64,000 nt of DNA from an uncultured Gemmatimonadota bacterium. GTDB taxonomy: Bacteria > JAAXHH01. The stretch spans positions 1,248,001 through 1,312,000 of the forward strand of contig OX638340.1 in the NCBI GenBank assembly GCA_951812955.1, written 5' to 3'. The translations under genes and the position numbers were made by a program. The notes below the pieces were generated by a model. The model worked only from the letters and a program-made list of their open reading frames with translations. It searched no databases and was not told the origin of the DNA. This document shows, piece after piece, positions 1 to 64,000 of the stretch. Position 1 is the first letter of the stretch. Every line of letters starts with the position of its first letter.

Positions 1-485
1 GGACACCACGTGACAGGCGCTTCTTTCTGGTAGGCCAGGCCGGCCTTGAATAGCTGAATGAATATCCACTGGGTCCACCGGTAGTAGTCCGGATCGGTGG
101 TCTGCACCTCGTGACGCCAGTCGAACATGGCACCCAGGCGCTTGAACTGGTTAGTGAAGTTGACGATGTTGTCCGGGATCAGCCGGCCGGGATGGGTGTT
201 GATCTTGAGGGCGAAGTTTTCGGAATGAATCCCGAAGGCGTCGAAACCCATGGGTTCGAACACGTCATATCCCCTGGCGCGTATGTACCTGCCATGGATA
301 TCCGCTCCCGTGTAGGCGAACACGTTGCCCACGTGCATGCCCTCGGCGGAGGGATAGGGGAACATCATCAGGTTGTAGTAGGGATTCCGGGCTGCTTCCA
401 GGTCGACCTCGTAGGTCCCTTCCGAATCCCAGCGCTCGATCCAACGCGCCTCTACCGCTCCGTGATCGTATTTTTCGCCTTTCAT
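1..485 (-). CDS. leuS: leucyl-tRNA synthetase, N-terminal part (gene continues beyond window start)
   Basis: Minus-strand translation from ATG (complement of cat at ~483-485) reads [19 protein letters not shown]...[19 protein letters not shown]...DAFG...[33 protein letters not shown]. These are class-I aaRS HIGH-type motif and LeuRS-specific blocks. The ORF runs off the window edge, so it is absent from the ORF track. The listed +111..497 ORF is its shadow. Confidence 0.85.
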   Translation of the reverse strand, partial: [161 protein letters not shown]

Positions 486-695
486 CAATTCCCCTGAACT
501 GGTTTTTCGTTGCTGAACGGTTTTTACATTACTTTACTGGATATTCGTGTCCTGTTTCCGGTCCCCTGACTACGGGTAGTTTACCGGTTCTGCGCCTTAC
601 ATTCGGCGTCCCGTAATTTACCCATCTTGACGTGGTAAATCAAGTTACTACTTTATAGGTAACCGAATACCGAATTTGATTCCGAAGGGTCCGTC

Positions 696-2147
696 ATGAC
701 TCCCCACAACGCCCATCTACTCACAGTCGATGATATCCACCGCTTCATCACGGACGGGTACGTCCAGGTGAATGCCGGTCTTCCCGCGGAGTTCCACCGG
801 GACCTGTACGAAAAAATCGAGACCGTGCTCGAGGAAGAAGGCAACCCGGGAAACAATATTCTGCCCCGGATCCCCGAGATCCGGAGGGTCTTCGATCAAC
901 CCTCCGTACGGGGCGCGTTGACCAGTCTGCTCGGACCCGGTTACCTGATGCATCCCCACAGATACTGCCACCTGAACAAGCCGGGTAGCCCCGGCCAGCA
1001 GTGGCACAAGGACGATTACGTCTTCGACCACAACGTACGGCACGCGCGATGTCGCTGGGTCATGGCCTTCTACTATCCCCAGGACGTGAGCGAGGACATG
1101 GGACCCACGGGCATCCTGCCCGGCAGGCAGCACTACAATCGCATCTCAGACTGCGATGCGGCCCGGTCCACCGAGTCCGCATTGGGACTGACCGGCCCCG
1201 CGGGAACGGTCTCCATCGTCAATTTCGATTCCTGGCACCGGGCCACGGCAAATGCCAGCGACAAGAAAAGGTACATGCTGAAGTTCCAGTTTACCCGTAC
1301 GCGGGAACCGGGTGGACCCTCCTGGGGAGGCCGGAAGGCAGAATGGAATCCTTCGAACGGTAACGCCCATCCCGCGGTTTCGGAGATCGTGTGGAACTGG
1401 ATGTCAGGGTTGGAGCCAGCCAGTGTTAAACCCAACGGCGCGTCCATCGACCGGTACCTGTCCGCCCTGGACGGCCCGGACGAGGGAGCACGGCTTCAGG
1501 CCGCATACGAATTAGGGCGGCGAGGAGATAGTGCGGTAGAACCTCTGGTAGAACGACTGTGCGCGACCCAGGTAGAGGATGCGCTGGCGAGCGTGCCCAA
1601 AAACCCGGCGAATCCCACGGGAGGGAATCCATCGGAATTGACGTCCGCATATGCCCTTTCAGCTATGGGGCGCCCCGCGGTCAGCCGACTGGAGGAACTG
1701 TTGGAAGACGACAAGTGGTGGGTCCGGGCCGCCGCCGCGGACGTGCTGGGCGACATCGGCCTGCCGGCGTCTACCTCCCGGCCCGCGCTGTTGCGTTCCC
1801 TCGGCGAGGATGAAAACGCATGGGTGAGGCGAAACGCGTCTGAATCCCTGGCGGTCCTGGGCGATTTCGTCCCGGGTGACGTCCCGGTCCTTCGAAGCGC
1901 GCTCGCGGATGAAGACGAACGGGTACGGCGAAACATCGCCTTCGCCCTGGCAAGGCACCCTTTGCGGGACGCAAGCCTGGTCGACGACCTTGCGGTGCGT
2001 TCTGTGGAAGACGAAGGGCGCTATGTCCGGTACTACGCCCAGGCAGCCGCGGCCAGGATGGCGGGGAATGCGGGTAACGAGTCCCTGTGGGAGGCGATGC
2101 TCGCGACGCGATGGTGTCCGCTGACGACACCGAAGAGCGCGTTCTGA
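696..2147 (+). CDS. PhyH-family Fe(II)/2-oxoglutarate dioxygenase domain fused to C-terminal PBS-lyase HEAT-like repeats
   Basis: True ATG start with AAGGG upstream. N-terminal ~270 aa has PhyH hallmarks (DGYVQV..., WHKDDYVFDH HxD). C-terminal ~200 aa has repeated WVRAAAADVLGDIG / AWVRRNASESLAVLG / ERVRRNIAFALARH HEAT-like units. Confidence 0.7.
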   Translation: MTPHNAHLLTVDDIHRFITDGYVQVNAGLPAEFHRDLYEKIETVLEEEGNPGNNILPRIPEIRRVFDQPSVRGALTSLLGPGYLMHPHRYCHLNKPGSPGQQWHKDDYVFDHNVRHARCRWVMAFYYPQDVSEDMGPTGILPGRQHYNRISDCDAARSTESALGLTGPAGTVSIVNFDSWHRATANASDKKRYMLKFQFTRTREPGGPSWGGRKAEWNPSNGNAHPAVSEIVWNWMSGLEPASVKPNGASIDRYLSALDGPDEGARLQAAYELGRRGDSAVEPLVERLCATQVEDALASVPKNPANPTGGNPSELTSAYALSAMGRPAVSRLEELLEDDKWWVRAAAADVLGDIGLPASTSRPALLRSLGEDENAWVRRNASESLAVLGDFVPGDVPVLRSALADEDERVRRNIAFALARHPLRDASLVDDLAVRSVEDEGRYVRYYAQAAAARMAGNAGNESLWEAMLATRWCPLTTPKSAF

Positions 2148-2206
2148 TTTAGGGTCGGGGATAATCTCGCCATTGGTGGTGTGCATTCTCCGGACCAGGA
2201 TTTCCT

Positions 2207-2308
2207 CGAGGTTCCTACCCCGTTACCTTCCGATCCGCCTCGAGGTTCCTACCCCGTTACCTTCCGATCCGCCTCGAGGTTCCTACCCCGTTTCCTTCCG
2301 ATCCGCCT
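2207..2308. repeat. 34-bp tandem direct repeat x3 (cgaggttcctaccccgttaccttccgatccgcct); third copy overlaps the stop and last 8 codons of the convergent permease gene
   Basis: Read directly. Copies 1-2 are identical; copy 3 differs by tt/ta and contains the TAG stop (cta on plus) of the minus-strand APC permease. Confidence 0.85.
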
Positions 2309-3638
2309 CCCGATTGATCCTGCGAAACAGCAGGTACAGGGGATAACTCAGGACGACCACGACGAGCGCCGTCAGGCTGACTCCCGTGCCGCCCATGATA
2401 TTGCCTGCCAGAAACGCCAGGGCGGCGGCGAGTGTCAGTGCCGTGGTCCACGGATATCCCCAGGCACGATAAGGCCGGGGAAGGTCCGGTTCCTTTCGTC
2501 TGAGGATAAAAACGGAAAGGAACAGGATGGCGTAGTTGACCACGGTAAAGAACGCCAGGGCCTCCACCAGCCGCACGAAACTCCCGCTGAACAGCAGGAA
2601 GATGATCGTAGCCGCCAGGCTGGCCAGGAGCGCCACTGTAGGCGTGCCGCCCTTGTTAACGCGGCGGCACTGCCAAAAGAAGAGTCCATCGGTGCTCATG
2701 GCGTAAATCACACGGGCCGCAAACATGTACCCCAGGTTGATCCCCACGATCATGAACCCGGTCACAAAGGCTGTGATGAGTGTCTCCGCGAGTGGCCCGA
2801 AAACGGCTTCCACGGCCCGGCCCACGGCCAGTTCGGCCCCCACGATTTCCGACATGGGCAGCATGCGTAGAACGGCTATGTTGATGAGCAGATACACCGC
2901 GATGACGATCCCGACGCCCATGAACATCGACCGGGGAATCGTCCTGCCGGGGTCTTCCATCTCCTCCGAAAAGTAAGCGGTGAATACCCAGCCATCATAC
3001 GCGTAAAGCACCCCTCTCAGCGCCACGATGAAGGCAACGACCACGGTCCATCCCGTGGGCATGGACGGAGAAGCGGCCGCCTCGACCTCCGAACCTTCAC
3101 TACCCGTCAGCAGGAAGCAGGCGATGATGAGCACGGCGAAGATGACCGCCTTGATCATGCTGGCGACGTTGTGCACGCCGGTTCCCCATTTCACGCCCCT
3201 CCACTGAATCACGGCGAAAGAAACCGCGATTCCCAGGCAAAGCGATAGGCTGAACTGGGGTATGCCTGCGTTGAGGAGATGTAGATACTCGTTGATCACG
3301 ATGATGGTCATGGCTGTCGCGCCGCACCAGTTCAACCAGTCGGTCCAACCGCTGACGAACCCGACGAAGGGTCCGAGGGTCCGGTGTGCGTAGACGTAGT
3401 AGGCGCCGGCGCGCGGCAGTGCTGTGGCCAACTCGGCGGCGGAAGCCGTGCTGAATATCACGAACACACCCGCCGCTATCCAGGTGGCCATGTACCACCA
3501 CGGATCGGGCAGCTGGGCCGCCACTTCACCCGGCGCTCTGAGAATGCCGAGGCTGACGATGCCGCCGAAGGTGATGGCCAGTCCCGTGATCAGGCCGAGG
3601 ACGCGCAGCAGCCCGCCAGGGGAAGACGAGGAAGACAT
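2283..3638 (-). CDS. APC-superfamily amino acid permease
   Basis: 451 aa with ~12 hydrophobic segments and typical APC N-terminus (GLITGLAITFGGIVSLGILRAPGE). ATG start confirmed. Confidence 0.8.
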   Translation of the reverse strand: MSSSSSPGGLLRVLGLITGLAITFGGIVSLGILRAPGEVAAQLPDPWWYMATWIAAGVFVIFSTASAAELATALPRAGAYYVYAHRTLGPFVGFVSGWTDWLNWCGATAMTIIVINEYLHLLNAGIPQFSLSLCLGIAVSFAVIQWRGVKWGTGVHNVASMIKAVIFAVLIIACFLLTGSEGSEVEAAASPSMPTGWTVVVAFIVALRGVLYAYDGWVFTAYFSEEMEDPGRTIPRSMFMGVGIVIAVYLLINIAVLRMLPMSEIVGAELAVGRAVEAVFGPLAETLITAFVTGFMIVGINLGYMFAARVIYAMSTDGLFFWQCRRVNKGGTPTVALLASLAATIIFLLFSGSFVRLVEALAFFTVVNYAILFLSVFILRRKEPDLPRPYRAWGYPWTTALTLAAALAFLAGNIMGGTGVSLTALVVVVLSYPLYLLFRRINREADRKETG

Positions 3639-4040
3639 AGTAGAAGCCTTAATTCAGAAGAAGGATCGGTCGGAGTCTTTGATAGTTGAATCGTTACGTA
3701 CCCTGGGATTCAAAGCGCTCCGTCAATATGGTTCGACGGAAATCATGAAACAAGGGTTTACCCGTTGGCGATAGATCGCGTCAGGTCAGCATCGCTCAAT
3801 CCTGTGGTGACAAACTTAATTACAGCTTCCGGTGCACCTGCTCCGATTCTGTTTTACCACGTCGGGCAAGAGGGTTTGCTAGCCAAGGCGATGCGGTTTA
3901 TATTGACCGCGCGCGGGATATCGCAGATTGATTGTCCTGCCTGCACAGAATGAACTTATTCTAATGTTTTTGTGGGTGCGTCCACGCTCCTGAACCTGAT
4001 GAGTTTAACCCTTAAAAGCTGGACACAGGGCATTGGAATT

Positions 4041-5207
4041 ATGGATCTGCCACTGAAATACGGACTCAATCCCCATCAGCATCCCGCCCGGGTGACCCTG
4101 CCTCCCTCATCACCGCTGCGCGTGCTAAACGGCACACCAGGCTATGTCAATATCATCGACGCCATGGGCGCCTGGCAACTGGCACGGGAATTGAAACAGG
4201 CGACCGGAGTGCCGGGTGCGGCATCCTTCAAACACGCGAGTCCAGCCGGAGCGGCGATTGCCGGCGAACTTAGTGATACCTATCTTTCGTCCCAGTTTCT
4301 GGCCGGTAAGGCGTACTCACCGGGTGCTGCCGCCTATATCCGTGCCCGAGGCGGCGACCGCATGTGTTCCTTCGGGGACGCCGCGGCCGTGAGCGAGGTG
4401 GTGGACCGGACCCTGGCCAACTTGTTAAGGCGGGAAGTGTCCGACCTGATCATCGCGCCGGGATACGATAGGGACGCGTTGGAGATCCTCAGTGCAAAGA
4501 AGGGCGGAGGCTACCTCGTGCTGGAGATCGATCCGGACTACGAGCCGCCCGAGATAGAGCAGAGAACGCTGTTCGGTCTTCAACTGGAACAACCCCGCAA
4601 CGATGCAGCCATCAACCGGGATACTTTTTCCAATATCGTTACCGGCAATCGGGACATTCCGGATTCCGCCCTCGACACGCTCGTCGTGGCGACGATCGCG
4701 CTCAAATACACGCAGTCGAATTCCGTCTGCGTGGCCTACGACGGCCAGGTGATCGGCATGGGCGCGGGCCAGCAATCCCGGATTCACTGCACCCGGCTGG
4801 CCTGCGACAAGGCCGACAAGTGGTTCCTGCAACAGCATCCCCGGACACTGGATCTCCCCTTCCGCGAGGGACTCAAACGCACGAAAAAGACGAACCTCGT
4901 CGACCAGTACCTCCTGTGGGACCAACTTTCCACCACGGAGGAGAACCACAAGCTGGACGGCCTTTCGGCACGTCCGGCACCCATCTCTTCAGAAGAACGC
5001 CGGGAATACCTTGCCCGATTCGACGGAATCTGCCTGTCATCGGACGCCTACATACCCTTTCGCGACAACATCGACCGGGCCAGCCGGAGCAACGTGCAAT
5101 TCGTGGCGCAGACCGGCGGGTCGGCGGCGGATAAGGGCGTGACGGAAGCGGCCGATGAATACGGCATGGCGATGGTCCATACCGGGCTACGGCTGTTTTT
5201 GCACTAG
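4041..5207 (+). CDS. AICAR transformylase-like protein (PurH C-terminal AICARFT domain only, no MGS/IMP cyclohydrolase domain)
   Basis: LKYGLNPHQ, FKHASPAGAA, IAPGYDRDALEIL, PFRDNID and C-terminal GGSAADKGVTEAADEYGMAMVHTGLRLFLH align with PurH residues ~200-529. Start at the internal ATG (MDLPLKYGLNPHQ) chosen by the domain boundary; the ORF-track start at 3972 is possible. Confidence 0.75.
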   Translation: MDLPLKYGLNPHQHPARVTLPPSSPLRVLNGTPGYVNIIDAMGAWQLARELKQATGVPGAASFKHASPAGAAIAGELSDTYLSSQFLAGKAYSPGAAAYIRARGGDRMCSFGDAAAVSEVVDRTLANLLRREVSDLIIAPGYDRDALEILSAKKGGGYLVLEIDPDYEPPEIEQRTLFGLQLEQPRNDAAINRDTFSNIVTGNRDIPDSALDTLVVATIALKYTQSNSVCVAYDGQVIGMGAGQQSRIHCTRLACDKADKWFLQQHPRTLDLPFREGLKRTKKTNLVDQYLLWDQLSTTEENHKLDGLSARPAPISSEERREYLARFDGICLSSDAYIPFRDNIDRASRSNVQFVAQTGGSAADKGVTEAADEYGMAMVHTGLRLFLH

Positions 5208-5366
5208 CGACGGCCGTGGTGGCTTCTACTGTGACATTTCTTGCAGGACCACTTTCAATCGCACTGGAAAATCCGTCAGGATCCTTTCAACCCCCTTCTC
5301 GATGAAAGCCCGCAAGCTTCAGCGGTGTCCGCGAAGAAAACACGGACGGTAGTGAAAGGGCTTCGA

Positions 5367-6764
5367 GTGACACGCAAGCCGAATATCATCTATCTGCTGG
5401 CGGACGACTGGGGATACGGGGATGTAAGCTGTCTCAATCCCGATTCCAAAATCCCGACGCTGCATACCGATCGGCTCGCAGGCGAAGGGATGGTGTTTAC
5501 GGATGCCCACAGCAATTCCGCGGTATGCACGCCCACGCGATACGGCGTGCTGACGGGACGTTACTGCTGGCGATCGCGGCTGAAGCGCGGGGTCTTGAAC
5601 GGCTATTCCGAACCGTTGATCGAGGAGGGACGCATGACGGTCCCTACGCTGCTTCGCGACCAGGGATATACGACGGCCTGCGTGGGCAAGTGGCACCTGG
5701 GACTGGGCTGGCAGACCTCCGGAGGAGTGGAGACGGTAAATAAGGAGACGGTGCGTTTCTCCGCTCCTTTGTCCCATGGTCCCCATACGGTGGGATTCGA
5801 CCATTCATACATCATCCCGGCGTCCCTCGATATGGAGCCCTACTGCTATATCGAAGATGGGGAGGTCGTGGAGCTTTCGGTCGAAGAGATAGCGGACTCG
5901 CCTCGGCCGGCCTTTTGGCGTGGAGGGGCCTGCGCGCCGGGGTTTTCCCATGAGACCTGCCTGCTGGAACTGACGATGCGGGCCGAGGGATTTATCCATC
6001 GGCACGCGAAAGAACATGGCGATCGGCCATTCTTTCTTTACTTCCCCGCACCTTCTCCCCATACGCCTCATTTTTCGCGAGACCGATTTGCCGGCCGGAG
6101 CCAGGCGGGCGTGTATGGAGATTACGTGACGGAGCACGACTGGAGTATCGGGCGAATCCTGGAGGCGGTGAAGCGCAATGGCCTGGAGGAGAATACGCTG
6201 ATTATCGTGACGAGTGACAATGGCTGCCACGCAGAGCCTATCGGGTTGAAGGAAAAGTATGATCACCTTGGAAATTACGTTTTCCGGGGTCAGAAGTCAG
6301 ATGCCTGGGACGGCGGTCACCGCATCCCGTTTATCGCGTCGTGGCCGGGCGTGATCGAACCAGGGTCACGATGTGAAAAGACGGTTTGTCTGACGGATCT
6401 GCTTGCGACCGTTGCCGGGATCTGCGAAGTGGACCTGCCGGTAGACGCCGGCGAAGACAGCTGCAATATCCTGCCCTATCTGCGGGGCGAACAGGCAGAG
6501 ACGATCCGTGAAGCGACGGTGCATCACTCGATCAGCGGGGAATTCGCCATACGGAAGGACAGGTGGAAGCTGGTAGAATGCCGCGGTTCGGGTGGGTGGA
6601 CCCTGAAAGAATCGGATGTGCCCGGGGATGCGCCGCCGATGCAACTCTACGATATGGTTTCCGATCCGGGAGAACGGTTAAACCTGTTTAGCAAAAAGCC
6701 CGGTGTGGTCGAGGATTTGCTCGACACGCTGAATCGGTACCGGACCGGCGGCCGGAGCACGTGA
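5367..6764 (+). CDS. formylglycine-dependent sulfatase (arylsulfatase family), no signal peptide
   Basis: NIIYLLADDWGYGD...CTPTRYGVLTGRY (CxPxR) and ...GKWHLG. The ORF-track start at 5241 is TTG. GTG at 5367 (VTRKPNIIYL) has AAAGGG 7 nt upstream; GTG at 5352 is also possible. No hydrophobic N-terminal segment in any version. Confidence 0.8.
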   Translation: MTRKPNIIYLLADDWGYGDVSCLNPDSKIPTLHTDRLAGEGMVFTDAHSNSAVCTPTRYGVLTGRYCWRSRLKRGVLNGYSEPLIEEGRMTVPTLLRDQGYTTACVGKWHLGLGWQTSGGVETVNKETVRFSAPLSHGPHTVGFDHSYIIPASLDMEPYCYIEDGEVVELSVEEIADSPRPAFWRGGACAPGFSHETCLLELTMRAEGFIHRHAKEHGDRPFFLYFPAPSPHTPHFSRDRFAGRSQAGVYGDYVTEHDWSIGRILEAVKRNGLEENTLIIVTSDNGCHAEPIGLKEKYDHLGNYVFRGQKSDAWDGGHRIPFIASWPGVIEPGSRCEKTVCLTDLLATVAGICEVDLPVDAGEDSCNILPYLRGEQAETIREATVHHSISGEFAIRKDRWKLVECRGSGGWTLKESDVPGDAPPMQLYDMVSDPGERLNLFSKKPGVVEDLLDTLNRYRTGGRST

Positions 6765-6765
6765 A

Positions 6766-6850
6766 ACCGCGAGGTAGGTGAGACCTTCGAATCAGGTAAG
6801 GCCGCGAGGTACTTGAGACCGCGAGGCAGGGTAGGCCGCGAGGTACGTGA
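6766..6850. repeat. 4 degenerate copies of a ~20-bp unit centred on CCGCGAGGTA, starting at the sulfatase stop codon
   Basis: Read directly: gtgaAACCGCGAGGTAggtgaga / gtaaGGCCGCGAGGTActtgaga / CCGCGAGGcagggtag / GCCGCGAGGTAcgtgagc, ending at the AAGGAG RBS of the next sulfatase. Confidence 0.55.
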
Positions 6851-6869
6851 GCAAAGGAGTGTGGATGCG

Positions 6870-8714
6870 ATGAACGGCAAGAGACCCAACGTCATACTGG
6901 TTATCACTGACGACCAGGGATACGGGGACCTGGGTTGTACGGGCCACCCCTGGTTGAGGACGCCAAGTATCGATGCATTTCACCGCGACGCGGTCCGCCT
7001 TGCGGATTTCCACGTTTCGCCTCTGTGTACGCCGACGCGCGGAGCCTTGATGACGGGACGGCGACCCGTACGAAACGGCGCATGGGCGACCTGCTGGGGA
7101 CGGTCCATCCTACGGAAGTCCGAGACGACCATGGCGGACGTTTTCAGCGAGGCCGGGTACCGAACCGCCATGTTCGGAAAGTGGCACCTGGGCGACAACT
7201 ATCCCTATCGTCCCCAGGACCGGGGATTCCGGCACGTGGTGGCCCACAAGGGCGGGGGCGTGGGACAGACGCCCGATTTCTGGGGCAACAATTACTTCGA
7301 CGACACCTATTTCCAAAACGGGGAGCCCGTGGAACACGCCGGATACTGCACGGACGTGTGGTTCGACGAGGCGATCCGTTTCATCGAGGGGTGCGCGGCC
7401 GGCCGGTCCGCCGGTTCGTCGCCAGCGCAGAGGCAGCGCCAGGAAGCATCCCCGGCCAGTCCGAACGGAGCGGACAGAGCGGACAGTCCGAACGGAGCGG
7501 ACGGAGCGGACGAGCCGTTCTTCGTTTATCTGGCAACCAACGCACCGCACACCCCTTATCTCGTGTCCGAGGAATACGCCCATCCGTACCAGGGTATTCA
7601 AGATATACCGGAACCCGAGTTCTGCGGAATGATCGCGAACATCGACGAGAATTTCGGCCGACTGCGGCGTACGCTGGCACAACTGGGTCTGGAAGAAAAC
7701 ACCATCCTGGTCTTCATGACCGACAACGGGAGCTCCGGTGGCAGTGAACTCGATGAAAACCAGCACGCGGTGCGAGGTTACAACGCGGGGATGCGGGGCA
7801 AGAAGGGCTCCTACTACGACGGCGGTCATCGCGTGCCCTTCTTCCTTCGCTGGCCTGGAGGCGGTCTCGGGGGAGGACGTGACGTGGACGAGATGACCCT
7901 CCACGTAGACATCCTGCCGACACTCGTCGCGTTGTGCGGGTTGGACGAACCCGATGTGGACTTCGACGGGGTCAGTGTGGCGCCGCTACTTCGTGGTGAG
8001 CGGTCGGGCCTGCCCGGCGACCGGGTGCACTTTCTTCAGTACCGGCAGGATACCGTGCCTCCGGAGAAATGGACCAGCGCGGTCATGACCCGACGTTGGC
8101 GGCTGGTGCGGGGAAAGGAACTGTACGATATCAAGGCCGATCCGGGACAGTGGTGTGATGTCGCCCGGGAGCATCCCGACGTGGTGGACCGGCTGCGATG
8201 TAATCACGACGCCTGGTGGGACGAGATATCACCCGGTCTCGATGTGTATTGCCCCATCGAACTGGGAAGCCCCGCCGAGAATCCCACCCGCCTCTGCGCC
8301 ATGGACGTCCTTGGCGACGTGGCCTGGCACCAGACCCATATTGCCCGGGCACAGGAGAGCAGCGGGACCTGGGCCGTCGAGATCGAAAGGCCGGCCCGCT
8401 ACCGGTTCAATCTTCGCCGGTGGCCCGCCGAACGCGAGCTTGCGATCGACGGCGTGATACCGCCGGACGAGGCGCGCCGCCTTATCTATGCGCCTGAAGA
8501 TGCGGGCGCGCTGGCCATTCAGCCCGTCGAAGCACGCCTGTCCCTGTTCGGTCAAACACACCGCATGACAGTGAGTAAAGGCGATACGGCCGTCGAATTC
8601 ACCCTCGAAATCACACATACGGGTGTGACGAACCTGGAAGCCTCCTTCGTCGACGTGACCGGAGATGCCAGGGGAGCGTTCTATGTGGATGTCGAGCGGC
8701 TGGATGAGGTTTAG
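6870..8714 (+). CDS. formylglycine-dependent sulfatase, no signal peptide, with an acidic low-complexity insertion
   Basis: ATG at 6870 preceded by AAGGAG. NVILVITDDQGYGD...CTPTRGALMTGR...GKWHLG. Insertion SPASPNGADRADSPNGADGADEP is encoded by an 18-bp nucleotide repeat at ~7440-7515. Confidence 0.85.
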   Translation: MNGKRPNVILVITDDQGYGDLGCTGHPWLRTPSIDAFHRDAVRLADFHVSPLCTPTRGALMTGRRPVRNGAWATCWGRSILRKSETTMADVFSEAGYRTAMFGKWHLGDNYPYRPQDRGFRHVVAHKGGGVGQTPDFWGNNYFDDTYFQNGEPVEHAGYCTDVWFDEAIRFIEGCAAGRSAGSSPAQRQRQEASPASPNGADRADSPNGADGADEPFFVYLATNAPHTPYLVSEEYAHPYQGIQDIPEPEFCGMIANIDENFGRLRRTLAQLGLEENTILVFMTDNGSSGGSELDENQHAVRGYNAGMRGKKGSYYDGGHRVPFFLRWPGGGLGGGRDVDEMTLHVDILPTLVALCGLDEPDVDFDGVSVAPLLRGERSGLPGDRVHFLQYRQDTVPPEKWTSAVMTRRWRLVRGKELYDIKADPGQWCDVAREHPDVVDRLRCNHDAWWDEISPGLDVYCPIELGSPAENPTRLCAMDVLGDVAWHQTHIARAQESSGTWAVEIERPARYRFNLRRWPAERELAIDGVIPPDEARRLIYAPEDAGALAIQPVEARLSLFGQTHRMTVSKGDTAVEFTLEITHTGVTNLEASFVDVTGDARGAFYVDVERLDEV

Positions 8715-8774
8715 AGCCGGCCTGCTGTTCGACTATCTGTGGCTCGGATCGAATGTGAAACCGAAGCGTAAGAC

Positions 8775-9713
8775 CTAAGCCGTCACCCCGTGACGGATGC
8801 CAAGCGCCCCGGAGAACCTTTCGATGGAAGTCGCCAGCCCGTCGATCAGTCCCTCGTCAAAGGCTGTCAACCTGGCGTCCGTAGATCGGCAGCGCGTGGT
8901 GATGGGCAATCCGACGCGTTGCAGGTACCGCTTGCAGGTCACGAGGTACTTGTTGTTCACGACCGGCGCCAGGGCAGTCATCATCCGTTGTACCTCCTCC
9001 GCCGTTTCCGGCTGTCCGTCATATTCCGCGCACAGCCAGGAGAACAGTTCGGGAAACACGTTGGCGGCAACGGGCGAAATGCCCGCGGCGCCGTGGCGCA
9101 GCCCCTCGAGACCGGTTTCGAAATGGGCGTTGTAGACACCGAGCCGCGTAGACCTTACAGCGTCGATCTTCCGCCTTAGTATATCGATATTGCAGGCGGT
9201 ATCCTTGTGATATAGGAACCTGTCTGTGCTGCCGAAATGACCGAAGAGACCGGGCGAAATGAGCCGGTGATAGGGCGTTGGACATTCGTAGAGACCCAGC
9301 GGGACAGGGTCGGTCAGTTCGAGCAACCGCTCCATATTCCGTTTAAGCACTTCCTCGCTCTCGTCCCGGCCGGCCAGCAGGCAAACGATGACGACTACCG
9401 CGTCCACGCCCGTACCGGCCATGCGCCGGACGAAATCGGCCTGGCCGTCGACCGGACCGCCGAAGGTGCCAGTCGCGACCACCGGTACCCGTCCGCCGGC
9501 CCGCTGTACGACGCGGCGGGTCACCTCCAGGCGTTCGTCATCGTCCAGGTGAAACATCTCGCTTGAACCACAGCAGGCAAAGAGTCCGGCCGATCCTCTT
9601 TCGATGTACCAGTCGGTCAGGGCATCCACGCCCCGCCAGTCGATGGATCCGTCTTCGTGAAAGGCGTTGAGCATCACCGGCCAGAGGCCGCGTGGCAGTT
9701 TATTCATAGACAT
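8775..9713 (-). CDS. DapA/NAL-family class I aldolase (dihydrodipicolinate synthase / N-acetylneuraminate lyase-like)
   Basis: MSMNKLPRGLWPVMLNAFHEDGSIDWRGVDALTDWYIERGSAGLFACCGSSEMFHLDDDERLEV matches the DHDPS-family N-terminal pattern. Start set at a true internal ATG; the ORF-track upstream extension is unlikely. Confidence 0.65.
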   Translation of the reverse strand: MSMNKLPRGLWPVMLNAFHEDGSIDWRGVDALTDWYIERGSAGLFACCGSSEMFHLDDDERLEVTRRVVQRAGGRVPVVATGTFGGPVDGQADFVRRMAGTGVDAVVVIVCLLAGRDESEEVLKRNMERLLELTDPVPLGLYECPTPYHRLISPGLFGHFGSTDRFLYHKDTACNIDILRRKIDAVRSTRLGVYNAHFETGLEGLRHGAAGISPVAANVFPELFSWLCAEYDGQPETAEEVQRMMTALAPVVNNKYLVTCKRYLQRVGLPITTRCRSTDARLTAFDEGLIDGLATSIERFSGALGIRHGVTA

Positions 9714-9996
9714 GGCGTGGCGTCCTGAGTGGACAGGGCATGGTTCGATTGACTGGAATGAGTTCGCGGTCCAGGGATCATATCCTTTAATCGTCCTCGG
9801 TGTCAAGAATAACCGTACCGAAACAAACGGCCGGACGAACGCCGGTTTTGATTGGCCAGGCACGCGGCGTAGTCCTTTACACCCAACGGCGTCGAAGGTA
9901 TATTTTCGGGTAGCGATCCTGGTATCGCATGGGCGTTTCCAACCCCATTCACAATGACGAATCCGCCATATTTCCGTTCAAAATCGAAAGAAAGCC

Positions 9997-11289
9997 ATGT
10001 CCGTTCTCGGCCTTACCTGTACCCGTTGCGATGCCCAGTATCCACTGGGACCCATGTTCTTCGGTTGTCCCGCTTGCGCTGACGGCCCGGATCGCGGCAC
10101 TGACGACCCCGGTCATGGCGCGGTCGACCTCGGTCGCGGCGCGGCTGCCTTGACCGTGACCTATGACTACCAGGCGATCGCCGCCGAACTGAACGTGGAG
10201 AACTGGAACCGGGCGGGGCACGGCATCTGGCGGTTCGATGCCCTCCTTCCAATTCGGGATCCGTCTGTTCAGATTTCTCTTGGCGAGGGGAACACGGCCC
10301 TTGTGCGGCCCAGGAAAGTCTGCGAAGCGACCGGGTTGTCGAATCTGTTCATAAAGAACGAAACGACCAATCCCACCTGGGCCTTCAAGGACCGCTTCCA
10401 CGCTTCCTCGGTCTCCATGGCGAAGTCCCTGGGCTTCTCCCGGATTACGGCCAGCACCACGGGCAATCACGGCGCTTCGGCCGCGGCCTATGCCGCTGCC
10501 GCGGAGATGGATTCATGCATCATCCTGTGCCACCCGGAATCATCCATGCTCCAGCGGGACATGATCGCCCTGTACGGTGGTCACGCCTTCGTGCTGGAGA
10601 ACCGGTTCAAGTACCTGGACACGCTGATCCGGGATCATGGCTACTATCCCTCCACGACCATGACGCCGATGCCCACCGGTACGCCCTACGGTATCGAGGG
10701 CTACAAGACCATTGCGTTCGAGATCTTCGTACAGCTCGGTGGCCACGTTCCCGACCGTATGTTCTGTCCGATCGCCGCCGGTGATGCGCTTTTCGGTCCG
10801 TGGAAGGGGTTCAACGAGATGCGCCTGCTCGATCTGTCTGATCGGAATCCGGTCATGCACGGTGTCCAGCCGGCGGGATGCAATCCCTACGTACAGTCGT
10901 TCCAGCAGAGACGCAGGGACGTGATCGTCCATCCGGATCCGAGTTCCATCGCCCTTTCCATTCGCGACGACACCGGCGGCCCCTCGGCGCTGCGGGCCAT
11001 ATACGATTCAGGTGGCGACGCGACCGACGTTACCGAAGACGAGATCATCGAGGCGGTGCGCCTGCTCGCGCACAGCGGGTACCTGGTAGAACCCTCCTCG
11101 GCGGCGTCCGTTGCTGGAGCGATCAAGGCGGCCCGGGCGGGTCGACTCGCCCCGGATGAGACCGTCGTCTGCCTGGTCACCGGATCGGGCGCCAAGTGGC
11201 CGGAGGTCATGGCCGAACTCTCCAGTCGAGAAGCGCTCGTCGAGCCCACGTGGGATGAGATCAAGGCGCGGGCAGGCCTCGACGGCTGA
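9997..11289 (+). CDS. threonine-synthase-like PLP enzyme (fold type II) with N-terminal Cys4 zinc ribbon
   Basis: CTRCDAQYP...FGCPAC ribbon, NPTWAFKDR (PLP lysine), STGNHGASAAAYAA. ATG start confirmed. Confidence 0.75.
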   Translation: MSVLGLTCTRCDAQYPLGPMFFGCPACADGPDRGTDDPGHGAVDLGRGAAALTVTYDYQAIAAELNVENWNRAGHGIWRFDALLPIRDPSVQISLGEGNTALVRPRKVCEATGLSNLFIKNETTNPTWAFKDRFHASSVSMAKSLGFSRITASTTGNHGASAAAYAAAAEMDSCIILCHPESSMLQRDMIALYGGHAFVLENRFKYLDTLIRDHGYYPSTTMTPMPTGTPYGIEGYKTIAFEIFVQLGGHVPDRMFCPIAAGDALFGPWKGFNEMRLLDLSDRNPVMHGVQPAGCNPYVQSFQQRRRDVIVHPDPSSIALSIRDDTGGPSALRAIYDSGGDATDVTEDEIIEAVRLLAHSGYLVEPSSAASVAGAIKAARAGRLAPDETVVCLVTGSGAKWPEVMAELSSREALVEPTWDEIKARAGLDG

Positions 11290-11302
11290 CCACTGCAATA
11301 GC

Positions 11303-13816
11303 ATGGCAATGACCACAACCCTTTATATGCTCGCCGACGACCTCGCCGGCGCTCACGACGTGGCGGTTCCCTTCGCGAAGCGCAACTTCGCCGTGGCCGT
11401 ACTGTCCGATCCGAACCGCCTGGATCGATTCGATTCCGCCGACCTGGTTGTGCTGAACACGAACACCCGTTCCTGCAGCGAGTCGGAAGCCGCGGAACGA
11501 GTCGGCGCGGCCTGCGAAGCGGTACGGGTGCGTAACGGTTCGATTATCTACAAGAAGATCGACTCGACCCTGAGGGGGCATGTCGGCCTCGAAATCGACC
11601 TGGTGAGCGAAATGATGGACTTCAATCTGGCCGTATGCGCACCGGCTTTCCCGGAACTCGGAAGGACCACGGTGGGCGGTTATCAACTGCTCCGCGGCAT
11701 GCCCGTCAGCGGCGCGGACATGGCGGGACCCGACATTCCACCGCAACATGCTTTCATTCCGGATCTACTGCATACCGGCTCCGGCAGGAAGACCGTCCTC
11801 GTCGACTTGAAGACCGTCCAGGAAGGCGCGACGGCCATTCGTGAAGCAGTCGCCTGTTTCAGGGCGGTGCCGGGGACCAGGATAGTGGTGGACATGGCAG
11901 ATCCAACGTGCTGGAACGGGCTGCTGGACGCGGTCCTTGAAAACAGCGTGGTGTCGGCCAGGAGTGGATCTCCAGCGGCCGCCACGGCCACTACGCTGCT
12001 CTGCGGCTCAGGTGGAATGGCCGCCGCGCTCGCCGACAGGTTCGCATCCGCACGGGGTCAGCGGGCGTCGTCAACGACCCTGAAGCCGCGCTTCGATAGC
12101 GTTTCCCCGGAATCCAAAAGCCATCCTGTCCTAGTCTTCGCCTGCAGCCTGCACGCCACGACCGCTCGCCAGGTCGAGCAGGTCAGCGGCCGGGACTCGG
12201 TGGTGACCTGCCCCTTCGATCCCCTGTTGATTGTGGACGAAGGGTCCCGGAACGACGAGGTGGATCGACTGGCAGCACGCGTCGCTGAGGTCCTTGCGAA
12301 TGGACGGAACGCCGTCGTAACACCTGTTCGCCCCGGGCGCGGGGGGCGGCGGGCGTGGCTTGAGAGGTTGTCGGCGGCAACAGCCGGCCGCGATCCCGCG
12401 TCTGCAGTCATCGAGAACCTGGGAGAAGTCGCACGCAGACTGTTAACGAGCGTTCGCCCGGAGGGTCTCATACTCACGGGAGGGGAAACCGCCTGCAGCG
12501 TATTTCACGAACTGAACGCGGATGGCGCCTGGGTCCTCGAAGAGATGGATACCGGCGTTGGCCTGGCCGCTGTCGCGGGTGGTCCCCACGATGGAATGGG
12601 TCTGGTCATTAAGCCCGGATCCTTCGGCGACGAGCGGACGCTGGTGCGGGCCATGGAACGGCTCAATTCGCGTTCCAGCGGCTCGCAGGCAGGCGGCGTC
12701 CGTGCCCGTACCGGCGAAAACAGCAGTGGTGCGGATGATCGGCCGGTTGTCGGGATCACCATGGGCGATCCGAACGGCGTGGGACCGGAAGTCATCGTAA
12801 AGATCCTGTCGCAGGAATGGGTCTACGAACTGTGCCGGCCGCTCGTCATCGGGCATGATGAAGTAATCCGCCGGGTCCTCCCGTTGGCACGGACGGGCTC
12901 CTCCAACGGCTGCGATGGCCGTGATACCGGTCCATGCCTCGGAATCCGCCGGGTCGACCGTCCAGGAAACGGCCGGTACCGCCATGGCAAGGTGGACGTC
13001 ATGAACGCCTGGGAGGTGGAAATCGATAAACTTACTCCAGGCCAAGTACAATCCGAAGCCGGTCGTCTAGCCGTGGAATCCGTCAAGCTGGCCGCCCGCA
13101 TGGCGATGGAGGATGAAATCGACGCCGTGGTCACCGCGCCGATGAATAAGGAAGCCATGGGACTTGCCGGCTATGCCTTCGCCGGTCACACCGAATTGCT
13201 TGCCGAAGCCACCGGATCGGCGAAATTCCGGCTTTCGCTGGCCTTCGACGGGATCCTGGTCTCCCACGCGACGACCCACGTATCCCTGAGAGACGCCATC
13301 GACCGTCTTTCCGAGGAGGAAATCCTCGTCACCGTGGACCTGGTCGGCAACGCGCTGGTCGGCATGGGCGTGACCGCGCCCCGGATCGCCGTCTGCGGTC
13401 TGAATCCCCATGCGGGGGAGGGCGGTCTCTTTGGAGACGAGGAAATTCGGATCATCGAACCTGCGCTCGAAAAGGCACGCGAGAGAGCCGTCAACCGTGG
13501 TTGGCAAATTGTCGGCCCATTGCCGCCCGACACCGTGTTCATGCGGGCTCGAAAGGGCGATTTCGACGGGATCGTCGGCATGTACCACGACCAGGGCCAC
13601 ATTCCGGTCAAGGCCATCGCCTTCGACCGCGCGGTCAACGTGACGCTGGGCCTGCCTATCGTCCGCACTTCCGTGGACCACGGCACCGCATTTGATATCG
13701 CGGGCAGGGGCGTAGCCGACGCGGGCAACCTGGGCGAAGCGCTCAGGATGGCCGTGAAGCTGATCGGCGAACAGTGGTCCGTGGGAAACAGAACAGGAGG
13801 GGGTTCCGCGTCATGA
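11303..13816 (+). CDS. fusion of a DUF1537 four-carbon acid sugar kinase (OtnK/DtnK/4-hydroxythreonine kinase family) and a PdxA/PdxA2-family NAD-dependent 4-phospho-hydroxyacid dehydrogenase
   Basis: N-terminal LADDLAGAHDVAVPFAKRNF and later LTGGETACSVFHELNADG...VIKPGSFG match DUF1537 N and C lobes. After a Ser/Gly linker, GITMGDPNGVGPEVIVKIL, LNPHAGEGGLFGDEEIRIIEPA and MYHDQGHIPVKA match PdxA. Start at ATG just after the thrC-like stop; the ORF-track 11111 start lies inside the previous gene. Confidence 0.8.
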   Translation: MAMTTTLYMLADDLAGAHDVAVPFAKRNFAVAVLSDPNRLDRFDSADLVVLNTNTRSCSESEAAERVGAACEAVRVRNGSIIYKKIDSTLRGHVGLEIDLVSEMMDFNLAVCAPAFPELGRTTVGGYQLLRGMPVSGADMAGPDIPPQHAFIPDLLHTGSGRKTVLVDLKTVQEGATAIREAVACFRAVPGTRIVVDMADPTCWNGLLDAVLENSVVSARSGSPAAATATTLLCGSGGMAAALADRFASARGQRASSTTLKPRFDSVSPESKSHPVLVFACSLHATTARQVEQVSGRDSVVTCPFDPLLIVDEGSRNDEVDRLAARVAEVLANGRNAVVTPVRPGRGGRRAWLERLSAATAGRDPASAVIENLGEVARRLLTSVRPEGLILTGGETACSVFHELNADGAWVLEEMDTGVGLAAVAGGPHDGMGLVIKPGSFGDERTLVRAMERLNSRSSGSQAGGVRARTGENSSGADDRPVVGITMGDPNGVGPEVIVKILSQEWVYELCRPLVIGHDEVIRRVLPLARTGSSNGCDGRDTGPCLGIRRVDRPGNGRYRHGKVDVMNAWEVEIDKLTPGQVQSEAGRLAVESVKLAARMAMEDEIDAVVTAPMNKEAMGLAGYAFAGHTELLAEATGSAKFRLSLAFDGILVSHATTHVSLRDAIDRLSEEEILVTVDLVGNALVGMGVTAPRIAVCGLNPHAGEGGLFGDEEIRIIEPALEKARERAVNRGWQIVGPLPPDTVFMRARKGDFDGIVGMYHDQGHIPVKAIAFDRAVNVTLGLPIVRTSVDHGTAFDIAGRGVADAGNLGEALRMAVKLIGEQWSVGNRTGGGSAS

Positions 13817-15615
13817 AGTCCAAACACCTGGGCCGTGACGGACGGTCCAAGGACTCCGGCCCGAAGGACGCCGCCGGAAGCCATATTTTTTTGCCGAAAA
13901 AGTCTCCTGCCGCCGGCCTACGCCGTTCGTCCATCTCCGGCCGGTGGTATCCGGCTATCCTTGCGGCTGCCTTCCTGGGATGCGCGGGCGTGCTGGTCGC
14001 CCGAACCTTGCCGATGATCCCGCAGGGCGACGCCCCGGTCTTCAACTCCATCGGCAAGCAGTTGCCGCCCGATGCTGCGCCGCTCGAATTCCAGACCTAC
14101 CGGTTCATGCGCGACGAGCCCCGAAGCCTGGACGTCAGCGTCAATCTCTACGTGGGGCAGTGGAACGAGTTCCTCTTCGAGACCCTGGTCGCGAAGGACG
14201 AAAACGGCGACCTCATCCCGGCCGCGGCGGATCGCTGGGAGATCTCGCCCGACGGAAAAACCTGGACCTTCTTCCTGCGGAAAACGGGACGGTGGAGCGA
14301 CGGAAGGCCCGTCACGGCCCACGATTTCGTTTACACTTTCCGCCGTTCCCTGTCCTACGAGACGGCCAATCCATACGCCGCCTTCTACAGCGACATCGTG
14401 GGCGCAAAAACCTACAGCCAGACCCCTAACGCCGATCCCTCCATGCTGGGCGTCAGGGCGATCGACGACCATACGCTGACGGTCGAAACCACCCACCCGG
14501 CGCCCTACCTCGGCCTCATCCTTTCCGTCCCCACTTCCATGCCAGTGCCCCGGTGGCAGGTGGAAAAGCATGGTCCCAGATGGACCGAGGAAGGGAATTG
14601 CGTATCCAACTCGAGCTATCGATTGACGGAGTGGAAACATGGCAGCCACATGGATTTCGAACTCAATCCCCACTACGACGGTCCCATCAAGGGCTATGTG
14701 GAAAAAATAAACCGGGTATTCCGTCATCCGTCTACGGCCAACCTGCTCCCTTATGAAAACGACGAGGTGGGTTTTGCCGAGGTGCAGGCCAACGAATTGA
14801 TTCGCGTGCAGCGCGACCCCGGATTGCATGCGGAACTGATCTCGAATCCGACGGACGGCACGTGGTACATCTTCTTTAATACACGGCAACCGCCCTTCAG
14901 CGATGCCAGGGTCCGGCGCGCCATCGCCCGGGCCATCGATCGCGAGACGATCTGCCGCGTAGTGCTGCACGGCGCCGCGGTTCCCGCCTATTCCATGCTG
15001 CCGGTCACGTTCGACGCCCACGGCGACTACAGGGAGTTCCAGGAGTTCGATCCGTCAAAGGCGCGGGAACTCCTGGCCGATGCGGGGTATCCCGGCGGCC
15101 GTGGATTCCCCAGGATGGAGATGTGGCTCCGGCAGCCGAGGCCGGATATCAGGATGGTCGCGGAAGTGATCCAGGGCATGCTGAATGAGCACCTGGGCGT
15201 CGATATCACGTTCCGAAGCGCGGATTACCCGGTTTTCACCAATTACATGTTCAACTGGAACATCGATCTTGGACTGGTGCCCTTCTTCGGGGATTACCGC
15301 GATCCCAAGAACATGCTGGACATGATCTGGCGCCCCGGAACCCGCGGGCGCAGCCGACACGATTTCGAGCACACGGAATTCGAGGCGTTGCTGGACGCCG
15401 CGGATCAGGAAATAGATCCGGATAAACGGACCGGGATCTTCCGCCGGGCAGAGCGCATCCTGGTAGAGGAATCGGGAGCCGCTTTCGTCTTCCACCCCAT
15501 GGCCAATTCCCTGTTCAAGCCATGGCTCAGGGGACTCAAAACCAACCGATTCGGCGGAAAAACCGTGATCTTCACAGATTTATATATCGGCGAGGATTTT
15601 TCCGGGGCGAGGTAG
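13813..15615 (+). CDS. ABC transporter solute-binding protein, family 5 (DppA/OppA-like), orphan (no permease/ATPase genes adjacent)
   Basis: ~600 aa with signal-like N-terminus (WYPAILAAAFLGCAGVLVA) and family-5 SBP length and blocks. ATGA overlap with the preceding fusion gene (translational coupling). Confidence 0.8.
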   Translation: MKSKHLGRDGRSKDSGPKDAAGSHIFLPKKSPAAGLRRSSISGRWYPAILAAAFLGCAGVLVARTLPMIPQGDAPVFNSIGKQLPPDAAPLEFQTYRFMRDEPRSLDVSVNLYVGQWNEFLFETLVAKDENGDLIPAAADRWEISPDGKTWTFFLRKTGRWSDGRPVTAHDFVYTFRRSLSYETANPYAAFYSDIVGAKTYSQTPNADPSMLGVRAIDDHTLTVETTHPAPYLGLILSVPTSMPVPRWQVEKHGPRWTEEGNCVSNSSYRLTEWKHGSHMDFELNPHYDGPIKGYVEKINRVFRHPSTANLLPYENDEVGFAEVQANELIRVQRDPGLHAELISNPTDGTWYIFFNTRQPPFSDARVRRAIARAIDRETICRVVLHGAAVPAYSMLPVTFDAHGDYREFQEFDPSKARELLADAGYPGGRGFPRMEMWLRQPRPDIRMVAEVIQGMLNEHLGVDITFRSADYPVFTNYMFNWNIDLGLVPFFGDYRDPKNMLDMIWRPGTRGRSRHDFEHTEFEALLDAADQEIDPDKRTGIFRRAERILVEESGAAFVFHPMANSLFKPWLRGLKTNRFGGKTVIFTDLYIGEDFSGAR

Positions 15616-15687
15616 GACTTCGGGGCAGGGCGATGCAAGGCGAGCGAAGCGTCCCGAGGGGGACACTCGCCGCCATCAGGCCGCCGA

Positions 15688-15777
15688 TTACTTCTTCTTA
15701 TGCCTGTCGGCCCGCAAGCGTTTCTTGCGCTTATGGGTAGCGATCTTCGACCGCTTACGCTTCTTACCACTGGGCAC
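15688..15777 (-). CDS. ribosomal protein bS22-like mini-protein (Bacteroidetes/Actinobacteria type)
   Basis: Not in the ORF track (29 aa). Minus-strand GTG...TAA encodes MPSGKKRKRSKIATHKRKKRLRADRHKKK, immediately downstream of HU with AAGGGAG upstream. Closely resembles the Flavobacteria/Mycobacteria bS22 family from memory. Confidence 0.55.
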   Translation of the reverse strand: MPSGKKRKRSKIATHKRKKRLRADRHKKK

Positions 15778-15794
15778 GTCTGTCTCCCTTTGTG

Positions 15795-16076
15795 TTAGTT
15801 TTCCTTCTGTACACGGTTTTTAAGATGATCTGACGGTTTGAAAACAGGCACCACGCACGGCGGGATCCTGATCCCCGTACCGGTCTTCGGATTGCGGGCG
15901 ACGCGCGCCTTCCTTTCCTTCACCTTGAATATACCGAATCCACGCAGTTCAATCTTCTCGCCCCTGCCTAGTGCCGACGAGATGGAATCCAGCAACGCGT
16001 TCAACACTTCAGCTGTGTCCACCTTGGTCATCCCCGTGGACTGCGCTATTCGTGCCACGATATCGGCCTTAGTCAT
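15795..16076 (-). CDS. hup: HU-family DNA-binding protein
   Basis: MTKADIVARIAQ...RGFGIFKVKERKARVARNPKTGTGIRIPPCVVPVFKPSDHLKNRV. Strong AAGGAG RBS. Confidence 0.9.
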   Translation of the reverse strand: MTKADIVARIAQSTGMTKVDTAEVLNALLDSISSALGRGEKIELRGFGIFKVKERKARVARNPKTGTGIRIPPCVVPVFKPSDHLKNRVQKEN

Positions 16077-16106
16077 ACCATTCTCCTTGATCGTTGGTGT
16101 TGCCGT

Positions 16107-16985
16107 TCAGCGATACCGGTATTCGACGATTCCCGGTGAATACAGACTTGTCACCGAATCCATGTTATCCATCAGCAATTCGAAAAAGGATTTGGGGCGT
16201 TGCCGGACCACGTTGGGTTTGCCCGGAAGACCGGCCATCCTGCCGGCCATGGCGATCGCGTCCTGGTAGGTTCCCAGGCGGTCCACGAGCCGCAGGGGAA
16301 GTGCCTGATTGCCCGTGTATATCCGCCCGTCGGCCAGTTCAACGACTTCTTCCCGCGAAAGCGGCCTGAATTGCGTGACCGCTTCGACGAACTGATCGTA
16401 GACATCGTCCACAACCGACTGGAGCAGTCCAACCTCCGTATCCGTCATGCCCCGGGCAACCGAACCGATATCCTTGTGCCTTCCGCTCTTTACGACCTGC
16501 CAGTCGATACCCACCTTTTCCAGCAGGCCTTCGGCTTGCGGTACCACCATGATCACGCCGATACTGCCCGTTAGCGTACCCGGATTGGCCATGATGGAAT
16601 CCGCCGCGCAGGCAATATAGTAACCGCCCGACGCAGCCACGCTTCCCATGGACGCCACGATGACCTTTCCCGCTTCACGGGTCTTCCGCAGTTCATCGAA
16701 GATCTCCTGCGTGGGGGCCACGGCGCCGCCGGGACTCTCGACGCGTAGCACTACGGCCCGCACGGAATCGTCCTCGCGATACTTGATGATCTGGCTGACC
16801 GTGTCGTCGGACCGGGTGATCGGACCCCTGACTTCGACCAGTGCGACCCGGCCATCGCCCATGCCGGAAAAGGACTTTTCACTGCTCAACATGGGACCGA
16901 CGATCAGCAGCACCATGACGATGGCGATAACCAGTACCCCGCCGCCGAGCATTCCGCCGATAATCCAGTCTGATTTTCGAGCCAT
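16107..16985 (-). CDS. sppA: signal peptide peptidase SppA (S49, 36K type)
   Basis: N-terminal TM then VALVEVRGPI..., VVLRVESPGG, ASMGSVAASGGYYIA (Ser nucleophile), SIGVIMV. The ORF-track start at 17000 is TTG; ATG at 16985 with GGAG upstream preferred. Confidence 0.8.
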   Translation of the reverse strand: MARKSDWIIGGMLGGGVLVIAIVMVLLIVGPMLSSEKSFSGMGDGRVALVEVRGPITRSDDTVSQIIKYREDDSVRAVVLRVESPGGAVAPTQEIFDELRKTREAGKVIVASMGSVAASGGYYIACAADSIMANPGTLTGSIGVIMVVPQAEGLLEKVGIDWQVVKSGRHKDIGSVARGMTDTEVGLLQSVVDDVYDQFVEAVTQFRPLSREEVVELADGRIYTGNQALPLRLVDRLGTYQDAIAMAGRMAGLPGKPNVVRQRPKSFFELLMDNMDSVTSLYSPGIVEYRYR

Positions 16986-17045
16986 TACAATGCTCCGCAA
17001 TCCCGCGTCGCGTACAAATTCCAGTACAGTCCAGGATCATTTTGG

Positions 17046-17075
17046 ACGTGATATTCCGTGATCAAAATATCACGT
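17046..17075. promoter_or_regulatory. perfect 10-bp inverted repeat ACGTGATATT-N10-AATATCACGT in the AT-rich mltD-sppA intergenic region
   Basis: Read directly. Not followed by a U-tract in the transcribed (minus) direction, so more likely an operator than an intrinsic terminator. Confidence 0.3.
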
Positions 17076-17098
17076 TAGTTTAAGTATGTCAATGACTT

Positions 17099-18919
17099 TT
17101 AGGAATCGGACGGATCGATGTGGAGCCGGTCGCCGGGGTGTATGGCGCTGCGCCGGCCCAGTCCGTTCGTCCTGCGCAGTGCGCTCACGGTCACGTTGTG
17201 GGCCCGCGCGATTTCCCAGAGGGTGTCGCCGGGTTTTACGGTGTAGATGATGGTGCCGGGCGCCGATGCGCTGCCCGCGCCGCGATTCGTTCCGTCTCCC
17301 GTACCGGACGTTCGAGTCGAGGACGAAGCGCCTCCGTCCGCGGCGCCGCGCGGCCGCGGGACATAGATGGTCAGGCTGCGGCCGGCAATGATATCACCCG
17401 GATTGTTCAGCTTGTTCCAGTCCTGCAGGTTTGCCATGGAAACGCTGTATCTTCTTCCGATACGTGCCAGCGTATCGCCCCGCCTGATCCGGTAGGATAT
17501 GGCTCGATGGGTCGCTGGATCGGGCGGTGCTACGTCCCTGGGCCGCCGATTTGAAATGGATCGATTCGACGAACGGATCGACGAGCCGAATAGCGGTATG
17601 GCGAGCACCTGGCCGATCCGCAGCCGGTTAGGACGGCGTATGCTGTTTTCGACGACGATATCCCTCGTACTTACTCCGAAACGGCGGGAAATACGCCCCA
17701 GGGTGTCTCCTCTCCGGACTTTGTAAAACGCCATGTCGGATGGATCCGGTCCGGGCGGTTCGATGCCGGCCCACGTGGTGTAGGACCGCTTCGTTCCCAG
17801 CGGAACGTTGAGGTCGAACCCCGGCACAGCCTTCCAGCGGCGCAGTTCCGGGTTCAGTTCACGCAGTTTCTCGACCTGGATCTTCATGCCCTCGGCCACT
17901 TCTTCCAATACCATGGCCCGCTGCACCGGAACGGATTCGTGTATCAGCGGCAGGCCTCCCAGGGGATCGAATCCATATTCCTCCGGCGTCTTTGCGATGA
18001 CGGCCGACGCCATGACGAAGGCAACGAAGTGAATCGAACGGCCGGGCAGTCTCATGTTCCAGAGACTCAGGCCTTGCGCTGTTCGCACCGGCTCGGATCC
18101 GGCATGGTGCGCCGCCATTACGAGATCCCAACTGCCCAGTTCCAGATAGAGATCCTTGAACCTGGCCACCGCCGCGCGCGTGGACTTCTCAGGATCGTAA
18201 CGCTCGTCGACCTCGTCGCTTCGGGCCAGGCCGTAACGGTCCGCGTCTTCCAGAGAAAGTTGCCACAAACCCGCCCTGCCATCTCCGGAGCGCGCCCTGG
18301 GGTCGAAGCCGCTTTCGACCATGGCGACGTAGACCAGGTCGTCCGGAAGACCGGATCTGGAAAGAATCGACTGGATCATGGCCCGGTACCGGTTCGTCCG
18401 GCTCAGCCACCCTGTGAAAATGCCGGAAGCATCGTTCCGCAGGACTTGAATCGCCCTTTTCACCCGGTCGTCGTAGCTTATGGGAACGTCGAACCGGCCG
18501 AAATCGGGCCATGGTGGTTCAACCGCTGGAACGCGGTCAAATCCATCCACGTAGGATGCGAGGAGTGAAAAACCTTCGGCGCCGGACCTTTCTTCGAGGT
18601 AAGTGTCCGTCGTCGAACCCGCATCCGCCGTGACGGAATCGGTTGCAGGATGGCGCTCCCTCGCGTCGGAATCCGCGGTGATTCCCTGATTTCCTTCAAA
18701 GGCCGTAGTCGCGCTAGTATCGGGTAAATGGAAAGGAGCATACAAAAATACCGACGCTGAAATCGAAGTAGCGTCGGTTGGCGAGTCCACGGCGGCGGGG
18801 GAGGCCGCATGGAGGACGGCGTGAGACGGGCACAGGAAAGCCAGGCAGATCGTCAGCCGCCACAGGGTGCGTAAACGGCTGGCCGGTATACTGCGATTTA
18901 CCGTGCAGATGGTACTGAG
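17099..18919 (-). CDS. membrane-bound lytic murein transglycosylase (MltD-like): SLT domain plus three C-terminal LysM domains
   Basis: VYVAMVESGFDPRARSGDGRAGLWQL (SLT catalytic Glu block). Three LysM units: YKVRRGDTLGRISRRFGVS, YRIRRGDTLARIGRRYSVS, YTVKPGDTLWEIARAHNVT. Start set at the ATG that precedes a signal peptide (RLRTLWRLTICLAFLCPSHAVLHAA); ATG at 19039 is the alternative. Confidence 0.8.
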   Translation of the reverse strand, partial: LSTICTVNRSIPASRLRTLWRLTICLAFLCPSHAVLHAASPAAVDSPTDATSISASVFLYAPFHLPDTSATTAFEGNQGITADSDARERHPATDSVTADAGSTTDTYLEERSGAEGFSLLASYVDGFDRVPAVEPPWPDFGRFDVPISYDDRVKRAIQVLRNDASGIFTGWLSRTNRYRAMIQSILSRSGLPDDLVYVAMVESGFDPRARSGDGRAGLWQLSLEDADRYGLARSDEVDERYDPEKSTRAAVARFKDLYLELGSWDLVMAAHHAGSEPVRTAQGLSLWNMRLPGRSIHFVAFVMASAVIAKTPEEYGFDPLGGLPLIHESVPVQRAMVLEEVAEGMKIQVEKLRELNPELRRWKAVPGFDLNVPLGTKRSYTTWAGIEPPGPDPSDMAFYKVRRGDTLGRISRRFGVSTRDIVVENSIRRPNRLRIGQVLAIPLFGSSIRSSNRSISNRRPRDVAPPDPATHRAISYRIRRGDTLARIGRRYSVSMANLQDWNKLNNPGDIIAGRSLTIYVPRPRGAADGGASSSTRTSGTGDGTNRGAGSASAPGTIIYTVKPGDTLWEIARAHNVTVSALRRTNGLGRRSAIHPGDRLHIDPSDS

Positions 18920-19046
18920 CATAGTGAGCGCTGTATACGAAAATCCGACTGCGTTCGATGGATCTTTACAGGCCGATGGGTCGGCCGGAACCTCGGTCAG
19001 TCCAACAGGCACTGACATTCGGGATGAGGTCGCCACCATCGGGTAG

Positions 19047-19119
19047 TGGAGCTGAGCGGGATCGAACCGCTGACCTCATGAATGCCATTCATGCGCTCTC
19101 CCAGCTGAGCTACAGCCCC
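19047..19119 (-). tRNA. tRNA-Ala (anticodon GGC)
   Basis: Reverse complement is GGGGCTGTAGCTCAGCTGGGAGAGCGCATGAATGGCATTCATGAGGTCAGCGGTTCGATCCCGCTCAGCTCCA. It folds as a cloverleaf with a G3:U70 Ala identity pair and anticodon loop ATGGCAT. No encoded CCA. Confidence 0.85.
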
Positions 19120-19472
19120 TGACGCCGCTAAAAATATGAACAGGACAGGAGACTGTCAAGTGAAAACCTCGCGCGGATGCAGTCGCTGAAAGTGCAGGAT
19201 GCCGCCGTGGATAAAGCGCGGGCGACACCTCGGAACTAACGCGGATGCCGCCGCAAATGGATACGTTTGCAACCCAGATCGAAATCAAGATTACCGCTTG
19301 ATGTCGACGGAGTTCCTGATTAACGTCGAGGTACCGGGCACGCCTTCAGTCCGCGCGGCGGATCGACGCCGGAATCCTGTGTATTCACGTTGGCAATTGC
19401 AGTCATCGACGAATCGGGGGCGTGCCGGAATAGCGGTCGGTACCCCTATGTTCATCGAAAGGCCATAGATTC

Positions 19473-20948
19473 ATGTCCATAGTCAAGACCAGCGTAAGCC
19501 ATCCAATCCGCGTCGATGCAGTACGTCCGAGGGACGGTTTCGGCCAGATCGGCGTCACCCTGTGTCCCGGCAAAAAGTATCCCTGGGGAATTGCGGGGAA
19601 CTGGGAACGCGACCTGTGCCTGGACCTCGAAAGGATCAGAAAGTGGGGCGCGACGGCGGTAGTCAGCCTGATCACCGAGGAGGAAATACGGGACCTGCAA
19701 GTTCAGGACATCTCAAGGGCGGTTGCGGACCGCCATATGGAGTGGTGGCACCTGCCCATCCCGGACGGGCAGCCACCCGGACCAGACTTCGAAAAAGCCT
19801 GGGTTCATGCGGGAGCGGCCATCCGGGACCGCCTGCGACTCGGATTCGACGTGCTCGTCCATTGTAAGGGCGGCCTGGGCCGCGCGGGTACGGTCGCCGC
19901 GCGGTTGCTCGTTGAGTTCGGCGAAAATCCGGACGAAGCGATACGGCGCGTTCGAGCGGCACGCTCGCAAAACGCCCTCGAAACGCGCGACCAGGAACGC
20001 CACGTAAAGCAATGCGCGCGGGCAGCGCCCACTCGACCCGTCACGACAGAAGAAAGCATCCGGGACCGCGCGATCGGCGCCTTCCTGGGTCTCGCGGTAG
20101 GGGACGCGGTCGGCACGACGCTCGAGTTCCGGGGCCGCGACGCGCAGGAGCGGGTGGACGATATGGTAGGCGGTGGTCCGTTCAATCTGTCAGCCGGCGA
20201 ATGGACCGACGACACCACCATGGCGCTGGCCCTGGCCGACAGTCTCGCCGAATGCGGGACGCTCGATTGCCGGGACCTGATGGACCGGTTCGTCCGATGG
20301 TGGAAGAAAGGCGAATACTCATGCACCGGGAGTTGCTTCGACATCGGGAATACCACGAGCGCGGCGCTTTCACGCTATGTGCGGACAGACGATCCGATCG
20401 CTGGTTCCACCGAATCCCGCGCCGCGGGAAACGGTTCGCTGATGCGGCTCGCCCCGGTCGCACTGCGCTACTGGGACGACCGCGCCTTGCTCGACGCCAC
20501 GGCGGCAGAACAGTCCCGGACCACCCACGGGTCCGAGGAGGCGGTGGACGCCTGCCGGGCCTTCGCGGAACTGCTTGCGGACGCCATCGCGGGCAAAGCA
20601 CGGGTGGAAGTCCTCGCCCCGAGGTCCTTCGATGGAGCACCGGCCGTCGCCCGGATTCTTGGTGGTAGCTGGCGCGGCCTTGCCCGGAGAAAGATCAGTT
20701 CGAGCGGATATGTGATAGACACCATGGAAGCCGCGTTATGGTCCGTCGCCCGCACCTCCGATTTCCGGGGCGCCGTGCTGCTCGCGGCCAACCTGGCTGA
20801 TGACGCCGACACGGTCGCCGCGGTGACGGGGCAGCTCGCCGGAGCGCTCTACGGCCTGAGCGGCATTCCCGGCGACTGGCTTGATCAGGTCGCGTGGAAG
20901 GATCGACTCCTGGACGTGGCGGGCCGATTGACGAGCAGAACCATCTGA
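19473..20948 (+). CDS. two-domain protein: N-terminal Cys-based protein-tyrosine/dual-specificity phosphatase-like domain (HCKGGLGRAG, CX5R) fused to C-terminal ADP-ribosylglycohydrolase (ARH/DraG family)
   Basis: VLVHCKGGLGRAGT P-loop in domain 1. AIGAFLGLAVGDAVGTTLEF, GEWTDDTTMALALADSL, SGYVIDTMEAALW and DADTVAAVTGQLAGALYG ARH signatures in domain 2. Confidence 0.75.
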   Translation: MSIVKTSVSHPIRVDAVRPRDGFGQIGVTLCPGKKYPWGIAGNWERDLCLDLERIRKWGATAVVSLITEEEIRDLQVQDISRAVADRHMEWWHLPIPDGQPPGPDFEKAWVHAGAAIRDRLRLGFDVLVHCKGGLGRAGTVAARLLVEFGENPDEAIRRVRAARSQNALETRDQERHVKQCARAAPTRPVTTEESIRDRAIGAFLGLAVGDAVGTTLEFRGRDAQERVDDMVGGGPFNLSAGEWTDDTTMALALADSLAECGTLDCRDLMDRFVRWWKKGEYSCTGSCFDIGNTTSAALSRYVRTDDPIAGSTESRAAGNGSLMRLAPVALRYWDDRALLDATAAEQSRTTHGSEEAVDACRAFAELLADAIAGKARVEVLAPRSFDGAPAVARILGGSWRGLARRKISSSGYVIDTMEAALWSVARTSDFRGAVLLAANLADDADTVAAVTGQLAGALYGLSGIPGDWLDQVAWKDRLLDVAGRLTSRTI

Positions 20949-21037
20949 CCTCTGCCCCTGGACCACATTCACAGGCTCTTGTATCTGCTATACTCTGACC
21001 GATTGACGAGCAGGACGAATTGACCTCTGTACAACCC
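20919..21037. repeat. spaced direct repeat (~33 bp x2, ~80 bp apart): copy 1 is the 3' end plus stop of the phosphatase-ARH gene, copy 2 lies downstream
   Basis: ccgattgacgagcagaaccatctgacctctg versus ccgattgacgagcaggacgaattgacctctg. Confidence 0.6.
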
Positions 21038-21175
21038 GGGGCGCATACCGGGTTCGGCATCGATTGGCGCAAATTTCTGCTTGAATAGCGCAGGGCGCCG
21101 TGTTATAGTCCTGCATCTCGTTACAACCTTTCCGAACGCATACGATTTCAGTTCGATCGTTGAATCAGGACGCCC

Positions 21176-22441
21176 ATGGCGGAATCCCTGGCAATCGACG
21201 GCGGAACACCGGTCCGCACGCAACAGTGGCCTCCGCTCATACCCGGTGGATCGGTTTACGGGGAAGAGGAAAAACAGGCCGCCATCGAAGTCATCGAGGC
21301 CCGTTCTCCTTTCCGTTACTACGGCATAGAGTCCCTGGGCAAGGTCGACCGGTTCGAAGCGGCCTACGCCCGGTACGTCGGCACCCGCTTCGCCCTGGCA
21401 ACCCACAGCGGAAGCACAGCGCTCTCCGTGGCCCTCGCCGCCCTCGACGTGGGTCCGGGCACGGAAGTCATCATGCCGGCCTTCATGTGGATCGCCGACG
21501 TCAACGCGGTCGTGCATCTGCGTGCCGTGCCGGTCCTCGCCGACATCGACGAAACGCTGAACCTCGACCCCGGTGACATTGAACGCCGCATCACGCCCCG
21601 CACCCGGGTCATCATCGCCGTCCACATGGCCGGAACGGCCGCCGACATGCCCGCCATCCTGGAGGTGGCGGACCGGCACGGGATCCCCGTGCTCGAGGAT
21701 TGCTCCCAGGCGGCGGGCGCGCGCATCGGAGGGCGGCCCGTGGGATCCATGGGCAAGGCCGGTGCCGTCAGCCTGCAGTACAACAAAAATTTCACCACCG
21801 GCGAAGGCGGGATGATTACGACGGACGACGATGAAGTCTACCGCCGGGCGGTCTGCTTCCACGACACGGGTTTCGAACGGGATCTCGAAGGGGTTTCGAC
21901 CGGAGAGGACTCGGCGTTCGAGACCTTTGGCATGGGCGTCCGCATGGACGAACTCCGCGGCGCGGTAGGCCTGGTCCAACTGGAGAAGTTGCCCGGCATC
22001 CTGGAAGGCATGCGACGCCATCAGGACAGGTTGCGCGAGACGCTCGGCAGGACGCCCGGTATCCAGCTTCGCCGCATCGCCGATCCCGAAGGCGACAGCG
22101 GGGCCTATTTCTCCTGGATTCATGATTCGGCGGAAGCGGCCGCCCGTTTCACCGCGGCCGTCAGGGCGGAAGGCATCCCTGCTGGAGAGCCCCACGGCGG
22201 CATTCACCAGTACAGGTACATGTCCAACCTGCTGAACAAGGCGCCGGTGACGACGGCCGGATGCCCCTGGACCTGTCCATTCAACTCCGAAAGCCCTATG
22301 GAATACCGCGCCGGCATGCTGCCGCGCAGCGACGATCTGCTGGACCGGGCGCGCATCCTGCCGTTGCCCGCACAGTTGACCGAAGAAGACGTGGACGACG
22401 TGATCCGGGCGTTCCGCAAGGTAGCGCGGGCCGTCCTGTAG
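21176..22441 (+). CDS. DegT/DnrJ/EryC1/StrS-family PLP-dependent aminotransferase
   Basis: AIEVIEARSPFRYYG..., ATHSGSTALSVAL, QYNKNFTTGEGGMITT (PLP lysine block). The minus ORF 20969..22207 is its shadow. Confidence 0.85.
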   Translation: MAESLAIDGGTPVRTQQWPPLIPGGSVYGEEEKQAAIEVIEARSPFRYYGIESLGKVDRFEAAYARYVGTRFALATHSGSTALSVALAALDVGPGTEVIMPAFMWIADVNAVVHLRAVPVLADIDETLNLDPGDIERRITPRTRVIIAVHMAGTAADMPAILEVADRHGIPVLEDCSQAAGARIGGRPVGSMGKAGAVSLQYNKNFTTGEGGMITTDDDEVYRRAVCFHDTGFERDLEGVSTGEDSAFETFGMGVRMDELRGAVGLVQLEKLPGILEGMRRHQDRLRETLGRTPGIQLRRIADPEGDSGAYFSWIHDSAEAAARFTAAVRAEGIPAGEPHGGIHQYRYMSNLLNKAPVTTAGCPWTCPFNSESPMEYRAGMLPRSDDLLDRARILPLPAQLTEEDVDDVIRAFRKVARAVL

Positions 22442-22506
22442 CGTGATCGAATCCGTAGTGCAACTTTATCAGGGCGTTCCGCAAGGTAGCGCGGGCCGTC
22501 CTGAAA
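22405..22506. repeat. spaced direct repeat (~32 bp x2): 3' end of the DegT gene duplicated ~66 bp downstream
   Basis: gggcgttccgcaaggtagcgcgggccgtcctg occurs at the gene terminus (followed by TAG) and again in the intergenic region. Confidence 0.6.
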
Positions 22507-22544
22507 GCTTGCCCTTTAACTGAACCAGCCACGGGAGAACCCGC

Positions 22545-23732
22545 ATGAGCGATGTTACGAGCCCGGTCCGGACAGACAACCTCCCCCCACCGGACGACGC
22601 ATTCTGGAAAGGAATCCGCCGCGACCAGTTCTACCTGGAACCCGATATCGCCTTTCTCCAGGGCGGCTCCGTCGGACCGTCACCCAAGCCGGTCGTGGAT
22701 CGCGTGACCGAGGCCATCCGGGCCTTCGACAGCGACCCTTTGAAGCACCAGCAGCAATACTGGCCTATTGTCGAGGAAGCGAGAGAAAAGCTGGCGAAAT
22801 ACGTTGGCACGCGGCCGGAGCGCATCGCGCTGGTCCAGAACACCACCATGGCGCTCAGCGTCTTCGCCCAGGGCGTGACCTGGAAGGTAGGCGGAGAAAT
22901 CCTGATGACGGACCAGGAATACGGCGCGGTAAACGCCTGCTTCGACTACGTGGCCGAACGGCACGGCATGACCGTCCGCAGGGTGCATCTGCCCATGGAG
23001 ATCACCGACAAGCAGCAGATTATCGATGTATTCAAAAGTGGAATAAACGAGCGTACGGCGGCCCTGGTCTTCGGGCACGTGTATTGGTCGACGGGCATGG
23101 TGACGCCAGTGAAGGAACTGACGGAAATCGGCCGTGAGCATGGCATCTGGGTCGTGGTGGACGGCGCTCACGCCGTGAGCATGGTCCCCCTGCATCTGGA
23201 CGAATGGAATCCCCATTTCTACGCGTCCAGCCTCCACAAGTGGACCCTGTCCCCCAAAGGCACGGGCATGCTCTTCGTATCGGACGACGCCCATGACCGG
23301 GTCGAGCCGCTCATCCTGGGTTCCAGCGCCCATCCCAATCCGAACGCGAGCCGGTTCGACATGATGGGCACCCGGGACCAGACGCCATTCATTGGGCTGG
23401 GAACGGCGCTCGATTTCCAGCAGGAGATCGGATGGGATCACATACGGACGTATTGTCGGGGCCTGGTGAATTACATGCGCGAACGCCTAGGCCGCATCCG
23501 GGGTGTACGCTTCCTGACGCCGCGCGACCCCGAGATGTCCGGGTTCATCACGACCTTCACTATCGAAGGCGCCGATCTCCAGAAAATCCGGCAGGAACTG
23601 TGGGACGACGAAAAGATCGAGACCGTGGCCTTCCACATCAACGACGTGCCCGTCTTCCGCATTTCCACTCATTTTTATAACAGCCGGGAGGAAATCGACC
23701 GCATGGTGCGGGCCATCGAGCGGCGGCTGTAG
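22545..23732 (+). CDS. class V aminotransferase-fold PLP enzyme (cysteine desulfurase / isopenicillin-N epimerase-like)
   Basis: VVVDGAHAV...ASSLHKWTLSPKGTGMLFV (PLP lysine). ~395 aa. Confidence 0.8.
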   Translation: MSDVTSPVRTDNLPPPDDAFWKGIRRDQFYLEPDIAFLQGGSVGPSPKPVVDRVTEAIRAFDSDPLKHQQQYWPIVEEAREKLAKYVGTRPERIALVQNTTMALSVFAQGVTWKVGGEILMTDQEYGAVNACFDYVAERHGMTVRRVHLPMEITDKQQIIDVFKSGINERTAALVFGHVYWSTGMVTPVKELTEIGREHGIWVVVDGAHAVSMVPLHLDEWNPHFYASSLHKWTLSPKGTGMLFVSDDAHDRVEPLILGSSAHPNPNASRFDMMGTRDQTPFIGLGTALDFQQEIGWDHIRTYCRGLVNYMRERLGRIRGVRFLTPRDPEMSGFITTFTIEGADLQKIRQELWDDEKIETVAFHINDVPVFRISTHFYNSREEIDRMVRAIERRL

Positions 23733-23747
23733 GGAAAGGAAATTGAA

Positions 23748-24803
23748 ATGAACGATGAACATGGGTTCATAACGCGCACCATCCACGAGGGCGAGGCGGG
23801 GAATTCGTCGGCGACGCCGATCTACCAGTCGACCACGGTGGACGGTGCATATCTTCGGGGAAGCAATCCGACTTTCACGGCATTCGAGGAGAAGATGTGC
23901 GCACTCGAGGGCGGCGGACGCAGTATCGCGACCGCCTGCGGCATGGCGTCGGTCACCCAGGCCGTGATGACGCTCATTCGCGCGGGCTCCAGAATCGTGT
24001 GTCACCAAACCGGCTACGTCTGGACCCGGCATTTCATGTCCGAAGAGCTGCCCCGGCTCGGTTTCGATACCGAACTGATCGACATGCGGGATCCGAAACA
24101 GCTCGACGCGGCCCTTGAGAAGCCCACGGACGTGGTTTACTTCGAACCCTTGTCCAATCCCACGCTGGACATCATCGATGCGCCCGGTGTCATTCAAAAG
24201 GCCCACCAGGCCGGCGCGAAGGTCGTAATCGATAATACGTTTCTCTCCCCCTATCTCTTCCGTCCCATGGACCACGGGGCAGACGTCGTGCTGCACAGTG
24301 CAACCAAGTATCTCTGCGGTCACGGAGACGCCCTGGCCGGCATCATCACGACCCGCGATCCCGATCTGGGTGAACAGGTCCTTCGATCCCGGAACACCTA
24401 TGGCGGCATCTTGAGCCCTATGAACGCCTTTCTCCTGCTCCGGGGGATAAAGACCCTCTCCATCCGCATGGACCGGCACAACCTGAACGCCCGCGCCGTG
24501 GCGGACTTCCTGGAATCCCATCCCCGGGTAAAAAGGACCTACTATCCCGGTCTTCCCTCCACGCCCGGACACGAAATCGCACGGTCCCAGTGGAACGGAT
24601 ATGGCGGGATGGTGAGTTTCGAAATCGCCGAGGAGACCGTCGTCGGATTCCTCGACCGCGTGCGCCTGTGCAAGCCCTGGGTGAGCCTGGGCGACGTCGG
24701 CTCCCTCGTCACCGGCGACCCGGAGGGGCAACGCGTAAGGATGTCCGTGGGTCTCGAAGACACCGATGACATTATCAAGGATCTCGAGCAGGCGCTGGGT
24801 TGA
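23748..24803 (+). CDS. Cys/Met-metabolism PLP enzyme (cystathionine gamma-synthase/lyase, methionine gamma-lyase family)
   Basis: TPIYQSTT, DNTFLSPYLFRPMDHGADVVLHSATKYLCGHGD (PLP lysine). AAAGGAAA RBS. Confidence 0.85.
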   Translation: MNDEHGFITRTIHEGEAGNSSATPIYQSTTVDGAYLRGSNPTFTAFEEKMCALEGGGRSIATACGMASVTQAVMTLIRAGSRIVCHQTGYVWTRHFMSEELPRLGFDTELIDMRDPKQLDAALEKPTDVVYFEPLSNPTLDIIDAPGVIQKAHQAGAKVVIDNTFLSPYLFRPMDHGADVVLHSATKYLCGHGDALAGIITTRDPDLGEQVLRSRNTYGGILSPMNAFLLLRGIKTLSIRMDRHNLNARAVADFLESHPRVKRTYYPGLPSTPGHEIARSQWNGYGGMVSFEIAEETVVGFLDRVRLCKPWVSLGDVGSLVTGDPEGQRVRMSVGLEDTDDIIKDLEQALG

Positions 24804-24876
24804 GGGATTGACGGAAATTCGCACACGCAACCGCTCGCGTACCTGATGCATGAAGTCTGGGTCACAAAGCACGTCG

Positions 24877-25077
24877 TCTCGAGCCGTGTCGTTATGAGCC
24901 GCGTCGATCAATGGACACGTAAGCGCAAGCTGCGGAGTCATGAGCCGCGTTGATCAATGGACACGTATGCGCAAGCTGCGGAGTCATGAGCCGCGTTGAT
25001 CAATGGACACGTATGCGCAAGCTACGGAGTCATGAGCCGCGTTGATCTCAGACTGCGCGTCATGAGCAGCGTCGAGT
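24877..25077. repeat. 46-bp tandem direct repeat, ~4 copies (tcatgagccgcgttgatcaatggacacgtatgcgcaagctgcggag), degenerate at both ends
   Basis: Read directly. Period of 46 bp measured between successive tcatgagccgcg occurrences. Confidence 0.85.
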
Positions 25078-25489
25078 AGCAATAGTTCCCACCCGGCATG
25101 ACGCAAGGTTCCCGCTTTCTACCACAGGCTCTCGCAACCACTTCACACAACCTGCCACCTGCTTCCTGCACCCATCACTACGATTTGATTCAGCGTAAAT
25201 GGCGCGCAACGAGAACGGACAGAAAGTGAGTCGTGTCCAGCGGGTCGGAGCGGTAACAGCTTGTCTGGTGCGTGAGCCGAATGGAATAACTGGTAGGGAA
25301 CCGACAGGATACGGCACGCGTTCAATGGAGCAATGGACAGGGAAGCCGACAGTACGCGGCACACGATCACCATCATCAGCAGGCTGGGAGCGAACTGCAG
25401 TTTAAGTCAATCGTAGCTGTAACAAGAGCCACACCAGTAAACAAGCCACGACAGAAAGAAGAGACCACAACATCAACAAGGAGCCGCGA

Positions 25490-26254
25490 ATGTCACGAAG
25501 GCGCGTATTCATTGGAGACCTGACACGTAAGGAGTTCCGCGAAGGGATCGAGGACGGTACAATCAAGGCCGCCATCGTGCCCACGGCGGCTACGGAACAG
25601 CACCTCGAACACCTTGAAATGATCCACGACACGGCCAGTGTCGCTTACATGGCTGAACACGCGGCCCTTGAGTTGTATCCCCAGGTCGTCGTCGCTTCTC
25701 CCATCGCCATTGGCGTATCGGAACACTGGATGGAACACAGAGGAACGCTGACGGTCCGTCCCGAGATCTTCACCGAATACGTCTACGATGTGTGCGATGC
25801 CCTGAAGCGGGGCGGGATAACCAACATCCTTATTCTGAATGGACACGGCGGCAACGTAGTCCCGATGATGAACCGGATAGAGGACTTTCGGCGACGACTC
25901 GGCGTCAACGTGCGCTTCAATTCCTACTGGGACACCTACCCCACGGATTTCGTGTATCGGTACATGGAACGCGAAGCACTCCCCGGACACGCCGACGAAT
26001 ACGAGACCTCCATGGCCATGGCCCTCTTCCCGCACCGGGTCCACCCGGACGACATGGAAATGGAAAGCACCGCCCGTTTTGGAACGAAGGAGAAGGGCGA
26101 AGCTCTCGCGCCCGTGGCGGTGAACGGCGTGGCGGACTTGCTGATCCGAATGATCGCCGGGGAGGAGATCGACCTGGAACCCCGCACGTTCCGTGCAGCC
26201 GGCGCCCAGTCGATGATCCGGGATCGGCTCATCGAGGCGAGATCTGAGCAATGA
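25490..26254 (+). CDS. creatininase-family amidohydrolase (creatinine amidohydrolase / ArfB / MftE family)
   Basis: TEQHLEHL (ligand block), ILNGHGGN, ADEYETSMAM. AAGGAG RBS. Confidence 0.8.
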   Translation: MSRRRVFIGDLTRKEFREGIEDGTIKAAIVPTAATEQHLEHLEMIHDTASVAYMAEHAALELYPQVVVASPIAIGVSEHWMEHRGTLTVRPEIFTEYVYDVCDALKRGGITNILILNGHGGNVVPMMNRIEDFRRRLGVNVRFNSYWDTYPTDFVYRYMEREALPGHADEYETSMAMALFPHRVHPDDMEMESTARFGTKEKGEALAPVAVNGVADLLIRMIAGEEIDLEPRTFRAAGAQSMIRDRLIEARSEQ

Positions 26255-26295
26255 CGGTTGATAGGAGAGGGCCGCGACAACGGCGTCTCTGCTTG

Positions 26296-26392
26296 CGAAA
26301 AGCGCATCAAGGTGTGCAACGTATGAGAAGCGCATCAAGGTGTGCAACGTATGAGAAGCGCATCAAGGTGTGCAGCTTATGAGAAGCGTGTA
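26296..26392. repeat. 30-bp tandem direct repeat x3 (agcgcatcaaggtgtgcaacgtatgagaag)
   Basis: Read directly. The third copy has 2 substitutions. Confidence 0.85.
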
Positions 26393-26424
26393 CCAGTAGG
26401 TGTTACAAGAACTGGAGGTAGGGA

Positions 26425-27105
26425 TTGACAGACCGCAATGCCCATCCGTACTATACGAATCCGCGCCGGGGAGGTTCCTTTCCGGTACCTGTTTCAGCAG
26501 TGTTTGTCGTTCTGGTTGTGTTCTTCGTCGGGATTTCGGTCGCGTTACTCGCGTGTTCGGAATCGTCGCCAACGGAACCGGAAATGGGAGAGCACGGAAC
26601 GAACGGCGGGGAATCAGGTGAGGGCGGTGAAGGAGGTTCAGGTGAACATGGTGAAGGTGGCGAGGGTGGCGAGGGTTCTGGTGGCGAGGGTGGCGAAGAA
26701 TCCGGCAACGCGCTGACAAAGGATCAGACCTTTGATTCGGTGCGGAAGGGTGCTCGCCTCGTCCTGCGTTACGATTCCACCGCCGACGCCTTCGTCGGGA
26801 CTGTGTCGAATACCACCGATTCCACCCTGGTCCAGGTCCGTGTCGAAGTGCACCTGTCCAACGGCACGGAACTGGGCCCCACTACGCCGGTCGACCTCGC
26901 CCCGGGTGGGTCGGTGCCCGTCACACTGTCCGCCATGGGAGAATCGTTCGACGGCTGGACCCCTCACGCCGAAGTGGGTCCCTCCAGCGGAAGCGGCGGC
27001 GAGCATGGAAGTGGCGGAGAGTCAGGTGAGGGCGCCAGCGAGTCAGGTGAAGGCAGCGGGGGCGAACATGGTGGAAGTGGTGAAGGCGGAGGTGATGGGG
27101 GTTGA
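26425..27105 (+). CDS. hypothetical lipoprotein: signal peptide with LLAC lipobox, Gly/Glu/His-rich repeats (GEHG/GEGG) flanking a conserved ~90-aa core
   Basis: TTG start with GGAGG 8 nt upstream. RR n-region, hydrophobic h-region, VALLACSESS. Core LVLRYDSTADAFVGTVSNTTDSTLVQVRVEVHLSNGTELGPTTPVDLAPGGSVPVTLSAMGESFDGWTPHAEVG. Minus-strand Pro/Ser-rich ORFs here are shadows of the GGx repeats. Confidence 0.55.
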   Translation: MTDRNAHPYYTNPRRGGSFPVPVSAVFVVLVVFFVGISVALLACSESSPTEPEMGEHGTNGGESGEGGEGGSGEHGEGGEGGEGSGGEGGEESGNALTKDQTFDSVRKGARLVLRYDSTADAFVGTVSNTTDSTLVQVRVEVHLSNGTELGPTTPVDLAPGGSVPVTLSAMGESFDGWTPHAEVGPSSGSGGEHGSGGESGEGASESGEGSGGEHGGSGEGGGDGG

Positions 27106-27209
27106 ATGTACAGCGCCATACCCAGCATCACCGCGACATTGATGCGGCATTGGACGAGGGAACAGTAAAGGAGGACGAATTGTCAACATCCAATATACGT
27201 TCAAACGGT

Positions 27210-27983
27210 ATGAATCCCCAGCCGGCGAATCACGCCCCGGAATCGGCTTTAACCGCGTTTGCTTTTTTGAGTGTACTCTTCGCCCTGGTTTCGGTCACGG
27301 CCTTGGCGTGTTCAAATGACGCGGGTGAAAACCAGTCCACGTCCGATACGGCACGGATGGTAGCTGTCGATGCGCAGCAGAACGGCGAAGCATCGGAGTC
27401 GCGTGGCGGAGAAAGGGCTTCCAGCGGGGAATCAGGTGAGCACGGCGGGGATGGCGAAGCGATGGAATCCGGCGGGGAATCAGGTGAGTACGGTGGGGAT
27501 GGCGGAGAAAACGAAGGCGAGGGGGGCGGTAGTGACGAAGGCGAAGAATCCGGCGCGTTGCTGGCCCTGGATGAGACCTATGATACGGTACGCAGAGGCG
27601 CCCGGCTTATCCTGAACTACGACGCCGGTACCAATTCCTTCGTCGGAACGGTGTCGAACACCACCGGTGAAACCCTTCGCCGCGTCCGGGTCGAAGTGCA
27701 CCTGTCCAACGGCACGGAACTGGGCCCCACGACTCCTGTCGATCTCACTTCGGGTGAGATGACCGAAGTTACCCTTTCTGCAACGGCAGAACCTTTTACC
27801 GGCTGGACGCCCCATGCCGAGGTAGACACGGGGGACGGTAGCGGAGGCGAGCATGGTGAAGGCGGTGAAGGCGGTGAAGGCGGTGAAGGCGGCGGTGAGC
27901 ATGGTGGACGCGGTGAAAGCAGCGAAGGTGGTGGAGAGGACGGCGAGCACGGTGAAGGTGGCGAGGGTGACGGGAGCGCGTAA
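27210..27983 (+). CDS. paralog of the preceding lipoprotein (same conserved core ~70% identical, longer GEHG/GEGG tails)
   Basis: MNPQPANHAPESALTAFAFLSVLFALVSVTALACS signal. Core ARLILNYDAGTNSFVGTVSNTTGETLRRVRVEVHLSNGTELGPTTPVDLTSGEMTEVTLSATAEPFTGWTPHAEVD. Start chosen at the ATG preceding the signal; the ORF-track start at 27102 is TTG with an acidic, non-signal-like extension. Confidence 0.55.
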   Translation: MNPQPANHAPESALTAFAFLSVLFALVSVTALACSNDAGENQSTSDTARMVAVDAQQNGEASESRGGERASSGESGEHGGDGEAMESGGESGEYGGDGGENEGEGGGSDEGEESGALLALDETYDTVRRGARLILNYDAGTNSFVGTVSNTTGETLRRVRVEVHLSNGTELGPTTPVDLTSGEMTEVTLSATAEPFTGWTPHAEVDTGDGSGGEHGEGGEGGEGGEGGGEHGGRGESSEGGGEDGEHGEGGEGDGSA

Positions 27984-28191
27984 GGCGGTGAAAGAGGCGA
28001 AGGCGGCGGGGGGCGACGAACACGGAACAGGCGGTGAAGACCGCGGCGAACATGACGGAGGCTGAGACTGGTTCGTATGCCATGTACCAGAATCCGTGAA
28101 AAACACCGCTTGATCGTACTCCTCAATGGACCTATTGTAACAACCAGCACATCAACATTACCGCCTGATAAAGAGTGATCGGAAAAGCAAA

Positions 28192-29292
28192 GTGCAACCA
28201 ACGCCAGCCAACCCAAGCCTGAAACAAATCCCGCTCCTGACCGCGAGCCAGATCGCCCGGTTCAAGCGCGACGGCTTCCTCGTTCTTCCCGCCGCGCTAG
28301 ACCCCGAACTCTGCCGCCAGGCCAGGGACGCGATGTGGGCCGCGGTGGCAACGCACCATCCCGTCATGAAGCGCGACGATCCCTCCACCTGGGCGCCGTT
28401 CAACGATGAAGTAAGCGGCCAACTTAAAGCGAAGCAGCCCGAGATCGGCGGGGACCCCTATTTCTTCACCGAAGGCCACCGCTTCTATGTCCGAAATGGC
28501 ACCGAGCCACTCATGCTCGATCTGGCCCCCAGACCCTTGTGGCAGGTCGCCGAGCAATTACTTGGTCAGGGCACGGTGGTATGGCCCGCCGGAGCGGATG
28601 CGTCCGGCATGACGACGGGACCGTGCTTCATGTCCGACGAAGCGGTGAGCGGTCTGGCCAGCCATGGAGTCAAAGAGACCGGGCAATGGCCTGAGAAGGG
28701 ATCCTTCACCACGGAAGAAGCGCTGCGCCTGCCCAGGACCGGTCCGGTGTGGTCGACCGGACAAGGGACACGCGGTTTGTACTGCACCCTGCCCAACAGC
28801 CCGTCTCCCGGTCCGGATTACCGCCGCGCCCATTCGGACGGGGTCTGCTACGGACGCGTCCGGTTTCAGGTAACCGCTTATGTCGACGACCTGCCGGCCA
28901 ATTCCGGTGGCTTCACGGTGTGGCCAGGCAGCCACAGACGAATCTGGCGCGAGCAGTGGCAGACCTTTCTCGAAGGTGAAAAGTACACGGACGACAACCT
29001 GGCGGAACGCAAGGCCGACGGTTATAACGATCCCGTCATCCAGCGCATCAAGGCCGACACCCGACCCGTTGATTGCCACGGTCCCGCCGGCACGGTGGTC
29101 TTGTGGCACACCAAGATCCTGCATATTGCCGGACAGAATACCTCCTCAGATATCATTCGCCAGGCAACTATCTACGGTTTCATGAAAACGCCGGAATCCC
29201 TTCCCGATCCGCTTGTAACGGACCACACCAACATGGATATCTGGCGTGACTGGTCCGATGAAGTGCGGGCTGTTGATGAGCGCCAGGAATAG
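28192..29292 (+). CDS. PhyH-family Fe(II)/2OG dioxygenase
   Basis: LTASQIARFKRDGFLVLPAAL, HSDG (HxD), WPGSH, VVLWHTKILHIAGQN. GTG start with GGAAAAG upstream. Confidence 0.7.
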   Translation: MQPTPANPSLKQIPLLTASQIARFKRDGFLVLPAALDPELCRQARDAMWAAVATHHPVMKRDDPSTWAPFNDEVSGQLKAKQPEIGGDPYFFTEGHRFYVRNGTEPLMLDLAPRPLWQVAEQLLGQGTVVWPAGADASGMTTGPCFMSDEAVSGLASHGVKETGQWPEKGSFTTEEALRLPRTGPVWSTGQGTRGLYCTLPNSPSPGPDYRRAHSDGVCYGRVRFQVTAYVDDLPANSGGFTVWPGSHRRIWREQWQTFLEGEKYTDDNLAERKADGYNDPVIQRIKADTRPVDCHGPAGTVVLWHTKILHIAGQNTSSDIIRQATIYGFMKTPESLPDPLVTDHTNMDIWRDWSDEVRAVDERQE

Positions 29293-29433
29293 CGCCTTGC
29301 TCCCGACCCTTGCCGGTGGAATCTACTTTTTCTGTCTCGCCCGTCAATACTCCAAAAACCCACATTTGCCAGGCATTTTCCTTGCGCTCCGATTCGATGT
29401 TATTACAATAGTAGTAACGACAGGGGGTATTTC

Positions 29434-29661
29434 ATGGTCGAACTCAAAGTCCGAAAATTCGGCAACTCGCTCGGCGTCGTCCTGCCCAAGGAAGTCGTCA
29501 ATCGGCTGCGCACGAAGGATGGGGAGCCACTGTTCCTCACCGAAGGACCGGACGGCAGCTACAAGTTGACGCCCTACGATCCCAACTTTGCAGAAAAGAT
29601 GGAGATGGCAGAAAAGATCATCGACCGCTATCGCAACACACTCCATGTCCTGGCCAAGTGA
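29434..29661 (+). CDS. AbrB/MazE(SpoVT)-fold antitoxin
   Basis: MVELKVRKFGNSLGVVLPKEVVNRL swapped-hairpin motif. AGGGGG RBS. Imperfect palindrome GTTATTAC-N5-TAGTAAC ~20 bp upstream. Confidence 0.7.
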   Translation: MVELKVRKFGNSLGVVLPKEVVNRLRTKDGEPLFLTEGPDGSYKLTPYDPNFAEKMEMAEKIIDRYRNTLHVLAK

Positions 29662-30053
29662 CGGAGCCGGTCTGGATAGAAACACGCGATGCACTGATGT
29701 TGCACGAGCGCCTTATTGTGCTACACGGTGGTGCGGCGGGGGTGCGCGACAAAGGCTTGCTGCAATCAGCTCTGGCCCGAGCGCGTCAAATCTACGCGTA
29801 TTCGGATACGCCAGATCTCATCGAAATGGCGACGGCCTATACAGTGAGCATCGTGCGCAACCATCCATTTGTAGATGGCAACAAGCGTACCGGCTTTGTA
29901 GTCGGAATCCTGTTTCTTGAGCTGAACGGATTTCACTTCACCGCCACTCAAGCGTGCGCGGCTCAGTCCGTTATAGAACTAGCAGGCGGGTCACTTGATG
30001 AAGCGGGCTACACGGCGTTCCTGCGCGCGAATGTCGAAACGCTGAAAGGATGA
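29658..30053 (+). CDS. doc: Doc-family toxin (Fic/Doc fold)
   Basis: HPFVDGNKRTGF (Doc variant of the Fic motif), LHERLIVLHGG. GTG start overlapping the antitoxin stop (GTGA). Confidence 0.85.
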   Translation: MTEPVWIETRDALMLHERLIVLHGGAAGVRDKGLLQSALARARQIYAYSDTPDLIEMATAYTVSIVRNHPFVDGNKRTGFVVGILFLELNGFHFTATQACAAQSVIELAGGSLDEAGYTAFLRANVETLKG

Positions 30054-30061
30054 ACGGAACG

Positions 30062-30130
30062 CGGAGCGATGAAACGAAAGTGGAGCGATGAAACGAACAT
30101 AGAGCGGTGAGCGGTGAACGGAACACGGAG
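30062..30130. repeat. short direct repeats (ggagcgatgaaacgaa x2 plus related gagcggtgaacggaac copies) downstream of doc
   Basis: Read directly. Degenerate. Confidence 0.4.
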
Positions 30131-30212
30131 CGATGACATCACATCTGCAACGCCCAACCGCCGCCACAACAAGCCTTAAGTCAGACCCTAAATCTGGAGG
30201 AATGGAGGGAAC

Positions 30213-31145
30213 ATGTCGACCATTACCAAACCGGGCAACGAAACCGGTGCCGATTCAGCTGTCGAGCCCGCCGCCGCATTTGACGCCGACTCCACATCTG
30301 CCGCCGCCCCCGTTCCCATGACCGAGGAGCAGAAGTTCTTCTTCGACCTGAAGGGCTGGATCCTCGTGCCCTCCGTATTGTCGGAGACCGAGATCGAGGA
30401 AATGAAGGCCGAAGCGTACGCTGCGGTAAAACCGGACTATCAGGGTAAAAACAGCGACCTGCAACAGGGCTATCAGGGCATGCTGGCCAACCTGCTCGAT
30501 CATCCGGCCGTGGTGGGCATTCTGAACGAGATCCTCACCGAGCCGCCCTTTGTGGGGGACGACCATTACGGATTCCGCTGCGAGAACTCCTTCCTCATGG
30601 TGCGGGAACCCGGCTGGGAGTCGACTGTTAAGGGCACCGGGCTGCCCCATGTCGTGCGCCCTCCCCAGCAGGCCAACGCCATGCGCTACCAGGTGCAGGG
30701 CGGCAAGATCTTCGCGGGACTGACGCGCGTCGTATGGGAGTTGGAGGAAGTCCGGGCGGGGTACGGCGGCACCTCCTTTCTGAGCGGTTCGCACAAGGCT
30801 CATTTCAATTACGGCGGACCGGACCGGTACCGGCCCAACATCAGCGAATCGCCCTGGGAGGAAAGTCTATACGCCGCCATGGAGGATTACAGTTGTCCGC
30901 CGGGGTCGATGCTGGTCTTCACCGAAAGCCTCATCCACGCTGCGAACGATTGGACCAATCCGGACAACCGTCGATGCGCTGTATTCAACTGCTACAACTC
31001 GATCTGGGCGCAGTGGCACCGGCTCAATCTCGACCACGAGGTTATCGATAAGATGCCACCCAAGCGGCAGTCCCTCTTCCGCGGTGCGTGGCAACTGGGC
31101 GGCGACGGGAATCGTACGTACTCGGCGGACAATCGGTCGGTGTGA
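30213..31145 (+). CDS. PhyH-family Fe(II)/2OG dioxygenase paralog
   Basis: MTEEQKFFFDLKGWILVPSVLSETEIEEMK PhyH N-terminus, GSHK..., SLIHAAN. ATG with GGAGG RBS. Confidence 0.65.
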   Translation: MSTITKPGNETGADSAVEPAAAFDADSTSAAAPVPMTEEQKFFFDLKGWILVPSVLSETEIEEMKAEAYAAVKPDYQGKNSDLQQGYQGMLANLLDHPAVVGILNEILTEPPFVGDDHYGFRCENSFLMVREPGWESTVKGTGLPHVVRPPQQANAMRYQVQGGKIFAGLTRVVWELEEVRAGYGGTSFLSGSHKAHFNYGGPDRYRPNISESPWEESLYAAMEDYSCPPGSMLVFTESLIHAANDWTNPDNRRCAVFNCYNSIWAQWHRLNLDHEVIDKMPPKRQSLFRGAWQLGGDGNRTYSADNRSV

Positions 31146-31283
31146 ACCGGCTCGTCTACTCGAGTCGACCAGTGGCGCGCCTCGCCGCATTACCGGTCGG
31201 TGTCGGTTCGCACCGGCGAATACGTTCACGCGCCGACCGAAAAACGCACTCGAGCGTATACCATCCACGACGAAAGATATGAG

Positions 31284-32567
31284 ATGACCGAAATACCCGG
31301 TGGCCTGGATGCCGTCCCGCCGCACCCCCCTTCCGTCCCGCGAAGTTCCGACCTGAAGATCACCGCCGTGGAGACCCTCATCCCCGATGATATCATGCCG
31401 GGGTTGGTCCTGCTTCGGATCCACACCGACACGGGCGCCGTCGGCCACGGGGAGACCTACTACGTCCCCCACGCGGTGGCCGCCGTGATCCATGACTGGA
31501 TGGCCCGCCGTCTGCTGGGCAGCGATCCATGTTCTATCGAGCACCACTGGCGGTTTTTCTATGAACGCATGAGTGCTTTCGGATCCCGCGGAGCGGAGAT
31601 GCGTGCCTTGAGCGCCGTAGACCTGGCCCTCTGGGATATCCTCGGCCAGGTGTGCGGACTACCTGTCTGGCAACTACTGGGCGGAAAGGCGCGGGAAGCC
31701 GTACGAGTCTACAACAGTTGCGGCGGTCCCACCTATGGACGACGTCCACCCGGGGCGCCTTCGGAGCAGGGCTGGCCCGGCCACGGTGACATCGGCAAAC
31801 CAGGGCCTTTGGAAGACAACTGGGCAGCACACAACGCCGCGGGCGACCTGGCCGAGGAACTTGTGGCGGAAGGCTACACGGGCATGAAGTTCTGGACCTT
31901 CGACCGGGCGTACCGGGCCCACGGAGCGAGTTACCTTCCCATGTCTACGGTCCGGGCATGAGTCAAGCCTCTGGAGGAGGTGCGCAAACGGGTGGGCGAC
32001 CGGATCGAGATCCTCCTAGACGGCCACGGATTCTTCCAGTTGCCCGCGGCATTACGTATCGCCGAGGCTGTACGGGACCTGAACCTGATGTGGCTCGAAG
32101 ACGTCATGCGCCTGGACAACGTGGACACGCTCAGGGATTTCCGCGACAAGGCGGGCGTCCCCCTGGCCGTCAGCGAGATGTTCATCAGCCGGGAAGACTA
32201 CCGGCACGTGCTGGAGAAAAACGCGGCCGACTACCTGATGGTGGATCCCACCTGGGTGGGCGGCATCAGCGAGACCAGGCGCCTGGCCGAAATGGCCCAG
32301 GGCTACAACATCCCGGCAGCCATGCATGATTGTACCGGTCCTTTGACGCTCTTCGCGGGCATCCATGTCGCCACTTCCGTACCCAACGTCGTCATCCAGG
32401 AGTCCGTCCGGGCCCATATCCGGACCTTCTACGATCTGCTCATCGAGCCCAACATCGTCATCGAGAACGGTTTTGCCCGGCCACCGGGGGGACCGGGCCT
32501 GGGCACTCGACTGCGCCCGGAGCTTTTCGACCCTGATCACAGGGGATATCGGATCTCGCGAGGCTAA
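31284..32567 (+). pseudogene. enolase-superfamily (mandelate racemase / mannonate-galactonate dehydratase subgroup) gene interrupted by an in-frame TGA at ~31959-31961
   Basis: ORFs 31200..31961 and 31980..32567 are in the same frame. The N part has the capping domain (KITAVETL...). The C part has barrel blocks (LLDGHG, LMWLEDV, EMF, MVDPTWVGGISE, AMHDCTGP). The junction MSTVRA*VKPLEEVRKRVGDRIEIL is contiguous conserved sequence. Confidence 0.65.
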
Positions 32568-32610
32568 TCTGGAGAACCTGCGGCACAGCACAGCAAAAAC
32601 ATCCGGAACC

Positions 32611-33435
32611 ATGTCTATCAAACTAACCGATTACCACTTCGACGCGCTTGTGAATAAAGGGTACGTTGTTATTCACCGTTTCCTGCCGGAAGCACAGTGC
32701 GCCGAGATGGCGGCTGCCGTACGGCGACTGCTGCCTCCGTGGGAGGAGATTGAAGATGACTCGCCGGATGACCGCAAGGAAGCCTGCTATTTCCCTTATT
32801 CGGAACAGTGCCTGAACCAAGCCATCATCAATCCGGAAGCCATTCACTTTGCGCAACGCTGGCTTGAAACGGAACATATTCACTATCGACCGGGACTGGC
32901 GCTCGTCCGGTATCCGGGCTTCAAGGGTAATCGCGGCAAGAGTCATATCGATAACGGCAACAATTCGTTGCTGCCGCCGACGGAAACGGACCACACCCAC
33001 GCACAGCTGAATTTCTGGTTCTATCTCGAAGATGTTGCCGCCGACCAGGCACCGACCCTTTTTATCGCAAATAACGACAATCTCGACCTTAGCAAATCGG
33101 AAGCCATGGTGGCGCCTGCGGGTTCGGTGTGCGTTTTTCACAACTATACGCAGCATGCCGCCAGCGATTATGCGCGCAGCCAGGGGCAACGATACGTATG
33201 GAAATTCGCATTCGGCCGAGCGGACCACTACTGGGAGGGCGTGCTGCACTACACGGATGCCGGCAAGGATAAACACTTCCGGGAATTCATCGGATCCATT
33301 TCCGCCAGGGAACGCGAACTGTTCCGCTTCCCACCTGCCGGCCACCCATACTACACCGAACAGACCCTCGCGGCGCTGGAGGAACAATACCCGGGATGGA
33401 ATCGACGCAACGAGTACGCGTTTCAGTCCGGGTGA
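32611..33435 (+). CDS. PhyH-family Fe(II)/2OG dioxygenase paralog
   Basis: MSIKLTDYHFDALVNKGYVVIHRFLPEAQCAEM, HIDNG, VCVFHNYTQHAAS. Start at the internal true ATG; the ORF-track extension is Ser/Pro low-complexity. Confidence 0.65.
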   Translation: MSIKLTDYHFDALVNKGYVVIHRFLPEAQCAEMAAAVRRLLPPWEEIEDDSPDDRKEACYFPYSEQCLNQAIINPEAIHFAQRWLETEHIHYRPGLALVRYPGFKGNRGKSHIDNGNNSLLPPTETDHTHAQLNFWFYLEDVAADQAPTLFIANNDNLDLSKSEAMVAPAGSVCVFHNYTQHAASDYARSQGQRYVWKFAFGRADHYWEGVLHYTDAGKDKHFREFIGSISARERELFRFPPAGHPYYTEQTLAALEEQYPGWNRRNEYAFQSG

Positions 33436-33529
33436 ATCGTCCGGGAAGGAAGTATTGCTGATCGTCTGGCCTGAAGAAACGGCCATGTAACCGGACCGCC
33501 TTCTTGGCTACCCAATCAAGGGAATAACC

Positions 33530-34306
33530 ATGCTAAAGGCCGAGATAGTCGAAGCGGTTGATATCGAGCGCGCCGCCGCCATCTTCCACCGGGACGGATT
33601 CGTCTGCGTAAGCGACCCCATGGACGAGAAACAGTTCGCCCTGAACCGCTCGGGCGCCGAACGTGTTATGCAGGAGCAGGAAGCCGAATTCGGGCGTGAA
33701 AAAATGAACCGGGGGTTCGCGCGTCAATCTTTCGGAAGTCAGTTGCACAACTGGGAGTGGTGCATCCTGATCGACTTGCCGACAATACTGCCGATATTAG
33801 ATACGATCTGGAGTAGCGACGACTATACCTGCACCGGCGCCGGGGGCGACTATTCCCTGCCTGGCGCGAAGATCCAGCACCTGCACTCCGATCGGAAAGA
33901 GGACATTTTCAATGATCCCCAGGGGCGGGTCAGCCTCCGGGACGTCCCGGCGCCCTTTATCGTAATCAACTTCACCATGGTGGATTTCACCGTGGAAAAC
34001 GGCGCCATCCGGTTCATTCCCGGCACCCATCGATCCCATGCGCCGATCCCTTCACTCGAAGAGGAACCGGAATGGATGCGCACCAACCACCTGTGCGCGC
34101 CGGCGAACACGGCCATCATCCGCGACGTGCGCTGCTGGCACGGGGGCACGGCGAACAACTCGGACATGAAACGGCCGATGACAAGCGTGGGATTCCATGC
34201 GCCGTGGCACCGCGCAGTCGAGGAGAAAACCTTGCCGAGGGAGCACTATAATCGGCTGTCTGCGCGGGCCCAGCGGCTGTGCCGGCATATCGTGGAGGCG
34301 GCATAG
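33530..34306 (+). CDS. PhyH-family Fe(II)/2OG dioxygenase paralog
   Basis: AAAIFHRDGFVCVSDPMDEKQ, HSD, FIPGTHRSH, RCWHGGTAN. Confidence 0.65.
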   Translation: MLKAEIVEAVDIERAAAIFHRDGFVCVSDPMDEKQFALNRSGAERVMQEQEAEFGREKMNRGFARQSFGSQLHNWEWCILIDLPTILPILDTIWSSDDYTCTGAGGDYSLPGAKIQHLHSDRKEDIFNDPQGRVSLRDVPAPFIVINFTMVDFTVENGAIRFIPGTHRSHAPIPSLEEEPEWMRTNHLCAPANTAIIRDVRCWHGGTANNSDMKRPMTSVGFHAPWHRAVEEKTLPREHYNRLSARAQRLCRHIVEAA

Positions 34307-34402
34307 GCTGTCCTCCGGGCTCATTCAATTGACTCGGTATCCTCTGTAGGGTGTAGTAACACGCTACCGACAGAAGAATTGAATCTGGATGTCAAGATAA
34401 TG

Positions 34403-34431
34403 TTGACAATATGCACACATTGTGTGATAAT
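34403..34431 (+). promoter_or_regulatory. sigma70-like promoter TTGACA-N17-GATAAT with embedded 14-bp perfect palindrome CACACAATTGTGTG, 6 nt upstream of the brnT ATG
   Basis: Read directly. The palindrome between -35 and -10 is a plausible autoregulatory operator for the BrnT/BrnA pair. No SD, so the mRNA may be leaderless. Confidence 0.45.
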
Positions 34432-34437
34432 TGACGT

Positions 34438-34722
34438 ATGGACATCGACTTCGACTGGAGCACCGAAAAGAATCGGCAGCTCATCGAGCAGCGGGAAATC
34501 TCGTTTGAGCGCGTTGTCGTTGCCATAGAGCAAGGCGGCTTGGTGGACGTGCTTGAACATCCAAACAAGGATGACTACCCGGGACAGTTGATCTACGCCG
34601 TGGAAATCGACCAGTACATACACCTCGTGCCTTTCGTGACGCAGAGCGATGGCACTCGCTTTCTGAAGCCGATCATTCCCAGCCGGAAGGCCACGAGAGA
34701 TTACAGGAGGAGGACATTGTGA
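34438..34722 (+). CDS. brnT: BrnT-family toxin (DUF497 ribonuclease, RelE-like fold)
   Basis: FDWSTEKNRQLIEQREISFERV (WDxxKxxxNxxxHGxSF-type N-terminus), ~94 aa. Toxin precedes antitoxin as in BrnTA loci. Confidence 0.7.
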   Translation: MDIDFDWSTEKNRQLIEQREISFERVVVAIEQGGLVDVLEHPNKDDYPGQLIYAVEIDQYIHLVPFVTQSDGTRFLKPIIPSRKATRDYRRRTL

Positions 34723-34994
34723 GTAAGGAATTGAGCGCTGAAGAACGCGACGTGCTCGAACGATTCGAGCGGGACGAGTTACGCTCCGCCGCTGACGCCG
34801 AACACGAGGCCGAGTTGGCCAGGCAGGCGGCTCGCAATACGTTCAACAAGACCAAGCGAGTGAATCTCCGGGTGACCGAACGCGACTTCAATCTCGCGCA
34901 CGCGAGAGCCAGGGAAGAGGGGATACCCTATCAGACGCTGCTGTCCAGCGTCATCCACAAGTACCTGTCAGGTCGCCTTACAGAGAAGAAGTAG
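34719..34994 (+). CDS. brnA: BrnA-family antitoxin
   Basis: VNLRVTERDFNLAHARAREEGIPYQTLLSSVIHKYLSGRL matches the BrnA C-terminal block. GTG start overlapping the brnT stop (GTGA). Confidence 0.7.
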   Translation: MSKELSAEERDVLERFERDELRSAADAEHEAELARQAARNTFNKTKRVNLRVTERDFNLAHARAREEGIPYQTLLSSVIHKYLSGRLTEKK

Positions 34995-35514
34995 GCCGAA
35001 TAAACTGCCTTCGCCTCCACTAATTTAGTAGTAATTAGTATTATATTGGTAGTGAGGAACTGGTATTCCTTGTATCACGTGAAAATCTACAATGAGAATA
35101 CCCAAGACACCTCCCGATTTCGCTGACCTGATCACTTTCTGGTCGACAAGAACGGCAACCAATTCAGTTATGATCTGGTAGACCCTATCCCCAGTTTCTT
35201 ACACGCGAAGAGTTGCCAGGGATAAAGGGTCATAAGTCAGACAGCCCGTACGGATCTGCTGGAGCTTTACGAGCGCGGACTCTTCAGCAAGCAGAAGATA
35301 GGCAGGAAGTGGGTTTTCGATGCACCGGAAGATTTGGAGGAGAGGCTGGCTGGTTAACCAGGCTAGTCCTTTGCCACCCCTGGTCGACACTCGAAGCAGA
35401 CATCCCGAAGTAAAAATCCGATGATGGACAGATTTGCCTCTGTCTCCATCGCCGCACCGTAATCCTTAAATCCATCCAATCACATCAGCCGGCTTCAAAT
35501 CTCAGACTCGCTAC

Positions 35515-36360
35515 CTACCGCTCCCACGTCCTCTTCTTGTCATCCGCGCAGGAGATTGTCAACGCGGGACCCAGTTTGTCGATGCTCAAGTGCAGGTGAT
35601 CGCCGTCCTGGACCGGGCTGAGGGCGTAGTGGTGCGTGCCCGTGGAGACGACGTCGCCGGGTTCGAGGGTGACAACGGCCGTCACTTCGGCGAGGAGTTC
35701 GGGGATGTGCCGCGCCATTTCGCCGGTGGAGAAATCGTGCTTGAGGTTGTCGTTGATCCACATCTTCGCGGGCAGGTCGTTGGCGTCGCCCACCTCGTCG
35801 GCCGTGACCAGCGCGGGCCCCATGGGACCGAAGGTGTGCCAGCTCTTGCCCAGAAAGAAGCCGCCGGGCAGTCCGCGGGCCGAGACGTCGATGAACTGGG
35901 TGTAGCCGAAGATGTGGTCTAGGGCCTCGTCCGCGCTGAGCTTGCTGGCGCGCTTGCCGATGACGATGGCGAGTTCGGGCTCGAAGTGGAAGACCGAAGC
36001 ATCGGTGTCGGGCAGTTCCACTACCGCGTTCTGGCCCATGACGGAGGTGTTGGATTTCAGAAATGCGTTGAAGGTTTCCTTGGTCGGGTGATCCGGTTCG
36101 ATGTAGTTCCCCGCCAGGCAGAGCAGTTGGCCGGGACGGGGGACCGGTGCCCTCAGACTGACCGAGGACAGAGGCGTACCGGACTGCCCCTGCGCGGCGT
36201 CGGCGATGCTTGGGCCGTAGGAATCCCAACCGCTGATTACCGCATCCAACTGCGCCTGGGGGCTGGATGCGCCGATACCCGCTACGGCGTCCGAAACGTC
36301 TTTGATCGTGTCATGCTCGATTACGCCCAGGGTATAGTCGTTGTAGTATGCCAGTTTCAC
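35515..36360 (-). CDS. fumarylacetoacetate hydrolase (FAH)-family protein (2-keto-4-pentenoate hydratase / oxaloacetate decarboxylase-like)
   Basis: FEPELAIVIGKRA, GPMGPALVTADEV, VVSTGT. GTG start with AGGAGG RBS. Confidence 0.8.
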   Translation of the reverse strand: MKLAYYNDYTLGVIEHDTIKDVSDAVAGIGASSPQAQLDAVISGWDSYGPSIADAAQGQSGTPLSSVSLRAPVPRPGQLLCLAGNYIEPDHPTKETFNAFLKSNTSVMGQNAVVELPDTDASVFHFEPELAIVIGKRASKLSADEALDHIFGYTQFIDVSARGLPGGFFLGKSWHTFGPMGPALVTADEVGDANDLPAKMWINDNLKHDFSTGEMARHIPELLAEVTAVVTLEPGDVVSTGTHHYALSPVQDGDHLHLSIDKLGPALTISCADDKKRTWER

Positions 36361-36544
36361 GTAAGCCTCCTGTTTACGGACGGTTTGCGAATCTGAAATC
36401 TGTTTTAGTACACTGTTGCCGGAAATGGACGAACTAATATAACCGGACCCGGCGTTCAGTCAACTTCAATCCCTACTATTGGATCTATCTTCTTTTCAAC
36501 TAGATTTCCCGTGCTGATTCCCATTCCATTGCTGCCCTGCGGCC

Positions 36545-36636
36545 CGACCTGGATGCCCACCTCAGTTTGACCTGGATGCCCACCTCAGCTTGACCTGCAT
36601 GCCCATCTCAATCCTGCCTGCATACCCATCTCAGAA
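36545..36636. repeat. 23-bp tandem repeat x4 (gacctggatgcccacctcagttt), progressively degenerate; the last copy overlaps the TonB-dependent receptor stop codon
   Basis: Read directly. Confidence 0.7.
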
Positions 36637-39600
36637 CGTATACCTTACCCCAATCTGGACCTGCCACCTGGATGAGAGGTTGGTAGTCTGGAACACGTCC
36701 TCACGGTCGATTTTCCCATCTTCGTTGGCGTCCCGGACCCGGAGGTCCAGGTCCGGCCTGCCCTGTTCGTCGTATCCGTCGAAATTGAACAGGCCTGCGG
36801 CGTCGAACAGCACGTAGCGGCTCTGACCCCAGGCGCCGTTGATCAGGTTGGCCAGGTTCAACACGTCCAGCGTCAATTCGAAGTGGTGGGTCCGAATCGA
36901 GGGCAGTTCCTGGATCAGGCGCAGGTCCAACCGGTTTCGCCACGGCGAGCGGGACGCGTTGCGTTTGACGATGGCGCCCCGGGCCGCGCGCAAAACGGGA
37001 TCGGAATCGACAAAAGCGTCGATCGCCCTCCACTCGTCGTCGGTTACCATTGCGCTGACGTCGCTCCTGCTCGCCGGGATGTAGGCGAGGTCGTTGCCCC
37101 TTATGCCGTCGCCGTTCACGTCGTCGGCGTACATGTAGCTGTAGGGATCTCCCGCGCTGCCTTCGTAAAAGAGGGAGAGCGTCGTGGCGAGTCCCCGTCC
37201 GAATTCGTATTTCCATGACCCGGTGGCCAGGACCCGGTGACGGACTTCGAAATCGGACGTTGCGGTCGTCTCGCCGTTGGGGTCGTCGGTCTCGTTGTAC
37301 TGCCAGTTGGAGATGGCGCGGCTGGACCGTCCGCTGTTGACGTCCTCGGCGTCCTGGAACACGTAGGCGACGCTTCCGAAGAGCCCGGGCAGAAAGGACG
37401 CGTTCCCTCTCTTGCGTAGGCGCAGTGTCAGGTTGAACTGGCGCCCCTTGTCCGTGTTCTCCAGGAGTATGACATTGGTGAAATCGCCGCTGACCGTCTT
37501 CCCAGCGTAGTCGGACCGGCCGTCCGGAGTCCTTCCCGTCGGGCGGCCGTTGTCGCCGATGTTGAGGTTGCGGAAACGGACCTCGTCGATGTTACGGGCA
37601 AGCAGGAGTTCCACGGTTCCGACCAGATCCAGGGGCAGTCTGCGGTCGAGGGCGAGGTTGGCGCGAAAAACCCGGGGCAGCCGAAATTCCGGGTCGATGA
37701 CGTTTACCTCCGAGGTCTCGGGCGCGTCGAGACGGCCATCCAGCGGAAGCGGTTGCGCGAAAGGATCCGCCACGAACGCAGGAACGTCCTGGTCCCGGAA
37801 GGATGCAAGATCGATGCGGGTGAAATCCACCCCCGTGTTGCTGTACGCGTTGGAGAGCCAAACGGCCGGCGGCAGCCCCGCGAAAACCCCGCCGCCGCCG
37901 CGGAACTGCGTCCCGCGGTCCCCTCCCGCGTCGAAGTTGAACCCGAAGCGCGGCGACCAGAGGATCCGGCCGCCCGGAGTCCGGTCCGTCCGATGTCCGG
38001 CGAACTGGCGGGCGAATCGGTCGTTGGACAGAGGTTTGTCCGGCAGGATCGGCACTTCGGCCCGCAATCCGAATTTCACGCTGAGCCGAGGACTGATCCG
38101 CCAATTGTCCTGCGCGTAGAATCCCATCTGCACGTAGTCCCACGCGGCGCGGGGCTGTTCGACGCCGGGCACCATAGATCGGCTAAGGAGGTAGCGGGTA
38201 GGCTCACCACGCTCAAAGGCCTCGATGCCGTCGAACTCGTAGGCGCCGTAGTAGTCCTGAATGAACAGGTTGTCGAAAGAAATGAACTCGTTGTGCGTGC
38301 CGATCGTTATGGTATGATCCGCCCTGAACAGGTGAAGGTCGTTGGTGAATTCGAAGGTGTCCTGGTTCAGCGCGTTGGCCTGGGAGAACCGCTCCACGCC
38401 AAGCCGGACCTCGCCGAGGAACGCTCCGCCTGCCTCTTCGAGGTCGATCTGTACCTGGGGGAAGGTGCCGGACAGCGGCGACCTGCTGTCCCGCACGCGG
38501 CTGTAGGACAACCGAGCTTCATTGGCCAGGCTGCCGGAGAAAGTGCTGTTGAGTTGCGCGACCGTGGACTGGGTGACGTTATCGCGTGTAAACTGGTTGC
38601 TGGTCAGTGTAAAGATTGTGCGACCCCGGCGCAATCCGTCGTCCAGGTCGCCGGTTACATAGTTGTGGCGCAGGGTGAGCCGGTGCCTGGAAGACAGGTT
38701 GACGTCAAGCCGCCCGAAGAATTTCTCATTACGCGTGCGCTGAGAAAAGGGATCGAATCCCCCGGCATCATAGCCGTAATTGTCGCGGGCGATGTCCACG
38801 ATTTGCTGAAGGGCAGCCGACCCGGCGCCGAAACGGATGGGCTGGCCTGAATCCGCGGGACCGACGCTCGAAGGACTTGCACGCCGCCGCAGTTCACCGT
38901 TGATGAAGAAGAAAACCCGGTTGGTGACCAACGGTCCACCAAGCCGAAAACCAAGCTGATAGTCGGCAAAATCTCCGAATTTGTCGCCTTCCAGGTCCCC
39001 CACCAGGGATTCGTTCCGGCCGAAATAGTACAGGGAGCCGCGGAACCGGTTCGTTCCACTGCGCGTTACCGCGTTGATGAGCCCGCCCGCGAATCCACCC
39101 GAACGGACGTCAAAGGGCGCCACCTGGACCTGAAACTCTTCGATGGCATCGAGGCTGATCAGCTGGGCATTCACCTGCCCTGTGGGCAGACCCTCGTTCG
39201 ACAGCCCGAAGGCATCGTTCAGCACGGCGCCGTCCACCTGGAAGTTGTTCATGCGGTTGTTCTTACCCGCGATACTTTGCCCGCCGGCTTTCGACGCCGC
39301 TTCAGGCGCCAGCCGGGTATAGTCCTGTATGCTCCGGGCAATGGATGGCAGCCGGGCGATTTCGTTGGCCGTGACGTGGGTCTCGGTTCCGATGTTCGAT
39401 GCGTTGAGCACCTCGTCCCTGTGGGCTGTGACGACGACTGCCTCGGTCTCGATGACGTCCTCGCGCAACCCGAAGTTCACACGCAGGTTCTGCCCCATCG
39501 ACAGGGTTACATCCCGGCGGACAGCGGTTTGATATCCGATATAACTGACTCGTATCTCGTACGGACCGCCGGTCCTGAGTCCCGCAATGTTGTACCGCCC

Positions 39601-39792
39601 GTCGGCACGGGAAAACACGCCTGAAGAGACTCCCGTGGGCTCATGCAGGGCGATCACGGTGGCGTCAGGGAGCGGCGCACCATTGTCATCCAGAATCCTG
39701 CCGTTGAGCGTCGCGGTTGTAATGCCCTGCGCGTTGACCAGGGTCGATGTGGGAAGGACCAGAATCAGAATAGTTCGGAGCAAGATACGCAT
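36631..39792 (-). CDS. TonB-dependent receptor with N-terminal carboxypeptidase-regulatory-like domain
   Basis: Signal peptide MRILLRTILILVLPTSTLVNAQG. TLNGRILDDNGAPLPDATV...RYNIAGL (CarbopepD_reg). Plug (TAHRDEVLNASNIGTETHV). 1053 aa ending ...WQVQIGVRYTF (C-terminal Phe). Confidence 0.9.
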   Translation of the reverse strand: MRILLRTILILVLPTSTLVNAQGITTATLNGRILDDNGAPLPDATVIALHEPTGVSSGVFSRADGRYNIAGLRTGGPYEIRVSYIGYQTAVRRDVTLSMGQNLRVNFGLREDVIETEAVVVTAHRDEVLNASNIGTETHVTANEIARLPSIARSIQDYTRLAPEAASKAGGQSIAGKNNRMNNFQVDGAVLNDAFGLSNEGLPTGQVNAQLISLDAIEEFQVQVAPFDVRSGGFAGGLINAVTRSGTNRFRGSLYYFGRNESLVGDLEGDKFGDFADYQLGFRLGGPLVTNRVFFFINGELRRRASPSSVGPADSGQPIRFGAGSAALQQIVDIARDNYGYDAGGFDPFSQRTRNEKFFGRLDVNLSSRHRLTLRHNYVTGDLDDGLRRGRTIFTLTSNQFTRDNVTQSTVAQLNSTFSGSLANEARLSYSRVRDSRSPLSGTFPQVQIDLEEAGGAFLGEVRLGVERFSQANALNQDTFEFTNDLHLFRADHTITIGTHNEFISFDNLFIQDYYGAYEFDGIEAFERGEPTRYLLSRSMVPGVEQPRAAWDYVQMGFYAQDNWRISPRLSVKFGLRAEVPILPDKPLSNDRFARQFAGHRTDRTPGGRILWSPRFGFNFDAGGDRGTQFRGGGGVFAGLPPAVWLSNAYSNTGVDFTRIDLASFRDQDVPAFVADPFAQPLPLDGRLDAPETSEVNVIDPEFRLPRVFRANLALDRRLPLDLVGTVELLLARNIDEVRFRNLNIGDNGRPTGRTPDGRSDYAGKTVSGDFTNVILLENTDKGRQFNLTLRLRKRGNASFLPGLFGSVAYVFQDAEDVNSGRSSRAISNWQYNETDDPNGETTATSDFEVRHRVLATGSWKYEFGRGLATTLSLFYEGSAGDPYSYMYADDVNGDGIRGNDLAYIPASRSDVSAMVTDDEWRAIDAFVDSDPVLRAARGAIVKRNASRSPWRNRLDLRLIQELPSIRTHHFELTLDVLNLANLINGAWGQSRYVLFDAAGLFNFDGYDEQGRPDLDLRVRDANEDGKIDREDVFQTTNLSSRWQVQIGVRYTF

Positions 39793-39915
39793 GGCTGGTT
39801 ATGTCCCGGATCGATAAATCGTTGCACAATATCACGAATGTCGAATATAATACCCCACAAGCCTGAAAACGACACGGAACTTCGATGCGCTTTCGTAAAA
39901 TGGCAAATCGGTGCC

Positions 39916-40029
39916 GGTCACACAGAGCCTGGCCGCCTGTCACACAGAACCTGGCCGCCGGTCACGCAGAGCCCGGCTTCATGTCATGTACAGCCGACCT
40001 CATGTCACGTATAGCCCGACCTCCTGACC
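39916..40029. repeat. 22-bp tandem repeat x5 (ggtcacacagagcctggccgcc), each unit beginning (T/G)GTCA(C/T)
   Basis: Read directly. Lies in the divergent intergenic region between the TonB-dependent receptor (minus) and uxuA (plus); the last copy is ~40 bp upstream of the uxuA ATG. Confidence 0.8.
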
Positions 40030-40065
40030 AGTCCTATAGGTCGTATACCAGAAAAGGAGCCTGCC

Positions 40066-41076
40066 ATGGCGTTGATGGAAATTGAACCCGGTCTCAAGAT
40101 CGCGGGTCAGATGTCTCCCGAACCGACGCGGGAAGACCTGGAGTTCGCCCAGCAGTTGGGCATAGAATACGTCTGTCTGTGGACGGACGGTGAACACGCG
40201 AACTACGACTATTTCATGAGCCGCAGGGAGATCTACGAGGAAGCAGGCATCAAGATCTACGGATTCGGCAACAGCGACGTGCACAACCAGGATGCCATTG
40301 TGCTCAACCTGCCGAACCGGGACGCGAAAGTGGAGCAGTACAAGAGATACATTCGCGACCTCGGCAGGGCGGGCATCCCCTATACGACGTACGCACACAT
40401 GGGCAACGGAATCTGGAGCACGGAGCGGGAGACCACCCGCGGCGGCGCCCCGGCCCGGGGTTTCGACCTGGCCAGCGCCGAGGAGGGGCACTGGGGCGGC
40501 CGGTTGTTCAGGATGCCGCTGACCCACGGACGAGTGTACAGCGAGGACGAAATATGGGACAATTTCGCCCATTTCGTCGGTGAAGTCGCGCCCGTCGCCG
40601 AAGAGGCCGGCGTCCGGATCGGCATTCATCCGGACGATCCTCCCCAGCCGGAACTCGGCGGCATTCCGCGGTGTATTTTCAGCAGTTTCGACGGCTATTA
40701 CCGGGCCATGGAGATCGCCGACAGCCCGAACGTGGGGCTCTGCTTCTGTATCGGCTGCTGGCTAGAGGGCGGATCGCTGATGGGCAGGGGCGTGGAAGAT
40801 TCGCTGCGACATTTCGGCGAACAGGGCAAGGTCTTCAAGGTCCACTACCGCAACGTGGACCAGCCGCTGCCTCATTTCGTGGAGACCTTCATCGATAACG
40901 GATATTTCGACATGTACCAGGCCGCGCGGGTCCTGGAAGAAACCGGCTTCTACGGGGTCATGATTCCTGATCACATTCCCGAGATGGCGGGAGACGGCCG
41001 GATCGGCTACGCCTACTCGATCGCGTACATGAAGGCGCACGCGGACCGGGCGAGAGCGGAATGCGCCGCCGCGTAA
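40066..41076 (+). CDS. uxuA: D-mannonate dehydratase
   Basis: VAEEAGVRIGIHPDDPP matches UxuA VAEEVGVRMAVHPDDPP, plus overall xylose-isomerase-like TIM-barrel blocks. AAGGAG RBS. Confidence 0.85.
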   Translation: MALMEIEPGLKIAGQMSPEPTREDLEFAQQLGIEYVCLWTDGEHANYDYFMSRREIYEEAGIKIYGFGNSDVHNQDAIVLNLPNRDAKVEQYKRYIRDLGRAGIPYTTYAHMGNGIWSTERETTRGGAPARGFDLASAEEGHWGGRLFRMPLTHGRVYSEDEIWDNFAHFVGEVAPVAEEAGVRIGIHPDDPPQPELGGIPRCIFSSFDGYYRAMEIADSPNVGLCFCIGCWLEGGSLMGRGVEDSLRHFGEQGKVFKVHYRNVDQPLPHFVETFIDNGYFDMYQAARVLEETGFYGVMIPDHIPEMAGDGRIGYAYSIAYMKAHADRARAECAAA

Positions 41077-41119
41077 GTGTATAGCGGGCCGGGCGAGAGC
41101 AAAGTGCGCCGCCGCGTAA
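41046..41119. repeat. spaced direct repeat (~31 bp x2): uxuA 3' terminus plus TAA duplicated ~43 bp downstream
   Basis: cgggcgagagcggaatgcgccgccgcgtaag versus cgggcgagagcaaagtgcgccgccgcgtaag. Confidence 0.6.
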
Positions 41120-41168
41120 GCGTAAACGACTGTTCCTGACCTTGTCCGAGGAAGGACCGGCGCGCGTC

Positions 41169-42053
41169 ATGGACGAACTGAACGACTTCCTTACCCACCT
41201 GATCATCGAACGTGGGCTGTCGCCGAACAGCTACGAGGCGTACCGCCGCGACCTGACTTCCTACAAGGATCACCTCGACCGGCGGGGGATCGCTTCCTTC
41301 TCGGTTGCGACGCGTCAGGACGTCCAGGGATTCATCGCATACCTGCGCCGGCGCGGCCTCGCGCCTTCGAGCATCGCGCGGCACGTATCGGCGGTCCGGA
41401 TTTTCCACCGATTCCTCATCGGTGAAGGGCTGGCCACGGCCGATCCGACCGAACACGTCAGGGTGCCCAAGCAGCCCCGGCGCCTTCCCGTCGTCCTGAA
41501 CCGGGAGGAGATCGGGAAGTTGCTCGAGCAGCCGGACCATACGACGTCGCTGGGACTGCGCGACCGGGCGATCCTCGAATTCATGTATGCTACCGGCCTG
41601 CGCGCGTCCGAGTTGCTGGATTTCAGGAGGCCCGATCTGCTCTTTGAATCGGGATTGGCGCGCATCTTTGGGAAGGGCGGCAAGGAGCGGCTGGTACCCG
41701 TGGGCCGCCAGGCGATCAACCTGATCAGGAACTACCTGCACAAGGTGCGTCCCGCCCTGGCCTCATCGAACAGCGGCGAGGTGCTCTTCCTGAACGCCCG
41801 GGGAGGCCGGCTGTCCCGCATGGGCCTGTGGAAGATCATGGATACCTACGTGGAGCTCGCCGGTTTCGAAAAGAAAGTCAGTCCCCATACCATGCGCCAT
41901 TCCTTCGCCACCCATCTCCTGGAGGGCGGCGCCGATCTCCGCGCCGTCCAGGAAATGCTGGGTCACGTGGACATCGCCACGACGCAGATCTACACCCACG
42001 TGGACCGCAAATACCTCAAGGATGTGTACGCCCGGTACCATCCCCGGGGTTGA
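41169..42053 (+). CDS. xerD: tyrosine recombinase XerD
   Basis: LRDRAILEFMYATGLRASELLDF, HTMRHSFATHLLEGGADLRAVQEMLGHVDIATTQIYTHV (R..HxxR..Y catalytic tetrad/tyrosine). The ORF-track start at 41142 is TTG; ATG at 41169 preferred. Confidence 0.85.
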   Translation: MDELNDFLTHLIIERGLSPNSYEAYRRDLTSYKDHLDRRGIASFSVATRQDVQGFIAYLRRRGLAPSSIARHVSAVRIFHRFLIGEGLATADPTEHVRVPKQPRRLPVVLNREEIGKLLEQPDHTTSLGLRDRAILEFMYATGLRASELLDFRRPDLLFESGLARIFGKGGKERLVPVGRQAINLIRNYLHKVRPALASSNSGEVLFLNARGGRLSRMGLWKIMDTYVELAGFEKKVSPHTMRHSFATHLLEGGADLRAVQEMLGHVDIATTQIYTHVDRKYLKDVYARYHPRG

Positions 42054-42084
42054 TTCGCTGGGTGGGAACGAAACGTCTACGCAG

Positions 42085-43683
42085 TCATTTCGATTTGCTT
42101 CTGAATAGTACTGCGGTCCCGCCGCCCGCCAGGTAAGCCGCGGCGACGGCGAGTACGCAGCAGAAAAGGGCGAAGACATCACCGTACCGGGTGTAGAACG
42201 TGGGACCACTCCGGTTGGGATGGACTTCCGCGACCGTGGTCGTCGCTACCATCATGGGCGTGGTACCATACACCTCGCCGGTGGACGATATGAACCCCGA
42301 TATGCCGGTGTTCGCCGCTCGGATGACGGGCATGCCGTTTTCCACGGCGCGCAGCACCGCCATGGAAAAATGCTGGGCAGGCGCGGATGAAGTCCCGAAC
42401 CAGGCGTCATTGGTCATGACCACGAGCACGTTGGCGCCGTTCAGCGGGAATCTACGGACCAGGTCCGGGAAGATGGATTCGTAGCAGATGACCGTACCGA
42501 TATGCATATCGAGACCGCTGAGGGGCATAACGGTCAGTTCGTCACCGGGCGTCAGATCGCCGATCGCGCCGGTCAACCCGGCAAGAAAGGAGAACAGACT
42601 CGGCATAGGCAGGTATTCGCCGAAGGGCACCAGGTGCATCTTGCTGTAGGAGCTGACGATCCCACGTTCTGGCAGCAGCAGGAAGGCACTGTTTAAGATG
42701 TCTCTTTCGCCCGAACGGAATCCCAGCGCGCCGGTAAGCATCGGCACCCCGGCCTCCTCGGTCAACGCATGCACCTGGTCATTGAACTGCTGATAGACCG
42801 GGCTTTCCAGGTAGAAGGTCATCGCCGTCTCGGGAAACACGATGAACTCGGGCTCCTGGGGCAGCACGGACCGGGTCAGGTCCCGGTACACGTCCACGGT
42901 CTGCTGGATGATGGATTCCGACCACTTCATGCCCTGTTCCTTGCTTCCCTGGACGACGGCCACCTTGACCGGGGGCGTCATTCGTTCCACGCCCCGCGCC
43001 TGCGAGATCGACCACCAGCCGAATCCCGTCGCGCCGATTACGGCCAACCAGGCCAGCGACATGGCGAACACCAGAGCGCGCCAGGTGGTGCGCTCGCGAA
43101 GGGCAATGAATACCATGGCCAGCGTCGCATTCAGCAGCATGACCAGGAAACTGACGCCGTAGACACCCGTGAATTTCGCGATCTGTATGACGGGAAGGAC
43201 CTGGTGCTGAGAGTAACCCAGCAGTTCCCAGGGAAATCCCGTGAAAAGGTAGGTCTGAATGTATTCCAGGGCCGTCCACAGGGCGGCCGCGGACAACGGG
43301 AACAGGGGGGACTTCCAGTCGGCCCGCGCCGCGAATATACCGAAAATGAGGGCATACAGGGCGACGACGAGGGCCACGCCCGCCATGCTGACCAGACCCA
43401 GCGCCAGGTTCAGGCCGCCGTAATTCATGACGGTTTCCATGATCCAGTATACCTTGGCGACGCCTGACAGAAACGCGAATGCCAGGGCGATCAAAACCAC
43501 CCTTGACATGGCGCCGTTCCGGCCGGCGTCGTGCAGGGCAATCATGACCGGCACGAACGCGATCCAGGCCAGGGGCCACCAGTCTACCTTGGGAATGCTG
43601 AGGAAGATGAACAGTGCGGAACAGCAAGCGAGCCCGAACCCGGCTATGGGCGATGCGGCGTGTAGTCGCTGAAGCAGGACCAT
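42085..43683 (-). CDS. lnt: apolipoprotein N-acyltransferase
   Basis: N-terminal polytopic membrane domain plus CN-hydrolase domain (VKVAVVQG..., FPETA, ICYESIFPDL catalytic Cys block). Confidence 0.85.
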   Translation of the reverse strand: MVLLQRLHAASPIAGFGLACCSALFIFLSIPKVDWWPLAWIAFVPVMIALHDAGRNGAMSRVVLIALAFAFLSGVAKVYWIMETVMNYGGLNLALGLVSMAGVALVVALYALIFGIFAARADWKSPLFPLSAAALWTALEYIQTYLFTGFPWELLGYSQHQVLPVIQIAKFTGVYGVSFLVMLLNATLAMVFIALRERTTWRALVFAMSLAWLAVIGATGFGWWSISQARGVERMTPPVKVAVVQGSKEQGMKWSESIIQQTVDVYRDLTRSVLPQEPEFIVFPETAMTFYLESPVYQQFNDQVHALTEEAGVPMLTGALGFRSGERDILNSAFLLLPERGIVSSYSKMHLVPFGEYLPMPSLFSFLAGLTGAIGDLTPGDELTVMPLSGLDMHIGTVICYESIFPDLVRRFPLNGANVLVVMTNDAWFGTSSAPAQHFSMAVLRAVENGMPVIRAANTGISGFISSTGEVYGTTPMMVATTTVAEVHPNRSGPTFYTRYGDVFALFCCVLAVAAAYLAGGGTAVLFRSKSK

Positions 43684-43944
43684 GGAGGTTTTCTCTGCGG
43701 GATAAATGCGTCGTTTTAAGTGACTGAAATCAACACGCAATACGGTAGACTGTCAACTTAAAGAAGCGGTGTTCGCCGGGGATGCCGGAGTCAAAGGGGT
43801 TGACTGTTCGCCGTGCCGACAACTACATTCCTGCCGGCGTCCGGCCGGGGCGATCCGCCGCCGAAAGGGCCATGCCAATCCGTCCGGCGGCACGCACCGG
43901 ATCGTCGGGACTACAGCAGGCAGGATGGCACGGAGTATCTGCAC

Positions 43945-44931
43945 TTGGACCCCTTGCGAATAGCCGTAATCGGTGTCGGACGGCTCGGTGAAGCCCATGC
44001 CCGGGTGCTGGCGGGAATGCCCGGCGTGAAGCTTTCCGGCGTGTACGACATACGGGAAGATCGCGCGGAGGAGGTCGCGCGTCGCTACGGCACGAATGCG
44101 CTCGACAGCCTGTCGCGTGCCACGGAGGAATCGGACGCTGTCACCGTGGTCGTACCCACCACCGCGCACTACGAGGTGGCGTCATTCGTCCTGTCCCGGG
44201 GCATGCATACCTTCGTAGAGAAGCCGATCACCGCCACCGTGGAGGAAGCCGACCGGCTGATCGAACTGGCGGACACCGGGGACCTGGTGCTTCAGGTCGG
44301 ACACATCGAACGGTTCAACGGCGCCTTCCTCGCCCTCGAGGGCATGGACATATCGCCAGGTTTCATCGAAGCGCACCGGCTGGCCTCCTTCGACCCCAGG
44401 GGAACGGACGTGTCCGTCGTCCACGACCTGATGATCCACGATATCGATCTCATCCTGCGTCTCGTCAAATCGGACCTGGAGTCGGTGGACGCCACGGGTG
44501 TCGCCGTGATTTCCAACCAGGTAGACATCGCCAACGCCCGCATGCGGTTCGCCGACGGATGCGTGGCCAACGTCACGGCCAGCCGCATCTCGCTGAAAAA
44601 GATGCGCAAAATGCGTATCTTCCTGCGCGATCATTATGTTTCGATGGACTTTCTGGCGGGCGAAAGTGAGATATACCGATTGTTAGACGATCCCGGTCAG
44701 GCCGGGAAGCGGGGTTTGAAAATACCCGTCCAGACCGGTGATGGACGAACACGGCATATCACGCGGCAGAAGACTTCGAAGAAGCGGAACGAGCCGTTGA
44801 AATCGGAACTCGCCTCCTTCGTCGCGGCGGTGCGTGGCGAGGCGCCGCCTCCGGTGACCGGCTTCGACGGCCGGGAAGCCCTGCGCGTTTCGCTGGCGGT
44901 AGTCGATCAGATCGACATCAGCAGCCGGTAA
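43945..44931 (+). CDS. Gfo/Idh/MocA-family NAD(P)-dependent oxidoreductase
   Basis: LRIAVIGVGRLGEAHARVL Rossmann N-terminus, EKPI block. No in-frame ATG exists. TTG at ~43945 or ~43954 is placed just before the Rossmann fold (GGAG ~11 nt upstream); the ORF-track GTG at 43813 would add a 44-aa basic extension. Confidence 0.7.
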   Translation: MDPLRIAVIGVGRLGEAHARVLAGMPGVKLSGVYDIREDRAEEVARRYGTNALDSLSRATEESDAVTVVVPTTAHYEVASFVLSRGMHTFVEKPITATVEEADRLIELADTGDLVLQVGHIERFNGAFLALEGMDISPGFIEAHRLASFDPRGTDVSVVHDLMIHDIDLILRLVKSDLESVDATGVAVISNQVDIANARMRFADGCVANVTASRISLKKMRKMRIFLRDHYVSMDFLAGESEIYRLLDDPGQAGKRGLKIPVQTGDGRTRHITRQKTSKKRNEPLKSELASFVAAVRGEAPPPVTGFDGREALRVSLAVVDQIDISSR

Positions 44932-45061
44932 GGCAGGCATCCTCGTACGTTGCGGCGACGAGGTCAGGACTGGCCGGCAGGCATCCTCGTTCATCTCTGC
45001 AACGAGATCCGGTCCCGCCGGCAGACCGGACGAATTAGCAGAAGGAGGACAGACCTTCAGC

Positions 45062-45631
45062 ATGAATATACGCGCCTTCGTCTTCGCTGCACGAAGCTAT
45101 ACGCCCATCCCGCTCGTCGCCGCCGTGCTGGTCATGGCCGAGCCCGGACCGATGACCTTCGTAGGAGGCGGCCTGCTGGTCCTACTCGGGGAATCCATAC
45201 GCCTGTGGGCGGTCGGCTATGCCGGCTCAGCCACCCGTACCCGACACGTTGGCGCGCCTTCGCTCATCACCAACGGTCCTTATGGACGGGTACGCAATCC
45301 GCTATACGTCGGCAACTTCGTGCTGAGTCTCGGCCTATGCATCATGGCTTGGGCCTGGATGCCCTACATGCTCGGAGTTTTCCTTGCCGCCTTCGGTGTG
45401 CAATACGGTCTCATCGTATCGCTGGAGGAAGAAAGCCTGCGAAAAACCTTCGGCGCGCAATACGAAGCGTACCTGACCGAGGTTCCCCGCTTCCTGCCTC
45501 GAATCTCCGAGTACGCCGCGGGCGAACCTGCGACTTACGATTTCGCAGCCGCCCTGCGCAGCGAGAGACGGACTTTCCAGTCCACGGCCGTGGTCATGGC
45601 TGCCATCGCCGCGCGCTGGTATTGGGGTTAG
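45062..45631 (+). CDS. ICMT/PEMT-family membrane methyltransferase (isoprenylcysteine carboxyl methyltransferase-like)
   Basis: LITNGPYGRVRNPLYVGNFVLSLG, EEESLRKTFGAQYEAY, 4-5 TM segments. Confidence 0.7.
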   Translation: MNIRAFVFAARSYTPIPLVAAVLVMAEPGPMTFVGGGLLVLLGESIRLWAVGYAGSATRTRHVGAPSLITNGPYGRVRNPLYVGNFVLSLGLCIMAWAWMPYMLGVFLAAFGVQYGLIVSLEEESLRKTFGAQYEAYLTEVPRFLPRISEYAAGEPATYDFAAALRSERRTFQSTAVVMAAIAARWYWG

Positions 45632-45653
45632 TCCGAGCTAGAGGTTGGCGGCG

Positions 45654-46079
45654 CTACGGATTCTTATCCACGCCGCTCAGGCTGTTCAGGGTCCGTTCAT
45701 GCATCGTGCAACGGATGGTATCGGAGTCCTGGCCGGGCGGGCCGGGCAGTCGGGACGACGCCGATCCGGGTGGATCCTCCGAACCGTCGGTGGCCCCGGC
45801 GTCCTGCTGCTTGACGGATCGCCTTTGTACCGTGACACCCGCGTTCCCGTGTAGGAGGCTGAGCAGAGCGATGAGCGCTACGAGGAGGACGACGGGCCAC
45901 CAGGGTACGCTGAACAGCATGCGGACCGAATCCGATCCGGCGTGGAACAGCAGTCCGTACATGAAGATGGGACCGAGGATAATCAACAAGGCAACCCCCA
46001 CGACGCATATCACTTGCGACCAGGCCGGGTTGCGCTGAAGAAACCTCGATAGTTGCGATATGTCGTGCTTTCTCTTCAT
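45654..46079 (-). CDS. hypothetical small membrane protein (two predicted TM helices)
   Basis: True ATG (MKRKHDISQ...), hydrophobic VICVVGVALLIILGPIFMYGLLF and PWWPVVLLVALIALLSLL. Competing plus-strand ORFs are Arg-rich and shadow-like. Low confidence. Confidence 0.35.
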   Translation of the reverse strand: MKRKHDISQLSRFLQRNPAWSQVICVVGVALLIILGPIFMYGLLFHAGSDSVRMLFSVPWWPVVLLVALIALLSLLHGNAGVTVQRRSVKQQDAGATDGSEDPPGSASSRLPGPPGQDSDTIRCTMHERTLNSLSGVDKNP

Positions 46080-46324
46080 GAGTCGTTCCGTTCGGCGAAT
46101 GGGTTCATTGTCATCGGTTACCCACCTCCCACCAGGGTGGATGCAGGTTAGTTTACGAAGAAAACAATCGGAATCGGCGAAGGTCCGCAGGGGGCCGGTA
46201 CGCACGCCGGTACGTGCGCCGGAACCTCTTGACAATCCCGATCCTCGGACCTACTGTTACAGGTCAAAACTGACACGAACCGCATGAGCAGAGTCGGCCA
46301 ACACGCCAACGTAATGAGGTATCC

Positions 46325-46912
46325 GTGCCTCGCACCGCCACGAAAACGCGCGAAACCCTGGAAACCCGTATCGAGCTGACCCTCAACCTCGAGGGCGAAG
46401 GCAAGCTTTCCGGAGAAACCGGCATCGGTTTCTTCGACCACATGCTGGGGAGTTTCGTGAAGCACGCGGGGTTCGACCTCGATCTTGCCTGTACCGGCGA
46501 TTTGCATATCGACGATCATCACACGGTGGAAGACGTGGGGATCTGCCTCGGTCAGGCCCTTGCCAGGGCGATCGGCGACGGATCCGGCATTGCGCGATTC
46601 GGCCATGCCTACGCACCACTGGACGAGGCACTGGCCCGGGCCGTCTTCGACGTAAGCGGCAGGGCGCACCTGGAATTCGACGCCGATTTCACCCGGTCTT
46701 CGGTCGGCGATTTCAGCACGGAAATGGTGCGGGAGTTCTTCGGGGCCCTCGTCCACCACGGACGGGTCACCCTGCACATTGCCCTGCTCTCCGGCGTAAA
46801 CGCGCACCACCAGGTCGAAGCGGTCTTCAAGGCGTCGGCCAGGGCCCTGCGCCAGGCCGTGGCCATGGATGACCGGGTATCGGGCGTGCCGTCCACCAAG
46901 GGCAGTCTCTAG
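46325..46912 (+). CDS. hisB: imidazoleglycerol-phosphate dehydratase
   Basis: RETLETRIELTLNLEG..., GIGFFDHMLGSF, DDHHTVEDVGI, HHQVEAVFKA (IGPD Mn-binding His clusters). GTG start with TGAGGT RBS. Confidence 0.9.
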   Translation: MPRTATKTRETLETRIELTLNLEGEGKLSGETGIGFFDHMLGSFVKHAGFDLDLACTGDLHIDDHHTVEDVGICLGQALARAIGDGSGIARFGHAYAPLDEALARAVFDVSGRAHLEFDADFTRSSVGDFSTEMVREFFGALVHHGRVTLHIALLSGVNAHHQVEAVFKASARALRQAVAMDDRVSGVPSTKGSL

Positions 46913-47041
46913 CCCGCGGACGGTTAATCTGTCTTGCCGGCAGAAGACGTGAATTAAATCATGGCGTTATTGACGACGTGTATACCGCATATACATAAAT
47001 GACGTGCGCCTGATACAGCTGCACAATAGACTCGGGACACC

Positions 47042-48085
47042 ATGCACATCGACGAACTGGACACCCCGGCCTACGTGGCCGACCTGGACGTGATGGAGCG
47101 GAATATCGCGTCCATGGCGCAGCACTGCCGCAATCTCGGTATCGCCCTTCGATGCCATACCAAAAGTCACAAGATCCCTGAAATCGCCCACCGCCAGGTC
47201 CGGGCCGGAGCGATCGGCATCTGCTGCCAGAAACTAGGCGAGGCGGAAGTCATGGCCGCGGCGGGCATCGAGAACATCCTGGTCCCTTACAACATCGTGG
47301 GACCCCGGAAGGTGGAACGCCTTACCCGTGTAGCCAGACGTACCGAGATCACCGTGGCCGTCGACGACGTCATCACGGCACAGGGCATTTCGGACCGGGC
47401 GCTACAGGACGGATGCCGGGTCAACGTAATCATCGAGCTGGATACGGGTACGAAGCGTTGTGGCGTCCAGTCGCCCGAAGCGGCGGCGGACCTGGCCGAA
47501 CGCATCATGGACCTGCGCGGTCTCGCATTCAAGGGCGTCATGATCTTTCCCAGTCCTATTGAAGCAAAAGGGTTCTTGCGTGAGACCGTCGAGCGGATCA
47601 CGGAGAAGGGCATCCCCATCGAGATCATCAGCGGGGGCGGCACGGGTGGCGAGGAGAATTCGAAGGCTATGGGCTGCACCGAAACCCGCAGCGGTTCCTA
47701 CATCTGGGAGGGCATGAGCCGCATCGGGAACTCCGGCATGCTCAACGCCGAGCGCTGCGCCTGCCGCATGATCGTCACCGTGGTGAGCGCTCCTACGCCG
47801 GACCGAATCATCATCGACGGCGGGATGAAGACCTTCGCCAGCTACCCGCCCACACCGTACGGCCATATCATCGAGCATCCCGAAGCGGAGATTTACGGCA
47901 TGTCCGTGGAACACGGCCACGTGGACGTATCCCGGTGCGCGCATCGCTTCAAGGTCGGAGAGCGCCTGTCGGTCATTCCCCTGCACCAGGAAATGGCGCT
48001 GAACCTGCACGACGAACTCAACGGCGTACGGGGCGAGCAGGTGGAAGTCGTCTGGCCCGTCGCCGGCCGGGGCAAAGTGAAATAG
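47042..48085 (+). CDS. fold-type-III PLP enzyme of the alanine-racemase-N-terminal / DSD1 / D-threonine aldolase family
   Basis: RCHTKSHK (PLP lysine), N-terminal TIM barrel plus C-terminal beta domain. 347 aa. Confidence 0.75.
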   Translation: MHIDELDTPAYVADLDVMERNIASMAQHCRNLGIALRCHTKSHKIPEIAHRQVRAGAIGICCQKLGEAEVMAAAGIENILVPYNIVGPRKVERLTRVARRTEITVAVDDVITAQGISDRALQDGCRVNVIIELDTGTKRCGVQSPEAAADLAERIMDLRGLAFKGVMIFPSPIEAKGFLRETVERITEKGIPIEIISGGGTGGEENSKAMGCTETRSGSYIWEGMSRIGNSGMLNAERCACRMIVTVVSAPTPDRIIIDGGMKTFASYPPTPYGHIIEHPEAEIYGMSVEHGHVDVSRCAHRFKVGERLSVIPLHQEMALNLHDELNGVRGEQVEVVWPVAGRGKVK

Positions 48086-48112
48086 CCACTGACAGTCTGG
48101 AAGGAGAAAACG

Positions 48113-49657
48113 ATGTCGGAACACCACGGAAGGGAAGTCTGGCAAAGCCGCCTGGGCCTGATCATGGCCATGGCGGGCAACGCCATCGGCCTGGGGAATT
48201 TCCTGCGGTTCCCTGTCCAGGCGGCCGCAAATGGCGGCGGGGCCTTCATGATTCCCTATTTCGTCGCGTTCCTGGTCGTGGGCATCCCCATGATGTGGGT
48301 GGAATGGAGCGTGGGCCGGTTCGGAGGCAAGCATGGCCACGGCACCACGCCGGGTATCCTGTACCGCCTGTGGAAACACCCGGCGGCAAAGTACATAGGC
48401 GTCCTCGGCATCGCTGCGCCGGTGGCCTTCGCGCTCTACTATTCCTACGTACAGTCGTGGACCCTGGCCTACAGCTTCTTCTCGCTGACCGGCGAGTACT
48501 TCGGCATCAGCACCCAGGCGGAGATGGGCGCATTCCTGAGCAGCTTCCAGGGCGTCTCCGAAAGTGCCTACTTCAGCAGCGTCGCCACCGCCTACGTCTT
48601 CTTCCTTATCAATCTCGGTATCGTATTCTGGGTGCTGACCCGTGGCGTGGTTCGGGGCATCGAAACCCTGGCCAAGTTTGCCATGCCCATGCTGCTGATC
48701 TTCGCGATCGTGCTGGTGGCGCGGGTGCTTACCCTGGGCACGCCCGATCCGTCCATGCCGGACCAAAGCGTCATGGCCGGTTTCGCCTGGATCTGGAATC
48801 CGGATCTCAGCCGACTTTCGGAAGGCAGCGTATGGCTCGCGGCAGCGGGTCAGATATTCTTCTCCCTGGGCATCGGCATCGGCAGCATGCAGTGCTACGC
48901 GAGTTATGTCCGCGCCCGGCAGGACGTCGCCCTGACCGGATTGACCACCTCCATGAGCAACGGCTTCGCCGAGGTGGTACTGGGCAGTTCCATCGCCATT
49001 CCCGTAGCCGTGGCCTTCTTCGGCGTCACCGCCACCGAGGCCATCGCGACCGGCGGATCCTTCGACCTGGGCTTTCAGTCCATGCCCCTGATCTTCCAGC
49101 AACTGCCCCTGGGCCAGTTCATCGGGACGCTGTGGTTCGGTCTGCTCTTTTTCGCCGGCATCACATCGACGGTAGCGCTGACGCAACCGCCCATGGCCTT
49201 CCTCCAGGACGAAATGGGCTGGCCGCGTAAGAAGGCGGCCATGGTCGTAGTCTCCTTCCTTTTCATCTTCGGAAACTTCATCGTCTTTAACATCGAGCAT
49301 GGCGTCATCGACGAGCTTGATTTCTGGATTGGGACCGTGGGACTGGTCGTATTTTCCTTCCTCGAGATCATTATATTCGCCTGGATTTTCGGCATGGACA
49401 AGGCATGGGAGGAGATCAACGAAGGTTCGGCAATCAAGATTCCACGGATATTCTACTACATGATCAAGTACGTCACGCCCGTTTCGCTTGCGATCCTGCT
49501 CGTCGTTTGGACCTACCAGGCGGGATTCGATTTGCTCCTGCTGCGCAACGCCAACCCGGAGGACATGCCCTTCCTGCTGATGACGCGCGGCATCATCGTG
49601 GGATTGATCCTGGTCGGCGTATTGCTGGTCAGACGGGTCTCTAAAAACTGGGGCTGA
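48113..49657 (+). CDS. neurotransmitter:sodium symporter (NSS/SNF) family transporter
   Basis: WQSRLGLIMAMAGNAIGLGNFLRFP, 11-12 TM. AAGGAG RBS. 28 bp after the preceding gene (operon). The minus ORF 47402..49300 is a shadow. Confidence 0.85.
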   Translation: MSEHHGREVWQSRLGLIMAMAGNAIGLGNFLRFPVQAAANGGGAFMIPYFVAFLVVGIPMMWVEWSVGRFGGKHGHGTTPGILYRLWKHPAAKYIGVLGIAAPVAFALYYSYVQSWTLAYSFFSLTGEYFGISTQAEMGAFLSSFQGVSESAYFSSVATAYVFFLINLGIVFWVLTRGVVRGIETLAKFAMPMLLIFAIVLVARVLTLGTPDPSMPDQSVMAGFAWIWNPDLSRLSEGSVWLAAAGQIFFSLGIGIGSMQCYASYVRARQDVALTGLTTSMSNGFAEVVLGSSIAIPVAVAFFGVTATEAIATGGSFDLGFQSMPLIFQQLPLGQFIGTLWFGLLFFAGITSTVALTQPPMAFLQDEMGWPRKKAAMVVVSFLFIFGNFIVFNIEHGVIDELDFWIGTVGLVVFSFLEIIIFAWIFGMDKAWEEINEGSAIKIPRIFYYMIKYVTPVSLAILLVVWTYQAGFDLLLLRNANPEDMPFLLMTRGIIVGLILVGVLLVRRVSKNWG

Positions 49658-49692
49658 TCCCTTAATTCGCGGGATTGAATGTGTAGACCGCC

Positions 49693-50772
49693 ATGAGCAG
49701 GCATAACGAAGAATACCAGAGCATCGGCTTGCCTCCCGGCATCATCCGCCTGAGTCGTAACGAGAATCCTATCGGGCCCTCGCCCGGCGTCATCGAAGCG
49801 GTGAAGGCAAGGTGCGCCCGGATCAATCGCTACGAAGACGCTGACCAGATCGCACTCTTCCGCAAACTGGCGGAACTGCACGGCGTGCCCCACGATGAGC
49901 ATCTCGCCCTTCCCGGGGTGGATTCGGACGGTGCGTGGATCCGCGTAGGCGACGGCTCCGAACACCTGATGCACGCCATCGCCCGCGCCTTCCTGTCCGC
50001 GGGAGACGAAGTGATCGAGCCCGACCCCTCCTTTGGACTCATGTCCCGGTACGCGGAGCAGTGTGGCGGCCGCGCCGTGCGCACGCCTTTGACTGCGGAT
50101 TACGTTTATGACCTGGATGCCATGGAAGGTGCCGTCAACGAACGGACCCGCATGGCCGTCATCACCAACCCGAACAATCCCACGGGGACGATCCTCACCC
50201 ACGACGAGCTGTCACGCTTTGTCGCCGGCCTGCCGGAACGGGTGATCGTCCTGGTGGACGAAGCCTACGCGGATCTGGTGGAGGATTGCGCATGCGCCGA
50301 TGGCGCCGCCCTGGTCCGGGAGTTCGAGAACGTCTTCGTGGTACGCACCTTCTCTAAAGGGTACGGCCTGGCGGGATTCCGTTTGGGTTACGGCCTGGCG
50401 CAACCTCATATGATGAAGCGCGTCCGCGCGTTCCATGGCGGAACACCCAGCGCCATGGTCATGACCGCGGGCATTGCCGCCCTCGACGATCCGGATCATG
50501 TATCACGGACCCGTGCCGCGGCGAGTGCCTCCAAGGCACTGTACTACGCGGCGTGCGCTGAACTCGGACTCGAGTATGTCCGCAGCGAGGCGGCCTTCGT
50601 CCTCATCAGGGTGGGAGACGCCGCGGCCGTTGTCGACGCCCTGGCGAAGCGCGGCATACTCGTCATCGACGCCGAATCCTCATGGAAGCTGAAGGGCATG
50701 ATCAGGGTTTCGTACGGCAACGAACGGGAAAGCCGGATATTCGCCGAGGCGCTGCGGCAGATTTTGTGCTGA
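49693..50772 (+). CDS. class II aminotransferase, histidinol-phosphate aminotransferase (HisC) family
   Basis: LSRNENPIGPSP, NPNNPTG, DEAY, RTFSKGYGLAGFRLGYG (PLP lysine). Confidence 0.8.
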   Translation: MSRHNEEYQSIGLPPGIIRLSRNENPIGPSPGVIEAVKARCARINRYEDADQIALFRKLAELHGVPHDEHLALPGVDSDGAWIRVGDGSEHLMHAIARAFLSAGDEVIEPDPSFGLMSRYAEQCGGRAVRTPLTADYVYDLDAMEGAVNERTRMAVITNPNNPTGTILTHDELSRFVAGLPERVIVLVDEAYADLVEDCACADGAALVREFENVFVVRTFSKGYGLAGFRLGYGLAQPHMMKRVRAFHGGTPSAMVMTAGIAALDDPDHVSRTRAAASASKALYYAACAELGLEYVRSEAAFVLIRVGDAAAVVDALAKRGILVIDAESSWKLKGMIRVSYGNERESRIFAEALRQILC

Positions 50773-50846
50773 CGCGCCGGCGAAGACGTGCTCCACCCCC
50801 TCCGTAGCGTTATAAACAAACCGCAATCCAAATCGAAAGGCACACG

Positions 50847-52268
50847 ATGCCCGTATCCGAACTGTGTTTCACCCCGGCGACCGATCTCGTACGAATGATA
50901 CGTAAGAAGGACGTATCGGTAACCGAAGTCATGGAAGCCCATCTCGCGCAGGTCGACCGGGTGAACCCCGTCGTGAACGCCATCGTCACCTATCATCCGG
51001 AACAGGCGCTGGATGGCGCTCGGAAAGCCGACCAGGCCATTGCGCGCAACGAAGCTCAGGGCCCGCTATTCGGCCTGCCCATCGCCCACAAGGACCTGGT
51101 ATCAACCAAGGGAGTCCGGACGACTTTCGGTTCACCAATCTTCCAGGATTTCATTCCGGGACAAGACGAACTGATCGTGGAGCGTTTGAAAAAGGCCGGA
51201 GCGATTTCCTTCGGCAAGACCAACGTGCCGGAATTCGGCGCCGGTTCGCAGACTTTCAATCCAGTTTTCGGGGCGACCCTCAATCCATACGACACGTCCC
51301 GGACCTGCGGCGGAAGCAGCGGGGGCGCCGCGGTGGCGCTCGCCTGCGGCATGCTGCCCATTGCTGACGGGAGCGACATGGGCGGCTCGCTGCGCAACCC
51401 GGCCAGCTTCTGCAACGTGGTGGGGCTGCGGTCCGCGCCGGGCCGCGTGCCGCGGTGGCCGGCGATCAATGCCTGGGGTAAGCTCAGTGTCCAGGGACCT
51501 ATGGCTCGAACGGTCGAGGACGCCGCCCTCATGCTCAGCGCCATAGCGGGTCCCGATCCTCGCGCACCGCTTGCCATCCGCGAACCGGGCCGTGCATTCG
51601 CCCTGCCCCTGGAACGCGATTTCAAGGGGGCGACCGTCGCCTGGAGCATGGACTTCGGCGGGCTGCCCGTGGATCCCGAGGTCACCTCGGCCATCGAAGC
51701 GAAGCGCCAGATATTCGACGATCTCGGGATGACCGTCGAGCCTGGTCAGCCCGATTTCACCGAAGCCGACGAGGTATTCAAGACGCTGCGGGCGTGGAGC
51801 TTCATCCAGGGTTACGGCGATCTCCTCGAGACGCACCGCGACCAGATCAAGGACACCGTCATCTGGAATCTCGAGGCCGGCTTCGCCCTTTCAGGTCCGC
51901 AGATCGCCCGCGCGGAAGTGGACAGGACCACCCTGTACCACCGGGTCCGCAGGTTCATGGAGCGCCACGATTTCATGGTCTTCCCCGTCAGTCAGGTTCC
52001 TCCTTTCGACGTGAATACGCCCTATCCCACGGAAATAGACGGCGTGCGGATGGAAACCTACATTGACTGGATGAAGTCGTGCTACTACGTCACCGTCACG
52101 GGACTGCCCGCCATTTCCGTTCCCTGCGGATTCACTTCGTCGGGGCTCCCCGTGGGACTGCAGATCGTCGGCCGGCACGAGGACGAGTTCGGCGTCCTGC
52201 AACTCGCCCACGCCTTCGAACAGGCAACACAGACGTATAGAAAGCGCCCGTCGGTGGCCGAGGCATGA
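50847..52268 (+). CDS. amidase-signature (AS) family amidase
   Basis: GGSSGGAAVALACGMLPIADGSDMGGSLRNPA (Ser-cisSer-Lys signature), KDL. Confidence 0.85.
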   Translation: MPVSELCFTPATDLVRMIRKKDVSVTEVMEAHLAQVDRVNPVVNAIVTYHPEQALDGARKADQAIARNEAQGPLFGLPIAHKDLVSTKGVRTTFGSPIFQDFIPGQDELIVERLKKAGAISFGKTNVPEFGAGSQTFNPVFGATLNPYDTSRTCGGSSGGAAVALACGMLPIADGSDMGGSLRNPASFCNVVGLRSAPGRVPRWPAINAWGKLSVQGPMARTVEDAALMLSAIAGPDPRAPLAIREPGRAFALPLERDFKGATVAWSMDFGGLPVDPEVTSAIEAKRQIFDDLGMTVEPGQPDFTEADEVFKTLRAWSFIQGYGDLLETHRDQIKDTVIWNLEAGFALSGPQIARAEVDRTTLYHRVRRFMERHDFMVFPVSQVPPFDVNTPYPTEIDGVRMETYIDWMKSCYYVTVTGLPAISVPCGFTSSGLPVGLQIVGRHEDEFGVLQLAHAFEQATQTYRKRPSVAEA

Positions 52269-52337
52269 GCGGGCTCGGCGCATTGCCCATACCGAACTGC
52301 AATGCCACGGACGGACCGATCTGAATCACCGCGTTCG

Positions 52338-52400
52338 GCCATCTCACGCTTTGCCATCATTCGTTCTGCCATTATTCATTCTGCCATTACTCGTCTTGTC
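52338..52400. repeat. 3 copies of a ~13-bp unit (ttctgccatta(t/c)tc) immediately upstream of the FAD-oxidase gene; the 13-mer GTTCTGCCATTAT recurs upstream of clpB
   Basis: Read directly: ttgccatcattc gttctgccattattc attctgccattactc. Confidence 0.5.
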
Positions 52401-52420
52401 CCGTTCAGTCGGTTATCACC

Positions 52421-53779
52421 ATGTCCAATAAGGCGGAAGTCGTCATCTGCGGGGCGGGCATTGCAGGCGTGTCCGCTGCGTACCATCTCTCCCTGCGCCA
52501 TGGCGTGCGGGACATCGTACTCGTCGATGAAAGACCGCCTCTCTCCCTGACCAGCGCCTACGGGACCGAGGCCTACCGAAACTGGTGGCCCGATCTCCCC
52601 ATGTTCCGGTTTATGGACCGGAGCATCGGCCTGATGGAGGAGCTCGCCCGGGAGAGCAATAATGCGATCCGAATGAACCGTAGGGGATACGTTTTCCTCA
52701 CAGGTGACGAGAACCGCGTTCAGGAACTGACAGAAGAAGCGGACGCTGTGTCCAGCCTGGATGGAGGCGCCTTGCGTGTACACCGCGACGCCGGATCGTA
52801 TGTTCCGTCACGGCCGGAAGGCCTGGAACCGGATCTGACGGGCGCCGATCTGCTGCTGGATGAGGATGCGGTGAATACCCTGTTTCCATTTATCACGGAC
52901 GATGCAGTCGCCATGCTGCACGTTCGCCGCTGCGGATGGCTGGATGTACCGTCCCTCGGCCGGTGGATGCTGGACCGCATCGCATCCCGGGGCGGCAGGC
53001 TCGTTCAGGACAGGATTTCGCGGGTCGTGACAGTAAACAACCGGGTCAGGGGCGTGACGCTGGAATCAGGATCGGTCCTCGAAACAGGTAAATTCGTCCT
53101 CGCGGCCGGTCCACTGGTACCTGAAGCCGGCCGGATGCTGGGACTGGATATCCCGGTCTTCATGGAACTGCACGGCAAGGTCGTCGTGGAAGACCGGGCC
53201 GGCGTACTTCCGCCCGAGGCGCCCATGTTGATCTGGACGGACCCCATCGAGCTGGTCTGGGACAATGATGAGCGTGAGACACGCTCTGCGGATCCTGCCA
53301 CGCGCTACCTCACCGAACCCTTCCCCGGGGGGCTCCACATCCGTCCCCGGTTCAGGGACGGTAAACAGACCTTTCTGGGCATCTGGACTTACGATATCAA
53401 GCCGAGGAAGGCTGAATTCCCGCTCGAGTTCGACCCGGCCTACCCGGTGATCATCCTGCGCGGACTCGCCCGGATGATCCCGGGGATGCGCGCGTATTTC
53501 GAAACGGCCGACGCTATGCAGGTCGACGGCGGGTACTACTGCAAGACGGTGGACAACCGGCCGCTGATCGGACCACTGCCCGTCGAAGGCGCATATATCG
53601 CAGGCGCGCTTTCCGGCTACGGTGTGATGGGTTCCCAGGCCGCGGGAGAACTGATCGCCGCCCAGGTCACCGGCGCGGCACTGCCTGATTATGCGGAGGA
53701 CTTCTCCTTCGGTCGTTTTGACGGCCTGTCGTCCGACGACATGTTGAAAATGCGCGACGCGACCAGGGGGCAGCTGTAG
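52421..53779 (+). CDS. FAD-dependent oxidoreductase of the DAO superfamily (D-amino-acid oxidase / glycine oxidase / sarcosine oxidase-beta-like)
   Basis: VVICGAGIAGVSAAYHLS (GxGxxG) ... VLVDE, C-terminal GYG...G block. Confidence 0.75.
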   Translation: MSNKAEVVICGAGIAGVSAAYHLSLRHGVRDIVLVDERPPLSLTSAYGTEAYRNWWPDLPMFRFMDRSIGLMEELARESNNAIRMNRRGYVFLTGDENRVQELTEEADAVSSLDGGALRVHRDAGSYVPSRPEGLEPDLTGADLLLDEDAVNTLFPFITDDAVAMLHVRRCGWLDVPSLGRWMLDRIASRGGRLVQDRISRVVTVNNRVRGVTLESGSVLETGKFVLAAGPLVPEAGRMLGLDIPVFMELHGKVVVEDRAGVLPPEAPMLIWTDPIELVWDNDERETRSADPATRYLTEPFPGGLHIRPRFRDGKQTFLGIWTYDIKPRKAEFPLEFDPAYPVIILRGLARMIPGMRAYFETADAMQVDGGYYCKTVDNRPLIGPLPVEGAYIAGALSGYGVMGSQAAGELIAAQVTGAALPDYAEDFSFGRFDGLSSDDMLKMRDATRGQL

Positions 53780-53985
53780 GTATGGATGTATGGATGTGTG
53801 CTGTCCCATGGCGGACCCGGCCGGACTGCCTGTGGTGTTAAATCACCAGAGAACATGTTGTGCGGCGCTCAAACGACATTTTGTATTGGTCCCCCGTCCC
53901 GCTCATGGTATAATCAGTCAGCACTTTCCCCAGGCAAAACCCGATACCTCGACAATCGGAAATACCAGTCTGAACCGGAGCTTAC

Positions 53986-55104
53986 ATGCCTGCACCTGAC
54001 TACGACCTGCTCATACGCGCCGGCCGCGTGTTCTGCGCGGAAACCGGTCTCGACGGACCGGGCGCCGTGGCTGTGAAAGACGGGCGCATAGCGGCATCCG
54101 GCCCCGGGGTCGAGGGTACCGCCGCCATGGTTTACGACTTCCCCGACGCCCTGGCGTTGCCCGGACTCGTGGACCTGCACGCCCATCCCGCGCGGGGCGG
54201 TTCGCGTTACGGCGTGGATCCCGATGTCCATTTTCTTTCCCGGGGTGTTACGACCGTCATGTCCCAGGGGGACGCGGGCGCCGGAAACTGGCCGGCGTAC
54301 CGGGAACGTGTGATCCGGGCCTGCAGGACGCGGGTACTGCTCGCCATCAATTTATCGATTCATGGTGAATCCCATCCGGACGGCTGCTTTCCCGACCTGG
54401 ACGCCGCGGACATGGACGCCTGCGTTTCCGCCATCGAATCGGGGGGCGGGGATATATGGGGTATCGCGGCGAACACGGGACCCAGCAATCCCACGCCGCC
54501 CAGGGAGATCATGAATCGGGCATTGGAAGCCTCCGAACGATCGGGTAAGCCCCTACTGGTCGGTACGCGCCTTTCCAGCGACTGGTCTCTCGACGACCAA
54601 TTGCCCCTGCTGCGCGCCGGGGACGTGGTGACTTACTGCTTCAACGATTTTCCGGAGAGCGTCGTTAAGGACGGCAGGATCCGGGCCAGCGTGCGCGACG
54701 CCCGCGAACGGGGCGTAATCTTCGATATCGGCCACGGCATGCGGTCATTCAGCTTCGCGGTCGCCGAGGCGGCCATCGCGGACGGATTCCTGCCGGATAC
54801 GATATCCACCGACCAGTACAGCCGTCACGTGGGGAGCAGCCCGCAGCACGACCTGCCCAGAACAATGTCCAAGCTGATCGCCGCGGGGATGTCGGAACGC
54901 GACGCGCTCCCACGTATGACGAGCCGTCCCGCGGAAGTGCTGGGATTGAAGGGCGAGGTCGGCACCCTGCGCGCCGGCGCCTGCGGCGACGTGGCGTTGC
55001 TGCGTTGGAACGAACATGCTCCTCCGCTGCGCGACGTGGACGGCCTAGAGCGGCCCGGCGGATGCTGGGAACCCGTGCTCGCCGCCCGGGCGGGCGTAGT
55101 CTGA
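53986..55104 (+). CDS. metal-dependent amidohydrolase-superfamily protein (dihydroorotase / D-aminoacylase-like)
   Basis: LPGLVDLHAHP (HxH), later His/Asp ligand blocks. The minus ORF 54749..56101 is a shadow. Confidence 0.7.
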   Translation: MPAPDYDLLIRAGRVFCAETGLDGPGAVAVKDGRIAASGPGVEGTAAMVYDFPDALALPGLVDLHAHPARGGSRYGVDPDVHFLSRGVTTVMSQGDAGAGNWPAYRERVIRACRTRVLLAINLSIHGESHPDGCFPDLDAADMDACVSAIESGGGDIWGIAANTGPSNPTPPREIMNRALEASERSGKPLLVGTRLSSDWSLDDQLPLLRAGDVVTYCFNDFPESVVKDGRIRASVRDARERGVIFDIGHGMRSFSFAVAEAAIADGFLPDTISTDQYSRHVGSSPQHDLPRTMSKLIAAGMSERDALPRMTSRPAEVLGLKGEVGTLRAGACGDVALLRWNEHAPPLRDVDGLERPGGCWEPVLAARAGVV

Positions 55105-55273
55105 CATTACGCACGCAATGTGCGACTGCGGCGCGAGCGGGTTTACCAACCACGCCGCCCGGGCGGGTATCATGTAGGCGGATCGGCCGGCTACCGGAAA
55201 GCAGATCACGCAGTTCAGATCCATGCTCAACCCAGGCTAATCCAACCGGCCACACCGATGAGGAGATTTCAAC

Positions 55274-56131
55274 ATGGTATATGGATCGGGAGACTTTACC
55301 TACGAGCTCGTCGAAGGCTGGGGAGGCGGAGCCGCAGGCCGGGACCTCGGGGTGGTATCCTCCATGGCCGTGGATTCGCAGGACCGCGTCCACGTCATCG
55401 ACCGGGAACCGGATCCGGCCGTCGTCGTTTACGACCGCGACGGGCGATTCCTGTACGACTGGGGGCAGGATATCTTCAAGGTGCCCCATTCCATCTGGAT
55501 CAGCGAGGACGACATCATCTACATGACTGACGTCGAGCTGCATACCGTCATGGCCTTCACCCTCGATGGGAAGATGCTCTCCATGCTCGGAACGCCTGAC
55601 AGGCCGGGTGAACTCGGCCAGCCGTTCAATGCGCCAACCTGGGCGGTGCTCGGTCTGGATGACGACCTTTACGTGACCGACGGCTACGGCCAGAGTTACG
55701 CGCACCGTTTTACGACGGCGGGAGAGCGGCTCTGTACATGGGGCGGCCACGGCAACGAGGCGGGACAGTTCGACACGCCCCACTGCGTCCGCGTCGACAA
55801 GGATGGCCGCGTCCTGATCGTGGACCGCGGCAACTCCCGGGTACAGGTATTCGACGCCAACGGCGGCTTCCTCGAATCGTGGGACCATTTGCTGGCCGCC
55901 AACGACCTGTATATCGACCCAGACAACGTGGTGTACCTTGCCGAGGCGCCCGGCAGGGTCAGCATACTCAACCTGGATGGCGAGGTACTGTCGCAGTGGG
56001 GCAACCGGGACGGGAAGTCCGGGCTGTTCGTGGACGCGCCCCACGGGATCTGGGTGGACTCCCATGGTGATATCTACGTGTGCGAAGTACCCTTCGCGCA
56101 TAACCGCATTCAGAAATTCCGGCGGGTGTAG
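55274..56131 (+). CDS. NHL-repeat six-bladed beta-propeller protein
   Basis: Repeated ...P.G(I/V).VD..G.(I/L)YV(T/A)D... units (e.g. PHGIWVDSHGDIYVCE, PHCVRVDKDGRVLIVD). GAGGAG RBS. Confidence 0.65.
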   Translation: MVYGSGDFTYELVEGWGGGAAGRDLGVVSSMAVDSQDRVHVIDREPDPAVVVYDRDGRFLYDWGQDIFKVPHSIWISEDDIIYMTDVELHTVMAFTLDGKMLSMLGTPDRPGELGQPFNAPTWAVLGLDDDLYVTDGYGQSYAHRFTTAGERLCTWGGHGNEAGQFDTPHCVRVDKDGRVLIVDRGNSRVQVFDANGGFLESWDHLLAANDLYIDPDNVVYLAEAPGRVSILNLDGEVLSQWGNRDGKSGLFVDAPHGIWVDSHGDIYVCEVPFAHNRIQKFRRV

Positions 56132-56248
56132 GATTCCACAGGCACCGACCTATGAATCTGCAGGCCGCCGACCCTTGATTCTGCAGGCCGCCGTCAGCGG
56201 GCGGGTCCACATGCGTCGCGGAGTGGCACAAGGAAAGGCTCATAGCAT

Positions 56249-56749
56249 TTGAACTGGCTCGTTCCACTTCTGTTGGGTCTCGTCGTCACCTGGGCGGCGG
56301 CCTGTGGGAACGGCGATGACAATCCCATCTCAAAAACACCTGCACCGGATCCTCCCGCCGACGTCAATAAGGCGGGAAACGTCGTCTTCAGTCCGGGTGG
56401 GGTCGAATCCGCCGCGCAGTGGGGTTCGGATGACTTTGAACTGGGGGCCGTTGCCGTTGCCGGCGATACGCTTACAGTTACCGTATCGTATAGCGGCGGA
56501 TGCAGAACGCACCGGTTCACGCTCGTTGCCGCCGACGGCTTCCTGGAATCGGATCCCGTACAGCTCGAAGTCGCCATTGCCCACGACGCCGACGGCGACC
56601 CGTGCGAGGCATACCCCACGGAAGACTGCCATTTCATCCTCGATCCGATCAAGGCGCGGTACAAGGCGTCCTACGGACCCGGGCCGGGCGCCGTCGTCCT
56701 CAGGCTCGATCGCGCCACGGGCGCACCGCTCATCTATGAGTTCGATTAA
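56249..56749 (+). CDS. hypothetical secreted/lipoprotein (4 Cys)
   Basis: TTG start. MNWLVPLLLGLVVTWAAACGN signal-like N-terminus. No recognisable family. Confidence 0.45.
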   Translation: MNWLVPLLLGLVVTWAAACGNGDDNPISKTPAPDPPADVNKAGNVVFSPGGVESAAQWGSDDFELGAVAVAGDTLTVTVSYSGGCRTHRFTLVAADGFLESDPVQLEVAIAHDADGDPCEAYPTEDCHFILDPIKARYKASYGPGPGAVVLRLDRATGAPLIYEFD

Positions 56750-56759
56750 CCGAGCCCGG

Positions 56760-56868
56760 GTAGCGCGTTGCGGCGAGGCGTCGACAAACTCAGTCCGGGG
56801 TGGCGCGTTGCGATGAGGCGTCGAAAAACTCAGTACGGGGTGGCGCGGTGCGATGAGGCGTCGATTTC
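56760..56868. repeat. 40-bp tandem repeat, 2.7 copies (gtggcgcgttgcgatgaggcgtcgaaaaactcagtacggg)
   Basis: Read directly. Lies between the lipoprotein stop and the GAGGAG RBS of the BNR-repeat gene. Confidence 0.8.
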
Positions 56869-56892
56869 CGGTAACCTGATGAGGAGCGTACG

Positions 56893-57990
56893 ATGGCATT
56901 CGAAATCCTGGAACAAGGCATGATCGCCCGGCAGCCGACCACCGGGCCGGACGCAGTCGCGGCATGCTCCCGCTGCGTGGTCACCGCGGAAAGCAACCTG
57001 GTCTGTTCTTTCGCCGTACAGGAAGCGCTCGGTCAGAATGACTTCAAGCAGGTCATCGTCCATTCAGACGACGGCGGCCGAACGTGGACTAAGCCCGCCT
57101 ATATGTGGCCCCATCTGCACGACGATTTCGCGCACATCGGTTCTATAAGCAAGGCGCCGGACGGAACCTGCTTCATCACGGGCATTCGCATCCCCATCGA
57201 CTCCCCCGGCGAATCGTTCTGGCTCGACGAAACCCAGGGCATCAAGCAGAACGCCATGTTCTGGGCGTCCTCGGCGGACCAGGGACTAACCTGGACCGAC
57301 CCGGTTCCCATCGACCTGCCCGCCGCCGGTTCGGCCGAAGCGCCCGGCGCGCTCACCGTGACCCGCGACGGATCGTGGATCTGCTGCTATTCGCCTTACA
57401 ACACCTTTGATCCCGACGTGGAAGTGGACCGTAACCGGGTGGTTTACCTGCGTAGCGAGGACCGGGGCGCTACCTGGCAACATGGATCGATGCTGCGTTT
57501 CGACGACGCCGGATCTACTGCCGCCGAGGCTTGGGTTGTGGAACTGGCCGATGGCCGGCTCCTCGGCGCGTGCTGGCAAATCGCGCCGCACGGCAAGCCG
57601 GACTATCCCAACGCGTACGCCCTGTCCCATAACGGCGGCCTGTCGTGGACGCCCACCCGCTCCACGGGCACAATGGGCCAGTCCATATCCCTGACCGCCC
57701 TGGCGGACGGAAGTGCGCTGATGGCATACAACCAGCGCCAGCACGGAGAACCGGGAATCCGCCTCGCCGTCGCCCGGCCCGCGGACGATGACTTCGGTAT
57801 CGAAGCGGATGAGCTCGTCTGGAAGGCTGAGGTGCGGACGCAAAGTGACTCCTCCGGCGAACATGACGAGTGGCAGGACTATTCCTTCGGCGAACCCGCG
57901 GTGACCGTCCTTCCGGACGGCGCGTTTCTGGTCGTCTTCTGGCTCATCCAACCCGATGTCCGGGGCATCGGCTACGTCAAGGTAAAGTAG
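56893..57990 (+). CDS. BNR/Asp-box repeat protein (sialidase-like beta-propeller)
   Basis: Four Asp-boxes: SDDGGRTW, SADQGLTW, SEDRGATW, SHNGGLSW. Confidence 0.7.
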   Translation: MAFEILEQGMIARQPTTGPDAVAACSRCVVTAESNLVCSFAVQEALGQNDFKQVIVHSDDGGRTWTKPAYMWPHLHDDFAHIGSISKAPDGTCFITGIRIPIDSPGESFWLDETQGIKQNAMFWASSADQGLTWTDPVPIDLPAAGSAEAPGALTVTRDGSWICCYSPYNTFDPDVEVDRNRVVYLRSEDRGATWQHGSMLRFDDAGSTAAEAWVVELADGRLLGACWQIAPHGKPDYPNAYALSHNGGLSWTPTRSTGTMGQSISLTALADGSALMAYNQRQHGEPGIRLAVARPADDDFGIEADELVWKAEVRTQSDSSGEHDEWQDYSFGEPAVTVLPDGAFLVVFWLIQPDVRGIGYVKVK

Positions 57991-57994
57991 CGCC

Positions 57995-58525
57995 GTGTCC
58001 AGCACCCGGATCATACTGGGCTCCCTGATCGCGGCGTCGGTACGCCACGGCATTTTCACGATCGCCTTGCCCTGGCTTATCCTGTACCAGGCCGCCGGCA
58101 TGGAGGAGATGGGATTCGATTCCGGTTATCCGGCTGCGGGATCGGTGTTCATCCTCCTGGGCGCGGCACTCTATATCCGCGCCTTCGCCGAACGTCTTCG
58201 CATGACCGCCATGGTGGCCGCGTCCAGCGAAACCTTCGAGGATAGTGGCGCGAAGGATCCTCGCCCGGTCTGGTCCGAAGGGATCCACGGATGGTCTCGC
58301 AATCCCCTGCAACTCGGCGTCGTCGTCATCCTGTTCGGAGAGTCCCTCGCCTTCGAATCGCTCTTGTTGCTAGTCTACGCGGCGCTGTATTGGACCTGGA
58401 CGACCCTGTACCTGATCATCGCCGAAGAGCCAGTCCTTAGACGCACACTGGGTGACGAATATACCGCATACTGCCGCCATGTCCCGCGCTGGTTTCTACC
58501 ATTTCGATTCCGCAAGCCGGCCTGA
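57995..58525 (+). CDS. ICMT/PEMT-family membrane methyltransferase, paralog of 45062..45631
   Basis: GIHGWSRNPLQLGVVVILFGESL, EEPVLRRTLGDEYTAYCRHVPRWF. GTG start. Confidence 0.65.
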   Translation: MSSTRIILGSLIAASVRHGIFTIALPWLILYQAAGMEEMGFDSGYPAAGSVFILLGAALYIRAFAERLRMTAMVAASSETFEDSGAKDPRPVWSEGIHGWSRNPLQLGVVVILFGESLAFESLLLLVYAALYWTWTTLYLIIAEEPVLRRTLGDEYTAYCRHVPRWFLPFRFRKPA

Positions 58526-58597
58526 TTCTCCACGCTGAGAGATTTCCTCCAATCGACACGATTCTCGTCGGCCTTCCATATTACACCATACAATTCA

Positions 58598-58627
58598 TGC
58601 CATTTTGGCAGTTCTGCCATTATGGCA
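58598..58627. promoter_or_regulatory. two adjacent 13-bp palindromes TGCCA-N3-TGGCA (tgccattttggca, tgccattatggca) ~200 bp upstream of clpB
   Basis: Read directly. Does not match CIRCE (HrcA) or CtsR consensus. AT-rich context. Confidence 0.35.
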
Positions 58628-58827
58628 TATCTGGTTATTTTCATTCCGGTCTAGCAAACGGAAACTGCCTTCCGGTTATGTCGAAACCCCCGGAAACGCG
58701 GGGATAACACTCCATGGCACACGTTTTGCAATCTATAGGGTGTGTAATGCGTGGGGATAGGGACTGGAGCTGGGACTGAGCGCATACACATACAGATAAA
58801 TTGAAAACGAGCGAGGAGGCAAAGGGC

Positions 58828-61425
58828 ATGAGAACAGACAAACTGACCCAGAGATCGATGGAAGCGCTTCAGATCTCCCAGGAGATCGCACGAGGTCGAA
58901 ACCACAACCGATTGGAGCCCGTCCACCTGGCGCTGGCACTGCTTGATCAAGACGAAAGCCTGGCGGCCACGTTGCTGAAGAAGTCGGGAACGGATCCGGC
59001 TCGAGTCCGGGAGGGACTGGAAGCCGTCCTGGCCAAACTTCCCCGGGTGACCGGGGACGGCGCGTCACTATACGCATCCGACGCTTTCCAGCGTGTACTG
59101 GACGAAGCGCTGAAGGAGGCGCAGGGACTGAAAGACGAATACATCAGCGTGGAGCACCTGCTCCTCGCGCTGTTGAAGGACGGCGGGGAGACCGGCCGCG
59201 CCATGAAGGATGCGGACGCTCACCGCGACGGCATATTGAAAGCCATGCAAGCGGTCCGTGGAAACCAGCGCGTCACCAGCCAGACGCCGGAATCCGGCTA
59301 CCAGGTCCTGGAAAAGTTCAGCATGGACCTGACCGAACAGGCCCGGGAAGGCCGGCTCGACCCGGTCATCGGACGCGACGAGGAGATCCGGAGGGTGATC
59401 AAGGTGCTGTCCCGGCGGACCAAGAACAATCCTGTGCTCATCGGCGAGCCCGGCGTGGGAAAGACGGCCATCGTGGAGGGACTGGCCCAGAAGGTCGTGG
59501 CCGAGGACGTGCCGGAATCCCTAAAGGGACGCAAGGTGATCAGTCTCGATATGGGCGCCATGCTGGCCGGGGCCAAGTTCCGCGGCGAATTCGAGGAACG
59601 ATTCAAGGCCGTGCTGAAGGAGGTGGAGGAGGCCGCGGGCGACATCGTCCTGTTTATCGATGAACTGCACACCATCGTCGGCGCGGGGGCCGCGGAAGGC
59701 GCCGTGGACGCCTCCAACATGCTCAAGCCGGCGCTGGCGCGGGGGACGCTGCGCTGCGTGGGCGCTACGACCCTGGACGAATACCGCAAACATATCGAGA
59801 AAGACGCCGCGCTCGAAAGGCGGTTCGCACCGGTATTCGTCGGTGAACCTTCCGTTGAAGACACCGTGTCCATACTGCGCGGACTCAAGGAGCGCTACGA
59901 GATCCATCACGGGGTGCGCATCCGGGACAGCGCGCTGGTCACGGCGGCGACCCTGGCGGAGCGTTACATCAGCGACAGGTTCATGCCCGACAAGGCCATC
60001 GACCTGATCGACGAGGCCGCGGCGAACCTGCGCATGGAAATCGACAGCATGCCGGCCGAACTGGACGACCTCGAGAAGCAGATCCGACAGCTTGAAATCG
60101 AGCGTGAAGCCGTAAAACACGAAAACGACGCGGAAGAGCGGCTCAAGCCATTGGTTAGCCGGCTGGCCGACCTGGAAGAACAGCGTAACGCCCTGCGGGC
60201 GCACTGGCTCGCCGAGAAAGAGATGGTAAAAACAATCCAGGAGATCAAGGAAAAGACCGAGCAGCTCAAAATCGAGGCCGACCGGGCCCAGCGAGCCGGA
60301 GACTACGAACGGGCGGCCCGTATACAGTACGGTGAGCAACGGGAGCTTGACAGCCGGCTCGAAGAGAAAAACCTGGCGCTTACCGAGTTACAGCAGGAAC
60401 GCCGGATGCTCAAGGAGGAAGTGGACGAGGAGGACATCGCCCAGGTCGTTTCCAAGTGGACCGGGATTCCGGTCAACCGCCTGGTCGAAGGCGAGGTCGA
60501 GAAGCTGGTCCGGATGGAGTCTCGGCTACACAGGCAGGTGGTAGGCCAGGATGAGGCCATCGCCGCCGTTTCCAACGCCGTCAGACGAAGCCGGGCCGGT
60601 CTGGGTGATGGCGACAGGCCCATCGGGTCCTTCCTGTTCCTCGGACCCACCGGCGTGGGCAAGACCGAACTGGCCCGGGCCCTGGGAGAGTTTCTATTCG
60701 ACGACAGGAACGCGATGGTGCGCGTCGACATGTCCGAGTACATGGAGCGCCATTCCGTCGCCCGGCTCGTCGGCGCCCCACCCGGTTACGTGGGTTACGA
60801 GGAAGGCGGCCAGCTGACCGAAGCGGTGCGTCGCAGGCCTTACCAGATCGTGCTGCTTGACGAGATCGAGAAGGCACATCCCGACGTGTTCAACATGCTG
60901 CTGCAGGTCCTCGACGACGGAAGGCTCACGGACGGCCAGGGACGCACGGTGGATTTCAGGAACACCGTGATCATCATGACTTCCAACATCGGGACGGAGT
61001 TCATCGGCGGTCACGATGCGTCCCGAGACCAACAGGTGCGGACGGACGTGATGAATGCGGTGCGTTCCCATTTCTGCCCCGAATTCATCAATCGACTGGA
61101 GGAGATCATCATCTTCCACCCCCTGGACCGGGATCACATCCGGGAGATTGTCCGCATTCAGATTCGCGAACTGCAGGAACGCCTGTCGAAACAGGCCGGA
61201 TTGACGCTGGAACTGGCGCCCGAGGCCGAATCGCTGCTAGCCGATGAGGGGTACGAGCCCCAGTACGGCGCGCGGCCCCTCAAGCGGGTTATACGCAAGT
61301 TCGTTGAGAACCCGCTGTCCATGGCACTGCTCGAAGGCAGGTTCCGTGAAGGGGATGCGATCCGGGCCATCCGCGAGGGCGACCGCCTGGACTTTGTCCG
61401 CCAGGATGCTTCGGCAGCCGCATAA
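58828..61425 (+). CDS. clpB: ATP-dependent chaperone ClpB
   Basis: ClpN repeats, two AAA modules ([15 protein letters not shown]; [18 protein letters not shown]), long middle coiled-coil, C-terminal D2-small domain. ATG with GAGGAGG RBS; the ORF-track 58801 start is TTG. Confidence 0.95.
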
Positions 61426-61644
61426 ATCGGGCTCAGGGGTTCGTTGCCGGCCGCCTCATAGTGTGGTCACCTGGGATCGTATTCGGCCGCCTCGCAGTGG
61501 ACACCGGGCATCGTACCTGGTAGCAGGTACAATTGAATTGACTGCGGATTGGCGAATGTTCATCTTAATCTGACGGAAATTGCATACCGTAACAGGTCTA
61601 ACGGGCGATCGACAACCTCCACGGTTCAAAGGCTGCCGCATAAT

Positions 61645-62748
61645 ATGAATAGGCGATCCTTTCTACAAAAATCCGCCGGAGTGACCAGCGCGGGTATCTT
61701 GGCGGGATTCGGTAACCGGACCGAATTCGCTACCGGCCAGACGGCCGATCCGTACGGGCCATCAGGGTCCGTCACGGATGTTGCCGGAATCAAAGTCGGA
61801 CACTTCACCGATACGCGGCGACCCACGGGCTGCACGGTAATCCTGGCTGAAGACGGCGCCGTGGGCGGAGTGGACGTCCGTGGAGGCGCGCCAGGCACTC
61901 GGGAAACCGATCTCCTGGATCCTGTGAACATGGTGCAGCATGTCCACGCTGTCGTCCTGTCCGGAGGCAGCGCCTATGGCCTGGACACGGCCACGGGCGC
62001 GATGCGTTATCTCGAAGAGAAATCCATCGGCTTCGACGTGCGCATTGCCCGGGTGCCGATCGTTCCCGCGGCGATCCTCTTCGATCTAGGCATCGGTGGC
62101 AAACCCCATATTCGTCCCGACGCAGAAGCCGGCTACCAGGCCTGCGAAGCCGCAACGCACGGTCCGGTGGCCGAGGGCAGTGTCGGGGCGGGAGCGGGTG
62201 CCACGGTGGGTAAGATGTCCATCGGTGCACCAGGCACGCGCACGTCCATGAAAAGTGGCATAGGCAATGCGTGCTTCACCATGCCTGACGGGCTCAGGGT
62301 CGGCGCCATCGTTGCGGTGAATGCCGTGGGCGATGTGTACGATCCGGACACGGGGAGTGTGCTCGCCGGCGCGAGGATGCCGGATGGGTCCGGATTCGTC
62401 CAGATAGTCCGGCGGATCCGTGAGTCGGGGTCTCTTAGGTTGGAGACGCCGCCGGGAAATACGACCATCGGTGTGATCGTGACCAATGTCGGGCTGACCA
62501 AGACCCAGGCCAACCGGATCGCCCAGGTCGGGCACGACGGACTGGCCCGCGCTATCAATCCATCCCACCTCCAGGCGGATGGAGACACCCTTTTCGCCAT
62601 GGCCACCGGGACCTGGGAGGGCGACGTAAACCTGTCTCTGGTATCCATCCTTGCGGCGGAAGCCGTCACCCGGGCCATCATCCGCGCCGTGGTGACAGCC
62701 GATGGGCTGCCCGGGTATCCTTCCTATTCGGACTTGAACAATGGCTGA
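61645..62748 (+). CDS. S58 (DmpA/OAT) family peptidase, L-aminopeptidase / D-Ala-esterase-amidase-like, with twin-arginine signal
   Basis: MNRRSFLQKSAGVTSAGILAGF (Tat motif RRSFLQK), GIKVGHFTD (family hallmark), autoproteolysis-type Gly-rich blocks. Confidence 0.75.
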   Translation: MNRRSFLQKSAGVTSAGILAGFGNRTEFATGQTADPYGPSGSVTDVAGIKVGHFTDTRRPTGCTVILAEDGAVGGVDVRGGAPGTRETDLLDPVNMVQHVHAVVLSGGSAYGLDTATGAMRYLEEKSIGFDVRIARVPIVPAAILFDLGIGGKPHIRPDAEAGYQACEAATHGPVAEGSVGAGAGATVGKMSIGAPGTRTSMKSGIGNACFTMPDGLRVGAIVAVNAVGDVYDPDTGSVLAGARMPDGSGFVQIVRRIRESGSLRLETPPGNTTIGVIVTNVGLTKTQANRIAQVGHDGLARAINPSHLQADGDTLFAMATGTWEGDVNLSLVSILAAEAVTRAIIRAVVTADGLPGYPSYSDLNNG

Positions 62749-62802
62749 CCGTGGGTCCGATGGCCGTGGTGCACCGCCCGTTACGAACGATTACCCACGG
62801 AA

Positions 62803-62871
62803 GAACACGTACCCGTTCCCGTACCCTGAAGCGTTCCCGTACTCTGAAGTGTTCCCGTACACTGAAGCGTT
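62803..62871. repeat. 18-bp tandem repeat x3.5 (gttcccgtacNctgaagN) abutting the start codon of the SSF transporter gene
   Basis: Read directly. The last partial copy runs into the ATG, leaving no room for an SD. Confidence 0.8.
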
Positions 62872-64000
62872 ATGTCCCCCTATGTAACCGCCCTCCTCGT
62901 CTATTCCATTTTCCTCATGGTGATCGGCTGGTGGACGTCGCGGTCGGTACGCCGCGCCGAGGACTTTTTCGTGGCCGGCCGGCGGCTTTCTCCCGTCCTG
63001 CTGTTTTCCACGCTACTGGCCGCTAATCTGGGCGCAGGATCTACAGTTGGCGCCACCGGCATAGGATATACACACGGACTGTCCGCGTGGTGGTGGGTGG
63101 GATCGGCGGGGATCGGCAGTCTCATCCTGGGATTGACCGTCGGGCCCCGCATGTGGCGCGTGGCAAAGGACCACGACCTGTACACGGTCGGAGATTTTCT
63201 GGAGCACCGGTATAGCCGCAGTGTCCGGGGTCTCATCGCGGTACTGTTATGGTTCGGTTCCCTGGCGATCCTGGCCGGCCAGTTCATTCCCCTTGCCTGG
63301 ATCCTCAACCTGGTCCTGGGCATCCCGAAGTACGTCGCCTGCCTGGCCGGCGGCGCCGTGGTGGTCGTGTATTTCACCTTCGGGGGCCTGACGTCCACGG
63401 CCCGGGTCAACATGGTCCAGCTGGTGGTGAAAATCTCCGGTTTCGTCCTTGCTTTTCTCCTGATCGTCTCAGGGGGCGATCTCCTGTCCGCCGAAGGCGT
63501 GGCGAAGGAAGGATTCACGACCTGGTTCGGAGACGATCCGTCCCGTATCTGGGCCTACTTCATCGTCCTCGTTCCCGCCTTTATCGTTTCGCCGGGCCTT
63601 CTGCAGAAGATCTACGGCGCAAGGGACGCCAGGGCGGTCCGGCGTGGTGTCTGCACGAATGCTGTCGCCCTGATGCTCTTTGCCTTCATTCCCGCACTGC
63701 TCGGCATGGCGGCCTACCACGCCTTCCCTGCCCTGCCCTCGCAGGACCTGGCGCTGCCCCGCCTGCTGATGGACGCCCTCCCCTTCTGGATCGGCGGACT
63801 GACCCTGGCGGCCGTGTTCTCCGCGGAGATCAGTTCGGCGGACGCCGTGCTCTTCATGCTGACGACCTCTCTGAGCCGGGACCTGTACCAGACCTATATC
63901 GAACCCGGCGCTTCCGAGCAACGGATGCTGACCGTCAGCCGGATCACGGCCGTCGTCGCGGGGCTCGCGGGCGTCGTCCTGGCGGCCGTGCTGCCGGACG
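62872..64000 (+). CDS. sodium:solute symporter (SSF) family transporter, 5' part (gene continues beyond window end)
   Basis: MSPYVTALLVYSIFLMVIGWW...FFVAGRRLSPVLLFSTLLAANLGAGSTVG typical SSF N-terminus; open to the window end, so absent from the ORF track. Start coordinate approximate (+/-2). Confidence 0.75.
   Translation, partial: MSPYVTALLVYSIFLMVIGWWTSRSVRRAEDFFVAGRRLSPVLLFSTLLAANLGAGSTVGATGIGYTHGLSAWWWVGSAGIGSLILGLTVGPRMWRVAKDHDLYTVGDFLEHRYSRSVRGLIAVLLWFGSLAILAGQFIPLAWILNLVLGIPKYVACLAGGAVVVVYFTFGGLTSTARVNMVQLVVKISGFVLAFLLIVSGGDLLSAEGVAKEGFTTWFGDDPSRIWAYFIVLVPAFIVSPGLLQKIYGARDARAVRRGVCTNAVALMLFAFIPALLGMAAYHAFPALPSQDLALPRLLMDALPFWIGGLTLAAVFSAEISSADAVLFMLTTSLSRDLYQTYIEPGASEQRMLTVSRITAVVAGLAGVVLAAVLPD

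Follow-up and report, generated by a model that had tools for sequence, protein, structure and literature searches.

The tandem array situated between two divergent genes at positions 39916–40024 of the window, the whole stretch of 64 kb analysed here, is probably a neutral or near-neutral, degenerate and locus-specific minisatellite lying in the 5′ leader of a UxuA-like gene. We infer an origin in an ancestor common to the species of the window and the two species closest to it: replication slippage or unequal exchange would there have copied a ca. 22-bp piece of a dispensable part of this leader in tandem, after which single units would have been gained and lost and point substitutions would have accumulated at an approximately neutral rate. 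Under this reading the array would have no sequence-specific regulatory job, and the regulatory information of the gene pair would reside in a core of ca. 75 nt upstream of it; the sole likely effect of the array would be a longer leader and a greater distance from the core to the ribosome binding site.

The array, to which no strand is assigned, consists of five degenerate units arranged head to tail, with consensus TGTCACGCAGAGCCCGGCCTCA: u1 (39916–39937, 22 nt, GGTCACACAGAGCCTGGCCGCC), u2 (39938–39959, 22 nt, TGTCACACAGAACCTGGCCGCC), u3 (39960–39981, 22 nt, GGTCACGCAGAGCCCGGCTTCA), u4 (39982–40002, 21 nt, TGTCATGTACAGCCGACCTCA) and u5 (40003–40024, 22 nt, TGTCACGTATAGCCCGACCTCC). Pairs of units match at 13–20 of 22 positions (ca. 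60–91% identity), with GTCAC and AGCC retained in most units. Tandem Repeats Finder (TRF) called the array with a period of 22, scores of 78–102 and 77–86% matches, and an independent repeat search returned the identical register. A degenerate pattern of the unit had four matches in the 64-kb window, all of them within the array, against 0.14 expected, and when the whole window was shuffled ten times by mononucleotide, zero to one array per shuffle reached a score of at least 50. The sequence itself, the TRF call, the pattern count and the shuffles confirm that the five-unit repeat noticed in the first-pass annotation is real and non-random, and the motif (T/G)GTCA(C/T), which had been placed at the start of each unit, is present in all five. 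Two details of that description need correcting. The units had been said to be spaced at exactly two helical turns, but the steps are 22, 22, 22 and 21 bp; and the array, said to fill a gap of 270 bp, takes up ca. 109 bp of an intergenic stretch that measures 273 bp from one start codon to the other (39793–40065). The segment immediately downstream (40025–40046, no strand assigned, TGACCAGTCCTATAGGTCGTAT) is a putative, very degenerate sixth unit or the edge of the array; in the unit identity matrix it matches the units at 10–14 of 22 positions, a weak homology, and it keeps 20–21 of its 22 positions in the loci of the two closest relatives, L001 and L002. The repeat search detected no inverted repeats or palindromic operators within the array.

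To the right of the array lies a gene for a UxuA-like or xylose-isomerase-like TIM-barrel protein (40066–41076, + strand, 336 aa; Pfam PF03786 and PF01261), and to the left a gene for a protein with CarboxypepD_reg and outer-membrane beta-barrel regions, similar to TonB-dependent receptors (36631–39792, − strand, 1053 aa; Pfam PF13620 and PF25183). The pair is divergent, as had been described, but the names given to it, "TonB-dependent receptor" and "uxuA", are too precise: Pfam finds no Plug domain in the first protein, and the second scores with the NCBIfam uxuA models below the cut-offs for true mannonate dehydratase. Used as query against species-representative genomes, the UxuA-like protein yielded 80 loci. 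The first 17 of them, together with L020, encode proteins with 94–99% identity and come from sponge or coral MAGs or closed chromosomes of ca. 3.9 Mb; these sister genomes are labelled Latescibacterota, Gemmatimonadetes or just "bacterium". The other loci are from sponge symbionts of the Poribacteria and the Caldilineaceae, where the UxuA-like protein is 71–77% identical, and the sharing of this protein across phyla (window 40066–41076; L022–L080) suggests horizontal transfer among sponge symbionts. The nucleotide identity of the window is ca. 94–95% to L001 and L002, and ca. 84–90% to the other sister loci compared, L003–L005. Synteny of the divergent gene pair is kept in L001–L012, L014–L017 and L020.

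An alignment (A1) of the region beside the start codon of the outer-membrane-protein gene, from 17 species with the same divergent pair, contains 30 invariant columns, all of which map to positions 39813–39882 of the window. The conserved core of the divergent intergenic region (39813–39885, + strand) reads GATAAATCGTTGCACAAT, then GTCGAATATAATACCCCACAAG, then CGACACGGAACTT, and across the alignment the motifs follow the order GATAAATCGTT(G/T)CACAAT, GTCGAATATAATACCCCACAAG and CG..ACGGAA(A)CTT. A promoter scan found a single sigma-70-like site, against 0.2 expected, which faces the UxuA-like gene (39823–39851, + strand) and comprises a −35 box, TGCACA (39823–39828), a spacer of 17 bp and a −10 box, TATAAT (39846–39851). 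Invariant columns 57–59 and 61–62 correspond to TAT.AT of the −10 box, and columns 34 and 36–38 fall in the −35 box. The core sequence CGATAAATCGTT overlaps the −35 box, an A/T-rich −10 region is shared, and CG..ACGGAA is located at ca. +20 to +30. The core motifs GATAAATCGTTKCACAAT and GTCGAATATAATACCYCAC occur once each in the window, with no dispersed copies there. It is likely that this core of ca. 75 nt (39813–39885) is a bidirectional promoter plus operator for both genes; no promoter for the outer-membrane-protein gene itself was recognised.

From the position of the −10 box, transcription of the UxuA-like gene would start near 39858, and the array would then span ca. +59 to +167 of a leader of ca. 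208 nt, which ends with a ribosome binding site, AAGGAG (40054–40059, + strand), 6 nt upstream of the ATG. The array starts 65 bp 3′ of the conserved −10 box and ends 42 bp 5′ of the ATG. The first-pass annotation had placed it in the promoter, where changes in its length would alter promoter spacing; lying downstream of the −10 box, the array alters instead the length of the leader and leaves the −35/−10 spacing as it is.

The 22-bp array is restricted to the window and its two closest relatives (L001/L081 and L002/L082–87); 14 sister species or more lack it while retaining both the gene pair and the promoter core. Among sister species, the segment between the core and the ribosome binding site varies from 0 to ca. 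200 nt. The distance from TATAAT to the ATG is 214 nt in the window and L001, 193 nt in L002, 67–69 nt in L005, L009 and L020, and 49–50 nt in L003, L006, L007, L008 and L012, where the core abuts the ribosome binding site; it is 158–252 nt in the remaining species measured (L013 and L015 could not be scored). All species of the lineage (L001–L012, L014–L017 and L020) have (A)GGAG before the ATG, whatever the length of the leader. In the short-leader species the entire intergenic region is ca. 110–120 bp, so the core must accommodate both promoters, the variable segment being dispensable. The contents of this segment are also diverse: L017 carries at the same spot an unrelated array of 19 bp × 4.7, L014 contains another repeat, and L004, L010, L011, L015 and L016 have unrelated single-copy sequence. 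One stretch in L010 is unit-like, with 18 of 21 positions matching, and this resemblance suggests that it may represent the single-copy ancestor of the array.

The length of the leader, or an RNA feature within it, might nevertheless be selected to tune translation of the UxuA-like gene or the stability of its mRNA. A counterpoint to neutrality is that the window and L001 both have leaders of 214 nt, reached through different unit duplications, which could hint at selection on length; additionally, most species outside the groups with 49–50 and 67–69 nt keep a leader of 158–252 nt. We nonetheless consider a selected spacer or RNA-level element improbable, given the five species whose leader is 49–50 nt long, with the core next to the ribosome binding site, and the behaviour of the RNA. 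No Rfam family matched positions 39500–40400 at E ≤ 10, and the folding of the leader and of its complement did not go beyond that of shuffled sequences (z-scores of +0.86 and +0.27). A cis-regulatory leader RNA, either a riboswitch or an attenuator, was rejected as a candidate on the same two grounds, the lack of an Rfam match and of structure beyond shuffles.

The arrays of the three array-bearing species are built from orthologous units and differ from each other by whole units. The order of units is AA′BCD in the window and ABCD′D in L001, as well as in the independent metagenome contig L081, while L002 contains four units, the second and third of them divergent. The earlier suggestion of a slippage-type repeat tract is therefore right in so far as whole units were gained and lost between species, but not in its corollary of an altered promoter spacing. 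Orthologous units of the window differ by ca. 7% from those of L001 and by ca. 18% from those of L002; at four-fold degenerate sites of the flanking genes the differences are 12–14% and ca. 9%, respectively, and on this comparison the array is neither clearly constrained nor clearly accelerated. Between the units of the window and L001, 6 of 87 positions differ versus ca. 11 expected; this deficit, like the retention of GTCAC and AGCC in most units, speaks against neutrality, but it is not significant and is biased by the choice of best matches. A minimal-event count over 14 units arrived at 21 events, with 8 of the 22 columns invariant, in agreement with a uniform substitution model (p = 0.70). 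A naive permutation test of column conservation was significant, but we rejected it as invalid because the units share ancestry.

These differences of whole units among the three species would also be compatible with a contingency tract, in which frequent slippage shifts the copy number and thereby switches or tunes the flanking genes in a form of phase variation, and the array does lie in a leader, where length could affect mRNA stability or translation. We regard such a role as very improbable. Units that are ca. 60–91% identical are a poor substrate for slippage, and the array is situated neither between a −35 and a −10 box nor within a coding region. Moreover, the variation in copy number among close assemblies that the first-pass annotation had proposed to look for did not appear. 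L001 and L081 are 99.47% identical over 5.1 kb and align without gaps across both the 22-bp array and a neighbouring 48-bp array; six contigs of the L002 type, from different samples, have identical arrays, although they are at least 99.9% identical overall, and being nearly clonal they provide a weak test. An exact-protein look-up (UxuA, XerD with two starts, and the FAA-hydrolase) returned no further assembly of the species of the window, and a metagenome scan with a pattern from the right flank returned one contig only, of the L001 type. In one of the contigs related to L002, L085, ca. 95 bp are missing at the start of xerD (ca. 3505–3516) in comparison with the closed chromosome L082 (3608–3714), perhaps because of a gap in the scaffold, perhaps by genuine deletion.

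Alternatively, the units could be phased sites for a cooperatively binding transcription factor, in the style of iterons, Pho boxes or LytTR sites, by which the sub-clade would control one or both genes; this was the geometry favoured in the first-pass annotation. The period is regular, at 21–22 bp, (T/G)GTCA(C/T) recurs at the starts of the units, and the array has been retained in three species at ca. 5% divergence. The TGTCAC/T of the units is also reminiscent of a PhoB half-site. However, the array is missing from 14 or more sister species in which both the gene pair and the core are present, and the motif is confined to a single locus: no other copies of the unit were found in the 64-kb window or in ca. 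1 Mb of related sequence (80 loci), apart from the array and its orthologs, so that the search elsewhere for the motif, advised earlier, came back empty within this material. A second half-site at a distance of 11 bp is lacking, no column-specific constraint is left once shared ancestry is allowed for, and a period of 22 bp is unremarkable among those of the lineage, which range from 12 to 80 bp. Likeness to a PhoB, LytTR or GntR box was accordingly rejected, a second half-site in phase being absent and conservation lacking. Pfam and NCBIfam scans of the ca. 48 genes of the window recognised no gene for a DNA-binding regulator or a Rep protein, in agreement with the earlier remark that no local regulator is encoded there; the Pfam matches are to enzymes, transporters, sulfatases, XerD, Lnt and ClpB, and a few ORFs had no match. 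With the array missing from sister species, its motif at one locus and no regulator gene recognised in the window, we think it unlikely that the units are a binding array. Its annotation as an operator or an iteron is unwarranted, and it should not be annotated as such.

The neutral reading agrees with the abundance of tandem arrays in this genome. Counting arrays with a period of at least 10 and a TRF score of at least 50, the window contains 17, of which 15 are in the 12.6% of the DNA that is non-coding, with densities of 1.86 per kb of non-coding and 0.036 per kb of coding sequence. Those 15 occupy as many of the 44 intergenic gaps, among them co-directional gaps, a divergent gap and a convergent one (2204–2309). 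Besides the array under study, the intergenic arrays are located at 2204–2309, 6759–6851, 10104–10144, 24894–25047, 26300–26388, 30049–30136, 36546–36634, 41041–41124, 44932–45024, 52352–52389, 56145–56193, 56758–56864, 58598–58633 and 62814–62871; these fourteen have periods of 15–46 bp and 2–3.8 copies, and several are 96–98% identical between copies. The periods of the intergenic arrays (15–46 bp) show no excess at multiples of 10.5. Each unit is unique to its own locus, and the 15 intergenic units of the window are mutually unrelated. The two coding arrays (7453–7511 and 27841–27956) repeat with periods of 27 and 48 bp, each divisible by three; the 27-bp array is within a sulfatase gene, between two stretches of the Sulfatase domain, and the 48-bp array, with a sub-period of 9 bp, is in an ORF without a Pfam match that is rich in GGTGAAGGC repeats.

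This abundance extends to the lineage, where array periods range over 12–80 bp. The density is 0.266 arrays per kb in the window and 0.264 in 18 sister-species loci, against 0.048 in the Poribacteria loci, 0.031 in the Caldilineaceae loci, 0.030 in three more distant relatives and 0 in a 50-kb control region of Escherichia coli K-12; the lineage has therefore 5–9 times the density of the co-resident symbionts represented by the Poribacteria and Caldilineaceae loci. For the Poribacteria only total densities were compared, because our crude gene caller, based on GC3, fails on their lower-GC loci. The array under study is thus one member of a wider class of tandem repeats, both in the window and in the lineage, which is the alternative that the first-pass annotation had itself set against a special role. 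Our literature search found nothing relevant on intergenic tandem repeats in sponge symbionts or Latescibacterota, the "repeats" in PMC12993501 being protein repeats and CRISPR.

Short duplications are also recurrent at other junctions. Where the UxuA-like gene meets xerD, the last codons plus stop codon of the former (GCGCCGCCGCGTAAG) have been duplicated in tandem in 10 of 17 species and are single-copy in the other seven. The duplications are situated at 41041–41124 in the window, 3514–3666 in L001, 6983–7136 in L005, 6990–7095 in L006 and 6992–7064 in L008, and they are also found in L003, L011, L012, L014 and L016. They have at least seven unit lengths or boundaries (21, 27, 29, 30, 43/48, 62, and ca. 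63 or longer), which indicates recurrent and independent duplication at one junction. Since they span the stop codon, these duplications leave the UxuA-like protein unchanged, and the pattern is that expected if short duplications arise often and at random and are then sieved by selection. The outer-membrane-protein gene also contains duplications, in the stretch that encodes the N-terminus and signal peptide (L007, 5815–5865; L008, 5785–5877; L009, 5806–5852; L012, 5770–5884), which would be predicted to lengthen the N-terminus. Their TRF periods are 24 and 30, with a 15-bp sub-repeat in L008 and L012.

We propose that short tandem duplications would be habitually seeded in this lineage and would survive where they are tolerated, that is, in intergenic sequence or, within coding sequence, in frame. 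More tentatively, the array could reflect an unusual mutational regime of this sponge- and coral-associated lineage, although we hold this to be rather less than an even proposition. Duplications of 12–80 bp would then arise so frequently that about one third of the intergenic gaps hold one, perhaps from a peculiarity of replication or repair, such as the loss of single-strand exonucleases that suppress slipped misalignment. Selection for intergenic spacers might be an alternative cause of the excess of arrays.

Taken alone, the array has very little significance, and the core at 39813–39885 is a better place to look for the regulation of the gene pair. More interest attaches to the excess of arrays across the lineage and to duplications that recur at the same junctions: dense, locus-specific minisatellites that arise repeatedly de novo offer a possible natural system in which to follow the birth and death of tandem repeats in bacteria. 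Genomes this rich in arrays also call for caution in the assembly of MAGs from short reads and in the prediction of regulons from motifs.

Other features of the window are recorded here in their own right. It contains four genes for PhyH-family dioxygenases (696–2147, 28192–29292, 30213–31145 and 33530–34306), one of them fused to HEAT repeats, as well as two adjacent sulfatase genes (5241–8714), a content of dioxygenases and sulfatases that is typical of the catabolism of sponge symbionts. A gene of the enolase superfamily (MR_MLE, 31200–32567) is split by an in-frame TGA (31959–31961) into ORFs for the N-domain and the C-domain; the split might reflect pseudogenisation, an error in sequencing or recoding.

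The array has partial likenesses to several known systems. Plasmid iterons and Pho boxes are likewise direct repeats of ca. 20–22 bp in phase; unlike them, the array has no replication or Rep context, is not conserved at orthologous promoters and has no further copies in the available sequence. With phase-variable repeats in leaders it shares the situation of a tandem repeat 5′ of a start codon, in a presumed leader. Well-known examples of phase-variable repeats are the TA repeats between the −35 and −10 boxes of Haemophilus hif and the AGAT repeats in the leader of Moraxella uspA2, tracts of short, perfect units that switch at high frequency. In contrast, the units of the array are long and diverged, and there is no polymorphism among close assemblies.

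Mycobacterial interspersed repetitive units (MIRUs), described by Supply and coworkers, are reportedly arrays with units of tens of bp that lie between co-directional genes, some of them overlapping stop codons. Other arrays of the window resemble them in this respect, such as those at 41041–41124 and 36546–36634, which are between co-directional genes or overlap stop codons. MIRUs, however, are a dispersed family, with consensus types shared by many loci, whereas every array of the window has its own unit and the one studied here is between divergent genes.

The array also resembles the intergenic VNTR or minisatellite loci of bacteria, with a unit of 10–100 bp repeated head to tail, specific to its locus, intergenic and without a dedicated protein partner. 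Such loci are used for strain typing by MLVA and appear in a catalogue of small variable segments (Touzain et al., 2010; PMC2884548). In that study minisatellites are a minor class of such segments in E. coli, each genome alignment yielding only ca. 18 non-PU loci of this type. The lineage differs from E. coli in having arrays in about one third of its intergenic gaps, and the present array differs from a typical VNTR in being old, degenerate and stable at divergences of up to 0.5%. As in other VNTRs and minisatellites, its copy number differs between related genomes, from AA′BCD in the window to ABCD′D in L001, four units in L002 and none in at least 14 sister species.
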